Assembly (NCBI GenBank): GCA_964548505.1
Contig: CAZJQE010000001.1
Span: 1-52,453, forward strand
Length of the DNA stretch: 52,453 bases
Source of the DNA: an uncultured Candidatus Saccharibacteria bacterium
GTDB lineage: Bacteria; Patescibacteriota; Minisyncoccia; Phycocordibacterales; UBA9973
Reading direction: 5' to 3'
Notes under the pieces: model-generated
What the model saw: the letters and a program-made list of their open reading frames with translations, nothing else
Databases searched by the model: none
Told to the model about the DNA's origin: nothing
In this document: positions 1 through 52,453 of the stretch, piece by piece
How positions within the stretch are numbered: position 1 is the first letter of the stretch
How the letters are laid out: every line of letters begins with the position of its first letter
Made by a program: the position numbers and the translations under genes

Positions 1-128
1 GCTAAGGCAAAGAGCAACATGATGAGCGGATTTATGATATATTCATTCAGATGTAGAATAAATTGATCAATACTCTCGCCTCCATCAGTAGCACTAGCAT
101 ATGCGATGTTCGTGAAAAATAAATCCAT
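1..128 (-). CDS. T4SS-pilin-like (TrbC/VirB2-type) small membrane protein, N-terminal part only (runs off the window)
   Basis: Minus-strand ATG at 126-128. The translation MDLFFTNIAYASATDGGESIDQFILHLNEYIINPLIMLLFAL... stays open to the window edge. It starts 11 nt after the stop of the 140..532 paralog. It is absent from the ORF track because it is truncated. Confidence 0.4.
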   Translation of the reverse strand, partial: MDLFFTNIAYASATDGGESIDQFILHLNEYIINPLIMLLFAL

Positions 129-139
129 AATATTCTATA

Positions 140-532
140 TTAACAACCTGGAGTTCCTGCTACACAGGGAATCTGATTTATGGTACTAGAATTATTACCA
201 TTTAGTCCAAAAGTAGTGGTTACTATATTTACAAGACCCCACATACCAACGATAACAACCAAACCTATAATACCAAAGATAACTCTATTTCTTCCTGCCT
301 TCTTGGCTTCTTCGTCGTTACCTATCATGTAAGTGATAACTCCCCAGATGAAATATACAACCCCAAGAACAATCAAAATCGGAATTAATGTATTTAAAAT
401 TCCTCCAATTTTACAAAGAAGGGCCTCAATACCAGTTATTCCTTGACACTGATTGGAAGCTTGATTTTGTGCAAAAGCAAGTGGAGCAAACGCTAAACCA
501 AGACCTGATAAAACAATTAATTTATTTTTCAT
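140..532 (-). CDS. TrbC/VirB2-like T4SS pilin family protein
   Basis: Signal-like N-terminus MKNKLIVLSGLGLAFAPLAFA. Two hydrophobic helices are separated by a charged turn (VVYFIWGVITYMIGNDEEAKKAGRNRVIFGIIGLVVIV), which is the layout of conjugative VirB2/TrbC pilins and the T4SS_pilin family. Confidence 0.7.
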   Translation of the reverse strand: MKNKLIVLSGLGLAFAPLAFAQNQASNQCQGITGIEALLCKIGGILNTLIPILIVLGVVYFIWGVITYMIGNDEEAKKAGRNRVIFGIIGLVVIVGMWGLVNIVTTTFGLNGNNSSTINQIPCVAGTPGC

Positions 533-557
533 AATTTTTAAAACCTTATCTAATAAT

Positions 558-590
558 TTCCGCCATAAGCGGATCAGCCTATGGCTGAAA
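558..590. repeat. Double-hairpin intergenic motif (CCGC-N5-GCGG plus CAGCC-N3-GGCTG), copy 1
   Basis: TTTCCGCCATAAGCGGATCAGCCTATGGCTGAAA. This is the near reverse complement of the copy at 998-1031. Confidence 0.7.
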
Positions 591-672
591 ACGACCTTAT
601 AATACTAATAATAATAATTTCCTAAAAGGATACATATATAATAACATAAAACAAACTAATCTACAATAAAAA

Positions 673-975
673 CTACTGGCTTTTTACTTGTGGAACACTA
701 AAATCAATATTGAATGTATCAGTAAGTATTGACACAAGCCCCCAGACAGACACCATAACAGAAAGTGCGATAATGCCCCAAATCATAAAGCTTTTACCTT
801 TTGCTTTTTTTGCCTCTTCGTCATTATTTATAACATACTGCACAATACCCCAGACAATACTAGCAATAGCTAAAACAAAAATTAATGGAATAACGGAATG
901 ACTAATTATACAAGAAACATAACTTATCAAGTCACCCAACAATGGATTATTTCCTAAGGTACAAAAATTTGTCAT
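673..975 (-). CDS. TrbC/VirB2-like T4SS pilin family protein (paralog)
   Basis: Same two-helix core with a charged turn: IVWGIVQYVINNDEEAKKAKGKSFMIWGIIALSVMV. Confidence 0.7.
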   Translation of the reverse strand: MTNFCTLGNNPLLGDLISYVSCIISHSVIPLIFVLAIASIVWGIVQYVINNDEEAKKAKGKSFMIWGIIALSVMVSVWGLVSILTDTFNIDFSVPQVKSQ

Positions 976-997
976 AAATTTTAATAATAATTAATAA

Positions 998-1031
998 TTT
1001 CAGCCATAGGCTGATCCGCCTCAGGCGGAAA
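998..1031. repeat. Double-hairpin intergenic motif, copy 2 (inverted relative to copy 1)
   Basis: TTTCAGCCATAGGCTGATCCGCCTCAGGCGGAAA, lying between two pilin paralogs. Confidence 0.7.
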
Positions 1032-1032
1032 T

Positions 1033-1389
1033 TTATAATGAAAGCACGGTATTTGAAATAAGTTGTGCAATTGCCCAAGAGCCTAAAAGTATTGCCGCCC
1101 CAATCACTGTATAGAGCAATGCATCTTTTGCTTCTTTTATTTTTTCTGAATTACCTCGAGCAGATACAAAGAGAAAACCACAGTAAATTATTGCAAGAGC
1201 TATTATAGGAATACCAATTTTTAATGCTCCTTCAAGTAATGTCTTTATAAGACCGTTTATAGTGTCTGAACTTATTGGATTGTTAATTTTATTAACCTCA
1301 TCAGCAGCAAAAGAAATAATTGGTACAAAAAAAGCAAACGTAAATAAAGAAATTTTTGAACTAATATTTTTAATATAATTTATATTCAT
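1033..1389 (-). CDS. TrbC/VirB2-like T4SS pilin family protein (divergent paralog)
   Basis: Signal-like N-terminus. Core sequence IIYCGFLFVSARGNSEKIKEAKDALLYTVIGAAILLG. Confidence 0.6.
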   Translation of the reverse strand: MNINYIKNISSKISLFTFAFFVPIISFAADEVNKINNPISSDTINGLIKTLLEGALKIGIPIIALAIIYCGFLFVSARGNSEKIKEAKDALLYTVIGAAILLGSWAIAQLISNTVLSL

Positions 1390-1410
1390 ATCTTTTTATT
1401 ATACATTAAA

Positions 1411-2643
1411 TTAAAGCCCAATCCAAGAACCATCCCAACCTACAATTAATAACAATGTATGGATTATAAGCCACGCAGCTGCAGCAAAAATAAGACCAAG
1501 GGCAACATTGGTAAATATTTCCTTTGCTTTTGTTCTTTTGCCAGATTCACCGCCTGAAGTAACGAGCATAAATCCTGCATACGCAAACATAATAGCAGCA
1601 ATGGGTATTGCCATAACAAATAAGAGAAAATTTATTACTCTATTTATAAGTGCCATAAGATGATCAAAGTCACAATCCACGGGATTATCTTTTGTCCCAC
1701 ATGTCACAAGACCAATTGTTCCATCTCCACTATCACTACCACCAGAGAGACCTTCTTCTTTAAATGTATAAAATGAACCATTTGGTCCCTCACTGCTAGA
1801 ATATTTATAATGTCCATCTGGAGTTAATCCAGTAAATTGAATCAATCCAGTCCCATTATCATCGATAGTATAAGTCTGATAATCTGTATAAGTAGGCGTT
1901 GCAGAATCATAATTAACTACATCAAAACTTATTTCTTTATTATAAGGAAATCCCGAAAGTGCAAAATCAACCGATGTTTTTGTTATATCGTTAATATTAA
2001 CGGTCATGCCAGGAGGAATAGTATTTAGAACAAAGGCTGTAACTGTATAAACTTTCTTTTCTCCTTCATAAGAAGTGACAGTATAAGTAACTGAGTCGGT
2101 AAAATCTTTCACTACTCCAGATGCTGGACTTATTGTTGCACCATTTGAAACTGAAATTATTGGCAGTAAAGAAGTTACACTACTCCCCGCGGGTAATGTT
2201 AGAACAATAGAATTACCAGTTATCTCACCCATGATTGTAGGAACAAAATCATAAAGACCAATGGATACAATATCATTTACTGACAAAGTACCAGTTGCTG
2301 TAAAAGTAACTGTTCCGAGAGTTGCACTTTGTCCTGTATAATTAAAAGTACCAACATATTTTCCACCCGCAACTAATCCAGTAAATTCAGAAATTGCTCT
2401 ACCTGTATCATCACTTATAGCAGTTTGTGTCTTCGAAATATAAGGAACAGCGTGAGGATTACTAGAATGGCTATGCATATTAAAAGTAACGCCAGTAAGT
2501 GGTAAAAGACCATTAGCAACTAAAGTAACCGAAGTTGACGATAAATCTTCATACGAAATTGATTCTGTTGCCAAAGAAAATTTTGGAGAAATAAAAATAC
2601 TTAAAATGAAAACTATTATTAAAGCACTATATTTTAATTTCAT
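1411..2643 (-). CDS. Exported Ig/FN3-like repeat protein fused to a C-terminal VirB2-like pilin core
   Basis: N-terminal signal or anchor, then about 310 aa of beta-rich modules. Two modules are similar and end ...EFTGLVAGGKYVG and ...QFTGLTPDGHYKY. The C-terminal core is AIMFAYAGFMLVTSGGESGKRTKAKEIFTNVALGLIFAAAAW. Confidence 0.6.
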   Translation of the reverse strand: MKLKYSALIIVFILSIFISPKFSLATESISYEDLSSTSVTLVANGLLPLTGVTFNMHSHSSNPHAVPYISKTQTAISDDTGRAISEFTGLVAGGKYVGTFNYTGQSATLGTVTFTATGTLSVNDIVSIGLYDFVPTIMGEITGNSIVLTLPAGSSVTSLLPIISVSNGATISPASGVVKDFTDSVTYTVTSYEGEKKVYTVTAFVLNTIPPGMTVNINDITKTSVDFALSGFPYNKEISFDVVNYDSATPTYTDYQTYTIDDNGTGLIQFTGLTPDGHYKYSSSEGPNGSFYTFKEEGLSGGSDSGDGTIGLVTCGTKDNPVDCDFDHLMALINRVINFLLFVMAIPIAAIMFAYAGFMLVTSGGESGKRTKAKEIFTNVALGLIFAAAAWLIIHTLLLIVGWDGSWIGL

Positions 2644-2648
2644 AAATT

Positions 2649-3941
2649 TTACTTAAAGAATAATATATTAAGCTTAGAACTTGAATCTTTTATGGCTTCT
2701 TTTGGTTTTAAATTATTTGAAAGTACACTATCAACCATATTCCTAAAAATGTTATCGGTATCTGTTGTTGAAGGATCAAGCCAACTTGCTCCAAACAATG
2801 CTGAAGAATAAAATATTGGTGAATAAGCATCGATTTGTTTTTTAGATAACAAATCACGTCTTGCTGGCACAGACGAAGTTGCTTCTGCGTATTTCAGAGC
2901 AAAATCTCCAGTTGCCATCAGGCTTGCTGCCGTGAAAGCTGTACTGAAATTTTTGGAAAAAGAAGAAACAGCGATACCTGTTACTTTTGCATATGTTAAT
3001 TTATTATTAGCCCCTTTTACTTGTGGCATGGGTGCTACAGAAAAATTTTGATTTGGGTTTTTACTTACTAAAGATTCCAATTCACTAGCATATCCAAAAT
3101 AAAATGCTAAATTTTCAGCACTAAACTCATCGCGAGAATTTGAAAGTGATTTATTCCAAGAGTAAACACTTTTCGATGGATCAGTAAAATCTGTATAAAA
3201 TTGTAAAACAGAACCTAAGTCATAACTTCCATTACTAGTATCAAGCCCTGAAGAAAAGATACCATCTTTTTCGACAACAATTGGATTCCCTACTTGCATA
3301 AATAAAGTGGTTAAAATATCTTTTGCGTGCATTACGTTTGAAAACTGTCCCATTGCAACAGTACTTTTTATTATTTTACTTGAATCATCTTTTTTGGTAA
3401 TAATAGGAACGATACTTTCAAATTCATCCCATGTTGCTGGAGGGTAAACGATATTATTTGCATCAAGTGTATTTCTGTTAAAATACATAACAAGTGGATC
3501 AATCGTGATTGGTAAAGCAAGCATTCCTTTCCCCGTCAGAAAAACTTCTCCTGCCCTTGCAAAACTATTTTTAAAAGTAGCTAACGGATAACTTTGGTAT
3601 GGAATAATATAAATTTTATTACTATATTTATATGCTAAATCATTAGAAATAAAAAACATATCAGGACCCTTCCCGGCAGCGAGAGCTTCAAGCAAATCAC
3701 TATCGAAAGTTTCTGGATATTTTTGGACATATTTTACAACAAAAGCAGTATTAGCTTTATTAAAATCACCAATTGCTTGCGTCATTTTATCACTTTTTTC
3801 TGTACCCCATATAACCACAGTACCAAGTGCTCCTTGCTTTGTATTTTTCCCAATCTGTATTAGCCCAGCAAAAGCCAAAACACCAAAAACAGCTGCTGCC
3901 ATAAATACTACTACCAATATTATTTGAAAATTTCCTTTCAT
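2649..3941 (-). CDS. Membrane-anchored extracellular solute-binding protein (ABC family 1, sugar-type)
   Basis: N-terminal TM helix. Typical SBP_bac_1 N-lobe: VVIWGTEKSD...LLEALAAGKGPDMFFISNDL. No permease or ATPase gene is adjacent. Confidence 0.7.
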   Translation of the reverse strand: MKGNFQIILVVVFMAAAVFGVLAFAGLIQIGKNTKQGALGTVVIWGTEKSDKMTQAIGDFNKANTAFVVKYVQKYPETFDSDLLEALAAGKGPDMFFISNDLAYKYSNKIYIIPYQSYPLATFKNSFARAGEVFLTGKGMLALPITIDPLVMYFNRNTLDANNIVYPPATWDEFESIVPIITKKDDSSKIIKSTVAMGQFSNVMHAKDILTTLFMQVGNPIVVEKDGIFSSGLDTSNGSYDLGSVLQFYTDFTDPSKSVYSWNKSLSNSRDEFSAENLAFYFGYASELESLVSKNPNQNFSVAPMPQVKGANNKLTYAKVTGIAVSSFSKNFSTAFTAASLMATGDFALKYAEATSSVPARRDLLSKKQIDAYSPIFYSSALFGASWLDPSTTDTDNIFRNMVDSVLSNNLKPKEAIKDSSSKLNILFFK

Positions 3942-4061
3942 CCCGTTAGAGATAGGAAATGCTTTGCATTTCCGTAGTCTTATTATTTTTTATTAAAATT
4001 TTCGACATAAAATTATTTTTTTTATTTTGTTCTTTTTTTAACTATAAAATATCTAACGGGA
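3941..4061. repeat. Intergenic unit bounded by inverted TCCCGTTAGA / TCTAACGGGA
   Basis: TCCCGTTAGAGATA at 3941-3954 and ATATCTAACGGGA at 4049-4061 bracket an AT-rich spacer. The spacer also contains the hairpin GGAAATGC-TTT-GCATTTCC. The left arm abuts the start codon of the SBP gene. Confidence 0.6.
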
Positions 4062-4062
4062 T

Positions 4063-4590
4063 TCATGTTCCTTTGTTCAGTAATATCATACCATAATGAT
4101 GTTCTCCTGCATCAATATCTCGTTCGAGCACAAAACCTTTTTTTTGAAATAAAGACAGAGCTTTTTCTTTTGAAAAAGCATTCTCTGTGTTTGGCCCCAC
4201 TGGCGATGAGTCAGTCCAATCAACAACCAATACTTTGCCTCCTACTTTTGATATTCTCTTAATTTCTTCAATAAATTTATCTTTTGATTCAATTTGAAAT
4301 AAAATGTTAGAAACAATAACTGCATCCACAATACCATCTCGTATTTTCGTACCACCAACTTTTTCTACGTTACCCCAAAAACATTCGACATTGTGCAAAT
4401 TAGCATTGTGCACTTTATTTTTTATTGTTGCTACATAATCTTTTATTATTTCAACAGCATACACTTTCCCTTTTGGTACCATTTCTCCTGCTGCAACTGA
4501 ATAAAACCCGGTTCCAGCTCCAAGATCTGCTACAATCATATCTTCTCTTAATCCAAATTGTTTTAAGTTTTTTACAGGATCAGCAAACAT
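4063..4590 (-). CDS. Class I SAM-dependent methyltransferase
   Basis: Motif I VADLGAGTGFYS, and the Rossmann layout continues with VYAVEI... Confidence 0.8.
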   Translation of the reverse strand: MFADPVKNLKQFGLREDMIVADLGAGTGFYSVAAGEMVPKGKVYAVEIIKDYVATIKNKVHNANLHNVECFWGNVEKVGGTKIRDGIVDAVIVSNILFQIESKDKFIEEIKRISKVGGKVLVVDWTDSSPVGPNTENAFSKEKALSLFQKKGFVLERDIDAGEHHYGMILLNKGT

Positions 4591-4618
4591 AAATTAATTA
4601 TATACTACTAAATATCAA

Positions 4619-7084
4619 TTAAACACAGGCAATTGATGCAATGCCATCACCTGCTCGAAGTCGCATAACAGTCACACCTTGTGTCTGACGGCCAAGAGAG
4701 GAAATTTCTTTGAGTGGAGTTCTGATTACTTGTCCCTTTTTTGACATTGCAATCAATTCTTCTTCCTCTCCTGTCAAGACTTTTGCCACAATTAATTTTC
4801 CAGTTTTTGGTGTTACTTTTGCAGTTTTTATTCCAGAACCACCTCTTTTTTGAACTTTATATTCTTTCAGAGTAGTTTTCTTTCCAAAACCATTTGCACT
4901 CATGGTCAAGAAAAATCCATCTTTTTTATCTTTTTTTATTACATCAACAGCAATAACTTCATCCCCTTTTCCAAGCTTTACTCCTCGTACTCCACCCGCG
5001 GTACGACCCATTTCTCTTATGTCACTTTCTTTAAATCGAATTGACTGTCCATTTGTAGTTGCCAACATCACTTCATCCCCTTTATCTGTAAGCAACGCTG
5101 ATATAAGCTCATCTCCTTTATCTAATCTAATAGAAATTATTCCACTTCGACGAACATCTTTAAAGCTTTCTCCTGACATTTTTTTTGCTGTACCATTTTT
5201 TGTAACAAGCATTAAAGAAATTGGAGATTTTTTTATTTCTTTATCCATTGGCAATATCCCTGTAACTTTTTCATCTCCGGCAAGTGATAAGAAATTCATG
5301 ATTGATTTTCCTTTTGTTGCACGTCGTCCTTCTGGAATATCATACATTTTCATTTGATATGCTTTTCCTAAATTGGTAAAGAAAAGCAAATCACTATGTG
5401 TTGAACCTGAAACTAATTTTGTCACAAAATCTTCTTCTTTTGTTTCAAGATCAACCACTCCAACCCCACCTCGCTTTTGTGCTCGATATTCACTTGGGTC
5501 TGTTCGCTTTACATATCCACCAGCGGTGAAAACAAGCATTGTTTCTTCATTTGGGATTAAGTCTTCATCATTTATTTCTTTTACTCCCCCTTTCACTATT
5601 TTTGTCCTACGTTCATCAGCATATTTTTCGCCAATTTCTTCAAGTTCTTTAGAAATAATCTTTAGAATTCTTTTTGAATTAGCTAAAATATCCTTCATTT
5701 CCTTGATAAAATCTTGTTTTTCTTTTAACTCATTTTCAACATTCTTTCTTTCAAGTCCAGCAAGCTTTTGTAATTTCATCTCAAGAATTGCTGTTGCCTG
5801 TAAATCAGAGAATTTAAATCCTTTCATTAAATTTACTTTTGCAATTTGTGCATCTTTTGATGCTCGAATAATTTTAATAACTTGATCAATTTTATCAAGA
5901 GCCTTCTTGAGTCCAAGAAGTATGTGTTCTCTTTCTTCTGCTTTTTTTAAATCATAAAGTGACCTTCGTTTTACAATTTCTTTTCTATGAGAAATAAATT
6001 CTGAAAGAATTGACTTTAAAGAAAGAGTTTGAGGCACACCATCTACAAGCGCCACAATATTAAAATTGAAGTTCTGTTCAAGTTGAGTATTTTTATAAAT
6101 ATAATTTAAAACTTTTTCAGGGTGTGCTCCATTTTTCAAATCAATTACAACACGAATATCTTTCGTTGATTCATCTCGCAAACCTTTTATACCATCAAGT
6201 TTCTTTTCTTGGACAAGTTCAGCAATAGCCATTATTAAATTTGCTTTGTTTACCCGAAATGGAATTGAAGTGATAATGATTTGATACATTCCACTTTTTG
6301 TTTCTGTAATTTCAGCCTCTCCCCTACACACCACTCCACCTCTACCGCTCGAATATGCATGAAGCATGTCTTTGTATCCATAAGCAATTCCCCCAGTAGG
6401 AAAATCAGGGCCCTTAATAAATTGCATTAAATCTTCTGTACTTGCATCTTCATTGTCAATTAAAAATCTTGTAGCATCTACTACTTCTTTAAGATTGTGT
6501 GATGGAATATTTGTTGCCATTCCAACAGCAATACCAAGTGTTCCGTTCAATAATAATGCCGGAACACTAGCTGGAAACACTATTGGTTCTTTACGTGTTT
6601 GATCATAGTTGGGACGAAAATCAACTGTTTCTTTTTCTAAATCTCGCATTAGTTCGGCAGAAATTTTAGACATTTTTGCTTCGGTATAACGCATGGCAGC
6701 CGCATTGTCTCCATCAATAGAACCAAAGTTTCCTTGTCCAAGTACGAGTGGGTATCTATAAGAGAATTCTTGTGCCATTCCAACCATTGTGTCATATACC
6801 GCAGTATCTCCATGGGGATGATATTTACCAAGCACATCTCCAACTACTGCAGCCGATTTTCGGAATCGAGCACTTGAAGTTAGACCCATTTCATTCATCG
6901 CAAACAAAATTCTTCTGTGCACAGGCTTTAATCCATCTCTTACATCTGGCAATGCACGTTGAGTTATAACCGACATTGCATATGCCAGATATGACTCTTT
7001 CATTTCCCCTACGATATCAACTGGGACTATCCCATTCGTTCTTTGTGGTTTTTCTTCTATTGTAGAATCTTTCTTTTTTGCCAT
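4619..7084 (-). CDS. gyrA: DNA gyrase subunit A
   Basis: Full-length at 821 aa. Contains [16 protein letters not shown], the AAMRYTE active-site Tyr region and C-terminal beta-pinwheel repeats. Confidence 0.97.
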
Positions 7085-7086
7085 AT

Positions 7087-7374
7087 TTATTCTGTATTAG
7101 TATTATCAGTATTAGTATCAGAATTTGTATTAGTAAAAGAACCAGTTGTTCCTTTTATATTTTGATACCCCCCAACTATATCATCTTTTAAAACTGAAAA
7201 GGGCTTTAAATCTTGTTGAACTTTTTTCTTTGTTTCTGTACTTGTAACACTCCTACCTAGAGAAAAAGTCCAAAGAATTACCATAAAAATACCTAAGATA
7301 AAAGTAGCAATATGTAAAATATGTCTTCTTTCTTCTTCGCTACGATTTCTTAATTTATGAATTATTTTTTTCAT
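7087..7374 (-). CDS. Small membrane protein, unknown function
   Basis: One TM helix ([19 protein letters not shown]). Lies 3 nt downstream of gyrA. The tail is Thr/Asn-rich. Confidence 0.5.
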
Positions 7375-7392
7375 ATTTATAAAAAAATTACT

Positions 7393-8034
7393 TTATGAAC
7401 TTTTTAATACTACGACCTCGCTTTCTTTCCCTTCTAAATCTTTTCTTTTTAAGGTTAACTTATCAACTATTTCTGCTTTTTCTTCTCCTAATTCCTTGAG
7501 AAAAACTTTAAGAGATGCGTCATCATAATCCATCGGTATAATCATTTTTGGTTCAAGTGAAGAAGCTAATTTTGCAGAATCTTTTACATCAAGCACTCCA
7601 TTGTCTTTTGATCCTTTCCCCCCAACTGGGATAAAAAGAATATCTGGTTCTTCAATTACTTCACGTGCTTCTTTACCTATTTCGATATCAGACAACGCCC
7701 CTAAAAAAACAATATCAATACCATCAACTGTTAAGCAATAGATACTATTTATGTATTTTTTACCACCAATATAAGCACTCGACATTACTCCTTTCACAAA
7801 AATCTCCTTTACTTCATAGTCCCCTGGTCCTGAAATAATAAAAGGCACTCTATCTCCGTGAGAAATTTGGTCTATTCCATTATAATCAGGGTGATTGGTA
7901 GTAACAAGGCCAATATCAGCCCCAAACTTAGCTGAAATACCTGATTTTGAATTTTTACTGACAGGATTAAAGGCAATAACCATCTCTCCTTGGCCAATCT
8001 TAAAAAATTGTTTTCCGAAATATGTAATTATCAT
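7393..8034 (-). CDS. Metallo-beta-lactamase-fold protein (UPF0173-like)
   Basis: MIITYFGKQFFKI...VIAFNPVS...LVTTNHPDYNG resembles the UPF0173 MBL fold, but the HxHxDH motif is degenerate. The start was placed at the internal Met (MIITYFG) rather than at the ORF-track start of 8070. Confidence 0.6.
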   Translation of the reverse strand: MIITYFGKQFFKIGQGEMVIAFNPVSKNSKSGISAKFGADIGLVTTNHPDYNGIDQISHGDRVPFIISGPGDYEVKEIFVKGVMSSAYIGGKKYINSIYCLTVDGIDIVFLGALSDIEIGKEAREVIEEPDILFIPVGGKGSKDNGVLDVKDSAKLASSLEPKMIIPMDYDDASLKVFLKELGEEKAEIVDKLTLKRKDLEGKESEVVVLKSS

Positions 8035-8112
8035 TCCCTTTATTATATCAAAAAAACAAAAGAAAAACAAAAGAAAAAACGGACAATTGTCCGCCTTTTC
8101 TTACTTTTAATT

Positions 8113-8448
8113 TTACTCCATAACTTTCATACCCATTGCTTGAGCGCGATCCTTTGCACCTTTGTTATCTTTATTACTTATTAAATGAATATTGCCATCA
8201 CCTTCCATATAAAATTTAACTCCTGCTTTAACAATATACCATTCTGACCCTTCTTTCTTTTTTGCATTTTCTTTCCGTTCAATAAATTCTGTATTACTAA
8301 TATCTTCAATCTTACATCCAGCTATATTTGCTAATTTTTCTAAAATATCTAAATCATTAATATTAAAGGTTTTTACTCCTTCTTGGGATTCACCTTTTTG
8401 ACTAGTTGGGTTTACTACTTCTGATTTAAAAAAATTTAAATTTACCAT
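8113..8448 (-). CDS. Hypothetical protein
   Basis: Long ORF with native AT-rich codon usage. No recognised motif. Confidence 0.45.
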   Translation of the reverse strand: MVNLNFFKSEVVNPTSQKGESQEGVKTFNINDLDILEKLANIAGCKIEDISNTEFIERKENAKKKEGSEWYIVKAGVKFYMEGDGNIHLISNKDNKGAKDRAQAMGMKVME

Positions 8449-8674
8449 AAATTGCTTTTTAAATTATTGATTAATAACTACATTCTATCCCTACTATACA
8501 TTTTGTCAATAAACTTGAAATTAAATTTAATATGTGGTAATTTGAAAAAATAAACATAGTACTTTGAAATAGTTTTCATCAGGCAATTTGACGCTCAAAA
8601 TTGCTGGTCTACCTTAGATTCCTCTGGGATTTAAGGCGGATCAGCAATTCAGCGTTCCGTAAATAATTACAGAC

Positions 8675-10135
8675 ATGAGCAATGAAATTTTAGGGTTATC
8701 ACCACAAGATTTGTGGTGGAACTTTTGGCAGTTGACCCAAATCCCAAGGCCCTCTAAGAAAGAAGAAAAGGTCCGGGCATTTGTGGTGAAATTCGGCAAG
8801 AAACTCGGATTAGAAACCATTGTCGATGAGGTCGGCAATGTGATTATCAGGAAACCGGCCACTCCCGGAATGGAAAACAGGAAAGGAGTGATCCTGCAGG
8901 GCCACCTCGACATGGTACCTCAAAAGAACGGTGACAAAGTGCATGATTTCGAAAAAGACCCCATCGATGCCTGGATTGATGGCGAATGGGTAAAGGCCAG
9001 TGGCACTACCTTGGGGGCCGATAATGGTATGGGAGTTGCCGCCACCATGGCGATCCTGGAATCAAAAGATATCCCTCATGGTCTAGTGGAGGCACTTTTT
9101 ACCATTGATGAAGAGACAGGCATGACCGGGGCTAAGGGAATAAAACCCGGGTTATTGCAGGGAGATATCCTACTGAACCTCGATTCGGAAGATGAAGGGG
9201 AACTTTACATCGGCTGTGCCGGTGGAACAAATGCAAATATTACTTTTACCTACAATGAAGTTCAGGTCCCGACAGGCGTTAGCGCCTTCAAAGTAAGCAT
9301 CACCGGGTTAAAAGGCGGTCATAGTGGGGTTGATATTCACCTGGGAAGAGGAAATTCGAACAAGATTTTAAACCGTTTCCTTTGGCATGCTTCAAAGAAC
9401 CACGGCCTGAGGATCAATGCTATTGATGGTGGCAGCCTGCGAAATGCAATCCCGAGAGAATCGTTTGCAATGGTTACCGTTCCCGACGCTGCAAAGGATG
9501 ATTTTCTGAAATGCCTTGCTGATTTTGCGATAAAAGCAAAAAAAGAGCTTTCTGCAGTGGAACCAGATATGAAAATGGAAGCCGTTGTTGCTCTAATGCC
9601 CACTTTCGTGATGGATGAAACAACCCAAAACAACCTTTTCAATGCCATTTATGGTTGTCCTAATGGAGTAATCAGGATGAGCAATGAAATGGCCGGGCTG
9701 GTCGAAACTTCAACGAACCTGGCCATCGTAAAATCGGAGAACAAGGAAATCAACATTCGTTGCCTCTTAAGAAGTTCAGTAGATTCAGCCAAAGAGGACC
9801 TGGAGAACATGATTCAAAGCGTGTTTGAACTTGCAGGTGCCAAGGTGATCTTTGATGGGCAATATCCCGGTTGGAAACCAAATCCCGCCTCCCCCATCCT
9901 GAAAGAGATGCTGGAAATCTATAAAAACAAATATGGTAAAACACCCGAAATCAGAGCCATTCATGCAGGACTTGAATGCGGCTTACTGGGTGGTGTTTAT
10001 CCGAACTGGGACATGATCTCCTTTGGTCCGACCATTCGTTACCCGCATTCACCGGATGAAAAAGTCAATATTGAAACCGTTCAGAAATTCTGGGATTTCC
10101 TGGTAGAAACATTGAAATTCGTACCGGTAAAGTAA
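8675..10135 (+). CDS. pepD: Aminoacyl-histidine (Xaa-His) dipeptidase, M20C family
   Basis: LWWNFWQLTQIPRPSKKEEKV...GNVIIRKPATPGMENRKGVILQGHLDMVPQKN plus ...FTIDEETGMTGA is a typical PepD. G+C and codon choice (CTG, GCC, GGC) are clearly different from the flanks. Confidence 0.9.
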   Translation: MSNEILGLSPQDLWWNFWQLTQIPRPSKKEEKVRAFVVKFGKKLGLETIVDEVGNVIIRKPATPGMENRKGVILQGHLDMVPQKNGDKVHDFEKDPIDAWIDGEWVKASGTTLGADNGMGVAATMAILESKDIPHGLVEALFTIDEETGMTGAKGIKPGLLQGDILLNLDSEDEGELYIGCAGGTNANITFTYNEVQVPTGVSAFKVSITGLKGGHSGVDIHLGRGNSNKILNRFLWHASKNHGLRINAIDGGSLRNAIPRESFAMVTVPDAAKDDFLKCLADFAIKAKKELSAVEPDMKMEAVVALMPTFVMDETTQNNLFNAIYGCPNGVIRMSNEMAGLVETSTNLAIVKSENKEINIRCLLRSSVDSAKEDLENMIQSVFELAGAKVIFDGQYPGWKPNPASPILKEMLEIYKNKYGKTPEIRAIHAGLECGLLGGVYPNWDMISFGPTIRYPHSPDEKVNIETVQKFWDFLVETLKFVPVK

Positions 10136-10161
10136 TCCATGATTTATTTTCAATCATGGAA

Positions 10162-10193
10162 AAGGCTACTTAATTTAAGAGTAGCCTTTTTTG
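10162..10193 (+). terminator. Rho-independent terminator after pepD
   Basis: AAGGCTACT-loop-AGTAGCCTT followed by TTTTTTG. Confidence 0.75.
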
Positions 10194-10263
10194 TTTGCAT
10201 TTTAAAAAATTGACAGTTAAAAAAGAAGGTATATTATAAAGAAGTTCATTTAATAATTTTATA

Positions 10264-10421
10264 AGATTGATTGGGGAAACTGGTTAAATTCCAGTACAGT
10301 GCCGCTACGGTAAGCTCCGACTAAGGTCGGAGACAAGTCCGAATGCCAATCATTCCAATATTCCCCGAGCAGGATATTAATTTTTAGTAAATTTAAATTC
10401 TGCTCCCGCAGAATTTTTTTA
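10264..10421 (+). promoter_or_regulatory. Cobalamin (B12) riboswitch-like leader with terminator expression platform
   Basis: P1 is GATTG(10266)/CAATC(10348). The core reads GGGGAAACTGGTTAAATTCCAGTACAGTGCCGCTACGGT. There is a hairpin GCTCCGAC/GTCGGAG and a B12-box-like AAGTCCGAATGCC. Then comes the terminator ATTCTGC-TCCC-GCAGAAT plus T7 (10397-10421), with a competing GAGCAG/CTGCTC pairing. Confidence 0.7.
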
Positions 10422-10426
10422 TTTTT

Positions 10427-10858
10427 ATGTTAAAAACAAAAACACAAAAAATCACAGTAATATTTATTTTAATATTAATATGTATTTTTCTAATTTCAAT
10501 CTATCAAAAAAAACCTAACAGAAATCCTAACAGGCAAGACCTGTTAAAAACTAAACAGGTCTTGCCTGTTAATAATATAGCCTTTCTTGAAGTAAGTGGA
10601 GTTAAATACGAAACTAGTATCCAGCAAGAAATAAGTGTCTATGATTTTATGCAAAAATTAAAAGATGAACGAAAAATAGATTTTGAATCAAAAAATTATA
10701 CTGGTATAGGAAAATTTATTGAGAGTATTAATGAGGTAAAAAATGGAGATAAAAGTTGGGTATATTATGTTAACAATAAAAAAGCAGAAATCGGTGTATC
10801 AAATTACAAAATTAAAAATAGAGATATTGTCTCGTGGAAATACGAGAATAGCTATTAG
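10427..10858 (+). CDS. Membrane-anchored DUF4430-domain protein (transcobalamin beta-domain-like)
   Basis: N-terminal TM helix followed by one domain: VSGVKYETSI...VYDFMQKL...GKFIESINEVKNGDKSWVYYVNNKKAEIGVSNYKIKNRDIVSWKY, which matches the DUF4430 pattern. Confidence 0.7.
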   Translation: MLKTKTQKITVIFILILICIFLISIYQKKPNRNPNRQDLLKTKQVLPVNNIAFLEVSGVKYETSIQQEISVYDFMQKLKDERKIDFESKNYTGIGKFIESINEVKNGDKSWVYYVNNKKAEIGVSNYKIKNRDIVSWKYENSY

Positions 10859-10891
10859 TTGTAAGTTAATGTTTCTAAGTTAGAAAATGAA

Positions 10892-12499
10892 ATGAAAAAT
10901 ATAAAAATAATATTATTGATAATATTTTCAGTTATTATTTTGTTTGGTATAGTAATTACTGCCCATGCAACACTCAATGTTGACACAGAAGTAAATGTAC
11001 CTGAAATTTGCAGTGTAGCTGATACTGACGGGGTTACTCATAACTATGGAGAAGTAAATCAATATCTTGCTATTTGCGCACTTTACTCAGCAATAAATAA
11101 CGGTTCAATATTTAACACTCAACTCTCAAATCAATATCCAAACCTAGGACTATTTGTTATTGCAATTAACAACGTTGTTGCAGACCCAAATAGCCAATAT
11201 TGGGCAATTTATCAAAATGGAAATTTTGCAAATTCTGGTATTACTTCACTCCCAGTCATAGCAGGAGATACAATAATGTTTCAACTCCACGATTTTTCCG
11301 ACAATAACCAAGGAGATCAGGTAACACTGCATATACATTCTTTGGGTGCACCAACACCTATGGGCTCTGGAGCACTTATCCAATCTACTAATACAACTTC
11401 TCTAGAGACTTTGGATATAGTTCCAGAAAAAATAATTAAACCAATTTTTGACACAAAAAAAGCCTTTGATTTTTTAATATCACAACAAAAAGAAGATGGG
11501 TCATGGAGCACAGATTTATACACTGATTGGTCAGCATTAGCAATTGAACCAAATGAAAATCTCCAAGAACAAAAAAACAAACTTGGAACTTATTTAAAAG
11601 AAAATAAATTATCTAATATAAGTTTAACTGATTATGAAAGACACGTTATGGCTCTTATGGCGCTTGGAATAAATCCATATAAATTAAATGGCGAAAACTA
11701 TGTAGATAAAATAATAAAAGAGTTTGATGGTAATCAGTTTGGGAATAAAGACGAGGATAATGACGACATCTTTGCACTTATAATTTTACAAAATGCGGGT
11801 TTTGGAAAAAATGAAGAAATTATAAATAATACAAGTAATTTTATTCTTTCAAAACAAAAAGAAAATGGTTCATGGGATGAAAATCCAGATATGACTGGTG
11901 CTGGAATTGAGTCTTTGGCATTTTTAAAAGAAAATGAACAAATAAAAAATGCATTAGAAAAAGCAAAGGAATATTTAAAACAAAACCAAAAAGACGATGG
12001 AGGATTTGGAAACATTTCTTCTACTGCGTGGGCAATAGAAGGTATAATTTCTCTAGGTGAAAAAGTAGAAAATTGGAAAAAAAATGATAATACTCCAATT
12101 GATTACTTAGCACAAAACCAAGATCAAGATGGCGGAATAAAAAATGAAAACAAAGATACAAAACTCTGGGAAACCATATATGTACTTTCTGCTATATCTG
12201 GTCACTCATGGACAGAAATTATGCAAAAGTTTGGTAAACCAATCATGGAACAAAAAGTAGAGATCATAGAAGAAAAAATCCCAGTTAACCTCTCTTATGG
12301 TAAAAATATAACTGAAACCAAAAAAATAGTTACTAAACAAAATATACCAAATGTAGCTAAAACTACTATTATAGAAAATTTAGGAACTATTAATACAGCC
12401 TCAGTCATTAACGCAACAACAAACACAAATGTGAAAACAAAAAATACAGAGAGTTCTTTACAAAGATTTCTAGGTAAAATTTTTGAAATGTTTTTTTAA
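10892..12499 (+). CDS. Exported DUF4430 plus prenyltransferase/squalene-cyclase-like alpha/alpha-repeat protein
   Basis: Signal peptide. DUF4430-like region ...GLFVIAINNVVADPNSQYWAIYQNGNFANSGITSLPVIAGDTIMFQL. Then repeated QQKEDGSWS, KQKENGSWD, NQKDDGGFG and NQDQDGGIK motifs typical of terpenoid-cyclase/prenyltransferase repeats. Confidence 0.7.
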   Translation: MKNIKIILLIIFSVIILFGIVITAHATLNVDTEVNVPEICSVADTDGVTHNYGEVNQYLAICALYSAINNGSIFNTQLSNQYPNLGLFVIAINNVVADPNSQYWAIYQNGNFANSGITSLPVIAGDTIMFQLHDFSDNNQGDQVTLHIHSLGAPTPMGSGALIQSTNTTSLETLDIVPEKIIKPIFDTKKAFDFLISQQKEDGSWSTDLYTDWSALAIEPNENLQEQKNKLGTYLKENKLSNISLTDYERHVMALMALGINPYKLNGENYVDKIIKEFDGNQFGNKDEDNDDIFALIILQNAGFGKNEEIINNTSNFILSKQKENGSWDENPDMTGAGIESLAFLKENEQIKNALEKAKEYLKQNQKDDGGFGNISSTAWAIEGIISLGEKVENWKKNDNTPIDYLAQNQDQDGGIKNENKDTKLWETIYVLSAISGHSWTEIMQKFGKPIMEQKVEIIEEKIPVNLSYGKNITETKKIVTKQNIPNVAKTTIIENLGTINTASVINATTNTNVKTKNTESSLQRFLGKIFEMFF

Positions 12500-12503
12500 T
12501 TTA

Positions 12504-13121
12504 CTATTTCATCGTAGTAAAAAACCCTAACAATACAGCTACAATATTCAGAATTGAATGTGTAATCGAAATAAGCACTAAGTTTGGATATTTTATATAT
12601 AACCATGCAAAGAAAACCCCAGAAATAAAAGCGATTGGGAGACCTATTCCTAAATTTGGGAAAATTATATGTAAAAACATGAAAAGTATTGCATTAATAA
12701 AAATTATAAAATAATTATTACTATATATTTTTTTTAACATTGGAATCAAAAAAGAACGAAAAGCAAATTCTTGAAAAAAAGAAATTGGTATGAAAAATAT
12801 CCAAGTTCTTATGAGATACTTTTGTGTCTCTATGTCGGGCATATTTAATTTGTGATCTAGTAGAAACAAAGCTACTACTCCAATTACAACAAAAGATAAA
12901 TAAAAAGGAATTGCTTTTTTAAAGTTATCATGATGAATCCCCATTTCTTCATAACTCCACTCTTCACGTGTGATGATCCCATAAATGATAAGGGAGCAAA
13001 TTGTAAGTAAAACAATCCGCCAACTCATTGGGATAATACCAAAATACAATAAAAAAACTGGCAATATAAATATAATGAATATCTGAGTTAGTATTAACTT
13101 TTTTGATGGCACATTTACCAT
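12504..13121 (-). CDS. CPBP family intramembrane glutamic endopeptidase (CAAX protease-like)
   Basis: Polytopic membrane protein. Carries the motifs FFQEFAFRSF, FMFLHIIF and ITHSILN. Confidence 0.8.
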   Translation of the reverse strand: MVNVPSKKLILTQIFIIFILPVFLLYFGIIPMSWRIVLLTICSLIIYGIITREEWSYEEMGIHHDNFKKAIPFYLSFVVIGVVALFLLDHKLNMPDIETQKYLIRTWIFFIPISFFQEFAFRSFLIPMLKKIYSNNYFIIFINAILFMFLHIIFPNLGIGLPIAFISGVFFAWLYIKYPNLVLISITHSILNIVAVLLGFFTTMK

Positions 13122-13171
13122 ACTTACTATTTTAAACTATAATTAAGAATTAACCTATTCATAAGATTTTT

Positions 13172-13702
13172 TTAAAGATGTATCCAGAATCTTAGCATTG
13201 TTTCTCCTTCTTCATTTTTCATTTTGTTAATAAATATTCCACCATTGTTTTCTATTATTTTCCTTGAACCAATATTTGTTTCTAAACAAGTAATTATTAT
13301 TTTTTTATTATAAAATTTTTTTGCTTTTCTAAGCCCAAGCCTAAGCATTTCTGTACCATATCCTTTTCTTCGTTCTCTTGGAACAACTGCATAACCAATA
13401 TATCCACCAGTTGCAGACAAAAGTTTACTAGGCTTCTGTCTTATATCTAAACGTCCAACTACTTTATTCCCCAAAACTCCCCAATATAAGGTCGAGGGCA
13501 CTCTTCCCTTTTTTAAATTTATTCCCTTTCTTCTTTCTGTCATTTTTTTATTATATATATGAAAATCTTTCAAAGAGGTAAATAGCCCAGTACCACCACC
13601 GGCTGCTGTTATTCTTTTATCCTTTTGGTATTCCTTTTCTCCCTTTAAATAAGAGAGTGCATATTTTTTATTTGGTAAAATAAGTTTCAAATTCTGTTTC
13701 AT
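13172..13702 (-). CDS. GNAT family N-acetyltransferase
   Basis: Acetyl-CoA binding motif VVPRERRKGYGTEMLRLGLRKAKK. Confidence 0.8.
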   Translation of the reverse strand: MKQNLKLILPNKKYALSYLKGEKEYQKDKRITAAGGGTGLFTSLKDFHIYNKKMTERRKGINLKKGRVPSTLYWGVLGNKVVGRLDIRQKPSKLLSATGGYIGYAVVPRERRKGYGTEMLRLGLRKAKKFYNKKIIITCLETNIGSRKIIENNGGIFINKMKNEEGETMLRFWIHL

Positions 13703-13879
13703 ATTTCTATTATAACTGTTTTTCCTTGTTTATTAAAATATATTGACTTAAAATAAAATATGTTTTATACTTTGTTAAACTATCGTAACTTGAAAATTCT
13801 CTGATTTAACCTTTCAGTATAGCTCTTTGAGTGTCAATTTTTTGATTCTCTTGGAACTGTACTTAAAATTATATGTGTC

Positions 13880-14212
13880 ATGGAAACTGAAATGATCGAC
13901 AAAATACTGAAATTAAAATTTAATGTATTAATTTTTATTTCGGTTGTGGGTTTGTTAATTATAACTATCCACTCAGTGATTTTTTTAAAGTCTCTAGAAA
14001 AAATTTTTATCCAAGGATCTTTATTGGGTATTGGTGCAATTATGTGTATTTCATCTTTATATGTTTTGTATTTAAAAATGAAATATATTTATACCAAAAA
14101 TCTTTTAAAGAAAATCCTGATAATTACATTGGCAATAATACCACTATGCTTTGCGGTATTTTGGTCTTTATGTCATTGTATTAGAATAACTGTAGAGACT
14201 CATTCCCCTTAG
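13880..14212 (+). CDS. Small polytopic membrane protein, unknown function
   Basis: Three predicted TM helices. No recognised motif. Confidence 0.4.
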   Translation: METEMIDKILKLKFNVLIFISVVGLLIITIHSVIFLKSLEKIFIQGSLLGIGAIMCISSLYVLYLKMKYIYTKNLLKKILIITLAIIPLCFAVFWSLCHCIRITVETHSP

Positions 14213-14217
14213 GCTTA

Positions 14218-14847
14218 TCAACTAAGCTTTCGGGGAATTTTTTTATGTTCTTCAATCTTCCCAGCTTCAATTTCTATTTTTTCTGCTTTTCGGAATTTTC
14301 TAACAACTTTCTTTGGTGCAATGTCGTAGTATTTAATTTTATAGAGTTCATTATCTATCCCCCACAAGTTCCCTTCCGTTCCCTCCCAACCTTTTTCGAA
14401 AATATTTAAATTAAGTGGCTTGGAATATTGTCGTAAAGTTTTTACACCACTATCTAAAAAATATTCATGAAAATATGACATCACAAGTTCACGAATATTT
14501 TTATAAACTGGCTCACGATATCGTAGAACTGCATGATTAGTTTTTGAGAGTGCTCCCCAAAGCCCGTCTTGCTTAAACGGAACAATCAAATGACTAAAAT
14601 CACTTTTGGTAGTCATAAGATGCACAAGTAATGGCTGGTACCCATGTTTTGACAAAATATATGCTCCAAGTATTGCCCCTTCAGCACAATGGGCTTTTCC
14701 TTTTCTCATAATAGATATCGGGGATTCCAATGTATCCTCACCGTTCTCTTCAAAATTAAATTTCAAAGAATTCAAATAATCCTGCACTTTTGCCGGAGTG
14801 TTTAATTTTCTAATTAATTCTAATTCTTTTTTAGTAAATTCTAACAC
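14218..14847 (-). CDS. Transglutaminase-like (papain-fold) protein, putative
   Basis: KGKAHCAEGAILGAYILSKHGYQP resembles the catalytic-Cys segment of transglutaminase-like domains. A downstream His lies in DFSHLIV. Confidence 0.45.
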   Translation of the reverse strand: MLEFTKKELELIRKLNTPAKVQDYLNSLKFNFEENGEDTLESPISIMRKGKAHCAEGAILGAYILSKHGYQPLLVHLMTTKSDFSHLIVPFKQDGLWGALSKTNHAVLRYREPVYKNIRELVMSYFHEYFLDSGVKTLRQYSKPLNLNIFEKGWEGTEGNLWGIDNELYKIKYYDIAPKKVVRKFRKAEKIEIEAGKIEEHKKIPRKLS

Positions 14848-14867
14848 CTTATAATTTTACCATTTAA

Positions 14868-14897
14868 AAAGCTCCGGCCAAAGGCCGGAGCTTTTAT
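14868..14897 (-). terminator. Rho-independent terminator after the SWIB gene (A/T tracts on both sides)
   Basis: AAAAAGCTCCGGCC-AAA-GGCCGGAGCTTTTA. Confidence 0.8.
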
Positions 14898-14909
14898 TTG
14901 TTACTTTTA

Positions 14910-15158
14910 TTATGAAAGATGCTTTGAAACTAATTTGGTCATTTCAAACATGTCCACTACCGCTTTTCCGCCAAATACTTTTTTAAGATTTTCGTCCGCA
15001 ATGATATTTCTCTTTGCTTTTGGATCCTGAAGATTATTTTTCTTAATGTAAACCCAAAGCTTCTTAACTACTTCAGATCTTGGCATTGGGCCCTTCCCAA
15101 CTACTGCCGCTAACTCTGGACTTATCTTAAGAGGCTTCATAAATGCTGATGTTGCCAT
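14910..15158 (-). CDS. SWIB/MDM2 domain protein
   Basis: LAAVVGKGPMPRSEVVKKLWVYIKKNNLQDPKAKRNIIADENLKKVFG...MFEMTKLVSKHL is a near-textbook SWIB domain. Confidence 0.85.
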   Translation of the reverse strand: MATSAFMKPLKISPELAAVVGKGPMPRSEVVKKLWVYIKKNNLQDPKAKRNIIADENLKKVFGGKAVVDMFEMTKLVSKHLS

Positions 15159-15182
15159 ATATTTATATTTTTGCCCTTTTGA

Positions 15183-15205
15183 GGCTGTCCGCCTAGGGCG
15201 GAATT
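15183..15205. repeat. Partial copy of the double-hairpin motif
   Basis: GGCTGTCCGCCTAGGGCGGAATT. Compare GGCTGATCCGCCTCAGGCGGAAAT at 1008-1031. Confidence 0.6.
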
Positions 15206-15236
15206 AATAATAATTACCCTTACATTATAACCTATT

Positions 15237-16781
15237 TTATTCAAATTCAGTAGTAGCTGGAGGTTTCGTAGTCCAATCAAACATCACTCGTACAATTTTT
15301 GGATGCTTAACAAGTGCACTAGATATTTCTTCGCAAATTTCTGATGATAAATAAAAACCTGTTACCGTCATAAAGTCTACTGTGTGCACCGTTCGCACCA
15401 CTAGAGTATATCCATACACCCTGCCATCCCCTTTTACTCCTACTGTTTTCACTCCCAAAAGTGCCACAATTGTTTGAGAGATTTTTTCGTAAATTTCATG
15501 CTTCTTTAAAATTTCTGCAACTAAAAAATCTGCCTCACGTACAATTTCTAAAAGTTCTTCCGTCACAGGTATTCCTAAAATTCTCAAATAAAGTCCTGGT
15601 CCTGGGAAGGGTTGTCTTTTGGAAACTAATTCATCAAGTCCAAATTCATGTGCTAACTCTCTTACTTCAAATTTAAATAAATCATCGAGTGGAGAAATTT
15701 CAATTAATCCCAAATCAAGATCAACATTGTGATGAGTCTTTATTAGCGCAGAACCCCCTACGCTACCTGACTCTATTAAATCCGTCGCAAGGGTACCTTG
15801 AATCATATGTGTTGCATTGAAGCTTTTTGCAACTTCACAAAAAACTTCTCCATAAACTGCTCTAAATCTTGCACGTTTTTCTTCAGCATCGATTGTCGTC
15901 CCAACTTCTTGGATAAATTTTTCTTTATAGTTATCAATTATTTTTAAATCTATCCCTGCACGAACGGCAATCTCTTTTACTTTTTTCACTTCTCGTTTTC
16001 GCATTCCACCCGTATCAATAAAAAATGCTTTCAATTGTTCCTTTAATTTAGGTGCTAAAATCGCAGCGAGTGTTGTAGAGTCTACTCCCCCTGAAACACC
16101 GATTATAGCAACTCCACCACCTAATATTTTCTTTGTATTCTCCTGTATCTCAGTTACTAAATCTACTCTTGAATAATCCTTTACACATCCACAAATCTTT
16201 TCAATAAAATTATTTAAAATAATGTTTTCATCTTCTGTTTGTTCTACCTCGGGATGAAATTGCACTGCCCAAAGTTTTTTTGTGGTAGATTCCATGGCTT
16301 CAATGACTGTGCCACCCTTTGAAGTAGCCGTGATTTCAAATCCAAGAGGAACACTCGCTACTGAATCTCCGTGACTAGACCATGCATTTATACTTTCCTT
16401 AAGACCTTCAAAGAGAATACTTTTTTTATTTTTTTCAAAATTAATTTCGACGGGACCATACGATTTTCCTTCGAGAACATGTTGTACAGAATTATTGTCT
16501 TCATTGTATGCCATCCACTGCATCCCAAAACATATTCCTAAGATTGGAATACTGAAATCTAGAATTTCTTTCGGTATTTTTGGCGCATCGGCTTCGTAAA
16601 CACTAGCACTTCCCCCTGAAATTATTATTCCTTTTGCTTGATTATTTTTTAGCCATTCCAATGATTTTTCTGGCGACAAAATTATAGACTTAAAACCCAA
16701 ATACCTTAATGATCTTCTAATAATTTGAGTATACTGAGAACCAGAATCAATAATTAAAATTTGAATTTTTGTATCTTGCAT
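15237..16781 (-). CDS. guaA: GMP synthase (glutamine-hydrolysing)
   Basis: GATase domain (ILGICFGMQ, QFHPEV), ATP-PPase motif GVSGGVDS and the C-terminal dimerisation domain ending PPATTEFE. The start was placed at MQDTKIQ. The ORF track extends to 16805. Confidence 0.95.
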   Translation of the reverse strand: MQDTKIQILIIDSGSQYTQIIRRSLRYLGFKSIILSPEKSLEWLKNNQAKGIIISGGSASVYEADAPKIPKEILDFSIPILGICFGMQWMAYNEDNNSVQHVLEGKSYGPVEINFEKNKKSILFEGLKESINAWSSHGDSVASVPLGFEITATSKGGTVIEAMESTTKKLWAVQFHPEVEQTEDENIILNNFIEKICGCVKDYSRVDLVTEIQENTKKILGGGVAIIGVSGGVDSTTLAAILAPKLKEQLKAFFIDTGGMRKREVKKVKEIAVRAGIDLKIIDNYKEKFIQEVGTTIDAEEKRARFRAVYGEVFCEVAKSFNATHMIQGTLATDLIESGSVGGSALIKTHHNVDLDLGLIEISPLDDLFKFEVRELAHEFGLDELVSKRQPFPGPGLYLRILGIPVTEELLEIVREADFLVAEILKKHEIYEKISQTIVALLGVKTVGVKGDGRVYGYTLVVRTVHTVDFMTVTGFYLSSEICEEISSALVKHPKIVRVMFDWTTKPPATTEFE

Positions 16782-16794
16782 TGTTATATACTTT

Positions 16795-17058
16795 TTATAG
16801 ACCAAGATCCTTTACAGAATTAAGTAAATCAGTAGGGTTAGTTCCCCCAGAAGAATCAAGCCCCCCCAAAGCTCCTAGATAATTATTCATAAAAGCAGGG
16901 ATAGCAAAGAGAAGTCCGATTATAGGCACCACGACAGCAATAACTGTAATCCAAATAATCATCAAGAAATATTTTCTTGTTTTTTCAACTGATTTATAAA
17001 TGGCATCTATTTTTACGCCCTGTTCTTCTATTTTCTTTTTTAATTCTTCGTTTTCCAT
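16795..17058 (-). CDS. Small membrane protein, unknown function
   Basis: N-terminal helical region followed by one TM helix (MIIWITVIAVVVPIIGLLFAIPAF). Confidence 0.5.
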   Translation of the reverse strand: MENEELKKKIEEQGVKIDAIYKSVEKTRKYFLMIIWITVIAVVVPIIGLLFAIPAFMNNYLGALGGLDSSGGTNPTDLLNSVKDLGL

Positions 17059-17112
17059 CCTTCCATTATATACTTATTGATTAATTCTAACAAATTTTAT
17101 ATTATATAAAAT

Positions 17113-17295
17113 ATGCACGACGAAGATAGTAGCGAAGAACAAAAAGATGACCGAAATACTTGCCCAACCTGTGGACTCCGTCAGTATGGCACAGTATGCG
17201 CAAATTGCGGTATTGATATAGACAACGGAGAAGAAGACCCTGATAAGAAAAAAGAGGATGAGTATGATGAGTACGACTATCGCGAACGTAGATGA
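17113..17295 (+). CDS. Small acidic zinc-ribbon protein
   Basis: CPTCG...CANCG pair in a 60-aa acidic protein. Locally higher G+C. Its stop abuts the stop of the convergent gene. Confidence 0.45.
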   Translation: MHDEDSSEEQKDDRNTCPTCGLRQYGTVCANCGIDIDNGEEDPDKKKEDEYDEYDYRERR

Positions 17296-18972
17296 TTATT
17301 CGCAAGAAAGGCCAAAAGGTTTTTGAGTCATAGTTTTTGGTAACCCAGTTGAATCTATACAAAAATAAGTACTATCGCTTAATTGTGAAGTTATAACAAA
17401 CTTGCTTTTACTATCTAGACAATATATGTCTGATTTTTCACCTGAAATATTTTTTACTTCTGTCAAAAAATCTTTTACCGGTTTAGACAAACAAAGCCCC
17501 TTGTATGTATTTTTTTTGGAAGGGTTATTTTCAAAATATACAATAGCATTCGGCTGTATCGCAGAAATTCTCGATTTTATTTCAGCATCTTTTGCCATTA
17601 CTTCAAATTGAACAAAAATTTCTTCAATTGTTTGACTTTCATTTGGAGCAACTACGGGTATTGATTGATTCCAATTGCTAAAGTTAGTAACTGAATTTAT
17701 TGCAACTTCTCCGTTTTCTGGCTTTTCTGAATCAGAAATACTTAAATTTATAACTAATTTTCTTGGCAGAGAATCTTTTCTGCTTATCCATACTTCACTT
17801 CCAGATAATTTAAATGAAGAGAATAGGCTATCTAAGTCTTCTTTAGAAAAAGTTACTGGTAGTGAAGTAGCAGATATAGTTTTCATATAATCTTCTACAT
17901 TCAAAACATAAGTTTTTATTCCGTCTACATCCAAGTCAAAAGTTAAATGGTAAGTAGATTCACTGTTTATATCTTCATTTGATAACTTTTTAACATTTTT
18001 TATAAAATTAGCATTTTTTGTAATTTCAACAAATTTACTTTTTTGCTCTTCTGTTAGCCCGTTAAAAACTTTTGGATCAATTCCCAAAGATGCCATAGGA
18101 TTCATAGGGTTTGCAATATCGTTTGGACCATTTTCCAAAGCAAAACTTATCCATTTATTTTCGAAAGAAGACAAATCGCCAATCATAGAAACTTTTGGCA
18201 TCTTCTTCACAACCGCATAAAAAACTTTATTTATGAATCTAAATTCAAGTGCTGTATTTATTGCTCCTGCGTCTAACCCAAATTCTAGTGATGATTTAAT
18301 ATTCTGTGGATCATTGTAATCATTCCCCCCTTTAAAATTAAAGGTAACTTTTGTTACAGAACCTACTTCCGTAGGTAATGCACTTTCTATTTCATTATTT
18401 TTTAAATTTGACCAATCTATGACAGTAGTATTATCAAAAGAATCGCTTTTCACTTGTACTAAGGCACTCATAGTCTTCTCCATTATTTTTGCTGGAGAAT
18501 CAAAGTATCCAATGTAATATCCGTAAGCCGCCCCTGCCCCCAGTATTATCACTATGAAAATTATTATGATTACTAAAATAATTTTCAATTTACTTTTCTT
18601 GGGTGTAATTTGTTGGTTTATTAATTTATTTCCAAATGGATTTATCATAGTGTTTGTAGCAGGATTGAGAGAAGAAACAGAATTGGGATTAATAATTCCA
18701 TTGCTAACTGGATTATACGTTTCTACCTTGGGCTGAGAAAATGTTTGTACTGGTTGCTGAATAGGTTTTTGTATAGGTGTTACCGGTTGAGTAGATTGCG
18801 CAGAAAAACCTTGAGAAATATTATTTACTACAGGTGGATATAAATTTTTAAATGCTTCCTCCACGTCGCTCCCCATCCATCCATTACCTAAAAGAAGTTT
18901 TTTAATATCTTCCAACGAAACACCTTTTAAGTGTTCTTGCTTTATATATTCCAACAATTCATTTGTGACCAT
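17296..18972 (-). CDS. Membrane-anchored extracytoplasmic protein, unknown function
   Basis: Cytoplasmic N-domain (LLEYIKQEHLKGVSLEDIKKLLLGNGW), a Pro/Gln-rich linker, one TM helix and a large external domain. The Cys-containing C-terminus (YFCIDSTG) is reminiscent of pilin-like C-termini. Confidence 0.55.
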   Translation of the reverse strand: MVTNELLEYIKQEHLKGVSLEDIKKLLLGNGWMGSDVEEAFKNLYPPVVNNISQGFSAQSTQPVTPIQKPIQQPVQTFSQPKVETYNPVSNGIINPNSVSSLNPATNTMINPFGNKLINQQITPKKSKLKIILVIIIIFIVIILGAGAAYGYYIGYFDSPAKIMEKTMSALVQVKSDSFDNTTVIDWSNLKNNEIESALPTEVGSVTKVTFNFKGGNDYNDPQNIKSSLEFGLDAGAINTALEFRFINKVFYAVVKKMPKVSMIGDLSSFENKWISFALENGPNDIANPMNPMASLGIDPKVFNGLTEEQKSKFVEITKNANFIKNVKKLSNEDINSESTYHLTFDLDVDGIKTYVLNVEDYMKTISATSLPVTFSKEDLDSLFSSFKLSGSEVWISRKDSLPRKLVINLSISDSEKPENGEVAINSVTNFSNWNQSIPVVAPNESQTIEEIFVQFEVMAKDAEIKSRISAIQPNAIVYFENNPSKKNTYKGLCLSKPVKDFLTEVKNISGEKSDIYCLDSKSKFVITSQLSDSTYFCIDSTGLPKTMTQKPFGLSCE

Positions 18973-18989
18973 AAAATTATTTAATTAAA

Positions 18990-19508
18990 TTATAAAAATT
19001 CCGACCAAGGAACATTTGAAAGAAAAATCAAAATATAAAGTATCGAAAAAATAATTGGAATCAATTTCTCTGTACTTGAAAGTGGCAAATATTTTTCTCT
19101 GTCTTTACCCTTACCTAAAAGCTCCCACTCTGTTTGGAAAAGTGCCAATGGTAATTTTTTCTCAGCTGAATGTATCACAGCGAATTTCGCTCTATTCAAT
19201 TGGCTATAAGAATTAATAATTCGATACCAGCAATAACAAATTGCCATTCCTACAAATGGCACCATCATAAAAAGTAAAGATTTTTCAACTGGGCTTTTGA
19301 TTTCAAAATATCCAAGAATCCCCATAATTGCTGTATTGATTCCTAAAAAAAATTCATTCGCTTTCCATCTGCGTTCATTAGCAGAATTAGACACGTGTAT
19401 ATAGATACGATATTGTTCTAAAAAGTGATCAATATATTTATCTGCGTGATTAACTTCATGGTCTGTATATCTTTTATATAATAAATTATCTATTTCGTCT
19501 CTTTCCAT
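18990..19508 (-). CDS. Multi-TM membrane protein, unknown function
   Basis: N-terminal cytoplasmic helix (FLEQYRIYIHVSNSANERRWKANEFFLGINTAI) followed by TM helices. There is a vague resemblance to small 2-TM effector-type proteins, but this is unverified. Confidence 0.5.
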   Translation of the reverse strand: MERDEIDNLLYKRYTDHEVNHADKYIDHFLEQYRIYIHVSNSANERRWKANEFFLGINTAIMGILGYFEIKSPVEKSLLFMMVPFVGMAICYCWYRIINSYSQLNRAKFAVIHSAEKKLPLALFQTEWELLGKGKDREKYLPLSSTEKLIPIIFSILYILIFLSNVPWSEFL

Positions 19509-19574
19509 CCCATTAGAAATTTAATTAATAATCTTTTTTACTTACTCCCCCGCCTCGTTAAATTTCTAACGGGA
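19508..19574. repeat. Long inverted repeat abutting a start codon (TCCCATTAGAAATTTAA / TTAAATTTCTAACGGGA)
   Basis: The arms lie at 19508-19524 and 19558-19574. The left arm begins at the last base of the minus-strand ATG of 18990..19508. Confidence 0.6.
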
Positions 19575-19615
19575 CAAGTACTTAAATAATAGTTAAATTC
19601 TAGTAATAAAGCAAA

Positions 19616-20338
19616 TTATTTTAAGTTTAAATAATACTTTCTTTTTGTTTCAGATAATCGCTCGATAGCATAGCGAATCATAGTACGAGGCATATTTTTT
19701 ATATTTTCTTTTAAGAATCTCTCAAGCTCAGCTTCAGTCACACGTTTCCCGACTTCCCGCAACATCCATCCACAAGCTTTATGTATTAAATCATGTTTAT
19801 CATTAAGTAAAATTTTTGCAATCTTGAAAGTCCATTCAAATTCTCCATTATAAATAAATTGAAATGTAGAAATTATTGCAATTCGTCTTTCCCATAAATT
19901 TTTTGATTTCGCGAGCTTTAAAAGTAAATTTCTATTCCTTTTTAGTAAAAAATCACCAACTATTCTTGGAGCAGATAAATCTACCAAATCCCAATTATTT
20001 ATATTTTTTGTATGAGCTAAATAAAACTCGCAAATTTCTTTTCTTTGGTCCGCTGAAGCCTTGGCGGAGGCGACTTTATACTTCTCTACTAGTATGAGAA
20101 TAGCCACAAGTCGTTCTTCGTGAAATTCACTTTTAATAAGTTTATCAATTTTAGATAGTGAAATAGTAGAATATTTTTTTACAATTTTACGTGAATCGGG
20201 TACTACTACTCCCAAAAATTTATCACCTTCACCATATTGTCCAACTCCAGTTTTAAAAAAACGAGACAAAATAATAGCCTTTTCATTACTTGCATACTCT
20301 AATAAATCTTCTCTTAATTTTGTTAAATCATTAGACAT
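19616..20338 (-). CDS. DNA alkylation repair protein (AlkD/AlkC-like HEAT-repeat family)
   Basis: FFKTGVGQYGEGDKFLGV, NNWDLVDLSAPRIVG, LWERRIAIISTF and KACGWMLREVGK. Confidence 0.85.
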   Translation of the reverse strand: MSNDLTKLREDLLEYASNEKAIILSRFFKTGVGQYGEGDKFLGVVVPDSRKIVKKYSTISLSKIDKLIKSEFHEERLVAILILVEKYKVASAKASADQRKEICEFYLAHTKNINNWDLVDLSAPRIVGDFLLKRNRNLLLKLAKSKNLWERRIAIISTFQFIYNGEFEWTFKIAKILLNDKHDLIHKACGWMLREVGKRVTEAELERFLKENIKNMPRTMIRYAIERLSETKRKYYLNLK

Positions 20339-20756
20339 TTTCTATAGGAAAATTTTCTGGTAACTTAATTGCACAATGTGCACACCTGGTAGCTTCTATT
20401 GGAATTTCACTTAAACATTCTGGGCATTTTTTGGAAGAAGGATCAGCTGGTGCTTCTTTTTTACTTCTAGATACAAGAAAATTTATCGGAGTAATTACAA
20501 AAAAATAAATAATCGAAGCAATAATCAAAAATGAGACGAAGGAATTTAGCACCTCTCCGTACATAAATTTACTCCCATTTATTTTAAAGAAAAGACCAGA
20601 AAAATCTTCCGTTTTTATGAGTGCTCCCATGAGAGGTGTAATCAAACCCTTTACAATAGAATTAACGATATTCGTAAAAGCTGCTCCTACTACGACACCC
20701 ACAGCAAGGTCTACAACATTCCCTCGTAAAACAAATTGTTTAAATCCTTTTAACAT
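20331..20756 (-). CDS. mscL: Large-conductance mechanosensitive channel with a C-terminal zinc-ribbon extension
   Basis: FKQFVLRGNVVDLAVGVVVGAAFTNIVNSIVKGLITPL is a typical MscL sequence. The tail carries CPECLSEIPIEATRCAHC. Confidence 0.9.
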   Translation of the reverse strand: MLKGFKQFVLRGNVVDLAVGVVVGAAFTNIVNSIVKGLITPLMGALIKTEDFSGLFFKINGSKFMYGEVLNSFVSFLIIASIIYFFVITPINFLVSRSKKEAPADPSSKKCPECLSEIPIEATRCAHCAIKLPENFPIENV

Positions 20757-20782
20757 AAATTTTTTAATTTAATCTTTAATTA

Positions 20783-20908
20783 TTAATCAAGTCCATTATA
20801 CGCAGCCCAGTAAACTTGGTCTCTTAAAACAAGGTACTGTTTTACCGCTAAAAAAACAGTAAAAAAAGAAACCATAAACATTATAATCAAAATTGAATTT
20901 CTGTTCAT
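20783..20908 (-). CDS. Possible 41-aa membrane peptide
   Basis: MNRNSILIIMFMVSFFTVFLAVKQYLVLRDQVYWAAYNGLD, lying between the DoxX-like gene and mscL. It is below the ORF-track size cut-off. Confidence 0.3.
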   Translation of the reverse strand: MNRNSILIIMFMVSFFTVFLAVKQYLVLRDQVYWAAYNGLD

Positions 20909-20916
20909 TGTATCTT

Positions 20917-21474
20917 TTATGTAGTCTTTCTATTTAAAAACAATTTTCCATTTTCCCAAGGAACACCAAAGAATGGCAAGATAAAGTAATCAAGTCCTAA
21001 AAATCCAGACACTCTCCAAGCAAGTAAAATAAATAATCCAAAAATAAGTAAGATTGGATTGGTACTTACTGCTCCAGCCAATAAATAATTTAAATTCATA
21101 AAGCCTCCAAAGAATGCTGCAATTCCTGTAAATGCACCCAAGATAAGTGCAATACCAACCAATATTTCTCCGTAAACTACAAGATGTGACCAAAAACCAG
21201 CATACGGCAACACAAATTTCTCAAGAAAAAATCCGTACCATACTTGTACGTCAGGATGTGCTCCAGCTGTTTTTGCAAGTGCGCCATTGGCAAATCCTGC
21301 CAATGCACTTCCGGCTTGGTCTCCTGTCCAAGAAACCACTCCCAACTTTCCCCAACCAGCCAATAACCATTCAACCCCTATGTAAACCCTTACCAAAAAC
21401 CAAAGCCATGATATTTTTGGATTCGTAAAAAGAAAACGAGATAAAGGAGACTCTACAATATTAATGTATTTCAT
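20917..21474 (-). CDS. DoxX/DoxD-like membrane protein
   Basis: WLWFLVRVYIGVEWLLAGWGKL and four TM helices resemble the DoxX family. Confidence 0.5.
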   Translation of the reverse strand: MKYINIVESPLSRFLFTNPKISWLWFLVRVYIGVEWLLAGWGKLGVVSWTGDQAGSALAGFANGALAKTAGAHPDVQVWYGFFLEKFVLPYAGFWSHLVVYGEILVGIALILGAFTGIAAFFGGFMNLNYLLAGAVSTNPILLIFGLFILLAWRVSGFLGLDYFILPFFGVPWENGKLFLNRKTT

Positions 21475-21514
21475 TTAAATGATTTAAAATTTGTAATAAG
21501 TATATTCTATCATA

Positions 21515-21790
21515 TTATTCCACAATTTTCGCATCAACTTTTATCGTTTCATTATCCTTCTCATGTTCTTTAGAATTTCGAAAAATTTTCATTCGTTTTT
21601 TTAATGCTCTACCTGCAAACATAGATAAACCTGTAATAAAAATTGAAATAAATAATGTTCCAAAAATCATCACAAAAAAAAGAAACTTTGCAAGCCAATA
21701 CGGCCCGCCCAAAAAATGGGTGTAGCCCAAGAAGAAAAAGAGTAATATCAACAAAAAACTGTTTCCAAATTTTATACTTCTTAAATACAT
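21515..21790 (-). CDS. Small membrane protein, unknown function
   Basis: Two TM helices followed by a basic tail. Confidence 0.45.
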   Translation of the reverse strand: MYLRSIKFGNSFLLILLFFFLGYTHFLGGPYWLAKFLFFVMIFGTLFISIFITGLSMFAGRALKKRMKIFRNSKEHEKDNETIKVDAKIVE

Positions 21791-21826
21791 AGGTACTTAA
21801 TTATACATTAATAAATTACTTAATAA

Positions 21827-21870
21827 AAATAAAAAACCCTCACAGTGCAAAATGTGCTGCACTGGAAGGG
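21827..21870 (-). terminator. Rho-independent terminator after 21879..22232
   Basis: CCCTCACAGTGCA...TGCACTGGAAGGG. The plus-strand A-run gives a U-tract on the minus strand. Confidence 0.7.
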
Positions 21871-21878
21871 CATTATGG

Positions 21879-22232
21879 TTACTTTCTGGTGAGATGTTTA
21901 TCCAGAAATTCAATAAAATACTTAGAAGGCTTTTGTAATTCATCCACCTTGAATGAAAAATCAATTCCTTTGAAATTATTAAGATCGGAACTTGAAAGAG
22001 AAAATATTGAAATTATTATCGCATTTTTAGTCCCAAATTTTTCCTTATATTCCAAAGGAATTATATCACCATTTTTGATGTGATAAGCTGAAAGAAATAA
22101 TAAATCAGCTTTTTTTTCTTTATCACCAATAGAAATAAACTCGACTTCCTTATACTTTTCGAGAATACGAATCTCTAGTTCTTTTGGCAAAAAAAGATAA
22201 TTCGGCAACTCTGTTAAAATGTTGTAGTTCAT
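21879..22232 (-). CDS. Hypothetical protein
   Basis: Clean ORF followed by a terminator. No recognised motif. Confidence 0.5.
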   Translation of the reverse strand: MNYNILTELPNYLFLPKELEIRILEKYKEVEFISIGDKEKKADLLFLSAYHIKNGDIIPLEYKEKFGTKNAIIISIFSLSSSDLNNFKGIDFSFKVDELQKPSKYFIEFLDKHLTRK

Positions 22233-22375
22233 AGTTTTTATATATTTATGGTTAATAATGATTATTGAATTACCCCTATCTCTTTAAAGAAACAAAGATA
22301 ATTCAACAAAACATAAAAACCCCTTTTTCAAGGTACCAATAACCTATTTACATATTAGCATATATTTCACCTAAA

Positions 22376-22405
22376 GTCAAAACTACAAGGGTTACCCTTG
22401 TAGTT
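22376..22405 (-). terminator. Hairpin, possible terminator after 22415..22681
   Basis: ACTACAAGGGT-T-ACCCTTGTAGT. The U-tract is weak. Confidence 0.45.
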
Positions 22406-22414
22406 GTTCTTATT

Positions 22415-22681
22415 TTATTTATGTTTTTTCCACCAACTTGGATATTCTCCAAAACGAAAGCATAGAAAATCAAACAAGAGCATTATCACAATCGCCCATG
22501 GCGCAAAGCTAATCAAAGTGTCACTTCCAGAGTGAGACATCAAATCAATTATCATAAATATTTTTACAAAAATAACTACGAGTAAAAAAGTTAGAAACCA
22601 CCCTTGGATTGAAGCTGGATAATAAAAAGCAAAATATTTCCAAAACTTCGCCGGTCTAAACCAAAATTTTTCTTCTTTCAT
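22415..22681 (-). CDS. Trp-rich small membrane protein (paralog of 51534..51785)
   Basis: KFWFRPAKFW...QGWFLTFLLVV resembles KIWFRKKLYGWGW...QGWLVILIWAV in the other copy. Confidence 0.5.
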   Translation of the reverse strand: MKEEKFWFRPAKFWKYFAFYYPASIQGWFLTFLLVVIFVKIFMIIDLMSHSGSDTLISFAPWAIVIMLLFDFLCFRFGEYPSWWKKHK

Positions 22682-22697
22682 ATGTATATATTATATC

Positions 22698-22765
22698 ACC
22701 CGATAGTAGATTTTAATAACGCCCAAAGGGCATGTTTTACATATTATTAAAATTCACTATCGGGT
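22698..22765. repeat. Long imperfect hairpin element, copy 1 (family shared with 38113-38189)
   Basis: ACCCGATAGTAGATTTTAATAA ... TTATTAAAATTCACTATCGGGT, with an apical GCCC-AAA-GGGC hairpin. It starts 1 nt after the stop codon of the upstream minus-strand gene. Confidence 0.7.
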
Positions 22766-22766
22766 A

Positions 22767-22991
22767 TCACTTTTCTAATACCAAAAGCTTACTTGGGCTC
22801 TGATGTCCGTTCACTATTCTTACTTTCCCTTTTGGGATTTGAAAATAATCAGCGACAATTTCAAGGACTTTTTTGTTTGCCATATTTCTCTCGGCTTTTT
22901 CTTTTACTTTAATTTCAAAATGGTCTTCGCTTATTTGCTTTATTTCCTCTTTCTTGGCTCTCGCTTCTACTTTTACTCTGATGTAAATCAT
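22767..22991 (-). CDS. DUF167 (YggU-like) protein
   Basis: IRVKVEARAKKEEI...EIKVKEKAERNMANKKVLEIVADYFQIPKGKVRIVNGHQSPSKLL fits the DUF167 pattern. Confidence 0.8.
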   Translation of the reverse strand: MIYIRVKVEARAKKEEIKQISEDHFEIKVKEKAERNMANKKVLEIVADYFQIPKGKVRIVNGHQSPSKLLVLEK

Positions 22992-23000
22992 TTTTACATT

Positions 23001-23040
23001 TTTTCAATATCTTTCAATATCTTTCAATATCTTTCAATAT
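23001..23040. repeat. 10-bp tandem repeat, 4 copies ((C/T)TTTCAATAT)
   Basis: Read directly from the sequence. It spans the bcp stop codon (23014-23016) and the spacer before the DUF167 gene. Confidence 0.9.
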
Positions 23041-23448
23041 TTGTGCCGCATGATTGGCAGGATCCACTTTTGGATAAACTTTTACAATTACTCCCTTTTC
23101 AATTAAATATGAAATTCGCTTATTGAAAGGAAAAGCGAAAGCGCCATATTCTTTTATCACTTTTTTGTCTGGGTCAGATAAAAGAGTAAAAGGCAAATTG
23201 TACTTTTCCTGAAACTTTTTATGACTCTCTGGTGAGTCAGCCGACACGCCAATCACTGTAATCCCTGCTTTTTTGAAATCATCATAAACTTCTGTAATTG
23301 CGCAAGCTTCCATGGTGCATCCTGGTGTATCATCTTTTGGATAGAAATACAAAAGCACCTTCCCTTCCGTATAGTTTGATAATTTTTGTTCTACGCTAAA
23401 CTGATCTAGTAAACTAAAATCAATTATTTTTGTTCCTTCTGTTAACAT
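23014..23448 (-). CDS. bcp: Thiol peroxidase / peroxiredoxin Bcp
   Basis: FYPKDDTPGCTMEAC with the peroxidatic Cys. AhpC/TSA fold. Confidence 0.9.
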   Translation of the reverse strand: MLTEGTKIIDFSLLDQFSVEQKLSNYTEGKVLLYFYPKDDTPGCTMEACAITEVYDDFKKAGITVIGVSADSPESHKKFQEKYNLPFTLLSDPDKKVIKEYGAFAFPFNKRISYLIEKGVIVKVYPKVDPANHAAQILKDIERY

Positions 23449-23557
23449 AAATTTTTTATAAATTAATAGTAATTTTTGCTTGTAAAACTTATATCTAATT
23501 ATACCATTTTTTGAATAGTTTTAACTTTGATTTTGCGAAATCATGCCACGCAACCGA

Positions 23558-23833
23558 CTAATAAGCGTAACTACAGAAAAGTTTCAATTTGTCAGTCCTT
23601 TTTAATTTTTTTATACGGGCTTCTTCTTGAGATGCAAGCGAACGATTTTTAAACTTTTTTGAATATACCACCTTTACTGGCCTTCGAGATGAAGTATACT
23701 TTGCTCCAAGCTTAGTGCTATTATGTTCCCCTACTCGCCGTTTTAAATCTGTAGTGATTCCAGTATACAAAGTCTTATCAGTACATAAAAGAATGTAAAG
23801 GAAATATGTTTTAGTTGTTTTTTTATTTTTCAT
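23558..23833 (-). CDS. GIY-YIG nuclease family protein (UPF0213-like)
   Basis: YFLYILLCTDKTLYTGITTDLKRRVGEHN. Confidence 0.85.
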   Translation of the reverse strand: MKNKKTTKTYFLYILLCTDKTLYTGITTDLKRRVGEHNSTKLGAKYTSSRRPVKVVYSKKFKNRSLASQEEARIKKLKRTDKLKLFCSYAY

Positions 23834-23919
23834 TATTTTAAATTACAAATCAATTTTATCACTTTACAGTCAAAAAACTAATATTTGACATATTTATTTT
23901 TAAGTTGTAAACTATATAA

Positions 23920-24103
23920 GGATAAACAATGCTCGCATTAGAGCAAAAAATATACTCCGTAGAAGCATTTTTTTCTGAATTTTGATGCTCAAACGGAGCA
24001 CGTGGTTAATGGGGCCGATTACCCCAAGGGCCACAGAACGTGATCCCATACAAAAGAGATGGCAACGTTCACCCACCACCGGACAACCGTTCGGTGGCTT
24101 TTT
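23920..24103 (+). ncRNA. Candidate structured small RNA (unclassified)
   Basis: Promoter TTGACA(23885)-17 nt-TAAACT(23908). The G+C-rich segment 23990-24097 contains nested hairpins (CTCCGT/ACGGAG, CACGTGG/CCAC..ACGTG, GGGG/CCCC). A terminator follows: CCACCGGAC-AACC-GTTCGGTGG plus CTTTTTATTT. There is no convincing plus-strand ORF. Confidence 0.4.
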
Positions 24104-25529
24104 ATTTCTTTCTTTTTCGTCTAGGTTTTGTTTTTGATTTTTGAGACACAGACACTCGTGAGACAAAATTATTTTGCATTTTTTCAAGTTCAGATTTTGA
24201 AAGTTTCTTAAATAGTTCCCCATTCTCTTTGCTTTCTTTTTTGAAATCTTTATCAAGCAGAAGTACTTCTGGATCTGCCAAGAGTGCATCTCTGTGAAAC
24301 CCCACGAGTCTGACGCCTTCCAAAGTACGTGCTCGAGAAAGTGCTACATAACCCATTCCATAAGCAAAAGTTTTTGATAAATCAATTTCTGCAGAATCCA
24401 AACTCATCCCTTGGCTTTTATGAATCGTGATAGCCCAAGCCAGACGCAAAGGTAATTGTGAAATCACTGCTTTTTGTTTTCCATTTTCTTCAATCCCCCA
24501 TTCTTCAGGAGTAACTGTGATTTCAGTTCCATTTTGTAACCTAATAATCGGACTATCGTCTGACAGGAATGTATAAACTTTTCCCCGCGTTCCATTAGCA
24601 TATCCTTTCTCAAAATTATTTTTTAAGAACATTACCTCTGCCCCAATTTTCAAACGCAAAATCTCGGGCGCCAAACAACTTTTCTTTAGTATTGAAACAA
24701 GTACCGGAGTCCCTTCATCTTTCATTTGGTAAGTTTTTTCAGACCCGCCAATTTTATTCAAACGTATTTGGTTGATAACGTCCACATCCATGTTGTGTGT
24801 ATAAAGCCGAGTTGGCTCTATGCCCAATGGTAACTTCACGTCAATTCTTGATTCAATAAGTTCAAAATGTTTGTCGGAAACATTTCCTGCGCGCACTGCA
24901 TTTAATATTTCTAAAAATTCTGTGTCTTCCTGACGATATTGCTCGGAGAGATAGCACACCGCCGGACGCATCGTCCGCCAAGCACGCGAATGAATTACCA
25001 TGTCTTTTGGGGTCTCATCTTCTGTCTCTTCTTCGTTTGTAAAAAGGTTAATACTTGGCTCTTTTTTTATTTCAGTCGGTGCAACACTTTTTCTAACCGG
25101 AGGCAATTGAAAAAAATCGCCACACAGGATCACTTGCATTCCGCCAAAAGCCCGTTCATTCCTTTTTAAATGCCGGCAAATCCATTCCACCATATCTAGC
25201 CTTTTCGCATCGAGCATTGAAACTTCATCAATAATTAAAACATTTGTGTTTTGAATTCTCTTTACTAAATATTCCTTGCTCTCCAACATTTCTAAATCAT
25301 ATTGTGACAGATTGTCTCGAATACCAATCCCCGCCCAAGCATGAATCGTCATTCCACTCAGATGTGTAGCCGCGATGCCGGTAGATGCTGTCACTGCCGT
25401 TGGAATATTTTTATCTCGCAAATAATTTATATATTGATTAAGAAGATGCGTTTTCCCAGAACCAGCCGAACCAGTGATGAAAACATTCACTCCACTTTTC
25501 AAAATCTCCAATGCTTCCTTTTGTGTCAT
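24102..25529 (-). CDS. Pif1/RecD-like SF1B DNA helicase
   Basis: Walker A GSAGSGKTHLL, VLIIDEVSMLD, ILCGDFFQLPPV and AITIHKSQGMSLD. Confidence 0.9.
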   Translation of the reverse strand: MTQKEALEILKSGVNVFITGSAGSGKTHLLNQYINYLRDKNIPTAVTASTGIAATHLSGMTIHAWAGIGIRDNLSQYDLEMLESKEYLVKRIQNTNVLIIDEVSMLDAKRLDMVEWICRHLKRNERAFGGMQVILCGDFFQLPPVRKSVAPTEIKKEPSINLFTNEEETEDETPKDMVIHSRAWRTMRPAVCYLSEQYRQEDTEFLEILNAVRAGNVSDKHFELIESRIDVKLPLGIEPTRLYTHNMDVDVINQIRLNKIGGSEKTYQMKDEGTPVLVSILKKSCLAPEILRLKIGAEVMFLKNNFEKGYANGTRGKVYTFLSDDSPIIRLQNGTEITVTPEEWGIEENGKQKAVISQLPLRLAWAITIHKSQGMSLDSAEIDLSKTFAYGMGYVALSRARTLEGVRLVGFHRDALLADPEVLLLDKDFKKESKENGELFKKLSKSELEKMQNNFVSRVSVSQKSKTKPRRKRKK

Positions 25530-25575
25530 TTTCCCATTGTAACAGATTTTTTTAAATTTTTATTTTTCAAGACAC

Positions 25576-25971
25576 TTACCAATTTTTTAGGGTAATTGTG
25601 ATTTGAAGCACAGTCGCAAAACATACCCATGCGAGATATGGGAGGTTTGCATATGCGACATATCGCAAGTGTGGCCAAATAGCGAAAAGTGCCCATACGA
25701 GTGTGCCAAGCACAAGAAGAATGTCCACCATGGCTAGTGCATTATTTCGAAGTCCAAATTGGATTGAAGTAAAAGCAAAATTAAAAACAAGATTTAAGAC
25801 AAATGGCAATGCCACGATTGCTGGAATTTGCTTATTTACTACTTTATAAAAAACCGTGCCATAAGTTGCTGCGATTATAATATAGAGCACTGTCCATACC
25901 GGCCCAAAAAGCCACGAAGGAGGTGCCCAAGATGGTTTTACAAGTTGCGAGTACCATTCATATGATTTCAT
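25576..25971 (-). CDS. tspO: TspO/MBR family tryptophan-rich sensory protein
   Basis: WYSQLVKPSWAPPSWLFGPVWTVLYIIIA. Confidence 0.85.
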   Translation of the reverse strand: MKSYEWYSQLVKPSWAPPSWLFGPVWTVLYIIIAATYGTVFYKVVNKQIPAIVALPFVLNLVFNFAFTSIQFGLRNNALAMVDILLVLGTLVWALFAIWPHLRYVAYANLPYLAWVCFATVLQITITLKNW

Positions 25972-25977
25972 AAATTT

Positions 25978-26376
25978 TTATTTAATGGAAGTAATAATAA
26001 AATACGCAATCACACTCGTGACAGCTGTAACCAGTATTCCCCAAGAAATATCGATCAAGGTCATTTTGGTTGGCCAGCCAGCAAGTGTAGCTTGATTTGT
26101 AAGATCATATGCCGAATACGCAGCAAGGCCAAGAACTGCCCCGCGCCACAAGGCTTCATGCCAAGATCCTGATGCTACTGCTGGCAATACTGCGAGCAAT
26201 AGCACTGCAAGTGCATAAATTGGATAAAAGAAAAGCGCTGGAGTAATGTTCATCGTTATTGAAAAAATTCCAGACATTAAATTTGCATAAAAACTTTTTG
26301 CCACAAGTCCAATCCAAATAGCATCAAGAGCAACGAGAGGTATTAAAGTTGAAACGTAATATATTATGTATTTCAT
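25978..26376 (-). CDS. DUF2177-like membrane protein
   Basis: The N-terminus LIPLVALDAIWIGLVAKSFY and four TM helices fit the family as recalled from memory. Confidence 0.6.
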   Translation of the reverse strand: MKYIIYYVSTLIPLVALDAIWIGLVAKSFYANLMSGIFSITMNITPALFFYPIYALAVLLLAVLPAVASGSWHEALWRGAVLGLAAYSAYDLTNQATLAGWPTKMTLIDISWGILVTAVTSVIAYFIITSIK

Positions 26377-26427
26377 ATCCTAATGATAACATTTTCTGAT
26401 AAAAAAGTTCAAAAAATCCCTTTCCAA

Positions 26428-26452
26428 CCTAGTAAGAACAGTTCTTACTAGG
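26428..26452. repeat. Perfect 12-bp-arm palindrome CCTAGTAAGAAC-A-GTTCTTACTAGG
   Basis: Lies in a divergent promoter region. It shares the AAGAAC-N-GTTCTT core with copies at 28646, 29292 and 45232. Confidence 0.8.
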
Positions 26453-26527
26453 GACTAGACTTTTTGTGTAAATATGGTAAATTGAAACTAGAAAATTGAG
26501 TATTCACTTCTTTAAAAACAACCACTT

Positions 26528-26935
26528 ATGGATAAAGTAGTTCATTTCGGGATGATTTTTATCATCATTGCAGCAACCTTGTATAGTGTTTCAATATTAA
26601 CCGAAAAGATACAGAAAAAACTAAAAAGATGGATGCTTCGCACCTTCGCTCTTGGTTTTCTTTCTGATATCGTTGGAACATCTACAATGATGGCTGCTCT
26701 AGTGGTAACCGGTAAATTTGGTTATCATGTTCCTTTTGGGATAGCGGCTTTATTAATTATGGGAGTCCATTTTTATTGAGCTATAAAATCTTTTAGAAAT
26801 CTGGAGAAATACCAGAAACTCTTTACTAAATGGTCAATTGTAGCCTGGGGTGTTTGGATGTCCGCATTAATTACCGGAAGTCCCCTACCAAAGATCATTT
26901 GGAATCTGATTAAAATTCATTTCAATATTCATTAA
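26528..26935 (+). pseudogene. Small 4-TM membrane protein gene interrupted by one in-frame TGA (26777-26779)
   Basis: The ORF stops at ...IMGVHFY(TGA). It then continues in the same frame for 51 codons (AIKSFRNLEKYQKLFTKWSIVAWGVWMSALITGSPL...) to a TAA at 26933-26935. The combined 135 aa looks like a single protein. Confidence 0.5.
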
Positions 26936-26953
26936 TATCTAAATCTTAATTTT

Positions 26954-27169
26954 ATGGCAAACAAAAGTTTTCATGTGTATCTTACGAGTACACAAAAAAC
27001 AAAATTGGAGAAGATTTTAAATGGAAAAATCGAACTAAAGAAAACTCCAATAGATCATGATTATAATAAACCACGTTTTAATGTATTCCCCGAAGAAGAA
27101 CATGTCTTCACGTTAAGACAGGCCTGTAGAAAACTTGGATTAACTTTACATGCTGATAGCGTGCAATAA
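26954..27169 (+). CDS. Hypothetical protein
   Basis: 71-aa ORF followed by a terminator. No recognised motif. Confidence 0.4.
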   Translation: MANKSFHVYLTSTQKTKLEKILNGKIELKKTPIDHDYNKPRFNVFPEEEHVFTLRQACRKLGLTLHADSVQ

Positions 27170-27193
27170 AGTAATCTTTAAAAACGGGAAAGG

Positions 27194-27225
27194 AAGCTGA
27201 ATGACAACATTCGGCTTTTTATTTT
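27194..27225 (+). terminator. Rho-independent terminator
   Basis: AAGCTGAATG-ACAA-CATTCGGCTT plus TTTTATTTT. Confidence 0.7.
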
Positions 27226-27231
27226 ATTAAT

Positions 27232-27270
27232 TACTTTACTAAACTAAAGTAGAATAAAGATAAAAAATTT
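27232..27270 (+). repeat. TACTTTACTAAACTAAAGT motif, copy 1 (extended form)
   Basis: TACTTTACTAAACTAAAGTAGAATAAAGATAAAAAATTT. Nearly identical to the copy at 28671-28709. Confidence 0.85.
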
Positions 27271-27346
27271 AGTAAGGGTTTATTGAGTAATAATAAGCAA
27301 GGACAAATTAAGTGAAAGCCTTGCTCGTGGATACTAGTTCGCGAAA

Positions 27347-27574
27347 TTATTTTGCGGGTTCGTGGATGGTCTCGGGTTTTTGGGGCATAACAAAGGCCAT
27401 GAAAATATAAGCAATGATTCCAGGGAAACAAGCCGTAAAAACAGCAAGGAGAATATAGAAAACTCTTAGAATTGTTGGGTCAATTTCAAAATACTCCCCC
27501 ATCCCTCCCAATACCCCAAAAATAACCTTATTGTCTTTGCTTTTATATAATCTTTTATTTTGCATTTTGTTCAT
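27347..27574 (-). CDS. PspC-domain membrane protein
   Basis: RLYKSKDNKVIFGVLGGMGEYFEIDPTILRVFYILLAVF. Confidence 0.8.
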   Translation of the reverse strand: MNKMQNKRLYKSKDNKVIFGVLGGMGEYFEIDPTILRVFYILLAVFTACFPGIIAYIFMAFVMPQKPETIHEPAK

Positions 27575-27637
27575 AGTTTTATTATATTACATCTTTAAAA
27601 TTTCATACAATCACACTCGCAAGGACGGTCCTTGCGA
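27568..27637 (+). repeat. 70-bp direct repeat, copy 1 (start codon plus promoter-like AT tract plus REP palindrome)
   Basis: TGTTCATAGTTTTATTATATTACATCTTTAAAATTTCATACAATCACACTCGCAAGGACGGTCCTTGCGA. Five or six mismatches relative to 28563-28632. Confidence 0.85.
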
Positions 27638-27746
27638 ATAACGGTATACAAAGTCGTCAGTTTGTATCTTTTTGGTCGAACAATGTATACAAACCATTTA
27701 TCCACATTTTATTGAAAATTAATCAATTTCTTGTTATACTCTCTTT

Positions 27747-27831
27747 GTAGTGAAAACTACCCTCGCCTGAAGGATACCAGGATTGTATTTATACCCAACC
27801 CGAGCTTTACCGCTCGGGTTGGTTTGTTTTT
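27747..27831 (+). ncRNA. Candidate antisense small RNA overlapping the 3' end of the NYN gene
   Basis: Plus-strand promoter TTGAAA(27712)-17 nt-TATACT(27735). Then an 11-bp hairpin CCAACCCGAGC/GCTCGGGTTGG (27795-27822) plus TTTGTTTTT. No plus-strand ORF. The hairpin loop contains the NYN stop codon. Confidence 0.4.
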
Positions 27832-28445
27832 AGGTTATATTGTAAGAATTGAGCTAGATTTTCTGCAGGAATAAATTTATCAGCAACACTTTGGAGTTCT
27901 TTACTCATACGATTACGGGTACAAACAATAATAACTTTTTTACCTTTACTTTTTAAGTATCCTAGTAAGCCACCAAAATCACTATCTCCAGAGAAAAGCA
28001 TGACTGTGTCATATTTATCAATCTTTTGTAACATAGTCATAGTCATTTCTACGTCAAAATTACATTTTGGGAATTTCCCAACAAAAGTACCATCCTCGTC
28101 ATAGTGGGGTATCATTTTTATAGGTTTTGTTTTAACCTGAAAACCAGCTCTTCCGGCCTTATCTATTCTCCATACTGATTTATTATGTTTATCTTTTCCT
28201 TGATCTTCACTGAAGTGACCATAGTAGAAAAACTTCTTTACAGGAGAAACCGTATTGCAGACTTCTGCCAATTTTGTGATATCAACTTCTATTGAAATTT
28301 TAAATTTATTTTCTTCTGGCCAAAAATCTTTAGCCCAAGGACGGACATTACCAAAATCAATAAAAGTAAAAATCCTGCCATAATCTTCTGCTTTAAATAG
28401 ATAGCATTTCTGAAAATGTTCATGTTTTAAATCTTGTAAATCCAT
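27807..28445 (-). CDS. NYN/LabA-like (PIN-related) RNase domain protein
   Basis: FIDFGNV at the N-terminus, CNFDVEMTMTML and DTVMLFSGDSDFGGLLGYLKSKGKKVIIV match the NYN/DUF88 signature. Confidence 0.7.
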   Translation of the reverse strand: MDLQDLKHEHFQKCYLFKAEDYGRIFTFIDFGNVRPWAKDFWPEENKFKISIEVDITKLAEVCNTVSPVKKFFYYGHFSEDQGKDKHNKSVWRIDKAGRAGFQVKTKPIKMIPHYDEDGTFVGKFPKCNFDVEMTMTMLQKIDKYDTVMLFSGDSDFGGLLGYLKSKGKKVIIVCTRNRMSKELQSVADKFIPAENLAQFLQYNLKTNQPER

Positions 28446-28562
28446 AAAATAATTTTATCACAACTCCCCGCTAAATGCTTTTTGAGAACTAATTTCTTTA
28501 ATTCTTCCAAGTCTGCTAACTTTTTCTTATATATTTCTTCAAGTTTTTTAACTATTTGTTAT

Positions 28563-28632
28563 TGTTCATAATTTTATTATATTACATCTTTAAAATTTCA
28601 TACAACCACCCTCGCAAGGACCATCCTTGCGA
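28563..28632 (+). repeat. 70-bp direct repeat, copy 2
   Basis: TGTTCATAATTTTATTATATTACATCTTTAAAATTTCATACAACCACCCTCGCAAGGACCATCCTTGCGA. It carries an orphan ATGAACAA start that reads only MNNNK-stop. Confidence 0.85.
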
Positions 28633-28645
28633 GTAGTCCTTGCGA

Positions 28646-28662
28646 GCAAGAACGGTTCTTGC
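28646..28662. repeat. Palindrome GCAAGAAC-G-GTTCTTGC
   Basis: Read directly. It is adjacent to a partial TCCTTGCGA half-site. Confidence 0.8.
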
Positions 28663-28670
28663 ATATTTCC

Positions 28671-28709
28671 CTACTTTACTAAACTAAAGTGGAATAAAGA
28701 TAAAAATTT
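28671..28709 (+). repeat. TACTTTACTAAACTAAAGT motif, copy 2 (extended form)
   Basis: CTACTTTACTAAACTAAAGTGGAATAAAGATAAAAATTT. Confidence 0.85.
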
Positions 28710-28742
28710 GGAAAAGAGACTGAGCAAGGGTAATCCTTGCAA

Positions 28743-29270
28743 TTAATTACTTTCCCATTCTGCTATTAATAAAGACTCAGGTAATATTCCGCAAGAAAGT
28801 GCCCCTTCAATAAATTTAAGCTGACCACTGGTAAGTTTATCTTTTCCTTTATTTTTTGCTTCACAAAAAAGAATTTCATTCCCTTTCCACGCAAAAACAT
28901 CAAAGCATGCACTTGTTTTTGCTTTTGTCCATATTTTTTTTAATAATTCTTCTTTTTCCTTTGGAATTGATATATGCTCTGTTTTCAACTTCCAATCTTT
29001 CGGCATAGTTCTTAAATAATGTGTTCCCCCGTATGTTTCAACCCACACCCCACTCCAACCATCTGCTAGTAAAATACGCAAGATAACCAATTCTGCAAAA
29101 ATTGGTTCTCCGCCATAATCAACAAGTGGCTTCCCTCCATAATTAAAATTATTTATTGGTTCTTTCCATAAAGAAAATTTTGGGTTACACGTCGGCAGGG
29201 CGACAATTTTCCCCGATGGTAATGAAATATTGGTTTTTTTATTAGGAATTAAAATAGATGGTAGTTTCAT
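28743..29270 (-). CDS. VRR-NUC-like PD-(D/E)xK nuclease, putative
   Basis: The C-terminal half ...CFDVFAWKGNEILFCEAKNKGKDKLTSGQLKFIEGAL fits D...E-x-K followed by the conserved Gln helix of VRR-NUC domains. Confidence 0.55.
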   Translation of the reverse strand: MKLPSILIPNKKTNISLPSGKIVALPTCNPKFSLWKEPINNFNYGGKPLVDYGGEPIFAELVILRILLADGWSGVWVETYGGTHYLRTMPKDWKLKTEHISIPKEKEELLKKIWTKAKTSACFDVFAWKGNEILFCEAKNKGKDKLTSGQLKFIEGALSCGILPESLLIAEWESN

Positions 29271-29291
29271 GAATTATTTTTAAGCAATTTA

Positions 29292-29310
29292 AGCAAGAAC
29301 TGTTCTTGCT
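29292..29310. repeat. Palindrome AGCAAGAAC-T-GTTCTTGCT
   Basis: Read directly. Lies between the DUF2075 and VRR-NUC genes. Confidence 0.8.
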
Positions 29311-29335
29311 AGGTAAAATAAATTTTCTTATAAAA

Positions 29336-31309
29336 CTATATTACTTCAAATCCAATACTTTTTAAGTAGTCAAATATTGGGTTGTAAAAATCTGGGTTAC
29401 GGGTAGGATCTAAAGGATCACCAGGTGGGATTACAATAACCATTCCTTGTCTAGCACGAGTGAGTAAAACACGATACGCATTTTTTAAATACATTTGTCG
29501 TTCAACTTTTTTAATATAATTCCATTTACTACCAACAAAGGATCGATGATCCCAACCATTTTTTGTATACCTAAAATCAGCATCCCAAAATACACACGAC
29601 CAATCTAATTCCAAACCTTGGATATCAAATTCCGTTGCTACGTCTTCAAGATAGTAGGATGACCGAACGTCTTCCTTTCCGTCAAGAAACCAATGAATCG
29701 GATCCATTGGAGACTTCACAAATATTGCATGTGGTTTTAATCTCTCTGCCTGCGAAGAAACAACCATACCGTAACGTTCAGAACCACGAGCTTGTTTTTT
29801 TAACCACTCTTTTGCTTTTGAAATATCACGAGTAATTACAATTGGGTATTTTAATCTCACCTGTGCTAGTGTTTTTTGTGCTTCCATCACATTCATATCT
29901 AAAATCTGCTTTACGAGCAAAGAAACATGCTCTGCACGAAATGAACGCATTGAGACAGACAAATGCAACTCGTCTTTTGTAAATACATTTTTATGAGTTT
30001 TAATTTGGTCTAAAATTTTCCCCGCACCGTACTCACTATCAGTAAGTCGAGAAGATATATAAATATTCCAGTCTGGAAATGAACGATTTAAGCATTCAAT
30101 CCATTCGCTAATTCCTGCTTCCCCTGTATTTATTTCTTGACCTCCTCCAACTAAGCAAACGACAACTGCCCAATCAGGATGGCGATCAAGACAAGAAATT
30201 AGGAACTCCGGTTCAGATTGATTAAAATATGGTATACCTTTCTTTCTTTGCATAAAATTTGCTGTTTGCGATAAATTCCAAGCTCTCTGTGCTTCATCAA
30301 AAAGAGCAACATGTTCAATCGGTGGTTTTTCATCCTTAAGACAATCATCCCGAAAATTATGAACGTTTTGAATAAATAATTTAACATTCCGCATTGCATC
30401 ACCTTTGGTAATTTTATTTCCTTTTTCTTTTTCGTGAGAAACTTTATCACGAGTTAGTGCTTCCCGTAATATAGCGACAAGCGGTCCGTTACCAGAAAGA
30501 AAAACACTGTAAAGATCATTCGCTTTATCAATATGTTTATTAGCAATATTTAATCCAACTAATGTTTTTCCAGCACCTGGTACTCCAGTAATAAAGCAGA
30601 TCGATTTTCGTGATTTATCTCGTGAAGATTTAATTATTTCTGATACAACCTCGGACGTTTGGGATAAATTAATTGCCCCGGCATCACTTCGTGAAATATT
30701 TTCAACAGAATGACCTCGGTACAAAGCCATCGCCGCCTCAACGATAGTAGGTGTCGGACAGTATCTTCCTTTTTCCCATTCGGTCATATTAATAGTAGCA
30801 CCACCCAATAGAGACAGAGTATTATCTATGACGATCTTTAACGTTTCCACACTCGATTTTATAGGGAAAAGTACCTTATCGCTTTGCGGAGTTAATAAAA
30901 TTACAGGGGTAATATTTTTTGCTTTCGTTGCAATAAGAACGGGAGCAATGAAATGATCGTGGCTTGAGCTATGAAAGTTTTTTAAGTCTAAAGCGTAATC
31001 CCAAACTTGATCTACTGCACTTGAAGAAAATTCTTTATCTCCAACTTTAAATTCAAAAATAAAAATAGTTGATCCAATAATTAAGACAACATCAATTCTC
31101 TTCCCCATTCTTGGAATGGAGTATTCAAAATATATTGAACCAGAATAGGAGGCTAAAACTTTTTGCAGAATATTAATTTCTTCTACCCATGCATCTCGTT
31201 GATTTTGCCCTAAATCAAAATCACTATTTCTTGTTAGTTTACCAAGTATCTCGTCTACATCAGATTTTATGAAAAGAGCAATCGAATTAGAATAGTATTC
31301 TCGTTTCAT
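29336..31309 (-). CDS. DUF2075 / Schlafen-type ATPase with an N-terminal PD-(D/E)xK-like module (Nhi-like)
   Basis: N-terminus ...[22 protein letters not shown] (D..E-x-K). Walker [12 protein letters not shown]. Walker B-like [12 protein letters not shown]-terminus ...[14 protein letters not shown]. Confidence 0.75.
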
Positions 31310-31312
31310 AAT

Positions 31313-31504
31313 TTATTTAACAAAATAATCTAAAGATTTTTTATAAAGTTTTGCAAACTCCTTAAGTTGCAAAACATCGAATCGTCTTTCCCCAGCTTCA
31401 AGTGATAGCGAAATCGCCAAATCTTTTGGATTGTGGAACTGTTTCCAGTCACGAGCTTCCCGGAAAGCCAATATTTTCTTCAATAGTTTGTCTGTTTCCG
31501 CCAT
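31313..31504 (-). pseudogene. Chimeric remnant: MazG-like pyrophosphohydrolase N-terminus fused to an XRE-HTH C-terminus
   Basis: ILAFREARDWKQFHNPKDLAISLSLEAGE is the start of a MazG/dCTPase-like helix pair. ...LQLKEFAKLYKKSLDYFVK looks like the end of an HTH_3 domain. At only 63 aa, neither domain is complete. Confidence 0.45.
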
Positions 31505-31626
31505 TTGGTTATTCTACCACTTTATTAAGAAAAATCTATTAAGATTAAAGGGGTAAACTATAAGTGTAGTTTTTCCAAATTTACGTAATTTTTGATAAAA
31601 TATAGATGGAAATTTTATGTGGAGTA

Positions 31627-31647
31627 TACTTTACTAAACTAAAGTAG
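31627..31647 (+). repeat. TACTTTACTAAACTAAAGT motif, copy 3
   Basis: TACTTTACTAAACTAAAGTAG, about 125 nt upstream of the minus-strand ATG at 31504. Confidence 0.85.
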
Positions 31648-31736
31648 AGTATATTTTACTATATGAGTATGAAAACAAAAATACCTAGGACTCCCCTTGA
31701 TATTTTTCTATTTACGCTATCGCTGAGATTAGTATT

Positions 31737-32096
31737 TTAGCCGATTTGGAAATTGTTAAGGGCCATGACAAGGCCAATGCCCATGAAAAGCAAGATTGAG
31801 ATAATAACTAGAACAACATGCAAAATATATAGAAATACTTTGTTTATTTTAAAAGTTTTTTTGATTACGTAAGGTATATAAAAACTTAAAATTGGAACTA
31901 AAACAAATAAAAGAAATGCAAGAGAATAACCTAAGAAGTTACTTGTACTATTTTCACGTACTAAAAACCATTCTCTAGGAATAATTAAAAACAAACCGTA
32001 AAAAACACACCAATAAATTGGATAAATTAAAATAATAAAAATAGTTTTTCCCCACCATTTATCTGTATGAAAAAAGTTTTGAATCCAATTAATCAT
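31737..32096 (-). CDS. Polytopic small membrane protein, unknown function
   Basis: Four TM helices. No recognised motif. Confidence 0.5.
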   Translation of the reverse strand: MINWIQNFFHTDKWWGKTIFIILIYPIYWCVFYGLFLIIPREWFLVRENSTSNFLGYSLAFLLFVLVPILSFYIPYVIKKTFKINKVFLYILHVVLVIISILLFMGIGLVMALNNFQIG

Positions 32097-32181
32097 TCCT
32101 TTATTCTAACGCTTTTAACATTTTCGTGCAATCAATACGATAAAAATAATACATAATGATCTCTAACGGGACTTACGTCCC

Positions 32182-35100
32182 TTATTTCTGTTCACGTCTT
32201 CTTGCAATCAACACGACTAAAATAATTCCAAAAACTGTGATTAAGACCAAAATTAATTTGATATTTTCGGTTGAATTTATTGCTGAAGCGGTTTGACTGG
32301 TATCTAAATTTTTATTTTGATTTTTCGCTATGTTTTTGGTTTCAAGTTTATTCAGAGTAACTTTTTTATTTAAGAACGGTCCCCGAACGAGAGTCTCTGA
32401 CTCCGTAATGGGCATGTCTTGGACTCCTTTAAGAATGGTTCCTTCAGGTAAATTTAAATTCGCTCCTCCTTCGCTATTAAGCTTCGGAAGGACAAGTAAG
32501 GACTGACCTTTGGCTTCATTAAGAACTGACCTTTGGGAATCAGATGTAAGTAAAATCCCACCACCAGCAGAATGTCGTATCGGTATATTATTTTCAACAA
32601 TTGGAATAGCAGAAGGAACAGAAGTTGCTTTGATAATAATTTCTTTTATCTGCTCTACGTTGCCGGCTTTATCTGTAGAAAAATATTGAACTACAATATC
32701 GGAGCCTCCTGGAGTAGATGTAATGGTTATTGGATTTTCATTTTTTTTCCAAGTCACTCCCCCGTCGAGCGAATAATCTGTCTCTAAAATTCCAGAATTG
32801 CCATCTATCGGTAAAAGCGTAACGACATTGCCCGAAACTTCACTTTGGGTCTCGGGGGCAATTATGTCACTTGCTTTTTCATGGTCTAAAGTTACATCGG
32901 GCAAAATTTCTTTTTCAAAATCGCCATCTCCGTCTTCATCAACTTTTACAATTGGGTTTACAATATTTCCACTCTCGTCTGGAAAAGAAGTTTCTGGAAT
33001 ATCAATTTTTATAACTTCATTTCCAGTATCACTTGGAATATTATTGAATTCTATTTCTTTAATTTTCTCATCATTGCCATTTATGTTTCCTATTGAAATA
33101 TCATAGGATCCTGCGCTAACTCCCCCACCTCCGCCTAGTGTGCCGTCAGTGTTCACAGTAGTACTTATAAATTGATAACTCCCTCCCCTTGGTAAAAATA
33201 CAAAAGTTGCTCCACCAATACGGTCGTACTGTACTCCAGGGATATTGTTTTCAATTGGTACGTTGTTTGTGTCAGTGTCTTCCCCGCTTGAATTTATATT
33301 TTCAAGAGGTCCTGTGCGATTGCCCAACTGATCATAGATGACTGGTAAAACATTTTTTTCTAGTTCAAGAAAACTTTGCAAGCTAATCACGACTCCATCT
33401 ATATCACAAGAAAGCATTGTATTTGATACATTTGGGAAATTGGCTGGAGCTTCACCTTTCAATAATGAGACAAGGGTTTCTTTTAAGCCACTTGCCGACG
33501 GCAAGGTGCTATGAGAATAACCTTTCACATAATATTTCTTGTTGTACTTGCCGTTGCTCGCAGATACTATAGGCACCGTGTCGTCGCCATTACCATAACC
33601 AATTTGAAATGTGTCTACAAGTTTGGTCCAAAGCGTGGTCCAAGATTTTTTCTTTTTGAGAGTTATATCCGTAATTGTTTTAGTAGTGCCACAACCGGTA
33701 AAATCAGCAGTGTTTATACCCGAAAGGTCAAGATTATCAATACTCTCGTGCAAACTCTCGGCAATCGGAAACATTTTTGAATTCCTGCCATTTTTCAGCA
33801 TAAAATTTTTCGTCTCATCATATGAAAGATATGGTGTACCTAAAAGCACAATCGGACGCGGAGTTGCCATATCATTCACATATTTTCTCCCCAAATCATC
33901 AACATATTTTTTACTTGGAAGAAGTTCAAAAACTCCAGGCATATTTTGAGAAATAAATTTTACTTTGTCTGGATTTAAGAATCTAAATGGAGAAACATCT
34001 TTTATATTTATTCCCATATCATCTCCATACATCAAAGCCTTGAAGGCTTTCGGCGCACCAATATGAGGCGTTGCAATAAAAATAAGTTGGTCAACTTTAT
34101 CTCCACCATTGTCAGCAATGTATTTCTTCGCAACGAGCCCTCCCATGGAATGTGCCACAAGGTCTACTTTGGCGGCCCCAGTTTCGGCGAGCACCGCATC
34201 AATTTTATCTTTTAATTTCTGGGCACTATCTGCATTTGATTTTCGCCAATCATACGGAAAAACAAATAAATCTTTCCCTTCTTTATAGCCTGCCTTATTT
34301 AACTCTGAAATCAATCCGCCAAATGTATCACTATTAAAACTCTTGCCTAGCATATCAACTTTGACACTACGAATAATGTCACCCAATTTCATCGGACGTT
34401 CAGGGTCATCAATGCCACTAGGCAGAAGTGCTAAGTCATCCAAGAAATTGTCGGAAACTGAAAGAATGAGTTTACTTATGTTGGGCCAAAGTTCCCCAAA
34501 TTCGCCATAATCTTTTTTGATTTCTGTACCCATGATGCCGGGAATCAAAATAACTGGGTCGCGAGTTTTGCACAATTCATTTTCACAAAATGGAATAAAG
34601 TCTACGTAGTTCGAAACGATCCCTGCCGTGCCGGTAGGATTTTTGTCAGGATGAAATGGCCCCGAACTATTGCCCCAGAAATTGTTTTCGGCATTTATGT
34701 TTTTCGGAATATTTGGATAGGTATTTATGCTAAAGTTTGGAAAATCTATAATTTTTGAATTGTGAATTTCGGCAATAATAACCGAATCACCAAAAATCGA
34801 AATAGCATCTTGCACTCCACCTGAAAAAATAGAATGGTCCACATCGAGACTCGAAGGTTGGCTGACATATGGAAAAGTATCATAAACTTCAATGCAAGCG
34901 TACTCTGGACAATTCGTCATCTTAGAATTTTCAAGATTGAAATTGCTGTGATTGTAAACACTTACAAAATCTCCATCTTTGGAACCATGTGAAAAATCTA
35001 AATCATCCCCTGTTACTGTGCTATTTCTATAAACCAAAATCGCGGGATGAAAATTGCCAGTAATATTTTTTATCGTAGTATCTTTTATATTTAAAATACT

Positions 35101-35826
35101 TTCATGGAAAACATCAATGCCGTCGTTGGCAATATTGTCTATCAAGGAATTCCCGAGATTCACACTGCTTGAATTGAATATCATGAAACACGAATCTGAT
35201 AAGTTCGTGCAATTTAAAACATCGGCATCAATATTGCTCACATTTTGCATAATGCCTAAATTCCCATCGGTAATTTCTACATTTTTTAGATTTAAATATG
35301 TATGGTCAAGATACGCAACCATATCTGCATATTTGAAAACTGCATTTTTAATAAAATTGCTATGTGAATCTAGAAAATTGATCCCTTGCCAATCATTTTG
35401 TAATGGCTCAAATAACGATCCACAAGTCTCGCCTATTTTATTGCCATCATCATCAAAATCTTCATCACAATATGAATCTTCGTTCGTATCGCCACCAACG
35501 GTGTCGTCGTAGTACGAAGTAAAATAAACTTTATTACTCTCTTCACCATTTATGACAATGTCACCAAAAATATTTAAAGAAACATCACTGGAAGGGTCGA
35601 ATTTTACGACAACACCTGGGTCAATGGTCAAAACCGAACCTTTTAGAACATTAATACTATTCCTTATCACATAAGGGCTGTTGTCGATGGTCCATGTGGT
35701 ATCAAATAAAATATTATTAGTTATATCGGTTGATGCAAAAGTATTTGGAGAAAAAATAAAAAACAAAAAGAGAGTGAGGGCTCCCGTAAAAAGATAAAAT
35801 GACAAATTGTCATTCGATTTTTTCAT
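32182..35826 (-). CDS. Large surface protein: beta-helix region plus LCAT/PGAP1-like alpha/beta-hydrolase lipase plus Ig-like domains plus C-terminal TM anchor
   Basis: Signal peptide. The N-terminal 400 aa are rich in Asn/Ile beta-helix-type repeats. The lipase core carries FVFPYDWRKSN and the nucleophile elbow VAHSMGGLV. The segment YSLDGGVTWKK...VQYFSTDKAGNVE is an Ig-like module. The C-terminal anchor is LILVLITVFGIILVVLIARRREQK. Confidence 0.75.
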   Translation of the reverse strand: MKKSNDNLSFYLFTGALTLFLFFIFSPNTFASTDITNNILFDTTWTIDNSPYVIRNSINVLKGSVLTIDPGVVVKFDPSSDVSLNIFGDIVINGEESNKVYFTSYYDDTVGGDTNEDSYCDEDFDDDGNKIGETCGSLFEPLQNDWQGINFLDSHSNFIKNAVFKYADMVAYLDHTYLNLKNVEITDGNLGIMQNVSNIDADVLNCTNLSDSCFMIFNSSSVNLGNSLIDNIANDGIDVFHESILNIKDTTIKNITGNFHPAILVYRNSTVTGDDLDFSHGSKDGDFVSVYNHSNFNLENSKMTNCPEYACIEVYDTFPYVSQPSSLDVDHSIFSGGVQDAISIFGDSVIIAEIHNSKIIDFPNFSINTYPNIPKNINAENNFWGNSSGPFHPDKNPTGTAGIVSNYVDFIPFCENELCKTRDPVILIPGIMGTEIKKDYGEFGELWPNISKLILSVSDNFLDDLALLPSGIDDPERPMKLGDIIRSVKVDMLGKSFNSDTFGGLISELNKAGYKEGKDLFVFPYDWRKSNADSAQKLKDKIDAVLAETGAAKVDLVAHSMGGLVAKKYIADNGGDKVDQLIFIATPHIGAPKAFKALMYGDDMGINIKDVSPFRFLNPDKVKFISQNMPGVFELLPSKKYVDDLGRKYVNDMATPRPIVLLGTPYLSYDETKNFMLKNGRNSKMFPIAESLHESIDNLDLSGINTADFTGCGTTKTITDITLKKKKSWTTLWTKLVDTFQIGYGNGDDTVPIVSASNGKYNKKYYVKGYSHSTLPSASGLKETLVSLLKGEAPANFPNVSNTMLSCDIDGVVISLQSFLELEKNVLPVIYDQLGNRTGPLENINSSGEDTDTNNVPIENNIPGVQYDRIGGATFVFLPRGGSYQFISTTVNTDGTLGGGGGVSAGSYDISIGNINGNDEKIKEIEFNNIPSDTGNEVIKIDIPETSFPDESGNIVNPIVKVDEDGDGDFEKEILPDVTLDHEKASDIIAPETQSEVSGNVVTLLPIDGNSGILETDYSLDGGVTWKKNENPITITSTPGGSDIVVQYFSTDKAGNVEQIKEIIIKATSVPSAIPIVENNIPIRHSAGGGILLTSDSQRSVLNEAKGQSLLVLPKLNSEGGANLNLPEGTILKGVQDMPITESETLVRGPFLNKKVTLNKLETKNIAKNQNKNLDTSQTASAINSTENIKLILVLITVFGIILVVLIARRREQK

Positions 35827-35950
35827 TTCATTAAATTATTTTTAGAATGCTTCTGTATATTTTATCAAAACAATTTTTTCTTGTAAAAATAAAATGTGGA
35901 AAACTATCACACGAACGAAGATTATTTATACATCGCATGAATCATATATC

Positions 35951-35971
35951 CACTTTAGTTTAGTAAAGTAG
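35951..35971 (-). repeat. TACTTTACTAAACTAAAGT motif, copy 4 (inverted)
   Basis: The plus strand reads CACTTTAGTTTAGTAAAGTAG. It lies about 125 nt upstream of the minus-strand ATG at 35826. Confidence 0.85.
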
Positions 35972-36132
35972 ATAGTGAGAAAATGTTATATAATTAATAA
36001 AATAAATAAAAACTACATTATTTAGAACTAGCAAGGAATCCCTTTGCTTATATTTGACTTTTAAGTAAAAATATGCTATACATGATAGATACTTTTGATC
36101 CTTGAAAATATTCATTTTGGGGTTTTTGGAGA

Positions 36133-36187
36133 TTAGTGAATCACCTTGGCTTGTCAAAGCCCTTGGCAATTCTAGGCGATTCACTAA
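36133..36187 (+). other. Inverted repeat or 5'-leader hairpin upstream of the lipoprotein gene
   Basis: TTAGTGAATCACC ... GGCGATTCACTAA encloses the hairpin GGCTT-GTCA-AAGCC. It ends 50 nt before the ATG at 36237. Confidence 0.5.
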
Positions 36188-36236
36188 ATATAAATAATTT
36201 TTAAATAATAATTTTATCCACCAAAAACTGACTGAA

Positions 36237-37070
36237 ATGAAAAATGTAAAATTGAATTTCGCTATTTTGATTTTCCTGTTTGGAGTAATGCTCGCAGGAT
36301 GTTCGCACAAAAATTCCGAACCAAAGGGGTACAAGGTATTCTCTAACGGGAAGAATTATGCAATTTCTACCCCAGATGCCAATCCAGGGAATGTCGGGTA
36401 TCAGTACGATTCCGTACTTGTGCTGAAAAATAATAAATGGCAGCCCCCAGACACAAGTAAAATTTACGACTCCATTACAAACTTCAAAATTCGGGTTGGT
36501 AAATGGGGAATCCTGAGAGACAGAATGTTTGTTCTCTCAACCATCTGGGATGAAATTAGTATTGATCAGAAAATGTGGAAAACAAAAAAAGAAGATTCAG
36601 CCCATCTTTTTAATCAAGATGGAGAAGAAATTTTTCCACCAGTATCGTACAATAATAAGAAATCTATGGGCCATGGACTTTTACGGGTTTACGATTCCGC
36701 ACTTGAAATTACTGGATACATTGATAGCATCTCCAATAAAATTATCGTCCCATTGAAAAATTGGGAGTACTTGGGTGATCCGGTGGAGGACGCCATAGTA
36801 TTTTCATCTGAAGAAGAAGACGGGTATTACACCCTACAAGGTGAAAAACACGTCCTTGATGGAGTAAAAATATCTTCCAATTTTTATTATGGGAAAATCA
36901 TAGCCCATGATAGAAAAACATGGCTGGTTGGGATGATAACAATGGATGGAACACGGTGTGTTCCATTTATATGGAATGGTGCGTCAATTGATACGGCACT
37001 CGGTACAGCAAAATTTTATGACAAAAAAGGTCTTGGATTGACTTCAAACGTCAAACCAAGACGATACTGA
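36237..37070 (+). CDS. Lipoprotein with WG-type beta repeats
   Basis: Lipobox LFGVMLAGCS. Repeats of the type VGKWGILRD, GYIDSISNKIIVP and GMITMDGTRCVPFIW. G+C is visibly higher than in the neighbours. Confidence 0.6.
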   Translation: MKNVKLNFAILIFLFGVMLAGCSHKNSEPKGYKVFSNGKNYAISTPDANPGNVGYQYDSVLVLKNNKWQPPDTSKIYDSITNFKIRVGKWGILRDRMFVLSTIWDEISIDQKMWKTKKEDSAHLFNQDGEEIFPPVSYNNKKSMGHGLLRVYDSALEITGYIDSISNKIIVPLKNWEYLGDPVEDAIVFSSEEEDGYYTLQGEKHVLDGVKISSNFYYGKIIAHDRKTWLVGMITMDGTRCVPFIWNGASIDTALGTAKFYDKKGLGLTSNVKPRRY

Positions 37071-37087
37071 ATCAAAAAAATGATTCT

Positions 37088-37123
37088 AGCCAACCTACAC
37101 ATTGCGGGTTGGCTATTTTTTTT
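37088..37123. terminator. Bidirectional rho-independent terminator
   Basis: AGCCAACC-loop-GGTTGGCT, flanked by A/T runs on both sides, between convergent genes. Confidence 0.75.
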
Positions 37124-37685
37124 AATCTTTTTTGTAAAAATGTACAACAAGAGTAATGGTAAGGAGTGCAAAGAATGCCGTAAGAGAAAGTATTGGAATT
37201 GAAATATATCCGCCAAATTCTGAAACTAAATGTTGATAACAAGAAACACCCGTGGCATCACATGGGGTACTACCCGTCTCGCCAAAGTAATACTCAAAAT
37301 TCTGATACAGAGACACTACAAAACCAATTGAAAGTAGTGGAATGATATATTTCACTATTATTTTTGATTCACTTAATTGTTTTTTGAAATTATTCCAAAG
37401 AGCAACTGCAAAAATGAAAACTTGCGGGAAAAGAAAAACACGTTGAAACCAACAAAGCTCGCATGGTGGAAATTTTATAATTTCAGAATATACGAGAGAA
37501 AATAATGCCGACAAAAAAGAAACCAGAAAGCCAATAACTAAAAAATGATGCTCAATAAAATCTAAGAAGTTATTTTTTTTGGGTCCAAAGAAAAGTACCA
37601 ACAAAACAACTAAGGAAATAATTTGCAGAATTATTGCCCCTGCTCCTAAAAAGATATTTAGATAATGAACTGTTGTTGGATTCAT
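37122..37685 (-). CDS. DsbB/BdbC-type disulfide bond formation protein
   Basis: FPPCELCWFQRVFLFPQ (CxxC plus the WxQR motif). A second Cys pair, CDATGVSC, lies in the second loop. Confidence 0.8.
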   Translation of the reverse strand: MNPTTVHYLNIFLGAGAIILQIISLVVLLVLFFGPKKNNFLDFIEHHFLVIGFLVSFLSALFSLVYSEIIKFPPCELCWFQRVFLFPQVFIFAVALWNNFKKQLSESKIIVKYIIPLLSIGFVVSLYQNFEYYFGETGSTPCDATGVSCYQHLVSEFGGYISIPILSLTAFFALLTITLVVHFYKKD

Positions 37686-37688
37686 TTT

Positions 37689-38096
37689 TTATTTTACTGC
37701 TGCGCCTGCTGGCATTTCACAAGAAGTTTTGTCTGCTAGCTCTTTGATCTTGACTTCACCAGACAATTGAGTACCGTCTGCAAAAATCCAAGTTGGATAA
37801 CCTTGTATTTTTTTATCTATACATATTTGAGTCTGTCCTTGACCATCTGGAGTAGAACACTCAACATATGGCAAAAGTTTTGCTGAAGAGCCAAATTCTT
37901 TTTTCTGTGCTTGGCAATGTGGACACCAAAATGCACCATAAAATACTGCGCCTTTGTCTTTTAAGCAAGTTGCAAGAGCATCATAATTGACAGTTGGAGT
38001 ACTTTTCCCAGCACCAGTAACTATAAAAGTACCGACTGCCCCTAAAACCAAAACGATAATTACTGTAAAAAAAATTGTTTTTTGTGTATTTTTCAT
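37689..38096 (-). CDS. Membrane-anchored thioredoxin-like protein (VKOR-partner type Trx domain)
   Basis: GAVFYGAFWCPHCQAQKKEFG...YVECS...GYPTWIF. Confidence 0.8.
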   Translation of the reverse strand: MKNTQKTIFFTVIIVLVLGAVGTFIVTGAGKSTPTVNYDALATCLKDKGAVFYGAFWCPHCQAQKKEFGSSAKLLPYVECSTPDGQGQTQICIDKKIQGYPTWIFADGTQLSGEVKIKELADKTSCEMPAGAAVK

Positions 38097-38112
38097 AGAC
38101 TACGATTATAAC

Positions 38113-38189
38113 ACCCAGTAGTAGATTTTGGCAATGTAAATTTTATAAAATTTACGCACTTTGTGCTTTGCCAAAACTCACTACTGGGT
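38113..38189. repeat. Long imperfect hairpin element, copy 2
   Basis: ACCCAGTAGTAGATTTTGGCAA ... TTGCCAAAACTCACTACTGGGT, with apical hairpins. It ends 3 nt from the dgkA stop codon. Confidence 0.7.
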
Positions 38190-38192
38190 AAC

Positions 38193-38585
38193 TTAAACTA
38201 ATAAAATTAAAATTTTCGGAATAAAAATTATCATACCAACTATTGCTCCTAAAATACAGGATAACAAAACTGCTGCCGCGGCAACATCCTTGGTATCTCG
38301 TGCATAAGGATGATAGTTGGGACTTGTAAGGTCAATATCAATCTCAAAAGCAGTATTTAAAGTTTCAGAAACAAGAACAAGACCTATTGAAAATATAATG
38401 AAGAGCCATTCGGTAGTTGAAATATTTAATGCAAAACCTAAATATATTGCAACTAAAGCAAGAAAAATTTGGGCCCAAAAATTGTGAGTGGTTTTTATTA
38501 GAATACCAAGCCCTCGCCAAGCATAATTGGCACTTCTAATTCTCACAACAACTGAAAATCTTTTTTTCTCCTTTTTAGTTTCCAT
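38193..38585 (-). CDS. dgkA: Diacylglycerol/undecaprenol kinase
   Basis: SANYAWRGL..., SETLNTAFEIDIDL and DTKDVAAAAVL. Confidence 0.85.
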   Translation of the reverse strand: METKKEKKRFSVVVRIRSANYAWRGLGILIKTTHNFWAQIFLALVAIYLGFALNISTTEWLFIIFSIGLVLVSETLNTAFEIDIDLTSPNYHPYARDTKDVAAAAVLLSCILGAIVGMIIFIPKILILLV

Positions 38586-38600
38586 TCCAATATTATAAAA

Positions 38601-39032
38601 CTATTCAAACTTTATATCAAAAGGATACATTCCCATTCCGCAAGTTCCTTGAAAAGTTCCTGCTTTTTCTACACCTATATCTATATCAGTAGTACCAGTC
38701 ATAGGAAGATTCTTGCTGATATTTAATTCTGGAATCCTGATAACTGAAGAACAATCAAAAGTGCCATTTGTATCAACTCGCAAGATTGTCGGCAAATTTG
38801 CTTTAGCAATACTATGAATAGGAGTAAAACCACCTTTAGCTGTAATCTTGATAATTTGTTTACCATCTACAACAGAAATATTGTTGGCGTACTCTTCCCT
38901 TTCTGTTCCATTAATCAAAGTTCCCCTTTCTCTAGAATTTCTACTTGAAAAATAAAGTGCCCCTAAAATAAAAACTATTACAAGGAGAATTGAAGCGATA
39001 ATATATATGTTTGATTTAATTAAATTTTTCAT
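38601..39032 (-). CDS. Membrane-anchored cupredoxin-like protein
   Basis: TM anchor. The beta-rich domain ends FQGTCGMGMYPFDIKF (Cys/Met ligand-like). The start was placed at MKNLIKS, directly after the upstream stop. Confidence 0.6.
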   Translation of the reverse strand: MKNLIKSNIYIIASILLVIVFILGALYFSSRNSRERGTLINGTEREEYANNISVVDGKQIIKITAKGGFTPIHSIAKANLPTILRVDTNGTFDCSSVIRIPELNISKNLPMTGTTDIDIGVEKAGTFQGTCGMGMYPFDIKFE

Positions 39033-39033
39033 A

Positions 39034-40143
39034 TTAAAAGTTAAAAATTGGTGGCAATACTCCAATTACAACTAATGAGTTAATAAGATTGAACAAACCG
39101 AATAAAATAACAATAAGTCCAGCAGTTTTCCAAAATATTCCTGACTTTGAACTTTTCTCAATTGAAGAAGAACTAAATGAGAGTAATGCGAGTACTGGAA
39201 ATGTACCTAACGCAAATGAAAGCATCGTAAGGGAGCCTTGCAAGAAGTTTCCAGTCGTTAAGGTAAAAAGTTGCATTGACTGAGTAAAGCCACAAGGTAA
39301 AAAGAAAGTAGCCACTCCAACAAGTAATGGAGTAAGAGTATGATTTAACTTTGATACTCCAAGGGCATGACGCGACAAAAATTTCGGCATACCAGGTTGC
39401 AATCGCTTTGCCCAAGGAAATACATCAAGTAAATTTATTCCTAAAATCAACATCACAAGTGCAATAATAAAACTTAAAATAAAAGTTCCGAATGAATTTA
39501 ATTGGAATGCGGAACCCAAGGCTCCGATTACTCCGCCTAAAACAAAAAATGAAACAATGCGTCCAACATGAAACATAATTTGTGGTTTAAATTTATCACC
39601 CCTAAACCCTCCGGGTCGGGCGTGCGAATAATTCGCATTAGCCTCTTTGGCAAAAGTTGCAGACATTGAAAGAAGAAGTCCGCCGACAACTGCCATACAA
39701 GAAGAAAGTGAAGCAATAATCCCTATTACAAAAGCTGTTCCATAAGAAATCTTCGTAGCATTCACTAAATTTATCAATCCAATTTTTTGTAATACGATAT
39801 AAATTACAACGAACAAAACTGTAATCGGAATTGCAATATAAAACTCTTTCCAATTTATTTTTTTCTCAATTTTCTCCACTGATAGTGTATATCCATGTGG
39901 ATGAAGAACAGATGAAAGTTCTTCGGCAACTTGTAGTGGTGTTTTGTCATCAAAATCCCCTACTACTTCTACTAGACTTGATTTAAGACTTGCTTTAACA
40001 CTACTGATATAAGGAAATTCTTTGAGCTCGCTCTCAGTCATAAGCTCACAAGCCTTGCAATGCATCCCTCTAATATGAAATCTAAATGTTTGTTCCTGTT
40101 TATTTTCTTGTTCTTTTTGCATAAAGTTTTTTAATTCTAACAT
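39034..40143 (-). CDS. HMA-domain plus DsbD_2/TauE-like membrane protein
   Basis: N-terminal FRFHIRGMHCKACE (heavy-metal-associated) followed by a 6-7 TM domain. Confidence 0.7.
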   Translation of the reverse strand: MLELKNFMQKEQENKQEQTFRFHIRGMHCKACELMTESELKEFPYISSVKASLKSSLVEVVGDFDDKTPLQVAEELSSVLHPHGYTLSVEKIEKKINWKEFYIAIPITVLFVVIYIVLQKIGLINLVNATKISYGTAFVIGIIASLSSCMAVVGGLLLSMSATFAKEANANYSHARPGGFRGDKFKPQIMFHVGRIVSFFVLGGVIGALGSAFQLNSFGTFILSFIIALVMLILGINLLDVFPWAKRLQPGMPKFLSRHALGVSKLNHTLTPLLVGVATFFLPCGFTQSMQLFTLTTGNFLQGSLTMLSFALGTFPVLALLSFSSSSIEKSSKSGIFWKTAGLIVILFGLFNLINSLVVIGVLPPIFNF

Positions 40144-40155
40144 AATAAAAAATAA

Positions 40156-42411
40156 TTAGTAGAGTTTTTTTGTTTTAATTCTCAATGAATTAGATACGAC
40201 TGAAACAGATGATAATGCCATGGCAAGGCCTGCAAAAACAGGGTTCAGCAACCAGCCGAAAAATGGATAGAAAAGTCCGGCGGCAAGCGGAATACCAATG
40301 ATGTTGTAAAAGAATGCCCAAAAAAGATTTTGTTTTATACCTCGCATGGTTATCTTTGAAAGTTTTATCGCTTTTACAAGTTTTGAAATATCTCCATGAA
40401 GAAGCGTTATTCCCGCAGATTCAATGGCCACATCTGTACCTGTACCCATGGCAATCCCCACATCAGCTTGGGCCAAGGCTGGTGCATCATTGACCCCATC
40501 TCCTGCCATCGCAACAATTTTACCACTTCTCTGTAATTCTTTTATTTTTTCAAGTTTATCTTGTGGCATTACATGCGCCACAACCTCATCAATGCCAACA
40601 AGTGATGCAATATATTGTGCTGCTTTTTCATCATCCCCTGTAACCATAATTATTTTTATTCCAAGTTTGTGAAGATTTTCAATAGCTTTTTTTGATTCAA
40701 GTTTTATTTCATCAGCAATCATAACAAAACCAAGTACTTCGTTTTTTGTCGCAACAATAACTGGAGTTTTGCCTTGTTTTGTAAATTCTTCCAACACACT
40801 TCTATCAAAATTAATTTTCAAATCTTCTATAAGTTTTGTATTACCAGCAAAATATGAAACACCATTTACTTTTCCACTCAAACCTTTTCCTTCTATATTT
40901 TCGAATTCTTGAACCATCTCGAAAGAGACATGATTTTCTTTTGCCCTTACAGGATCTTCGACATAACTAACGATGGCATGAGCAATGGGATGTTCGGATT
41001 TACTTTCTAGATTTGCAAGTATTGATAAAAATTCATTATCTTTCATCTTGGAAAAATTTTGGATATCTACAAGAGTTGGCTTTCCTTTTGTTATCGTACC
41101 TGTTTTATCCACAATTATAGTATCTACTTTATAAAGTTTTTCTAAAGTTGCAGCGTCTTTTATTAAAATCCCTTCCTTTGCACCCTTACCCACACCCACA
41201 ATAATCGCCGTAGGAGTCGCAAGCCCTAAAGCACATGGACAAGCAATAACAAGTACCGCTACGAAGGACATAAGACCATACGATAGTCCCAACGCACCAC
41301 CAAAGACAATCCAAGTAATAAGTGTGACAAATGCAATCACAAGTACAATTGGCACAAAAATACCTGAAATCCTATCAGCTAGTGCTTGAATCGGGGCCTT
41401 GGATCCTTGTGCTTCTTCCACCATTTTAATAATCTGAGCAAGTAATGTCTCATTGCCAACTTTAGTCGCTTTAAATGTAAATGATCCACTTGTATTTATT
41501 GTCCCTGCCGAAACGATATCTCCAACTTTTTTTTGTACTGGCATCGGCTCGCCTGTGATCATAGATTCATCTATATATGAATTTCCTTCTGTTACAATTC
41601 CATCAACTGGAATTTTTGATCCTGGTTTTACGATAATAATATCTCCGTGTACAACATCATTAATTGATATCTCAATTTCTTTTCCATCTCTCACCACAAG
41701 TGCAGTTTTTGCTTGTAAATTTAAAAGTTCCTCTATTGCGTCACTGGTCTTTGCTTTTGATCTAATTTCAAGATATTTTCCAAGCGCAACAAAAGTAATT
41801 ACCACGATTGTGACATCATAATATGAATGCAATAAATTTGAATAATTTGAGAGTATTGTTTCTCCAAATGCACTAATGATAAAACTATATAAAAATGCAA
41901 CAGATGTACCTATCCCTATTAAAGTATCCATATTTGCTTTGCCATATTTTATGAATCTATATACACCAAGTAAATATGGCTTTCCTAACACAAAAAGAAT
42001 ATATGTAGCAAAAACAGGCATCAAATGATGAAAGAATGATTTTACTACTTCACTCATCTCTGGCAAAATTCTATATTTTGAAAAAATTTCCCAAGCCATA
42101 AAAAGAATACTGATAACTGCAAGCGGTATTGCCGTAATTATTTTATTTTTCATTTCTTTTAATTTAGAATTTTCTTTCACACCACTTTTGGGCTTATCCC
42201 CAAAAACAAAACTATATCCTAATGGTTTTATTCTCTCAGAAAGATTTTCAATATTTGTTTTTGTTTCATTAATCAAAATTTTTGCCGACTCTGCCCCATA
42301 ACTAACTTCCGCTGAAATTACCCCATCAGTTTTTTTGAGAGTTTTTTCTATTATCCCCGCACATGATGCACAGTGCATACCTTTGATTTTGTATATTTTT
42401 GTATTATTCAT
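40156..42411 (-). CDS. copA: Copper-translocating P1B-type ATPase
   Basis: GMHCASCAG (HMA), [17 protein letters not shown] and [10 protein letters not shown]. Confidence 0.95.
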
Positions 42412-42550
42412 TCTTAATTTTTTTTAGAAATTGTTTTGTTCTTTTTTGGGGTTTCGAGCTCGACAGAGCGACCTGCCTGCCGGTAGGGAGGGAACTTCAG
42501 GAATTTTTAAGCTTCAAAAAATCTCTACCCTAAAATTATTAAATAAATTT

Positions 42551-42811
42551 TTACTTACGTTTTAGTTTATAAACCTTTAACATTTCTTTCGTCGCCTTAT
42601 CGACTTGTCCTTTTTGTATTTGATGCACCAAGCAGTGCCCAAGGTGCCCTTCCATAAGTTCATCTTCGATATTTGATAAACCTTGTTTTACAGCTGAAGT
42701 CTGAGTGATGACATCAATGCAATATACATCTTCTTCTATCATTCTCTGTAGACCTCTTACCTGTCCTTCAAGTATTTTTAATCTTCGAATTAATTTTTGT
42801 TTTTTATTCAT
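42551..42811 (-). CDS. csoR: CsoR-family metal-sensing repressor
   Basis: RLKILEGQVRGLQRMIEEDVYCIDVITQTSAV...GHLGHC. Confidence 0.9.
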   Translation of the reverse strand: MNKKQKLIRRLKILEGQVRGLQRMIEEDVYCIDVITQTSAVKQGLSNIEDELMEGHLGHCLVHQIQKGQVDKATKEMLKVYKLKRK

Positions 42812-42825
42812 AACATATCTATTAT

Positions 42826-42843
42826 ATACCCCCTAGGGGGTAT
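42826..42843. promoter_or_regulatory. CsoR-type operator palindrome
   Basis: ATACCCCCTAGGGGGTAT, 15 nt upstream of the csoR ATG. This is the G/C-tract palindrome typical of CsoR boxes. Confidence 0.7.
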
Positions 42844-42976
42844 GGTCAAATGTAAATTGTGGAAAAATAATATAATTGTAAAATTAGCTAAAGTGTGGTA
42901 TTATAAAAACTGGAGAGCGAAAATCGCTCTTTTGTTCTTTGTAAGAGCATATATAAAAATTTAATACGGAGGACCC

Positions 42977-43468
42977 GTGGAAATAATATTAAGAAATATC
43001 TTTTCGATGGGCACATTTATCCGTCGAAAATTTACCAAAACCATTAGTATAGACCTGGTGTTCTGGATTTATGCAACAACGTCACTTGTCTTAAAAGGTC
43101 TTATTAGTTTTGTTTTTTTGAAGAATTTTCATTGGATTCTGATATCAATCATAAATTTTCCGATTGCTATAATAATTACTTTATCTTTTATTTGGATATC
43201 AAATAAACAGAAAATTGATTGGCATGCAAAAAAGAAAAGCGGGTTGATTTCAAAGATAATAAAATACTATTACAAAAAAAACAAAATTATGGAACTATTA
43301 TGGGTTCTTTCTGGAACTGATCCTTTTTTCTATTATGAATATTTAGAAAAGGAATCAACTAAAAGAAAACTCGTAAAGTGGACATTGCTAATGTTGAGTC
43401 TACTATTTACATCCTTAACATGGATGGGTTTCGGGATATTGTATAGATTAATAAAAGGAGAGTTGTAA
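42977..43468 (+). CDS. Polytopic membrane protein, unknown function (GTG start in the ORF track)
   Basis: Four TM helices. Followed by a terminator. Confidence 0.4.
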   Translation: MEIILRNIFSMGTFIRRKFTKTISIDLVFWIYATTSLVLKGLISFVFLKNFHWILISIINFPIAIIITLSFIWISNKQKIDWHAKKKSGLISKIIKYYYKKNKIMELLWVLSGTDPFFYYEYLEKESTKRKLVKWTLLMLSLLFTSLTWMGFGILYRLIKGEL

Positions 43469-43490
43469 AAATCAATGACTCTCCTTTTTT
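43457..43490. terminator. Bidirectional terminator
   Basis: AAAAGGAGAGT-loop-ACTCTCCTTTTTT, between convergent genes. Confidence 0.7.
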
Positions 43491-45192
43491 ATTTCTCCTC
43501 AGTAAGTTTTATTCTTCTTTCTAAATCTTCTAGATGTTGCTTTCTTTCTTTTTGAAATTCTTCCGCATTCAGACCAAAGTTCTCAATCATTTTTGCTGCA
43601 TGCCCTGCCCCGAGATAGTGGGGCATCACCACAAAAGAGGCCCCTGATTTATATAATTCTTGGGTATCTTTGATATTATGAGAAAGTACTACGATAATTC
43701 CGTTTTGATTGTGATGACGATAATATAAAACTAAATTTAAATTTGTTTTAAAATCAGGAACTGTTGATACAATAATCTTTGCACTAGCTGTACCGATTTC
43801 TTCAAGAAAATCAACATCCTCTGCATCGCCAAATTTACAAGGAATATTGTTCCTTACCATTTTTTCTATTGATTTTGGATTAAAATCAACAACAAAATAT
43901 TGGTTCTTTAATTTTTCGGCAACTCGTACAAAATCATAACCTACTCGGTCATACCCAAAGATAATCATCTCGGCATCTTTTTTAATTTCTTCTTTTACTC
44001 CAATATTATGTTTTTTAACTTCAAAACTTTTTATTATTTTTCTAACATATGGATATATCTTGTCGGCATATAAAATGAGATACGTTGACCCTGCGATAGA
44101 AATAAGTCCTGCAAGAGTTATCAAGGAAACTGCTTCTCGACTGATTCGTGCAAAAGAAAGAGCTAAAGTAAGTAAAATAAGTGAAAATTCACTGATTTGA
44201 GCAATGGTCATACCAGTCAGGAAACTGACTCGACTTCGATACCCTTGTAAATTCATCAAAAAAATAACTATAAAAGGTTTCGCAAAAAGAATAAATAAAG
44301 CAATGATAATAGCTGGAAAAATAATGATACTGATACTAGACAAAATCATTTGAGATCCTAACATTACAAAAAAAAGAAGAATGAAAAAATCTCGTAATGG
44401 TTTCATGCGGGAACTTATCTCTTGAGAAAAAGTTGATGATGAAAGTGATACTCCAGCAGCTAGTGCTCCAATTTCTAAAGAAAAACCAAATTTATAAAAA
44501 ATGGCCGCAAGTCCTAAACCCCAAGTCATCGAAAAAAGAAATAATAATTCTTGGGAACTTGCGAGAAAAGAAGAAATCTTTGGTAAAAGATATTTACTAA
44601 ATATATAAAGTACAAAAAAGAATGCAACTCCTTTAATAAGGATAGAAAGAGCGTAAATCAAGGCACTACCTTCAATAGAATAAAAAGAACCTAAAATTGA
44701 TACAAGAAGTAAAACTATTGTTGCTATTATATCTTGCATTAACAAAATGCCAATAGAAATTTTTCCGTAAAGTTTCCCAATATCACTTTTGTCAGAAAGA
44801 AGTTTAAGGACAATAATGGTACTAGAAAACGTAAGTGCCAGTGCTCCATAGAATGAAATAGTATTACTAAAACCAATTAATTTCATCAATAAAAATCCAA
44901 GGATTGATGTAACGATTACTTGTCCAAGACCCGTAATCACAGAAACCTTCCCAACTTCCCGTACAATGTCAGGCTTGAGCGAAAGTCCTATAATGAAAAG
45001 AAGAATCGCAATTCCAAGTTTTGAAAAAAGTTCAATATATTGGCTAGATTGAGTAAGATTTAATAAATAAGGACCAACAATTATCCCACTTAAGATATAG
45101 CCAACAATAAGTGGCTGTTTTAATAATCTCATCACAATAGAAACAATAGTCGCCACAAAAATTATCAAACCTATTTCAATAAAAATATGCAT
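43489..45192 (-). CDS. CPA2 (Kef-type) cation:proton antiporter with a C-terminal RCK/TrkA-N domain
   Basis: Twelve or more TM helices starting QPLIVGYILSGIIVGP. Then a Rossmann-like region IIFGYDRVGYDF. Confidence 0.85.
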   Translation of the reverse strand: MHIFIEIGLIIFVATIVSIVMRLLKQPLIVGYILSGIIVGPYLLNLTQSSQYIELFSKLGIAILLFIIGLSLKPDIVREVGKVSVITGLGQVIVTSILGFLLMKLIGFSNTISFYGALALTFSSTIIVLKLLSDKSDIGKLYGKISIGILLMQDIIATIVLLLVSILGSFYSIEGSALIYALSILIKGVAFFFVLYIFSKYLLPKISSFLASSQELLFLFSMTWGLGLAAIFYKFGFSLEIGALAAGVSLSSSTFSQEISSRMKPLRDFFILLFFVMLGSQMILSSISIIIFPAIIIALFILFAKPFIVIFLMNLQGYRSRVSFLTGMTIAQISEFSLILLTLALSFARISREAVSLITLAGLISIAGSTYLILYADKIYPYVRKIIKSFEVKKHNIGVKEEIKKDAEMIIFGYDRVGYDFVRVAEKLKNQYFVVDFNPKSIEKMVRNNIPCKFGDAEDVDFLEEIGTASAKIIVSTVPDFKTNLNLVLYYRHHNQNGIIVVLSHNIKDTQELYKSGASFVVMPHYLGAGHAAKMIENFGLNAEEFQKERKQHLEDLERRIKLTEEK

Positions 45193-45231
45193 AGTCCAAT
45201 TATACTAAATTTCCTTAAATTTGTCCCCGCT

Positions 45232-45252
45232 AAGCAAGAACAGTTCTTGCTT
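45232..45252. repeat. Palindrome AAGCAAGAAC-A-GTTCTTGCTT
   Basis: Read directly. Intergenic. Confidence 0.8.
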
Positions 45253-45266
45253 AACTCTTGCTTAAA

Positions 45267-45863
45267 TTATAATTTTTTTAGTACTGCTTTCCAAGCAAAG
45301 TGCTTATTACCACCACTTTCCCATGATTCTTCTTTCCATGGCATAATACTATTATCCCATGCAATATCTGGAAAAAGATTTCTTAAATCTTCAAGTTTTG
45401 CGTGATGAAGTTTTTTAGCAGCAGTTTCATTTTCGGAAAAATGAGTAATTGAATACAATCCTCCTTTTTTCAATTTTTCTTTCACTAGCTCAGCAAATTT
45501 TTTAAATTCTTTCTCAGTTTGAAAATAATGAGACATCCCACAATCAATAATGCCATCAATAGAACCATTCTCAAGTTTTTCGAGTTCACTCAAGGACTCT
45601 CCGTTTCTAATCTCGAAACTTGGATTTTGTTCACTTTTTTGTTTCAAAATAGAGTTTTGAGCTGCATCTCTTTCAATAGAGATAACCTTCCCCACTCCCT
45701 GTTCTAAGGCATAGATAGAATGTCGTCCTTCCCCAGCACCACAATCAACGACAGTGGTTTTTTCTTTGTTTGGTAAATTTTCTACAAGCTTAACAACTTC
45801 ACTTGAAAGTTTAATTGACCATTCTCTTTCCTTATTTATTTGTGCTATTTTTTCTTTGTTCAT
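45267..45863 (-). CDS. SAM-dependent methyltransferase
   Basis: VVDCGAGEGRHSIYA (motif I) and IIDCGMSHYF. Confidence 0.7.
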   Translation of the reverse strand: MNKEKIAQINKEREWSIKLSSEVVKLVENLPNKEKTTVVDCGAGEGRHSIYALEQGVGKVISIERDAAQNSILKQKSEQNPSFEIRNGESLSELEKLENGSIDGIIDCGMSHYFQTEKEFKKFAELVKEKLKKGGLYSITHFSENETAAKKLHHAKLEDLRNLFPDIAWDNSIMPWKEESWESGGNKHFAWKAVLKKL

Positions 45864-46684
45864 TGTTTATTTTCACCAGAATTACTTATTATACTTTTTG
45901 CCTCTTTAAGTACTTCTGCCATATTTATTTTGTCTTGATGGGTAATACTTTGTTTATCATAATTTCCTGTTTTTGGTGACAAAGAAAATAGCTCAGGATG
46001 GCCTTTTAATATTTTTAGTATTTTTGCGTCTGGGCTGGAAGGGTCAAGTTCCGACTCAACAAATCTAGAACCCAACATAATTATTCCATTTATTTTTTTC
46101 ATCTCAAACTCAAGAAGTCTTCCATTATGATATTTTTCAGGGAGCTCAAAAATAAAATCATTAAGAAAATCTTGTCTTCTTTCTCTATTTTGCATGACTT
46201 GCTCAGCTCTATGTTGTAAAGATGCAAGTGGAATATCAATAACATAAGCAACTTCGGATAATGAAAAAATAACTTCAGTTTGATTTACATTCTTGGGCTC
46301 ACCGAAAAGTTCTAGCCCCACTTCATTATTATATTCTTGATCAACTTTGTTCGTTTTATCTTTAGTAAACCTTGATCCAAGCATTATAGTTCCATTTGGC
46401 ATTTTTTTTAATGAAAATTCACGAAATCCTCCCCTTGAATATCTTTTAGGAAGTTTATAAAAAAACAGATCAAAAAGAAAATTTTTAGTCTTCTCCTTGC
46501 TTTCCATAGCTTTTTCTGCTTCTTCTTGTAAAGAAGAAACGGAAACACCTAAAACTTTAGCTGCTTCCTCTAATGAAAAAATTATTTCTGTTTGTTCTTT
46601 TTTCTTTTGTTTACCAAAAATTTCTACACCTATCTTGTCAATATTTTCATTATTGATATTAAAATCTGGTTTTGGTTCTCCCAT
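45860..46684 (-). CDS. Hypothetical protein made of two tandem ~110-aa modules
   Basis: Module 1: VEIFGKQKKKEQTEIIFSLEEAAKVLGVSVSSLQ...IMLGSRFTKD. Module 2: LELFGEPKNVNQTEVIFSLSEVAYVIDIPLASLQ...IMLGSRFVES. There is a 4-nt overlap with the downstream methyltransferase gene. Confidence 0.55.
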   Translation of the reverse strand: MGEPKPDFNINNENIDKIGVEIFGKQKKKEQTEIIFSLEEAAKVLGVSVSSLQEEAEKAMESKEKTKNFLFDLFFYKLPKRYSRGGFREFSLKKMPNGTIMLGSRFTKDKTNKVDQEYNNEVGLELFGEPKNVNQTEVIFSLSEVAYVIDIPLASLQHRAEQVMQNRERRQDFLNDFIFELPEKYHNGRLLEFEMKKINGIIMLGSRFVESELDPSSPDAKILKILKGHPELFSLSPKTGNYDKQSITHQDKINMAEVLKEAKSIISNSGENKQ

Positions 46685-46788
46685 AAATTTAAAAATTTAA
46701 TTTATAAATACCCTAATTATACTCATTTCTAACACACTGGGCAAACTTATATATTTGCTGCCCACACAAAAAGCACCCAATACGTAAC

Positions 46789-46809
46789 TCGCAAGGACGG
46801 TCCTTGCGA
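46789..46809. repeat. REP-like perfect palindrome TCGCAAGGAC-G-GTCCTTGCGA
   Basis: Read directly. It ends 3 nt before the RAYT stop codon. Confidence 0.9.
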
Positions 46810-46812
46810 AAC

Positions 46813-47481
46813 TTAAGTTTCAATAAAATACCCTTCAACAAATTCTCTAAACGAATTTTCTTTCTCAAAGTAACCTGGAAATTCTTTAGAATTTATTATA
46901 TTACTCTCTGTCCTATTAATTCCTAAATAATCTTGGTAGCTTGAATATCTATATGTTTCTAAAAAACCTTTCATATTTTTGGAATATTTATTTATTTCTT
47001 TTTCCCAATTCGGAAATTTTAATTCAAGTGGGTTTAAGTGAATATAAGCGAAAAGCTGTCGCATGTAATTATCATCAACCCCAATTAATTTTGATTTAAA
47101 AAGCCCACCAAAAAGTGCCCCTTGTCTCTGGTATTTAATATTGAAAAACATTGAGTATCCTGTTCCTAATTTTTTCATAAATTTGGTAATTCCCCCATCA
47201 ATTTCTTGTCTTATTAAGATATGAAAATGATTTGGCATCAAACACCATGCGCCAATAGAAATAATTGGTTTACCTTTATCTAAAAATAAAATTTCATTGA
47301 AATTTTTATGTTGTTTATTTAAAACATCATCTAACCTAAAAGACTCATTAGAGTTTGCAAGATATAAAAGGATAATAAATCTTTCATAATCTATTTTTGA
47401 TTTAAAAATTACTCGCTTGTCTATTCCGCGATTATAAATATGATAATATTCGCCAGTTATAAATGGATCTTTCCTTAACAT
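46813..47481 (-). CDS. REP-associated tyrosine transposase (IS200-like Y1 HUH family)
   Basis: HUH motif MPNHFHILIRQ and catalytic Tyr region FAYIHLNPLE. The size and layout are those of RAYT/COG1943 proteins. Confidence 0.8.
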   Translation of the reverse strand: MLRKDPFITGEYYHIYNRGIDKRVIFKSKIDYERFIILLYLANSNESFRLDDVLNKQHKNFNEILFLDKGKPIISIGAWCLMPNHFHILIRQEIDGGITKFMKKLGTGYSMFFNIKYQRQGALFGGLFKSKLIGVDDNYMRQLFAYIHLNPLELKFPNWEKEINKYSKNMKGFLETYRYSSYQDYLGINRTESNIINSKEFPGYFEKENSFREFVEGYFIET

Positions 47482-47510
47482 TACTTAATAATATCAAGTA
47501 CTTCAAAATC

Positions 47511-47531
47511 TCGCAAGGACGGTCCTTGTGA
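47511..47531. repeat. REP-like palindrome TCGCAAGGAC-G-GTCCTTGTGA
   Basis: Read directly. It starts 30 nt upstream of the RAYT start. Confidence 0.9.
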
Positions 47532-47546
47532 AACTTATATCAAAAA

Positions 47547-48701
47547 TTACTGATATTGAATATATATCGGGCGAGGGTTTAGTTTTAATAGTTCTTCGGG
47601 GGTAAAAACAACTGTCCCTTTTTCTAGGGTATCATTGTTATAAAAAATCTTGAAACCTGTAAATTGAACAGGCTCTTTGTAGATAAATTGCCTATATGTA
47701 GTCAATTTTTTATCTCTATCCCCCCAACCATCCATATCCATCACAATTTGTACTTCAGGAAGTGGCTTGATGGTTTCGTAATCAGTAACCATTTTTTGGA
47801 TATAACGATGCACTACTAAAATTTTTGGGGTAAGATTATTTTCTTTTACAATTTTTGCTAAATATTCTACAGCAAAATTTATATCACTCGCATAAAAAGT
47901 GCCAACAACTTTGCCGGGTTTCTTGTCGCCCTTCATTGAAAATTCAGGATCAATACCGAGATGCACTTGTGGCATTTTTAAATACTTTAGAAGTAATGGT
48001 AATTCTGTTTGCAAATCACTAAATCCAACTTGGACATCTAAAAATACAATTGCATTGTTTTTTTCTGCCATTTTTAAAATTTTATCTATTTCCTTAAAAG
48101 GCATATGAGAAATATATTTTCCTCCATCGCTTGGAGTACCTTGTGCGGTAACCGCGACGTAGTGAAGTGCTGGGATTACAGGAGTAGTAGGGTCCGCAGT
48201 TTCCCATTTTTTTACTTCGACATCTAACCTCGCCAACATTTCATCTTCAGGATATTGCCCCAGTGCTCCCATTTTTTTTGAATATAAATTACCGTAATAA
48301 GCAACAATGCGCTTGAAAGGTAAAATTGCGCCCGCATTTGGATATACGGTTTTTACTGGCCAAAGATTTGGTTTTGGGGTGACTACAGATGGCAAAGTTG
48401 AGACTGTGGTTATTTCTCCAGTTTTAGGATCTTTAACTTTTTTGATTATGGGTTTTGGTGGAGGTGGAATGGGATTGTTTGCCAACTCTTCTATTTTTTT
48501 ATCATAAGCTACAGTATCAAGTGGCAAGATAGTTGGCACAGTAACAGGAATCTCTACTATTTTTTCTGGCTCATTATTACTACTCTTGTAAGAAATATCT
48601 TTTCCAGTTAAATTAATTAGGATAAAAAACAAGACAATTAGAAGAATCACTAAAGATACGACGGACAAAACCCCGTGTTTTCCTTTTTTAATAATTTTCA
48701 T
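47547..48701 (-). CDS. Membrane-anchored exported protein, unknown function
   Basis: N-terminal TM helix, a Pro-rich linker and a C-terminal alpha/beta domain of about 270 aa. No motif could be named with confidence. Confidence 0.5.
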   Translation of the reverse strand: MKIIKKGKHGVLSVVSLVILLIVLFFILINLTGKDISYKSSNNEPEKIVEIPVTVPTILPLDTVAYDKKIEELANNPIPPPPKPIIKKVKDPKTGEITTVSTLPSVVTPKPNLWPVKTVYPNAGAILPFKRIVAYYGNLYSKKMGALGQYPEDEMLARLDVEVKKWETADPTTPVIPALHYVAVTAQGTPSDGGKYISHMPFKEIDKILKMAEKNNAIVFLDVQVGFSDLQTELPLLLKYLKMPQVHLGIDPEFSMKGDKKPGKVVGTFYASDINFAVEYLAKIVKENNLTPKILVVHRYIQKMVTDYETIKPLPEVQIVMDMDGWGDRDKKLTTYRQFIYKEPVQFTGFKIFYNNDTLEKGTVVFTPEELLKLNPRPIYIQYQ

Positions 48702-48776
48702 TAGTCACATAATACATTATTATTGTATTTTTGTCTTGTTTTACAATATATATATTTACTGTTAAGATAAAGACAT

Positions 48777-49259
48777 ATGGAACAAATAAATAGAGAAGTA
48801 CAAAAGAAGAAGCCAATTTCATTGAATATTCAAGATTCAGTTGAAATGGCTAAATTAAAAAGTCAATTTATAGAAAAAGAACCAATTCATGAAGGAACAA
48901 GAAGAACCCCTGAAATGCTAAAAAGTAATGTTTCTAAAAAACTTCTTGCATACTTTTTTGATAATTATAGTGAGGTTCTTAAAACTTTCCAATCAAAAAA
49001 TAGACGAGAAGGATTCGTTAACGAAATGAGAGAAATACTTTCTAGTGAAAAAGATTTATCTGAACAAAATACTTTTAATTTAGAAGACCTTTACTTAGAA
49101 TTTATGAGAAAAATACCATTAGGAAACAAAAGTGGTGATGTCGTTTTTGGAGAGTTAGGACGAAAAGCTGGAATGGAAAAAACTGAAATTAAAGAAGTAA
49201 TAAAACTATTGAAAACTTTTTCAGAAGATGCTCGTAAAAAAATGTTTATAAAAAATTAG
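48777..49259 (+). CDS. Hypothetical protein
   Basis: 160-aa charged helical ORF, 3 nt upstream of the isomerase gene. Confidence 0.45.
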   Translation: MEQINREVQKKKPISLNIQDSVEMAKLKSQFIEKEPIHEGTRRTPEMLKSNVSKKLLAYFFDNYSEVLKTFQSKNRREGFVNEMREILSSEKDLSEQNTFNLEDLYLEFMRKIPLGNKSGDVVFGELGRKAGMEKTEIKEVIKLLKTFSEDARKKMFIKN

Positions 49260-49262
49260 TCT

Positions 49263-50237
49263 ATGCCAATGTATGAAGCAATTAAAGGAACAGCTAAACA
49301 ATTTAGTTTTATTCCTAAAATAGAGAACGAGAGAAAAATAAAAAAACTTTCTAAATATGTCATCGTCGGGATGGGTGGCTCTCACCTTGCAGGTGATATT
49401 TTAAAGAAAATTTTACCTGAATTGGATATAATAATTCATTCAAATTATAACTTACCTACTTTGCCTAAAAAAGAACTAAAAGAAAGGCTGATAATCTTGA
49501 GTTCCTATTCTGGAAATACCGAAGAATCTATTGATGCGTACGACCTGGCTGGAAAATTGGGATTGACAAGAATTGCTATTTCAATTGGTGGAAAACTTTT
49601 AGATAAAGCGAAAAAAGATAAAGTACCCTACATACAAATGCCAGATTACAACATCCAACCTCGTTCAGCACTTCCCTTGAGTTTGATAAGTCTACTCAAA
49701 GTTATTGATGAAAAAGAAATGTTGAAAGAAATTGGAAAACTCTCAAAAACTTTCCATCCTGAAAATTTTGAAAAAGAAGGAAAGGAGTTAGCCGAAAAAA
49801 TTCGCGGGAGTGTTCCTGTGATTTATGCTTCAGATAAAAATATAACTCTCGCCTATAACTGGAAAATAAAATTCAATGAAACAGGTAAAATTCCGGCATT
49901 TTATAATGTGCTTCCAGAGCTTAATCATAATGAAATAAATGGATTTGATGTAAAAGACACAACTCGCAAACTTTCAGAAAAACTTTGCTTTATTTTTTTA
50001 AAAGATAAAACTGATCACCCAAAGACTAAGAAAAGAATGCTGGTAACAGAAAAGTTGTATAAAGAACGTAATTTAAAAACTTACAATATTGATATTTCAG
50101 GTAAGAATATTTTTCACAAAATTTTTAGTAACCTATTAGTAGCCGATTTTACGGCTTATTTTACCGCAGAAGGATACGGACTTGAATCAGAACAAGTTCC
50201 TATGGTTGAAGAATTTAAAAAACTTATAGAAAAATAA
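49263..50237 (+). CDS. Bifunctional phosphoglucose/phosphomannose isomerase (SIS family)
   Basis: VIVGMGGSHLAGDIL, LSSYSGNTEE and the C-terminal NWKIKFNETGKIPAFYNVLPELNHNEINGF. Confidence 0.85.
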   Translation: MPMYEAIKGTAKQFSFIPKIENERKIKKLSKYVIVGMGGSHLAGDILKKILPELDIIIHSNYNLPTLPKKELKERLIILSSYSGNTEESIDAYDLAGKLGLTRIAISIGGKLLDKAKKDKVPYIQMPDYNIQPRSALPLSLISLLKVIDEKEMLKEIGKLSKTFHPENFEKEGKELAEKIRGSVPVIYASDKNITLAYNWKIKFNETGKIPAFYNVLPELNHNEINGFDVKDTTRKLSEKLCFIFLKDKTDHPKTKKRMLVTEKLYKERNLKTYNIDISGKNIFHKIFSNLLVADFTAYFTAEGYGLESEQVPMVEEFKKLIEK

Positions 50238-51035
50238 TTATTGAATATTGTTCTCTTCTTCAACTGTTTCCATCTCAACAACAAATTTTTTAGTATCAAT
50301 AAAAAATAAAGTAATGTTTGTGATCACTAGACCAGTAAAAACTATTTTGATTGCTTGGTTGAGAAAATGCCAAAATTCGTGATATTTTTTAAAAATTTTA
50401 ATTTCATCTACATAAACAATTTCGCATGCTCCCCCACTTCTTGAATTACTGTTTATGTCTTCACGGGAAACACTGGTCATGCGATACCAAGAACTTCTCT
50501 CTTCGGCATAATCTACCAAACTTCCTTTTAAATAAATCTGGTCTCCGATATTTAGATTTCGTATTTTATCTTGAATAGCAGGGTCAGCGGTAAGGAGATG
50601 ATTGTTGGAAAGTTTATCTTCATAAAAAGTCTCTTTGGGATACTCTGAAAAATTGATATAACAAGTCCATTCCCCACTACTAAAACTAACTGCTTTATCT
50701 CTGTACACTTCGTCTTCAATATTTTTACCCCATACCACGCAAACATCTTTTAAATTAACTGAATTTTTATCGGTATAATAGTTGTACCAAGCATTGATAT
50801 TGTTCTTGCTTACAACCAATCCCCATAATTCATAATCAGCTATTGGTCGAACATTGTAATTTTTGTGCCTGTAAGAAAAAGAAAAATCTTTTCGGGTGGT
50901 TTCTGTTTGGATTGGTTCTCTGTATAAATCAGGAACAATTTCACTCTTTTGTGGTAATTTTTTAAGTACAAAAAAAGAGACTAAAAATAAAACAATAACT
51001 ACAACATATGAAATTCTAAATATTATTTTCCGCAT
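50238..51035 (-). CDS. Membrane protein with an N-terminal and a C-terminal TM helix, unknown function
   Basis: Clean ORF. No recognised motif. Confidence 0.5.
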   Translation of the reverse strand: MRKIIFRISYVVVIVLFLVSFFVLKKLPQKSEIVPDLYREPIQTETTRKDFSFSYRHKNYNVRPIADYELWGLVVSKNNINAWYNYYTDKNSVNLKDVCVVWGKNIEDEVYRDKAVSFSSGEWTCYINFSEYPKETFYEDKLSNNHLLTADPAIQDKIRNLNIGDQIYLKGSLVDYAEERSSWYRMTSVSREDINSNSRSGGACEIVYVDEIKIFKKYHEFWHFLNQAIKIVFTGLVITNITLFFIDTKKFVVEMETVEEENNIQ

Positions 51036-51039
51036 TTGA

Positions 51040-51513
51040 TTATTTTAAATTTGAATCTAAATATGAAATTAAACTTTTGTTGTCCTTGTATAAAAAAGTA
51101 TCAAACCCCGCCTCCTTTGCCGCATTAACATTTTGTTCATTATCATCAATATATAAAATTTCTTCTGGACTTTTTGAAAGTTTTTTGGCGACAAAAATAT
51201 AAGCATTAGAATCACTTTTATTTAAATCAAAATCATCGGCAGAAATAATTTGGTCAAAAATTGGCTCGATTGTATCTTTGATTTGGGGAACATTTTGAAT
51301 AGTGCCCGTAGTAAAAATATTTATGGAATATTTTTGTTTCAGTAATTTATAATAATCGAGCAATTCTGTATTTAATACAAAATATTCTAGAAAATCATAG
51401 TCTTTGTTTTTACCAAATAATTCTCGGTGTAGCTTATTTAGGCCGCCCATAAATGTAACTTCTTTGGGAAATAAAATTACTTTAGAAAAATCTGAAACTA
51501 TGGCTTTAATCAT
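51040..51513 (-). CDS. HAD-superfamily hydrolase (subfamily IA-like)
   Basis: N-terminal IVSDFSKVILF and C-terminal LYIDDNEQNVNAAKEAGF. Confidence 0.7.
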   Translation of the reverse strand: MIKAIVSDFSKVILFPKEVTFMGGLNKLHRELFGKNKDYDFLEYFVLNTELLDYYKLLKQKYSINIFTTGTIQNVPQIKDTIEPIFDQIISADDFDLNKSDSNAYIFVAKKLSKSPEEILYIDDNEQNVNAAKEAGFDTFLYKDNKSLISYLDSNLK

Positions 51514-51533
51514 ATTAATATTATATCAAAAAT

Positions 51534-51785
51534 TTAATATTCTTTTCTATTGCCCCATTGCCAACGTGGACGTTCACCTTTTTTATAACAAATATAAATA
51601 AGAAAAAAGGTAGACAAAAAAATAAACAAAAGATTTTTCAGCCATTCATGGTCCATCATTAACATTGCAAACGTAAAAAATACTGCCCAGATTAAAATCA
51701 CTAGCCACCCTTGCCAAGTACATGGTGTCCATCCCCAACCATACAATTTTTTTCTGAACCAAATTTTTTTGTTTTTGTTTTCCAT
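51534..51785 (-). CDS. Trp-rich small membrane protein (paralog of 22415..22681)
   Basis: KIWFRKKLYGWGWTPCTWQGWLVILIW... Confidence 0.5.
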   Translation of the reverse strand: MENKNKKIWFRKKLYGWGWTPCTWQGWLVILIWAVFFTFAMLMMDHEWLKNLLFIFLSTFFLIYICYKKGERPRWQWGNRKEY

Positions 51786-51793
51786 AAAATTAT

Positions 51794-52240
51794 TTATTTA
51801 ATCCAAAACTTTTTGATAATTCCCTTTTCCCAAGCTAGTAAAAATTCTACATGAAATTTTTCTTTAGAATTAATCATTGTCTCAATTTCTTGAAATGTAA
51901 AAAATTTAATTTCGGCAACTTCTTTTGGATCTAGCACAAAGGGTCCATTGTACTTAGTTCTAAATATATAAAGGTCAGTTATTCTAGTTTTAGTTTTGTC
52001 CCAAGTCGGATAAGTAAAATTATCTCGAAGTAAAAATTCAGCATCCGCCTTTGCGCCAATTTCTTCCAGCATTTCCCTTTCAACCGAATCTTTTTCATCT
52101 TCACCTTCATTAATTCCACCCCCTGCAGAAAAATCCCAGTGGTATGGAAACTTGTCATCGTCTACTGCGCGCCTTTGTAGGGCTAATTCCCCCTTGTCAT
52201 TAAATACCAATATCGCGGAACATTTCTTGTATTCGAACAT
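51794..52240 (-). CDS. NUDIX hydrolase
   Basis: Nudix box GGGINEGEDEKDSVEREMLEEIG. Confidence 0.85.
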   Translation of the reverse strand: MFEYKKCSAILVFNDKGELALQRRAVDDDKFPYHWDFSAGGGINEGEDEKDSVEREMLEEIGAKADAEFLLRDNFTYPTWDKTKTRITDLYIFRTKYNGPFVLDPKEVAEIKFFTFQEIETMINSKEKFHVEFLLAWEKGIIKKFWIK

Positions 52241-52308
52241 ATAATGATTATATCAATATTTGATAAAAAGTCATTTTTATATTATTGTATAAAGGTTAAT
52301 TAAACGAT

Positions 52309-52366
52309 TGGGAGATCGTCTAATTGTGGGAATAAAAATGAAACTGCTTTCATTTTTATCCGGTTC
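52309..52366 (+). other. Degenerate tRNA-Gln-like fragment (5' part duplicated)
   Basis: TGGGAGATCGTCTAAT is identical to the first 16 nt of the tRNA at 52400. A 10-bp hairpin AAAAATGAAA-CTGC-TTTCATTTTT follows. No 3' acceptor strand is present. Confidence 0.35.
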
Positions 52367-52399
52367 TTAAAGAAATTGCTGTTATTTTGTGTTCCGAGC

Positions 52400-52453
52400 T
52401 GGGAGATCGTCTAATGGTAGGACATATCCCTCTGGAGGATATTATCTTGGTTC
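52400..52453 (+). tRNA. tRNA-Gln (anticodon CUG), truncated by the window end
   Basis: Acceptor TGGGAGA. D arm GTCT-AATGGTA-GGAC. Anticodon arm TATCC-CTCTGGA-GGATA (U33, CTG at positions 34-36). T stem CTTGG followed by TTC... The U1 start is as in bacterial tRNA-Gln. Confidence 0.75.

Follow-up and report, generated by a model that had tools for sequence, protein, structure and literature searches.

Within the window (the whole 52,453-nucleotide stretch of DNA that was analysed), a compact cobalamin-type riboswitch with a terminator/antiterminator expression platform controls an operon encoding two exported proteins. The larger of these is built from the pair of folds between which transcobalamin, intrinsic factor and haptocorrin hold B12, with the beta domain placed ahead of the alpha domain. 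Together, the products of the two genes (gene 1 and gene 2) probably form a corrinoid-regulated surface module that captures external B12-type cofactors in a Patescibacterium. Capture of B12 was also the original prediction for this pair and is supported by the analysis described here; we infer both that the proteins bind corrinoid and that the switch works in the OFF direction. The features of the region are collected in Table 1.

Table 1 Features of the leader and of the two genes, in coordinates of the window
Feature	Position	Strand	Basis
Sigma-70-like promoter TTGACA-16-TATTAT	10210-10237	+	11/12 consensus matches
Conserved 5′ leader box GTTCATTTAA	10244-10253	+	between -10 box and aptamer
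Compact cobalamin-clan riboswitch aptamer	10262-10356	+	Rfam matches, family model, covariation
P1/P3 closing helix TGATTGG/CCAATCA	10268-10274 with 10346-10352	+	aptamer
Core string GGGGAAACTGGTTAAATTCC	10273-10292	+	aptamer
Helix P5	10279-10283 with 10291-10295	+	aptamer
Core string CAGTGCCGCTACGGT	10297-10311	+	aptamer
Helix P4	10298-10300 with 10304-10306	+	aptamer
P6 base	10308-10310 with 10339-10341	+	aptamer
P6 hairpin CTCCGAC/GTCGGAG	10315-10321 with 10326-10332	+	aptamer
B12-box-like AAGTCCGAATGCC	10335-10347	+	aptamer
Platform strand A CCCGAGCAGGAT, 5′ strand of antiterminator	10364-10375	+	invariant columns, pairing energies
Intrinsic terminator	10395-10426	+	terminator scan
Terminator arms AAATTCTGC and GCAGAATTT, loop TCCC	10395-10403 and 10408-10416	+	hairpin
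Terminator T run TTTTTTTATTTTT, reaching the gene 1 ATG	after 10416, to 10426	+	terminator
Gene 1, 143 aa	10427-10858	+	PF14478 match, N-terminal hydrophobic segment
Perfect palindrome, 19-bp arms, in-frame within gene 1 linker	10527-10572	.	sequence
Gene 2, 535 aa	10892-12499	+	Pfam matches, AlphaFold model
Gene 2 predicted signal peptide MKNIKIILLIIFSVIILFGIVITAHA	10892-10969	+	n-h-c organisation and A-x-A site, read from sequence
Gene 2 N-terminal beta domain, DUF4430/SLBB type, residues 29-151	10976-11344	+	PF14478, AlphaFold
Gene 2 alpha6/alpha6 toroid, residues 188-445, 12 helices	11453-12226	+	AlphaFold, Foldseek, Pfam
Gene 2 C-terminal tail	12227-12499	+	AlphaFold, conserved columns

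The leader upstream of the two genes is a member of the cobalamin riboswitch clan (Rfam CL00101). A cobalamin aptamer core had been recognised here in the original prediction, and the strings quoted for it are all in place. RF00174 (Cobalamin) matches positions 10226-10368 with 31.5 bits, equal to its gathering score, whilst the best Rfam model on the 371-nt leader, AdoCbl-II (RF01689; 10264-10356, E 5e-7), reaches 35.8 bits, slightly below its gathering score of 36.5. Leaders from relatives give 34-47 bits on RF00174 and 41.7 bits on RF01689, with one of them (L006) exceeding the RF01689 threshold. Several leaders of the family score 31.5-47 bits with the Rfam models, that is, at or just over the thresholds, compared with 90-130 bits with a lineage-specific model; the family covariance model R1, built from 48 related leaders, finds the window leader at 10262-10378 with 116 bits (E 1e-25). 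In these 48 leaders the aptamer helices comprise 19 pairs with 95.8% of cells paired, against 15-45% when the partners are slid, and compensatory changes occur at 10 of the pairs, the observed values being reached by none of 500 shuffles. The leader also contains the invariant aptamer strings CAGTGCCGC..CGGTAA and AAGTCCGA, and its folding beats 200 of 200 shuffles (z = -3.96). In having a compact core with no large peripheral extension the aptamer resembles the class II cobalamin riboswitches (RF01689, env8-type). It differs from them in that J1/3 of RF01689 is deleted, so that P1 and P3 are continuous, and in its terminator platform with an invariant CCGAGCAG strand; no kissing-loop partner was identified.

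Upstream of the aptamer, relatives share a TTGACA and a -10 box at an equal distance from it, and the GTTCATTTAA leader box reads GTTCRTTTAA in these sequences. Downstream lies the expression platform. Within strand A, CCGAGCAG is invariant among relatives and GAGCAGGAT (10367-10375) is able to pair with ATTCTGCTC (10397-10405, strand B) in competition with the terminator, strand B being the terminator 5′ arm, with strand A as its alternative partner. In 68 distinct related leaders the pairing of strand A with the terminator 5′ arm has a median energy of -12.95 kcal/mol, compared with -7.35 kcal/mol in shuffled controls, and a terminator is found in all 68, 29-90 nt downstream of strand A. Both the intrinsic terminator and the competing antiterminator pairing that had been proposed are therefore present and conserved.

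By this arrangement, low intracellular corrinoid would allow strand A to pair with strand B, blocking the terminator so that both genes are transcribed; with corrinoid on the aptamer, by analogy with known switches, the terminator would form and the operon would be off. Known cobalamin riboswitches preceding uptake genes are OFF switches. The opposite sense, in which corrinoid induces the operon and the proteins handle excess corrinoid or respond to a B12-rich partner, seems to us very improbable. It draws on a coupling of aptamer to platform that could not be derived: strand A has no above-chance complement within the aptamer, and variants in L5 do not visibly covary with the platform. Default co-transcriptional pairing of strands A and B, however, gives read-through, which is the state expected at low B12.

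The association of riboswitch and gene pair is conserved. The family model finds exactly one riboswitch, on the + strand and upstream of the small gene, in 79 of 79 sources, namely the window and those 78 related Patescibacterial loci whose sequence covers this upstream region; the 13 loci with no match all begin within or past the gene 1 homologue. The expectation that orthologues, too, would sit behind B12 riboswitches is thus borne out in every assessable locus. Genes 1 and 2 are neighbours in 80 loci and overlap in several, an arrangement that fits co-expression. Few of the relatives bear names; those that do are labelled Paceibacterota, Minisyncoccia or Nomurabacteria. Of the comparative evidence found, conservation of the riboswitch speaks most strongly for a B12 role of the DUF4430/toroid proteins. 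We predict such a role for the pair because of this arrangement in the 78 relatives and the window, and because a Firmicute relative has a similar arrangement together with ECF genes.

In that Firmicute, Thermincola ferriacetica, two gene sets lie behind three cobalamin riboswitches, which score 116-120 bits on RF00174. CbiM, PDGLE and DUF3842 make up one set; the other contains the genes for an SLH-anchored protein with its toroid ahead of DUF4430, for a further DUF4430 protein, for CbiQ and for a double ABC ATPase. The two systems have in common their control by cobalamin riboswitches and a large toroid plus DUF4430 protein accompanied by a second DUF4430 protein. In Thermincola, however, the large protein (1384 aa) has S-layer homology anchors and its toroid precedes the beta domain, as in transcobalamin, whereas in gene 2 of the window the beta domain comes first; the three Thermincola riboswitches are of the classical long type rather than one compact element, and only there are ECF genes clustered with the pair.

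The gene 1 protein has a basic N-terminus and one transmembrane segment (approximately residues 9-26), from which a variable linker leads to a beta-grasp domain of the DUF4430/SLBB type (approximately residues 51-143). The domain matches PF14478 (DUF4430; nt 10634-10846) with E 5.7e-12 and 46.4 bits, against a gathering threshold of 23.8 bits, and this match and the hydrophobic N-terminus agree with the earlier description of a membrane-anchored single DUF4430 domain. All 127 homologues are small DUF4430 proteins, the few named ones coming from Patescibacteria, and the family shares the motif SVYDFM...GMGKFI...WIYYVNG...GVSNYK..GD.VSWKYE. The domain is homologous to the N-terminal domain of gene 2 (hhalign 96.6%, E 4.7e-10). 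It can also be aligned colinearly with the entire transcobalamin (TC) beta domain (333-401), placing W61, G73 and Y77 on TC W377, G390 and Y394, although this alignment is statistically weak, the hhalign pairwise matches to human TC having E values of 0.009 and 0.027 and probabilities below 5%. The linker carries a palindrome that recurs in the gene 1 homologue of one relative (L042) and is present as a single arm in another (L102), about 150 nt past its riboswitch; it probably lies outside the mechanism.

Gene 2 encodes a protein with a putative signal peptide, whose cleavage is predicted before T27, followed by a beta domain, a linker, a toroid and a tail. The beta domain matches PF14478 with E 5e-8 and 33.7 bits (threshold 23.8); 42 of 48 members of the gene 2 family match PF14478 too. 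AlphaFold models it as strands 29-52, a helix at 60-69 and five further strands, with pLDDT mostly above 90; the clade to which such domains were assigned by Burroughs et al. is defined by a beta-grasp core with an extra beta-hairpin following the helix (PMC1796856). Searched with the gene 2 family profile, the PDB yields the DUF4430 protein 3u7z (1.8e-4) and intrinsic factor, through its C-terminal domain (0.056). That the beta domain of transcobalamin has the DUF4430 fold, as the original prediction held, agrees with the published description of DUF4430 as the C-terminal domain of TCN proteins (PMC4350170). In the overall model (pLDDT 83.5) the beta domain is joined by a disordered linker to a 12-helix barrel with pLDDT of about 90-99. 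The pTM of 0.58 means that the mutual packing of the two domains is not predicted.

The toroid contains four QxxDGG/S-W repeats (QQKEDGSW, KQKENGSW, NQKDDGGF and NQDQDGGI). These are the four motifs originally quoted for a protein described as having a signal peptide, a DUF4430 domain and at least four such repeats, and all are found in the translation; the order of the two domains is indeed reversed relative to transcobalamin. Pfam returns SQHop_cyclase_C (E 4e-10) in addition to DUF4430, whereas Cobalamin_bind (PF01122; E 3.6e-4) reaches 20.1 bits, under its threshold of 25 bits. The latter family is above threshold in three relatives (P0112, 33.5 bits; P0087, 32.0 bits; P0064, 26.1 bits) and has E below 1e-3 in 8 of 48 close family members. 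A comparison of the gene 2 model by Foldseek, in which the alignments are dominated by the toroid, yielded transcobalamin (2v3n, 2.6e-5; 2bb6, 5.2e-5), intrinsic factor (3kq4, 1.4e-4) and haptocorrin (4kki, 1.1e-3). The resemblance to these proteins that had been anticipated is therefore found, but it is not exclusive to them: class II terpene cyclases (9e-7) and complement TED domains match the toroid equally well or better. By hhalign, the toroid string GGFGNISSTAWAI falls on TC GHFGNVYSTPLAL in a statistically weak match, and no residue of gene 2 could be assigned to the place of His173, which coordinates cobalt in TC.

Could gene 2 then encode an extracellular enzyme of the terpene-cyclase/prenyltransferase type, acting on an isoprenoid or a corrinoid, with DUF4430 as an accessory binding domain? 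In sequence and in fold, gene 2 is matched best by squalene–hopene cyclase (SHC) and drimenyl-diphosphate synthase, the toroid being nearer in sequence to SHC (1.6e-11) than to transcobalamin, and an invariant acidic D289-N-D-D292 resembles the DxDD of class II cyclases. Against this, the only barrel of the protein has 12 helices and about 260 residues, whilst the cyclases have a two-barrel (beta-gamma) body of about 600 residues at the cytoplasmic face, and the signal peptide would place the protein outside the cell, away from prenyl-diphosphate substrates. HMMER puts the catalytic D376 of SHC on D333 (DMT), in a weak segment of 2.6 bits, rather than on DNDD 289-292, and gave no segment aligning this DNDD with the SHC DxDD (D374-D377). 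With the riboswitch and the DUF4430 context favouring B12, we consider the enzyme explanation the most improbable of those discussed here. The invariant polar residues of the toroid include Y210, T211 and W213, T246, E249 and R250, and N290, D291 and D292; D333, T335, W380, Q410, W426 and Y430 are invariant as well. Transcobalamin holds the corrin amides via polar residues at the barrel mouth.

In the tail of gene 2, beyond the toroid, a beta hairpin (458-480) is followed by disordered sequence rich in T and N (483-520) and by a conserved helix at the end, KxWFxxxLxxIF (522-534); the tail may serve as a spacer with an anchor or docking helix. Some relatives of gene 2 have extra adhesin-like domains (Big_2, HYR and SpaA-like).

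A transcobalamin-like reading of such proteins is not new, having been put forward in 2007 by Burroughs, Balaji, Iyer and Aravind (Biol Direct 2:4; PMC1796856). They described bacterial transcobalamin-like proteins made up of SLBB (= DUF4430) and toroid domains in both orders, noted that the operon has a further, paralogous gene for an extracellular SLBB protein and that these genes occur in organisms that do not make B12, and predicted B12 scavenging for the SLBB plus toroid architectures (PMC1796856). The window pair shares with those systems the two domains, the C-terminal toroid (as in their Bacillus example), the signal peptide and the second extracellular SLBB gene. The clade was, however, called a Gram-positive innovation, usually accompanied by CbiO/CbiQ transporter genes (PMC1796856), whereas the host here is a Patescibacterium and the operon is limited to two genes, no transporter being present within 6 kb in any of 92 loci. 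Riboswitches are absent from the 2007 text (PMC1796856) but present upstream of pairs of the window type in every assessable locus. With transcobalamin, intrinsic factor and haptocorrin themselves, the pair shares the alpha6/alpha6 barrel, flexible linker and small beta domain; it differs in the reversed order, in the extra stand-alone beta-domain protein and in being cell-attached rather than circulating. The rtpR gene encodes an AdoCbl-dependent reductase. In L. rhamnosus rtpR is adjoined by a DUF4430 gene (PMC9963975).

Instead of complete cobalamin, the ligand of the pair might be an incomplete corrinoid, for instance cobinamide, or a different tetrapyrrole, for instance heme. In L. sakei, Lsa1836-1840 comprise ECF genes together with split exported beta-like and alpha-like proteins and have been assigned to heme uptake; for the split pair Lsa1839/Lsa1840, beside the ECF genes, heme scavenging was proposed from modelling and uptake experiments (bioRxiv 10.1101/864751). 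This, the only experimental work on a homologous split system, argues for heme uptake. As in the window, the beta-like and alpha-like proteins are exported and their genes lie side by side; unlike in the window, they are ECF-linked, the large protein of the window also carries its own beta domain, and the window pair is preceded by a riboswitch, an element that the consulted passages of the preprint do not mention (bioRxiv 10.1101/864751). A reviewer of Burroughs et al. likewise warned that the ligands may be more diverse (PMC1796856), and cobinamide is bound by both the TC beta domain and haptocorrin (PMC5599065). Set against this are the cobalamin-clan riboswitches in 78 of 78 assessable loci, in the window and in the Firmicute relative, as riboswitches nearly always sense the product or cargo of the genes that they control. 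A ligand of this other kind is in our estimation unlikely, and a cobinamide-type cargo would still amount to corrinoid capture.

The preferred reading is therefore capture of a B12-type corrinoid at the cell surface, where the toroid and a beta domain would close around the ligand. The membrane-proximal gene 1 protein might supply the beta half in trans or receive the ligand, and would then hand it to a membrane transporter whose gene lies at another place in the genome. BtuG and BtuH of Bacteroides are riboswitch-controlled surface lipoproteins that seize corrinoids before transport, working with the outer-membrane protein BtuB. The role proposed here is similar, but the folds are unrelated and no BtuB-like partner is seen for the window pair. 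For human TC, alpha and beta domains expressed separately assemble on cobalamin, and the beta domain alone binds both cobalamin and cobinamide (PMC5599065).

In keeping with the original prediction, which reported neither a BtuCDF/ECF transporter nor a B12-dependent enzyme in the window, scanning 40 further ORFs against Pfam, from about 50 non-overlapping ORFs that reach 100 aa, revealed no Btu or ECF component, no CbiQ/EcfT or CbiO/EcfA and no B12-dependent enzyme. Nor is there a transporter within 6 kb in the 92 Patescibacterial loci, or a recurring transporter family in the operon or its flanks among the flank annotations that were precomputed or spot-checked. The lack of a linked transporter gene and the adhesin-like domains of the gene 2 relatives would suit proteins that bind corrinoid at the surface for a purpose other than import, such as withholding it from competitors or the host, storage, or action as a B12-dependent adhesin or signal receptor. 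Yet Firmicutes carry the same domains inside ECF transporter operons (Thermincola; Burroughs et al. 2007, PMC1796856), uptake genes are typically under feedback control by their cargo, and the riboswitch reports intracellular corrinoid, which implies that the cell imports it. We hold a function apart from import to be improbable. Within the import reading, it is a tentative suggestion that the compact riboswitch and stand-alone pair mark, in this group of Patescibacteria, a dedicated form of corrinoid acquisition with no operon-linked ECF/ABC importer, in which the beta-only gene 1 protein might act as a membrane-proximal relay taking B12 from the secreted gene 2 protein.

What is new here is modest: the lineage, the stand-alone two-gene operon with its transporter-free surroundings and the lineage-specific compact riboswitch. 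No report of a transcobalamin-like surface B12 trap in Patescibacteria was found in the searchable literature. Corrinoid binding by the proteins, if shown, would confirm biochemically for the first time the 2007 prediction, in which bacteria possess the two-domain B12 clamp that animals later used in transcobalamin, intrinsic factor and haptocorrin. It would reveal how Patescibacteria, ultra-small and poor in biosynthesis, get a costly cofactor from their community or host, and, if the importer-free reading is true, would imply that B12 is passed to an unrecognised membrane route or taken directly from a host cell. The lineage would then offer a simple, testable bacterial model for the working and origin of the animal two-domain B12 clamp.

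The promoter, leader and both genes form a self-contained transcription unit on the forward strand of the window, for which the original prediction proposed a cobalamin riboswitch in control. Every string quoted from the leader in that prediction is found in the window. The Rfam match to RF00174 (Cobalamin) scores 31.5 bits, exactly the curated gathering threshold, whilst the isolated leader gives RF01689 (AdoCbl-II) as its top model (35.8 bits against a threshold of 36.5, E 5e-7) and is missing the J1/3 segment of that model. The leader fold is more stable than all 200 of 200 shuffled versions. In an alignment of 48 distinct leaders, the aptamer helices hold standard pairs in 95.8% of cells compared with 15-45% when the partners are slid, and 10 of the 19 aptamer pairs show changes on both sides (ATTGG/CCAAT becoming ATTGA/TCAAT, for example, in six sequences); none of 500 shuffles reached the observed pairing values. 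A covariance model derived from these 48 leaders gives the window a score of 116 bits. By score and by covariation among relatives, the window RNA is thus a cobalamin-clan riboswitch, and the position of these RNAs at the edge of the Rfam thresholds points to a lineage-specific compact variant. Most related leaders also keep a GTTCRTTTAA box between the -10 hexamer and the aptamer, outside the Rfam core, which could belong to the initial transcribed region or serve as an alternative pairing partner for P1.

Positions of features in the window
Feature	Position	Strand	Remarks
T4SS_pilin/TrbC (type IV secretion pilin) matches	140-2643	-	four consecutive ORFs, one of them 410 aa long with the pilin domain at its C-terminus
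Transcription unit	10210-12499	+	
Sigma-70-like promoter, TTGACA-16 nt-TATTAT	10210-10237	+	11/12 consensus positions
RF00174 match	10226-10368		
GTTCRTTTAA box	10244-10253		
RF01689 match	10264-10356		
GAGCAGGAT	10367-10375		
Terminator hairpin	10395-10416	+	followed by a T run reaching the start codon of gene 1
ATTCTGCTC	10397-10405		
Gene 1	10427-10858	+	143 aa
Inverted repeat, AACAGGCAAGACCTGTT...AACAGGTCTTGCCTGTT	10527-10572		perfect, 19-bp arms
Gene 2	10892-12499	+	535 aa
Rce1-like CPBP protease	12504-13121		
GNAT gene	13172-13702		
Transglutaminase/vasohibin-like gene	14218-14847	-	
PIF1-like helicase	24102-25529	-	
TspO/MBR family protein	25576-25971	-	
DUF2177 membrane protein	25978-26376	-	
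NYN-domain protein	27807-28445	-	
Schlafen-group-3-type helicase	29336-31309	-	
LCAT-like lipase domain protein	32182-35826	-	1214 aa
DsbB-like protein	37122-37685	-	
HMA-DsbD_2 fusion	39034-40143	-	
P-type ATPase with HMA domain	40156-42411	-	
IS200-like Y1 transposase family match	46813-47481	-	222-aa ORF
tRNA gene	52400-52453	+	cut by the window end

Between aptamer and gene 1, GAGCAGGAT is able to pair with ATTCTGCTC, covering most of the 5' arm of the terminator; we refer to the platform strand (10364-10375) as strand A and to its partner within that arm as strand B. This arrangement is conserved. In all 68 distinct leaders a T run lies 29-90 nt past the invariant strand CCGAGCAG, and the pairing of this strand with the terminator 5' arm has a median energy of -12.95 kcal/mol, compared with -7.35 kcal/mol in shuffled controls. 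A search for an aptamer partner for the invariant platform strand CCCGAGCAGGA found none above chance, with a duplex energy equal to the shuffled mean, and inspection of the related leaders by eye revealed no covariation between L5, the loop of aptamer P5, and the platform of the kind that would signal a kissing loop. The OFF direction of the switch is therefore assigned by analogy. The GGGG/CCCC pairing of the minimum-free-energy fold of the window was rejected, being specific to the window and not conserved. In many relatives (the loci L023 at 9537-9650, L033, L044 and others) the sequence of the terminator 3' arm is GCAGGA, 8-9 nt upstream of the small gene's ATG, so that the terminator would there also mask a Shine-Dalgarno-like AGGA; the arm in the window reads GCAGAA and has a longer spacing to the ATG.

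Genes 1 and 2 have many homologues, few of them named; the named ones come almost entirely from Patescibacteria (Paceibacterota, Nomurabacteria, Minisyncoccia). Nine related loci were fetched from genomes and 80 from metagenomes, with two more obtained by exact protein look-up. Rfam models place cobalamin-clan riboswitches upstream in seven of the fetched loci, with a sub-threshold AdoCbl match in another (L009). The family covariance model gives exactly one match per source in 79 sources including the window, always on the + strand and upstream of the small gene. The 13 loci lacking a match all start inside or past the gene 1 homologue, indicating that their leaders are merely cut off. The orthologues thus do sit behind B12 riboswitches, in 79 of the 79 sources where the leader is visible. 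Taken together, the covariation, the single match per source upstream of the small gene and the conserved terminator pairing establish the riboswitch as genuine, of the transcription-termination type and an obligatory part of the operon. In one locus (L007, 4302-7623) the riboswitch is followed by two small DUF4430 genes (183 and 131 aa) and then by a 760-aa gene 2 homologue.

Both genes encode members of the DUF4430 family. The gene 1 protein was correctly described as a membrane-anchored DUF4430 protein: its N-terminus is basic, it contains a single hydrophobic segment, and it matches DUF4430 with E 5.7e-12. This domain and the N-terminal domain of gene 2 are homologues (hhalign 96.6%, E 4.7e-10). 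Against PDB sequences, the full gene 1 family profile gave no match and the domain-only profile chance-level matches only. The variable linker of gene 1 contains, in frame, a perfect inverted repeat that is single-copy within the window; an identical palindrome is found in the gene 1 homologue of one related locus (L042, 4942-4978) and one arm in another (L102), ~150 nt past its riboswitch. A small mobile palindromic insert is one possible explanation for this repeat, an internal structure another.

All three features predicted for gene 2 were recovered, namely the signal peptide (last residues AHA), the DUF4430 domain (5e-8) and repeats of squalene-cyclase/prenyltransferase type (4e-10). AlphaFold gave a pLDDT of 36 from the single sequence and a mean of 83.5 with a 48-sequence alignment. 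In the resulting model, residues 29-151 form a beta-rich domain, 154-175 a disordered linker and 188-445 an alpha/alpha barrel of 12 helices, and the C-terminus is made up of a hairpin, a T/N-rich disordered stretch and a short terminal helix that is conserved; with a pTM of 0.58, the relative placement of the two domains is not predicted. Foldseek searches of the PDB retrieve the alpha/alpha toroid superfamily as a whole, with class II terpene cyclases on top (9e-7), followed by complement TED domains and transcobalamin (TC) (2v3n at rank 4, 2.6e-5; 2bb6 at rank 7), with intrinsic factor at rank 21 and haptocorrin at rank 50. The closest sequence-profile match of the barrel is likewise a squalene-hopene cyclase (1.6e-11), and the motif DNDD at residues 289-292 also raised the possibility of a terpene cyclase. 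That reading was rejected, since gene 2 encodes a single barrel behind a signal peptide and its DNDD does not align with the catalytic motif.

In profile searches, the beta domain of gene 2 matches a DUF4430 crystal structure (3u7z, 1.8e-4), with a weak match to intrinsic factor's C-terminal domain as well (0.056). Alignments of gene 1 and of the gene 2 toroid with human TC (the sequence used is identical to PDB 7qbf_A) by hhalign are colinear and place conserved residues on conserved TC residues, and are statistically weak, serving as consistency checks only. Pfam's eukaryotic Cobalamin_bind family gives gene 2 a sub-threshold 20.1 bits against 25; three gene 2 relatives of roughly 600 residues reach the threshold, and 8 of 48 close family members match at E < 1e-3. 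Other relatives bear additional Big_2, HYR or SpaA-like domains. The predicted fold and the sequence therefore agree with a transcobalamin-type protein of barrel plus beta domain, and by themselves cannot tell it apart from other toroid proteins; DUF4430 and the genomic context carry most of the case for B12.

As originally noted, the window appears to lack an uptake system: neither B12-dependent enzymes nor Btu or ECF components turned up among 40 further ORFs scanned, of some 50 that are non-overlapping and at least 100 aa long. Clustering of every ORF of at least 70 aa in 92 Patescibacterial loci likewise revealed no conserved transporter family or B12 enzyme recurring around the pair. The two genes lie side by side in 80 loci, overlapping in several, and sit in a conserved housekeeping neighbourhood with opposite-strand genes on either side. 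The recurring neighbours (SBP_bac_5, RNase J, an MFS gene outside the operon, and HtrA-like, cytidylyltransferase-like and transglutaminase/vasohibin-like genes) reflect this synteny. The last of these encodes a 203-216 aa protein with faint matches (L023, 11586-12215 (-), is another example) and, in 70 loci, lies next to gene 2 in convergent orientation, overlapping its end by 13 nt in ~29 of them; simple synteny is the probable reason. The window differs in that the CPBP protease, the GNAT gene and a small membrane ORF displace it. The protease, directly downstream of gene 2, was rejected as a partner, occupying the same position in only 18 loci.

Elsewhere in the window, the TspO/MBR gene, from a family of tetrapyrrole-binding membrane proteins, adjoins the DUF2177 gene; a link to the B12 module is not in evidence. 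The ATPase, DsbD_2 fusion and DsbB-like genes make up a metal/redox cluster (37122-42411). The two helicases and the NYN protein, in a stretch (24102-35826) that also encodes the lipase-domain protein, could mark a defence-like or mobile region.

The combination seen here has a precedent. In defining the SLBB superfamily, which includes the DUF4430 domain, Burroughs, Balaji, Iyer and Aravind (2007; PMC1796856) described bacterial transcobalamin-like versions fused in either order to an alpha/alpha toroid, with signal peptides and a second paralogous SLBB gene in the operon. The hosts usually lack key B12 biosynthesis enzymes, the genes are linked to CbiO/CbiQ, and B12 scavenging was proposed, along with an origin of the animal carriers in bacteria (PMC1796856). 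Our reading of the module is essentially theirs. The C-terminal domain of TCN proteins is itself recognised as DUF4430 (PMC4350170). In L. sakei, a split alpha/beta pair has been assigned to heme uptake (bioRxiv 10.1101/864751). In the literature searched, that study is the only experimental work on a bacterial homologue. The rtpR gene encodes an AdoCbl-dependent reductase. In L. rhamnosus, a DUF4430 gene adjoins rtpR (PMC9963975). No report of B12 riboswitches or of such proteins in Patescibacteria was found in the searchable literature, which is not proof of absence.

A fuller arrangement than that of the window is seen in the Firmicute Thermincola ferriacetica (L010, 1510-12283), where three classical cobalamin riboswitches within 3 kb precede two gene sets, two of these riboswitches lying in tandem directly before the gene for a 1384-residue SLH-anchored protein. 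The first set encodes CbiM, PDGLE and DUF3842, and the second this barrel-then-DUF4430 protein, a second DUF4430 protein, CbiQ and a double ABC ATPase. Together with the Patescibacterial loci, this places the same two domains under B12 control in two phyla, tied in one of them to an ECF importer. The operon in the window, in contrast, is not one of the ECF-linked operons, and gene 2 differs from the eukaryotic transcobalamin family in Pfam threshold and in domain order. It is putatively transcobalamin-like in its working, though outside the eukaryotic family by these two criteria.

The window contains a corrinoid-class riboswitch in which an antiterminator competes with the terminator, ahead of two co-expressed exported proteins, one a membrane-anchored beta domain and the other a secreted protein of beta domain, linker and barrel. 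When intracellular corrinoid is low, the A:B helix would form first and transcription would read through, whilst ligand bound to the aptamer would favour the terminator. Outside the cell, corrinoid may be clamped between a beta domain and the mouth of the barrel, which would be lined with the invariant polar residues Y210/T211/W213, T246/E249/R250, N290/D291/D292, D333/T335, W380 and Q410. The gene 1 protein could provide the beta half in trans or take over the ligand near the membrane, with import then proceeding via a transporter encoded elsewhere. Experiments offer a precedent for the in-trans possibility: on its own, the beta domain of human TC binds both cobalamin and cobinamide, and alpha and beta domains produced apart come together on cobalamin (PMC5599065).

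Overall, the original prediction proved accurate and biologically coherent, and the comparative evidence for the B12 connection is very strong. The module is a lineage-specific addition to a predicted class rather than a categorically new system. What makes it distinctive is its Patescibacterial host, its minimal two-gene operon without a transporter and its compact riboswitch variant with an invariant platform strand.

Follow-up and report, generated by a model that had tools for sequence, protein, structure and literature searches.

A NYN RNase gene with a convergent structured small RNA, and its two nuclease-type neighbours, in a Candidatus Saccharibacteria chromosome

Genes and Features of the Locus

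The block between positions 27,232 and 31,647 lies in a stretch of 52,453 nt, here called the window, from an uncultured Candidatus Saccharibacteria bacterium (GCA_964548505.1 CAZJQE010000001.1:1-52453). Three consecutive minus-strand genes encode a NYN RNase, the protein p175 and a DUF2075 nuclease-helicase (Table 1). An earlier note, made from the sequence alone, had reported this arrangement and had assigned to it a NYN domain, a VRR-NUC-like nuclease, a DUF2075 protein with an N-terminal D..ExK module and a chimeric remnant. These assignments hold, that of the VRR-NUC-like nuclease as a putative one.

Table 1. Features of the block and its surroundings, in window coordinates.
Feature	Position	Strand	Remarks
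19-nt quasi-palindromic motif, copy 1	27232..27250	+	7-6-7: TACTTTA-CTAAAC-TAAAGTA; 38 nt common to copies 1 and 2
pspC-domain membrane protein gene, 75 aa	27347..27574	-	PF04024, E = 5e-22; bystander, 5' region duplicated
74-nt direct repeat, copy 1	27567..27640		pspC start codon, leader and hairpin; right-hand flank of NYN-sRNA cassette
TTATCCACA, DnaA-box consensus	27698..27706	+	just 5' of sRNA -35; present in most sRNA loci
sRNA promoter	27712..27740	+	TTGAAA, 17 nt, TGtTATACT; -35 and -10 conserved, spacer sequence not
Structured sRNA gene, ~85 nt	27747..27831	+	convergent with NYN; alignment, covariance model; 3' end overlaps NYN stop codon
sRNA helix P1	27747-27760	+	GNRA-capped hairpin
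sRNA pseudoknot helix P2	27761-63 with 27771-73	+	
sRNA pseudoknot helix P3	27766-69 with 27778-81	+	
sRNA terminator hairpin	27795-27822	+	preceded by conserved linker, followed by U-tract
NYN/LabA-type RNase gene, 212 aa	27807..28445	-	acidic residues D30, D131, D154, D156 intact
74-nt direct repeat, copy 2	28562..28635		dead 5-codon stub of pspC start; left-hand flank of NYN-sRNA cassette
19-nt motif, copy 2	28672..28690	+	
p175 gene, 175 aa, Patescibacteria-specific	28743..29270	-	C-terminal VRR-NUC-like PD-(D/E)xK core; family alignment, structure model
Palindromic terminator-like hairpin	29292..29314		between DUF2075 and p175; genome-wide hairpin family
Nuclease-helicase gene, 657 aa	29336..31309	-	N-terminal PD-(D/E)xK and DUF2075/Schlafen-group-3 SF1 helicase; PF09848, PADLOC PDC-S41
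63-aa in-frame chimera	31313..31504	-	MazG-like N-terminus and C-terminal 29 aa of HTH partner of DUF2075; non-functional remnant
19-nt motif, copy 3	31627..31645	+	123 nt upstream of remnant/DUF2075 unit
19-nt motif, copy 4, inverted	35952..35970	-	beyond the 27.2-31.6 kb block

The earlier note took the block to be bounded by a motif found at 27232, 28671 and 31627. All three copies exist exactly, but the second starts at 28672, and a fourth was missed. Four exact copies of the 19-nt motif compare with a chance expectation of 0.02; with the fourth 4.3 kb past the block, the motif is no boundary of it. The ORFs checked around the four copies showed no recombinase domain, which an integron-like or recombinase-bounded cassette array would require next to it. 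The direct repeat given as 70 bp is real, with copies that are 92% identical, but its length is 74 nt. The NYN-sRNA cassette appears to have entered the pspC leader, with the 74-nt duplication now flanking it. The REP-like palindromes that had been noted are present as well, but the same hairpin families recur at 26.4, 45.2, 46.8 and 47.5 kb, and they are genome-wide terminator-like hairpins rather than island markers. Modular gain and loss, as proposed, stands insofar as this part of the chromosome is variable, modular and accessory.

The remnant, which lies 3 nt upstream of the ATPase gene as described, is a true chimera. Its first 39 residues match the N-terminus encoded by a 115-aa MazG-like gene in locus L005 (67% identity), and residues 35-63 correspond to the final 29 residues of a 73-aa HTH protein whose gene precedes DUF2075 in some other genomes (79-90% identity). 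Neither a complete MazG domain (PF03819/PF12643) nor a complete XRE HTH domain (PF01381) was found in this ORF. Recombination would have destroyed the optional XRE-type HTH partner of DUF2075 here by fusing the HTH gene to a MazG-like stub.

The NYN RNase and Its Small RNA Partner

The NYN protein matches Pfam PF01936 over residues 25-193 with 69.5 bits (cut-off 24.2), and the SGDSDF signature occupies residues 152-157. D30, N33, D131, E133, D146, D154 and D156 are invariant among 24 relatives, and the conserved PIN-like active-site acids are present. Relatives are found repeatedly inside R-M loci; their sites include a position between mod and res of a type III R-M system, one after hsdR, one beside a Type ISP enzyme and one after a reverse transcriptase.

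The gene that truly accompanies NYN is a predicted, previously undescribed small RNA gene on the opposite strand, which the earlier note had overlooked. In about 30 loci, the DNA 3' of the NYN stop codon is conserved, often to a degree that exceeds the conservation of the NYN protein. In the ungapped alignment of this sRNA, 216 of 216 cells were paired (100%), compared with 25-47% in slid controls, and compensatory changes were seen in 7 of 12 pairs (27 cells against 6.8 ± 2.0 when shuffled, 0/500). When the pseudoknot was included, 99.7% of 380 cells were paired and 10 of 14 pairs were compensatory, with both of the interleaved helices P2 and P3 covarying. The promoter and the terminator are kept in all 25 loci, 21 of which have 6 nt between the end of the -10 element and the start of P1. 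Of 26 distinct sRNA loci, 19 have the DnaA-box-like site with at most one mismatch, as against 2.3% of background windows. A search of Rfam gave no match for the sRNA.

A covariance model found one copy per locus in the window and in 36 of 37 loci whose NYN protein is about 50% or more identical, a linkage count that covers NYN-bearing loci, which were retrieved via the NYN protein. The 37th locus (L065) carries only a degenerate copy. Every copy found by the model lies on the strand opposite NYN and adjoins the NYN stop codon, and no further copies were detected in control loci or elsewhere in the window. NYN and sRNA together are a two-part cassette of ~0.8 kb that is often embedded in R-M loci.

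The NYN protein may be compared with the defence candidate HEC-09, whose PADLOC model matches residues 130-191 with E = 7e-7. The Hma-embedded HEC-09 shares the NYN domain, the conserved aspartates and the embedding in defence systems with the window protein, but the match is partial only. HEC-09 also has an additional N-terminal HTH-like domain and, unlike the window NYN, no reported RNA partner (10.1101/2024.01.29.577857). HEC-09 was the sole NYN candidate tested in that study, and it gave no protection (10.1101/2024.01.29.577857).

The DUF2075 Nuclease-Helicase and p175

The DUF2075 protein matches PF09848 at residues 235-628 (E = 3e-83). Its N-terminal D..ExK module is confirmed by E62, D73, E86-x-K88 and Q101, which are invariant among 38 relatives and fall in a predicted alpha-beta-beta-beta-alpha-beta core. 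The helicase motifs GxPGxGKT (242-249, Walker A), DEAQ (338-341, Walker B) and TRAR (617-620, motif VI) are also invariant, and Foldseek matches include SLFN11, SLFN14 and a Helitron helicase. In the PADLOC check that had been suggested, the protein matched the PDC-S41 model along its entire length: residues 1-656 align with positions 1-652 of the 657 in the profile (E = 1.6e-287). Judged by its sequence, the gene is thus a recognised defence candidate. PDC-S41 is a single-gene candidate predicted from 'guilt by embedding', and the family was chosen for its embedding in BREX, DISARM and type I R-M loci (Payne et al., bioRxiv 10.1101/2024.01.29.577857). The window gene shares the end-to-end match and the single-gene unit; unlike PDC-S41, it is not embedded in R-M, and its optional HTH partner is degraded.

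The combination of an N-terminal PD-(D/E)xK module and a DUF2075 SF1 helicase in one polypeptide is also found in Nhi of S. epidermidis (10.1101/776245) and in Nhi-like proteins (Millman et al., 10.1101/2022.05.11.491447), both of which are, like the window gene, single-gene systems. By analogy with Nhi, the DUF2075 protein is likely to unwind foreign DNA and cut it. Sequence homology to Nhi does not extend over the whole protein. For the PADLOC models of Nhi and AbiO, the match is limited to ~50 residues at Walker A (E ~1e-6 to 1e-7), that of Nhi covering residues 219-270 at E = 1e-6, and these profiles have ~470 positions against 657 residues in the window protein. Since the matches are confined to Walker A, the DUF2075 protein belongs to a different family, and the relationship is convergent or very distant.

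At least 8000 proteins are related to it at E <= 1e-10; the best 120 listed are 75-95% identical and nearly all 656-662 aa long. Their hosts include Patescibacteria, Elusimicrobiota, Planctomycetes, Syntrophaceae and Hydrogenedentales. An identity of 67-95% across such distant phyla indicates a very mobile gene under strong constraint. The neighbours differ in each context and are chiefly housekeeping genes, seldom defence islands, and the 73-aa HTH gene precedes DUF2075 in 6 contexts only. DUF2075 would be a stand-alone nuclease-helicase that moves horizontally between phyla.

For p175, no Pfam match was obtained and the threshold of VRR_NUC (PF08774) was not reached, although 7 of 30 relatives gave sub-threshold VRR_NUC matches (best E = 7e-4). 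The D..ExK plus Gln pattern that had been read from this gene is borne out by the family, as E60, D124, E137-x-K139 and Q150 are invariant among the 30 aligned relatives. The top PDB matches of the structure model (pLDDT 94) are FAN1 VRR-NUC domains, Hjc and the stand-alone VRR_NUC proteins 4qbn/4qbl; these matches are weak (E 0.01 to 0.6, none <= 1e-3) and align ~55 columns. The D...ExK...Q motif is shared with VRR-NUC/FAN1 and with archaeal Hjc resolvases, whereas an additional beta-rich N-terminal part of ~55 residues sets p175 apart from VRR-NUC. The family is confined to Patescibacteria. The order p175...TspO...Pif1 is common to the window and a relative (L007), which carries hsdM/SduA_C/hsdS/hsdR/YgjP (type I R-M plus SduA_C) in the slot where the window has DUF2075. 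p175 may be described as a putative VRR-NUC-like nuclease at a position shared with a relative. Of its 5 distinct contexts outside the window, only 2 place it beside genes of R-M systems or mobile elements.

One System, Separate Cassettes or Housekeeping Genes

The three genes are adjacent, lie on the same strand and all carry nuclease-type domains, which could suggest that, with the remnant, they cooperate as a single multi-gene system of defence, as the earlier note had considered. The co-occurrence check set out in advance in that note was run, and the genes were never found together in other genomes. Neither NYN nor p175 was found beside DUF2075 in 27 DUF2075 loci, neither DUF2075 nor p175 beside NYN in 80 NYN loci, and neither DUF2075 nor NYN beside p175 in 8 p175 loci. 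A tblastn search of all window proteins against 113 loci never placed two of these families in the same locus, and the Pfam-annotated gene contexts agree that the families stay apart. The conserved partners also differ (the sRNA for NYN, the HTH protein for DUF2075) or are absent, and in the window the genes are set apart by terminator-like hairpins, repeats and separate promoter-like DNA. A single cooperating system is thus close to refuted. Because the families never occur together elsewhere, three independently acquired cassettes are the better description. We therefore read the 27.2-31.6 kb region, with a probability of roughly 70%, as a mosaic in which three nucleic-acid-targeting cassettes, each acquired on its own and transcribed separately, occupy a variable slot of a Patescibacteria chromosome.

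A different reading is that none of these genes serves defence: NYN and its RNA would act in RNA turnover, p175 in junction or flap resolution and DUF2075 in repair as a helicase-nuclease, all as ordinary Patescibacteria housekeeping. The unusual conservation of DUF2075 and its chiefly housekeeping flanks fit this reading, as does the location of p175 amid housekeeping genes in three loci (L010, L011 and L121). VRR-NUC and Hjc-type proteins are resolvases, and the DnaA-box-like site is compatible with cell-cycle control. However, the distribution of all three genes is patchy and their neighbourhoods change from genome to genome, as is characteristic of mobile accessory genes; NYN-sRNA cassettes also sit inside R-M operons, and DUF2075 belongs to a family selected for embedding in defence loci (10.1101/2024.01.29.577857). 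A housekeeping role for the whole set is unlikely.

Possible Modes of Action of the NYN-sRNA Cassette

The sRNA may restrain the NYN RNase. It would be expressed from its own sigma-70-type promoter, which the DnaA-box-like site precedes, up to an intrinsic terminator whose sequence overlaps with that of the NYN ORF end. The restraint could be exerted by binding of the RNA to the NYN protein, as in type III TA, by antisense pairing of its 3' end with the NYN mRNA, as in some type I TA, or by both. Loss of the sRNA under infection or replication stress would then free the RNase. It is conceivable, though tentative, that the pair represents a new class of RNA-controlled RNase toxin or abortive-infection module that is widespread in Patescibacteria, in which a PIN-like toxin is combined with a single-copy, convergent, pseudoknotted antitoxin RNA whose promoter is gated by DnaA via TTATCCACA.

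Type III TA systems (ToxIN, CptIN, TenpIN; PMC3401426, PMC5086642) likewise link an endoribonuclease-type protein tightly to a small pseudoknotted RNA gene in a compact, mobile cassette associated with defence loci. The strict linkage of a pseudoknotted RNA to the RNase gene was found here (36 of 37 NYN-bearing loci and the window), and RNA-protein binding of the type III kind could by analogy operate. The toxin fold is ToxN-like in type III TA and NYN/PIN-like here (PMC3401426, PMC5086642). The type III RNA consists of tandem repeats on the same strand upstream of the toxin, an arrangement that NYN-sRNA lacks; its RNA is single-copy and convergent and has its own promoter.

Type I TA systems with 3'-overlapping convergent antisense RNAs are represented by txpA/RatA and bsrG/SR4 of B. 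subtilis. The convergent genes are shared with NYN-sRNA, as is the 3' overlap in most loci, but the type I toxin is a small membrane peptide, whereas NYN is a 212-aa soluble RNase. Unlike in the type I pairs, the conserved structured core lies outside the overlap, and some loci lack the overlap altogether. Neither an overlap in all members nor a small hydrophobic toxin was found.

It is also possible, if less likely, that the element is a cis-antisense or riboswitch-like regulator and not a trans-acting, protein-binding RNA. A terminator under the control of a ligand or factor could allow read-through antisense into NYN, or pairing at the 3' ends could destabilise the NYN mRNA. The convergent orientation in all loci is consistent with such a role, and the compact pseudoknot immediately 5' of the terminator recalls small riboswitch aptamers. 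The gap between the sRNA core and the NYN stop codon ranges from -36 to +25 nt, with a terminator of ~33 nt beyond the core; by our estimate, the 3' part of the sRNA overlaps the end of the NYN ORF in most loci, which also fits. However, the overlap is variable and is absent in L056 and L058, and the invariant core lies mostly outside it. A conserved anti-terminator pairing is not visible, because the terminator varies freely in sequence whereas the core is constant, and the Rfam search returned no aptamer.

Significance

The proposed new three-gene system dissolves, and its largest gene turns out to be a candidate already catalogued. Given its mobility and constraint, the PDC-S41 nuclease-helicase deserves experimental testing. 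In the NYN-sRNA pair, protein and RNA make up a compact module of a kind that escapes annotation pipelines. It lends itself to direct tests, as ~37 natural variants carrying compensatory mutations are at hand, the promoter is defined and there is a candidate site for a regulator. One may speculate that an unrecognised RNA partner bears on the inactivity of HEC-09 when tested. Phage resistance in candidate-phyla bacteria is poorly understood. If the gating by DnaA at TTATCCACA is true, the RNase would be set free depending on the replication state of the cell or on interference with replication by a phage. With an RNase that hops into R-M operons together with a structured RNA, the RNA-antitoxin systems would gain both a toxin fold and a gene layout that are new to them.

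Gene layout and repeats of the region

The earlier note proposed that three neighbouring minus-strand genes, together with a small remnant ORF, form one repeat-bounded candidate defence locus (27232-31647). The gene layout was confirmed by the ORF list, and two of the domain calls by Pfam. The product of the NYN (RNase-type) gene matches PF01936 with 69.5 bits (cut-off 24.2), and the largest protein is a DUF2075/Schlafen-group-3 helicase (PF09848, E=3e-83). The middle gene encodes a 175-aa protein, p175.

Features of the window discussed in the text
Feature	Position	Strand	Remark
NYN gene, 212 aa	27807-28445	-	ORF list; Pfam PF01936
p175 gene, 175 aa	28743-29270	-	ORF list
DUF2075 gene, 657 aa	29336-31309	-	ORF list; Pfam PF09848
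63-aa ORF	31313-31504	-	ends 3 nt ahead of DUF2075 start
19-nt motif, exact copies	27232, 28672, 31627 (+); 35952 (-)		chance expectation 0.02
Direct repeat, 74 nt	27567-27640; 28562-28635		
Between-gene hairpins	29292-29314; 28612-28665; 28715-28735		
DNA conserved with other NYN cassettes	about 27691 to about 28507		
Whole sRNA unit with DnaA-box-like site	27690-27831	+	one copy also in each of L034-L070
DnaA-box-like TTATCCACA box	27698-27706	+	upstream of sRNA promoter
-35 element	27712-27717	+	promoter of sRNA
-10 element, TG-extended	27735-27740	+	promoter of sRNA
Hairpin P1, GNRA or UUCG loop	27747-27760	+	sRNA
Helix P2	27761-63 with 27771-73	+	interleaved with P3
Helix P3	27766-69 with 27778-81	+	interleaved with P2
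Conserved linker		+	sRNA, between P2/P3 and terminator hairpin
GC-rich hairpin, then U-tract	27795-27822	+	sRNA 3' part
Cobalamin riboswitch	10226-10368	+	Rfam, 31.5 bits
GIY-YIG protein, 91 aa	23558-23833	-	
Pif1-family gene	24102-25529		
1214-aa protein	32182-35826	-	
Partial tRNA	52400-52453	+	Rfam, 29.4 bits

The 19-nt motif is a 7-6-7 inverted repeat. The three exact copies described earlier are present, but a fourth, on the minus strand, had been missed. All four are intergenic and confined to one 9-kb stretch of the 52-kb window. Two have 38 nt in common, just beyond gene terminators, and one falls at the start region predicted for a promoter-like site of the remnant/DUF2075 unit. No recombinase domain was found in the ORFs checked around the copies, on which ground an integron-like reading was rejected, and no intact regulator gene lies near them. 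The motif does not occur in the syntenic relative L007, a 237-kb contig, even when 3 mismatches are allowed, nor in any of the fetched loci. A single exact copy in the IMG/VR contig L122 was discarded, as the similarity is only ~24 nt long and compatible with chance in AT-rich DNA. The fourth copy in the window lies upstream of a gene for a 1214-aa protein, secreted or anchored, that combines a beta-helix with an LCAT/PGAP1-type lipase domain and may bear on how the host bacteria live as episymbionts.

The reported direct repeat exists, with 92% identity between its copies. The palindromes described as REP-like are real, but they are not particular to the block: both families recur at 26.4, 45.2, 46.8 and 47.5 kb, and they are therefore regarded as ordinary intergenic terminator-type hairpins of this genome. 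The three genes are separated by hairpins, the 19-nt motif and a duplicated promoter-bearing segment. The GC content of the block cannot be distinguished from that of the rest of the window. An Rfam search of 27.0-32.2 kb, at the gathering threshold and at E<=1, returned nothing. Elsewhere in the window, Rfam reports a cobalamin riboswitch exactly at the gathering threshold, upstream of plus-strand genes at 10427-12499, and a tRNA that is cut by the window end and, because of this truncation, is not reported by ARAGORN.

Independence of the three genes

The comparison set comprised 27 loci with the 657-aa family, 80 with the NYN family and 6 with p175, and all window proteins were run against them. 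No locus, with flanks of up to 10 kb, contained two of the three families, and contexts added later gave the same outcome. Since the families never co-occur in the fetched loci, the proposal of one system is not borne out, and the three cassettes are shown to be independent of one another. The region amounts to a variable slot filled with a small mosaic of these nuclease cassettes; the modular, accessory character that had been ascribed to it holds.

The DUF2075 nuclease-helicase

The DUF2075 cassette is an already catalogued, predicted defence candidate. The PADLOC model PDC-S41, a single-gene phage defence candidate, aligns end to end with the window protein (E=1.6e-287). The PDCs are 145 predicted candidates that were picked for their embedding in BREX, DISARM or type I R-M loci (10.1101/2024.01.29.577857). 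The helicase motifs (Walker A, DEAQ and motif VI) are intact. Near the N-terminus, all of 38 relatives keep E62, D73, E86-x-K88 and Q101, and these residues fall within a predicted alpha-beta-beta-beta-alpha-beta unit, in line with the nuclease module suggested earlier; the putative module is called from invariant motifs and predicted secondary structure. Foldseek recovered the helicase from the full-length model (SLFN11/14, Helitron, RecD) and not the N-terminal nuclease fold, because the pLDDT of the model is only 66. A PDB sequence search gave nothing meaningful, and no record identical to the window protein was found. The protein shares its architecture, PD-(D/E)xK plus DUF2075, with Nhi and Nhi-like proteins; however, the PADLOC models of Nhi and AbiO align with it over the P-loop stretch only.

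The best 120 matches listed are 75-95% identical and nearly all 656-662 aa long. The hosts belong to many Patescibacteria classes, and relatives at 67-79% identity come from Elusimicrobiota, Syntrophaceae, Planctomycetes, Hydrogenedentales and Nitrospirae MAGs. That the family is uniform yet present in distant phyla indicates that the gene has spread horizontally under strong constraint. No relative was found in IMG/VR; among GenBank phages, one of 49% identity is present on one unannotated 12.7-kb contig. The neighbouring genes differ in every context and an HTH partner is found in six contexts only, so the DUF2075 gene stands on its own, with a regulator as an optional addition. It would act on foreign DNA as an Nhi-like nuclease-helicase.

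In the window, the DUF2075 gene is intact and its regulator is shown to be destroyed. By tblastn, residues 1-39 of the 63-aa ORF correspond to the N-terminal part of the product of a MazG-like gene (115 aa) in L005 (67%), and residues 35-63 to the C-terminal 29 residues of an XRE-type HTH protein of 73 aa (79-90%), whose gene precedes the DUF2075 gene by 3-4 nt in other genomes. The ORF is an in-frame fusion that has lost both the HTH and the MazG catalytic core; since its two ends match these two genes, the earlier description of it as a chimeric remnant was correct. In L005 (5297-9974; GCA_034680565.1), the MazG-like gene is followed by a 774-aa paralogue, which has a nuclease at its N-terminus, a DUF2075 domain and, at its C-terminus, an S24/LexA-type peptidase, and then by the 657-aa protein. 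The MazG stub suggests that an array of this kind once preceded the DUF2075 gene in the window.

Several other genes were observed near these families. In L018/L115 (7158-7838) and L116, the DUF2075 gene is directly preceded by an ORF resembling LAGLIDADG-type homing endonucleases; the contig concerned is labelled Gammaproteobacteria, and as its DUF2075 protein is 91% identical to a Patescibacteria one, mis-binning is possible. Pif1-family helicase genes, of which the window has one, are close to DUF2075 in L021 (601-1806) and L033 (3-260) and to distant NYN genes in L096 (2546-2668) and L098 (1556-2926), which may be a coincidence in small genomes or reflect a common hotspot. Relatives of the GIY-YIG protein of the window (40-68% identity) occur in L019, L020, L025, L075 and L077, at most 10 kb from DUF2075 or NYN genes.

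The p175 protein

No match to p175 was found in Pfam, NCBIfam, PHROGs or PADLOC, and a PDB sequence search with its profile gave nothing meaningful. The family comprises ~146 proteins (55-74% identity), and all organism-named relatives are from Patescibacteria. E60, D124, E137-x-K139 and Q150 are invariant. Weak VRR_NUC matches were obtained for 7 of 30 members (best E=7e-4) and Hjc matches for 5 of 30. The predicted structure (pLDDT 94) is closest to FAN1 VRR-NUC domains, Hjc resolvases and the stand-alone VRR_NUC proteins 4qbn/4qbl, with no PDB match at E<=1e-3 and only ~55 aligned columns. From the invariant motif, the weak family matches and the fold neighbours, the earlier assignment of p175 as a VRR-NUC-like PD-(D/E)xK nuclease is accepted as likely, its family membership being unproven. 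It would be a structure-specific DNase.

The gene order p175, TspO (71%), Pif1 (51%) is common to the window and L007. The place immediately upstream of p175, taken by DUF2075 in the window, is occupied in L007 by hsdM, Bro-N, SduA_C, hsdS, hsdR and YgjP, and the content of the p175-TspO interval is wholly different between the two. As the order is kept while the flanking content differs, p175 marks a conserved position between variable slots; in the window and in L007 alike, defence genes occupy one of these slots. The rival reading is that some or all of the genes serve a housekeeping role. Other p175 relatives are surrounded by housekeeping genes, or by an HNH gene/serine recombinase pair near a diversity-generating retroelement (DGR). 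The latter is seen in L119 (5419-9730), where the relative is flanked by the HNH gene and a large serine recombinase; with a DNA methylase and a DGR pair (RT plus bAvd) nearby, it lies inside a mobile element.

The NYN cassette and its RNA gene

The NYN family gave 368 hits, with 171-227 aa among the matches listed; named hosts are Taylor-, Magasanik- and Staskawiczbacteria. D30, N33, D131, E133, D146, D154 and D156 are kept. A blastn comparison of the intergenic DNA of the window with all loci revealed that ~110 nt past the NYN stop codon are conserved in about 30 NYN loci; L035, for instance, is 93% identical over 110 nt, the proteins being 84% identical. Put in register, these sequences read as a gene on the strand opposite NYN and convergent with it, whose predicted product is a structured sRNA of ~85 nt. 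Its interleaved helices P2 and P3 make up a pseudoknot. A coding reading (47-aa ORF, 27731-27874) was ruled out by 1-2 nt insertions and paired compensatory changes in natural variants. A further helix, GAUAC (27773-77)/GUAU (27785-88), judged by eye on the alignment, was dropped, as variants break its pairing.

Covariation was first tested with 18 distinct sequences, aligned without gaps. Every one of the 216 cells was paired, 7 of 12 pairs had two-sided changes, and 27 compensatory cells were observed vs 6.8+-2.0 in shuffles (0/500 reach this); with partners slid, pairing fell to 25-47%. In a larger alignment, pairing holds for 99.7% of 380 cells, compensatory changes are seen in 10 of 14 pairs, and 16 G-U cells fix the strand. 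Promoter and terminator features indicate that the sRNA gene is transcribed as a unit of its own. The spacing from the -10 end to P1 is exactly 6 nt in 21/25 loci, the -35 element agrees with TTGACA at at least 5/6 positions in 16/25, and the hairpin plus U-run is present in 25/25. In 19/26 loci vs 2.3% of background windows, a site that departs from the DnaA-box consensus by no more than 1 mismatch, in either orientation, is present 39-63 nt upstream of P1.

A 54-nt covariance model was run against the window and 99 loci, about 1 Mb in total. It gave a single hit (38-84 bits) in the window and in 36 of the 37 loci with an NYN identity of about 50% or more, always adjoining the NYN stop codon on the opposite strand; the 37th, L065, has only a degenerate copy (19.3 bits). 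Nothing was found in the DUF2075 loci, the p175 loci or the other 52 kb of the window. The structured sRNA gene is thereby shown to be strictly linked to NYN. Weak variant hits in the same place beside four NYN relatives of 36-40% identity (all minus strand: L079 845-901, L084 990-1046, L085 686-742, L093 762-818) keep P1 and have a CCCGC/GCGGG hairpin in place of the pseudoknot, which hints at a wider family of NYN-linked RNAs.

The cassette is found between the methylase and res subunit of a type III R-M system (L042), after hsdR and a DUF3800 gene (L036/L037), ahead of a Type ISP enzyme (L051), after a reverse transcriptase (L055) and near a serine recombinase (L039). In the window, the conserved span ends ~50 nt inward of each copy of the 74-nt repeat, which contains the start codon and leader of pspC, the left copy retaining only a dead five-codon stub. 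The cassette therefore arrived by insertion into the pspC leader or by recombination there.

No Rfam match for the sRNA was obtained at E<=1, no copy of its core was found in IMG/VR, and its region had no match in phage and plasmid collections. A literature search found no earlier description of PDC-S41, of NYN with an RNA motif or of NYN with type III TA. Judged by these searches, the RNase-sRNA module is undescribed.

Possible function of the module

The NYN RNase would be restrained by its own sRNA, through protein binding, 3' antisense pairing or both. The 3' part of the RNA overlaps the NYN ORF end in most loci by estimate, with no overlap in L056 and L058, and the conserved pseudoknot lies outside the overlap, in keeping with protein binding as a route. 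The rival reading is a purely cis-antisense or riboswitch-like RNA. The DnaA-box-like site would couple RNA supply to replication state. The RNase-sRNA module is worth experimental follow-up.
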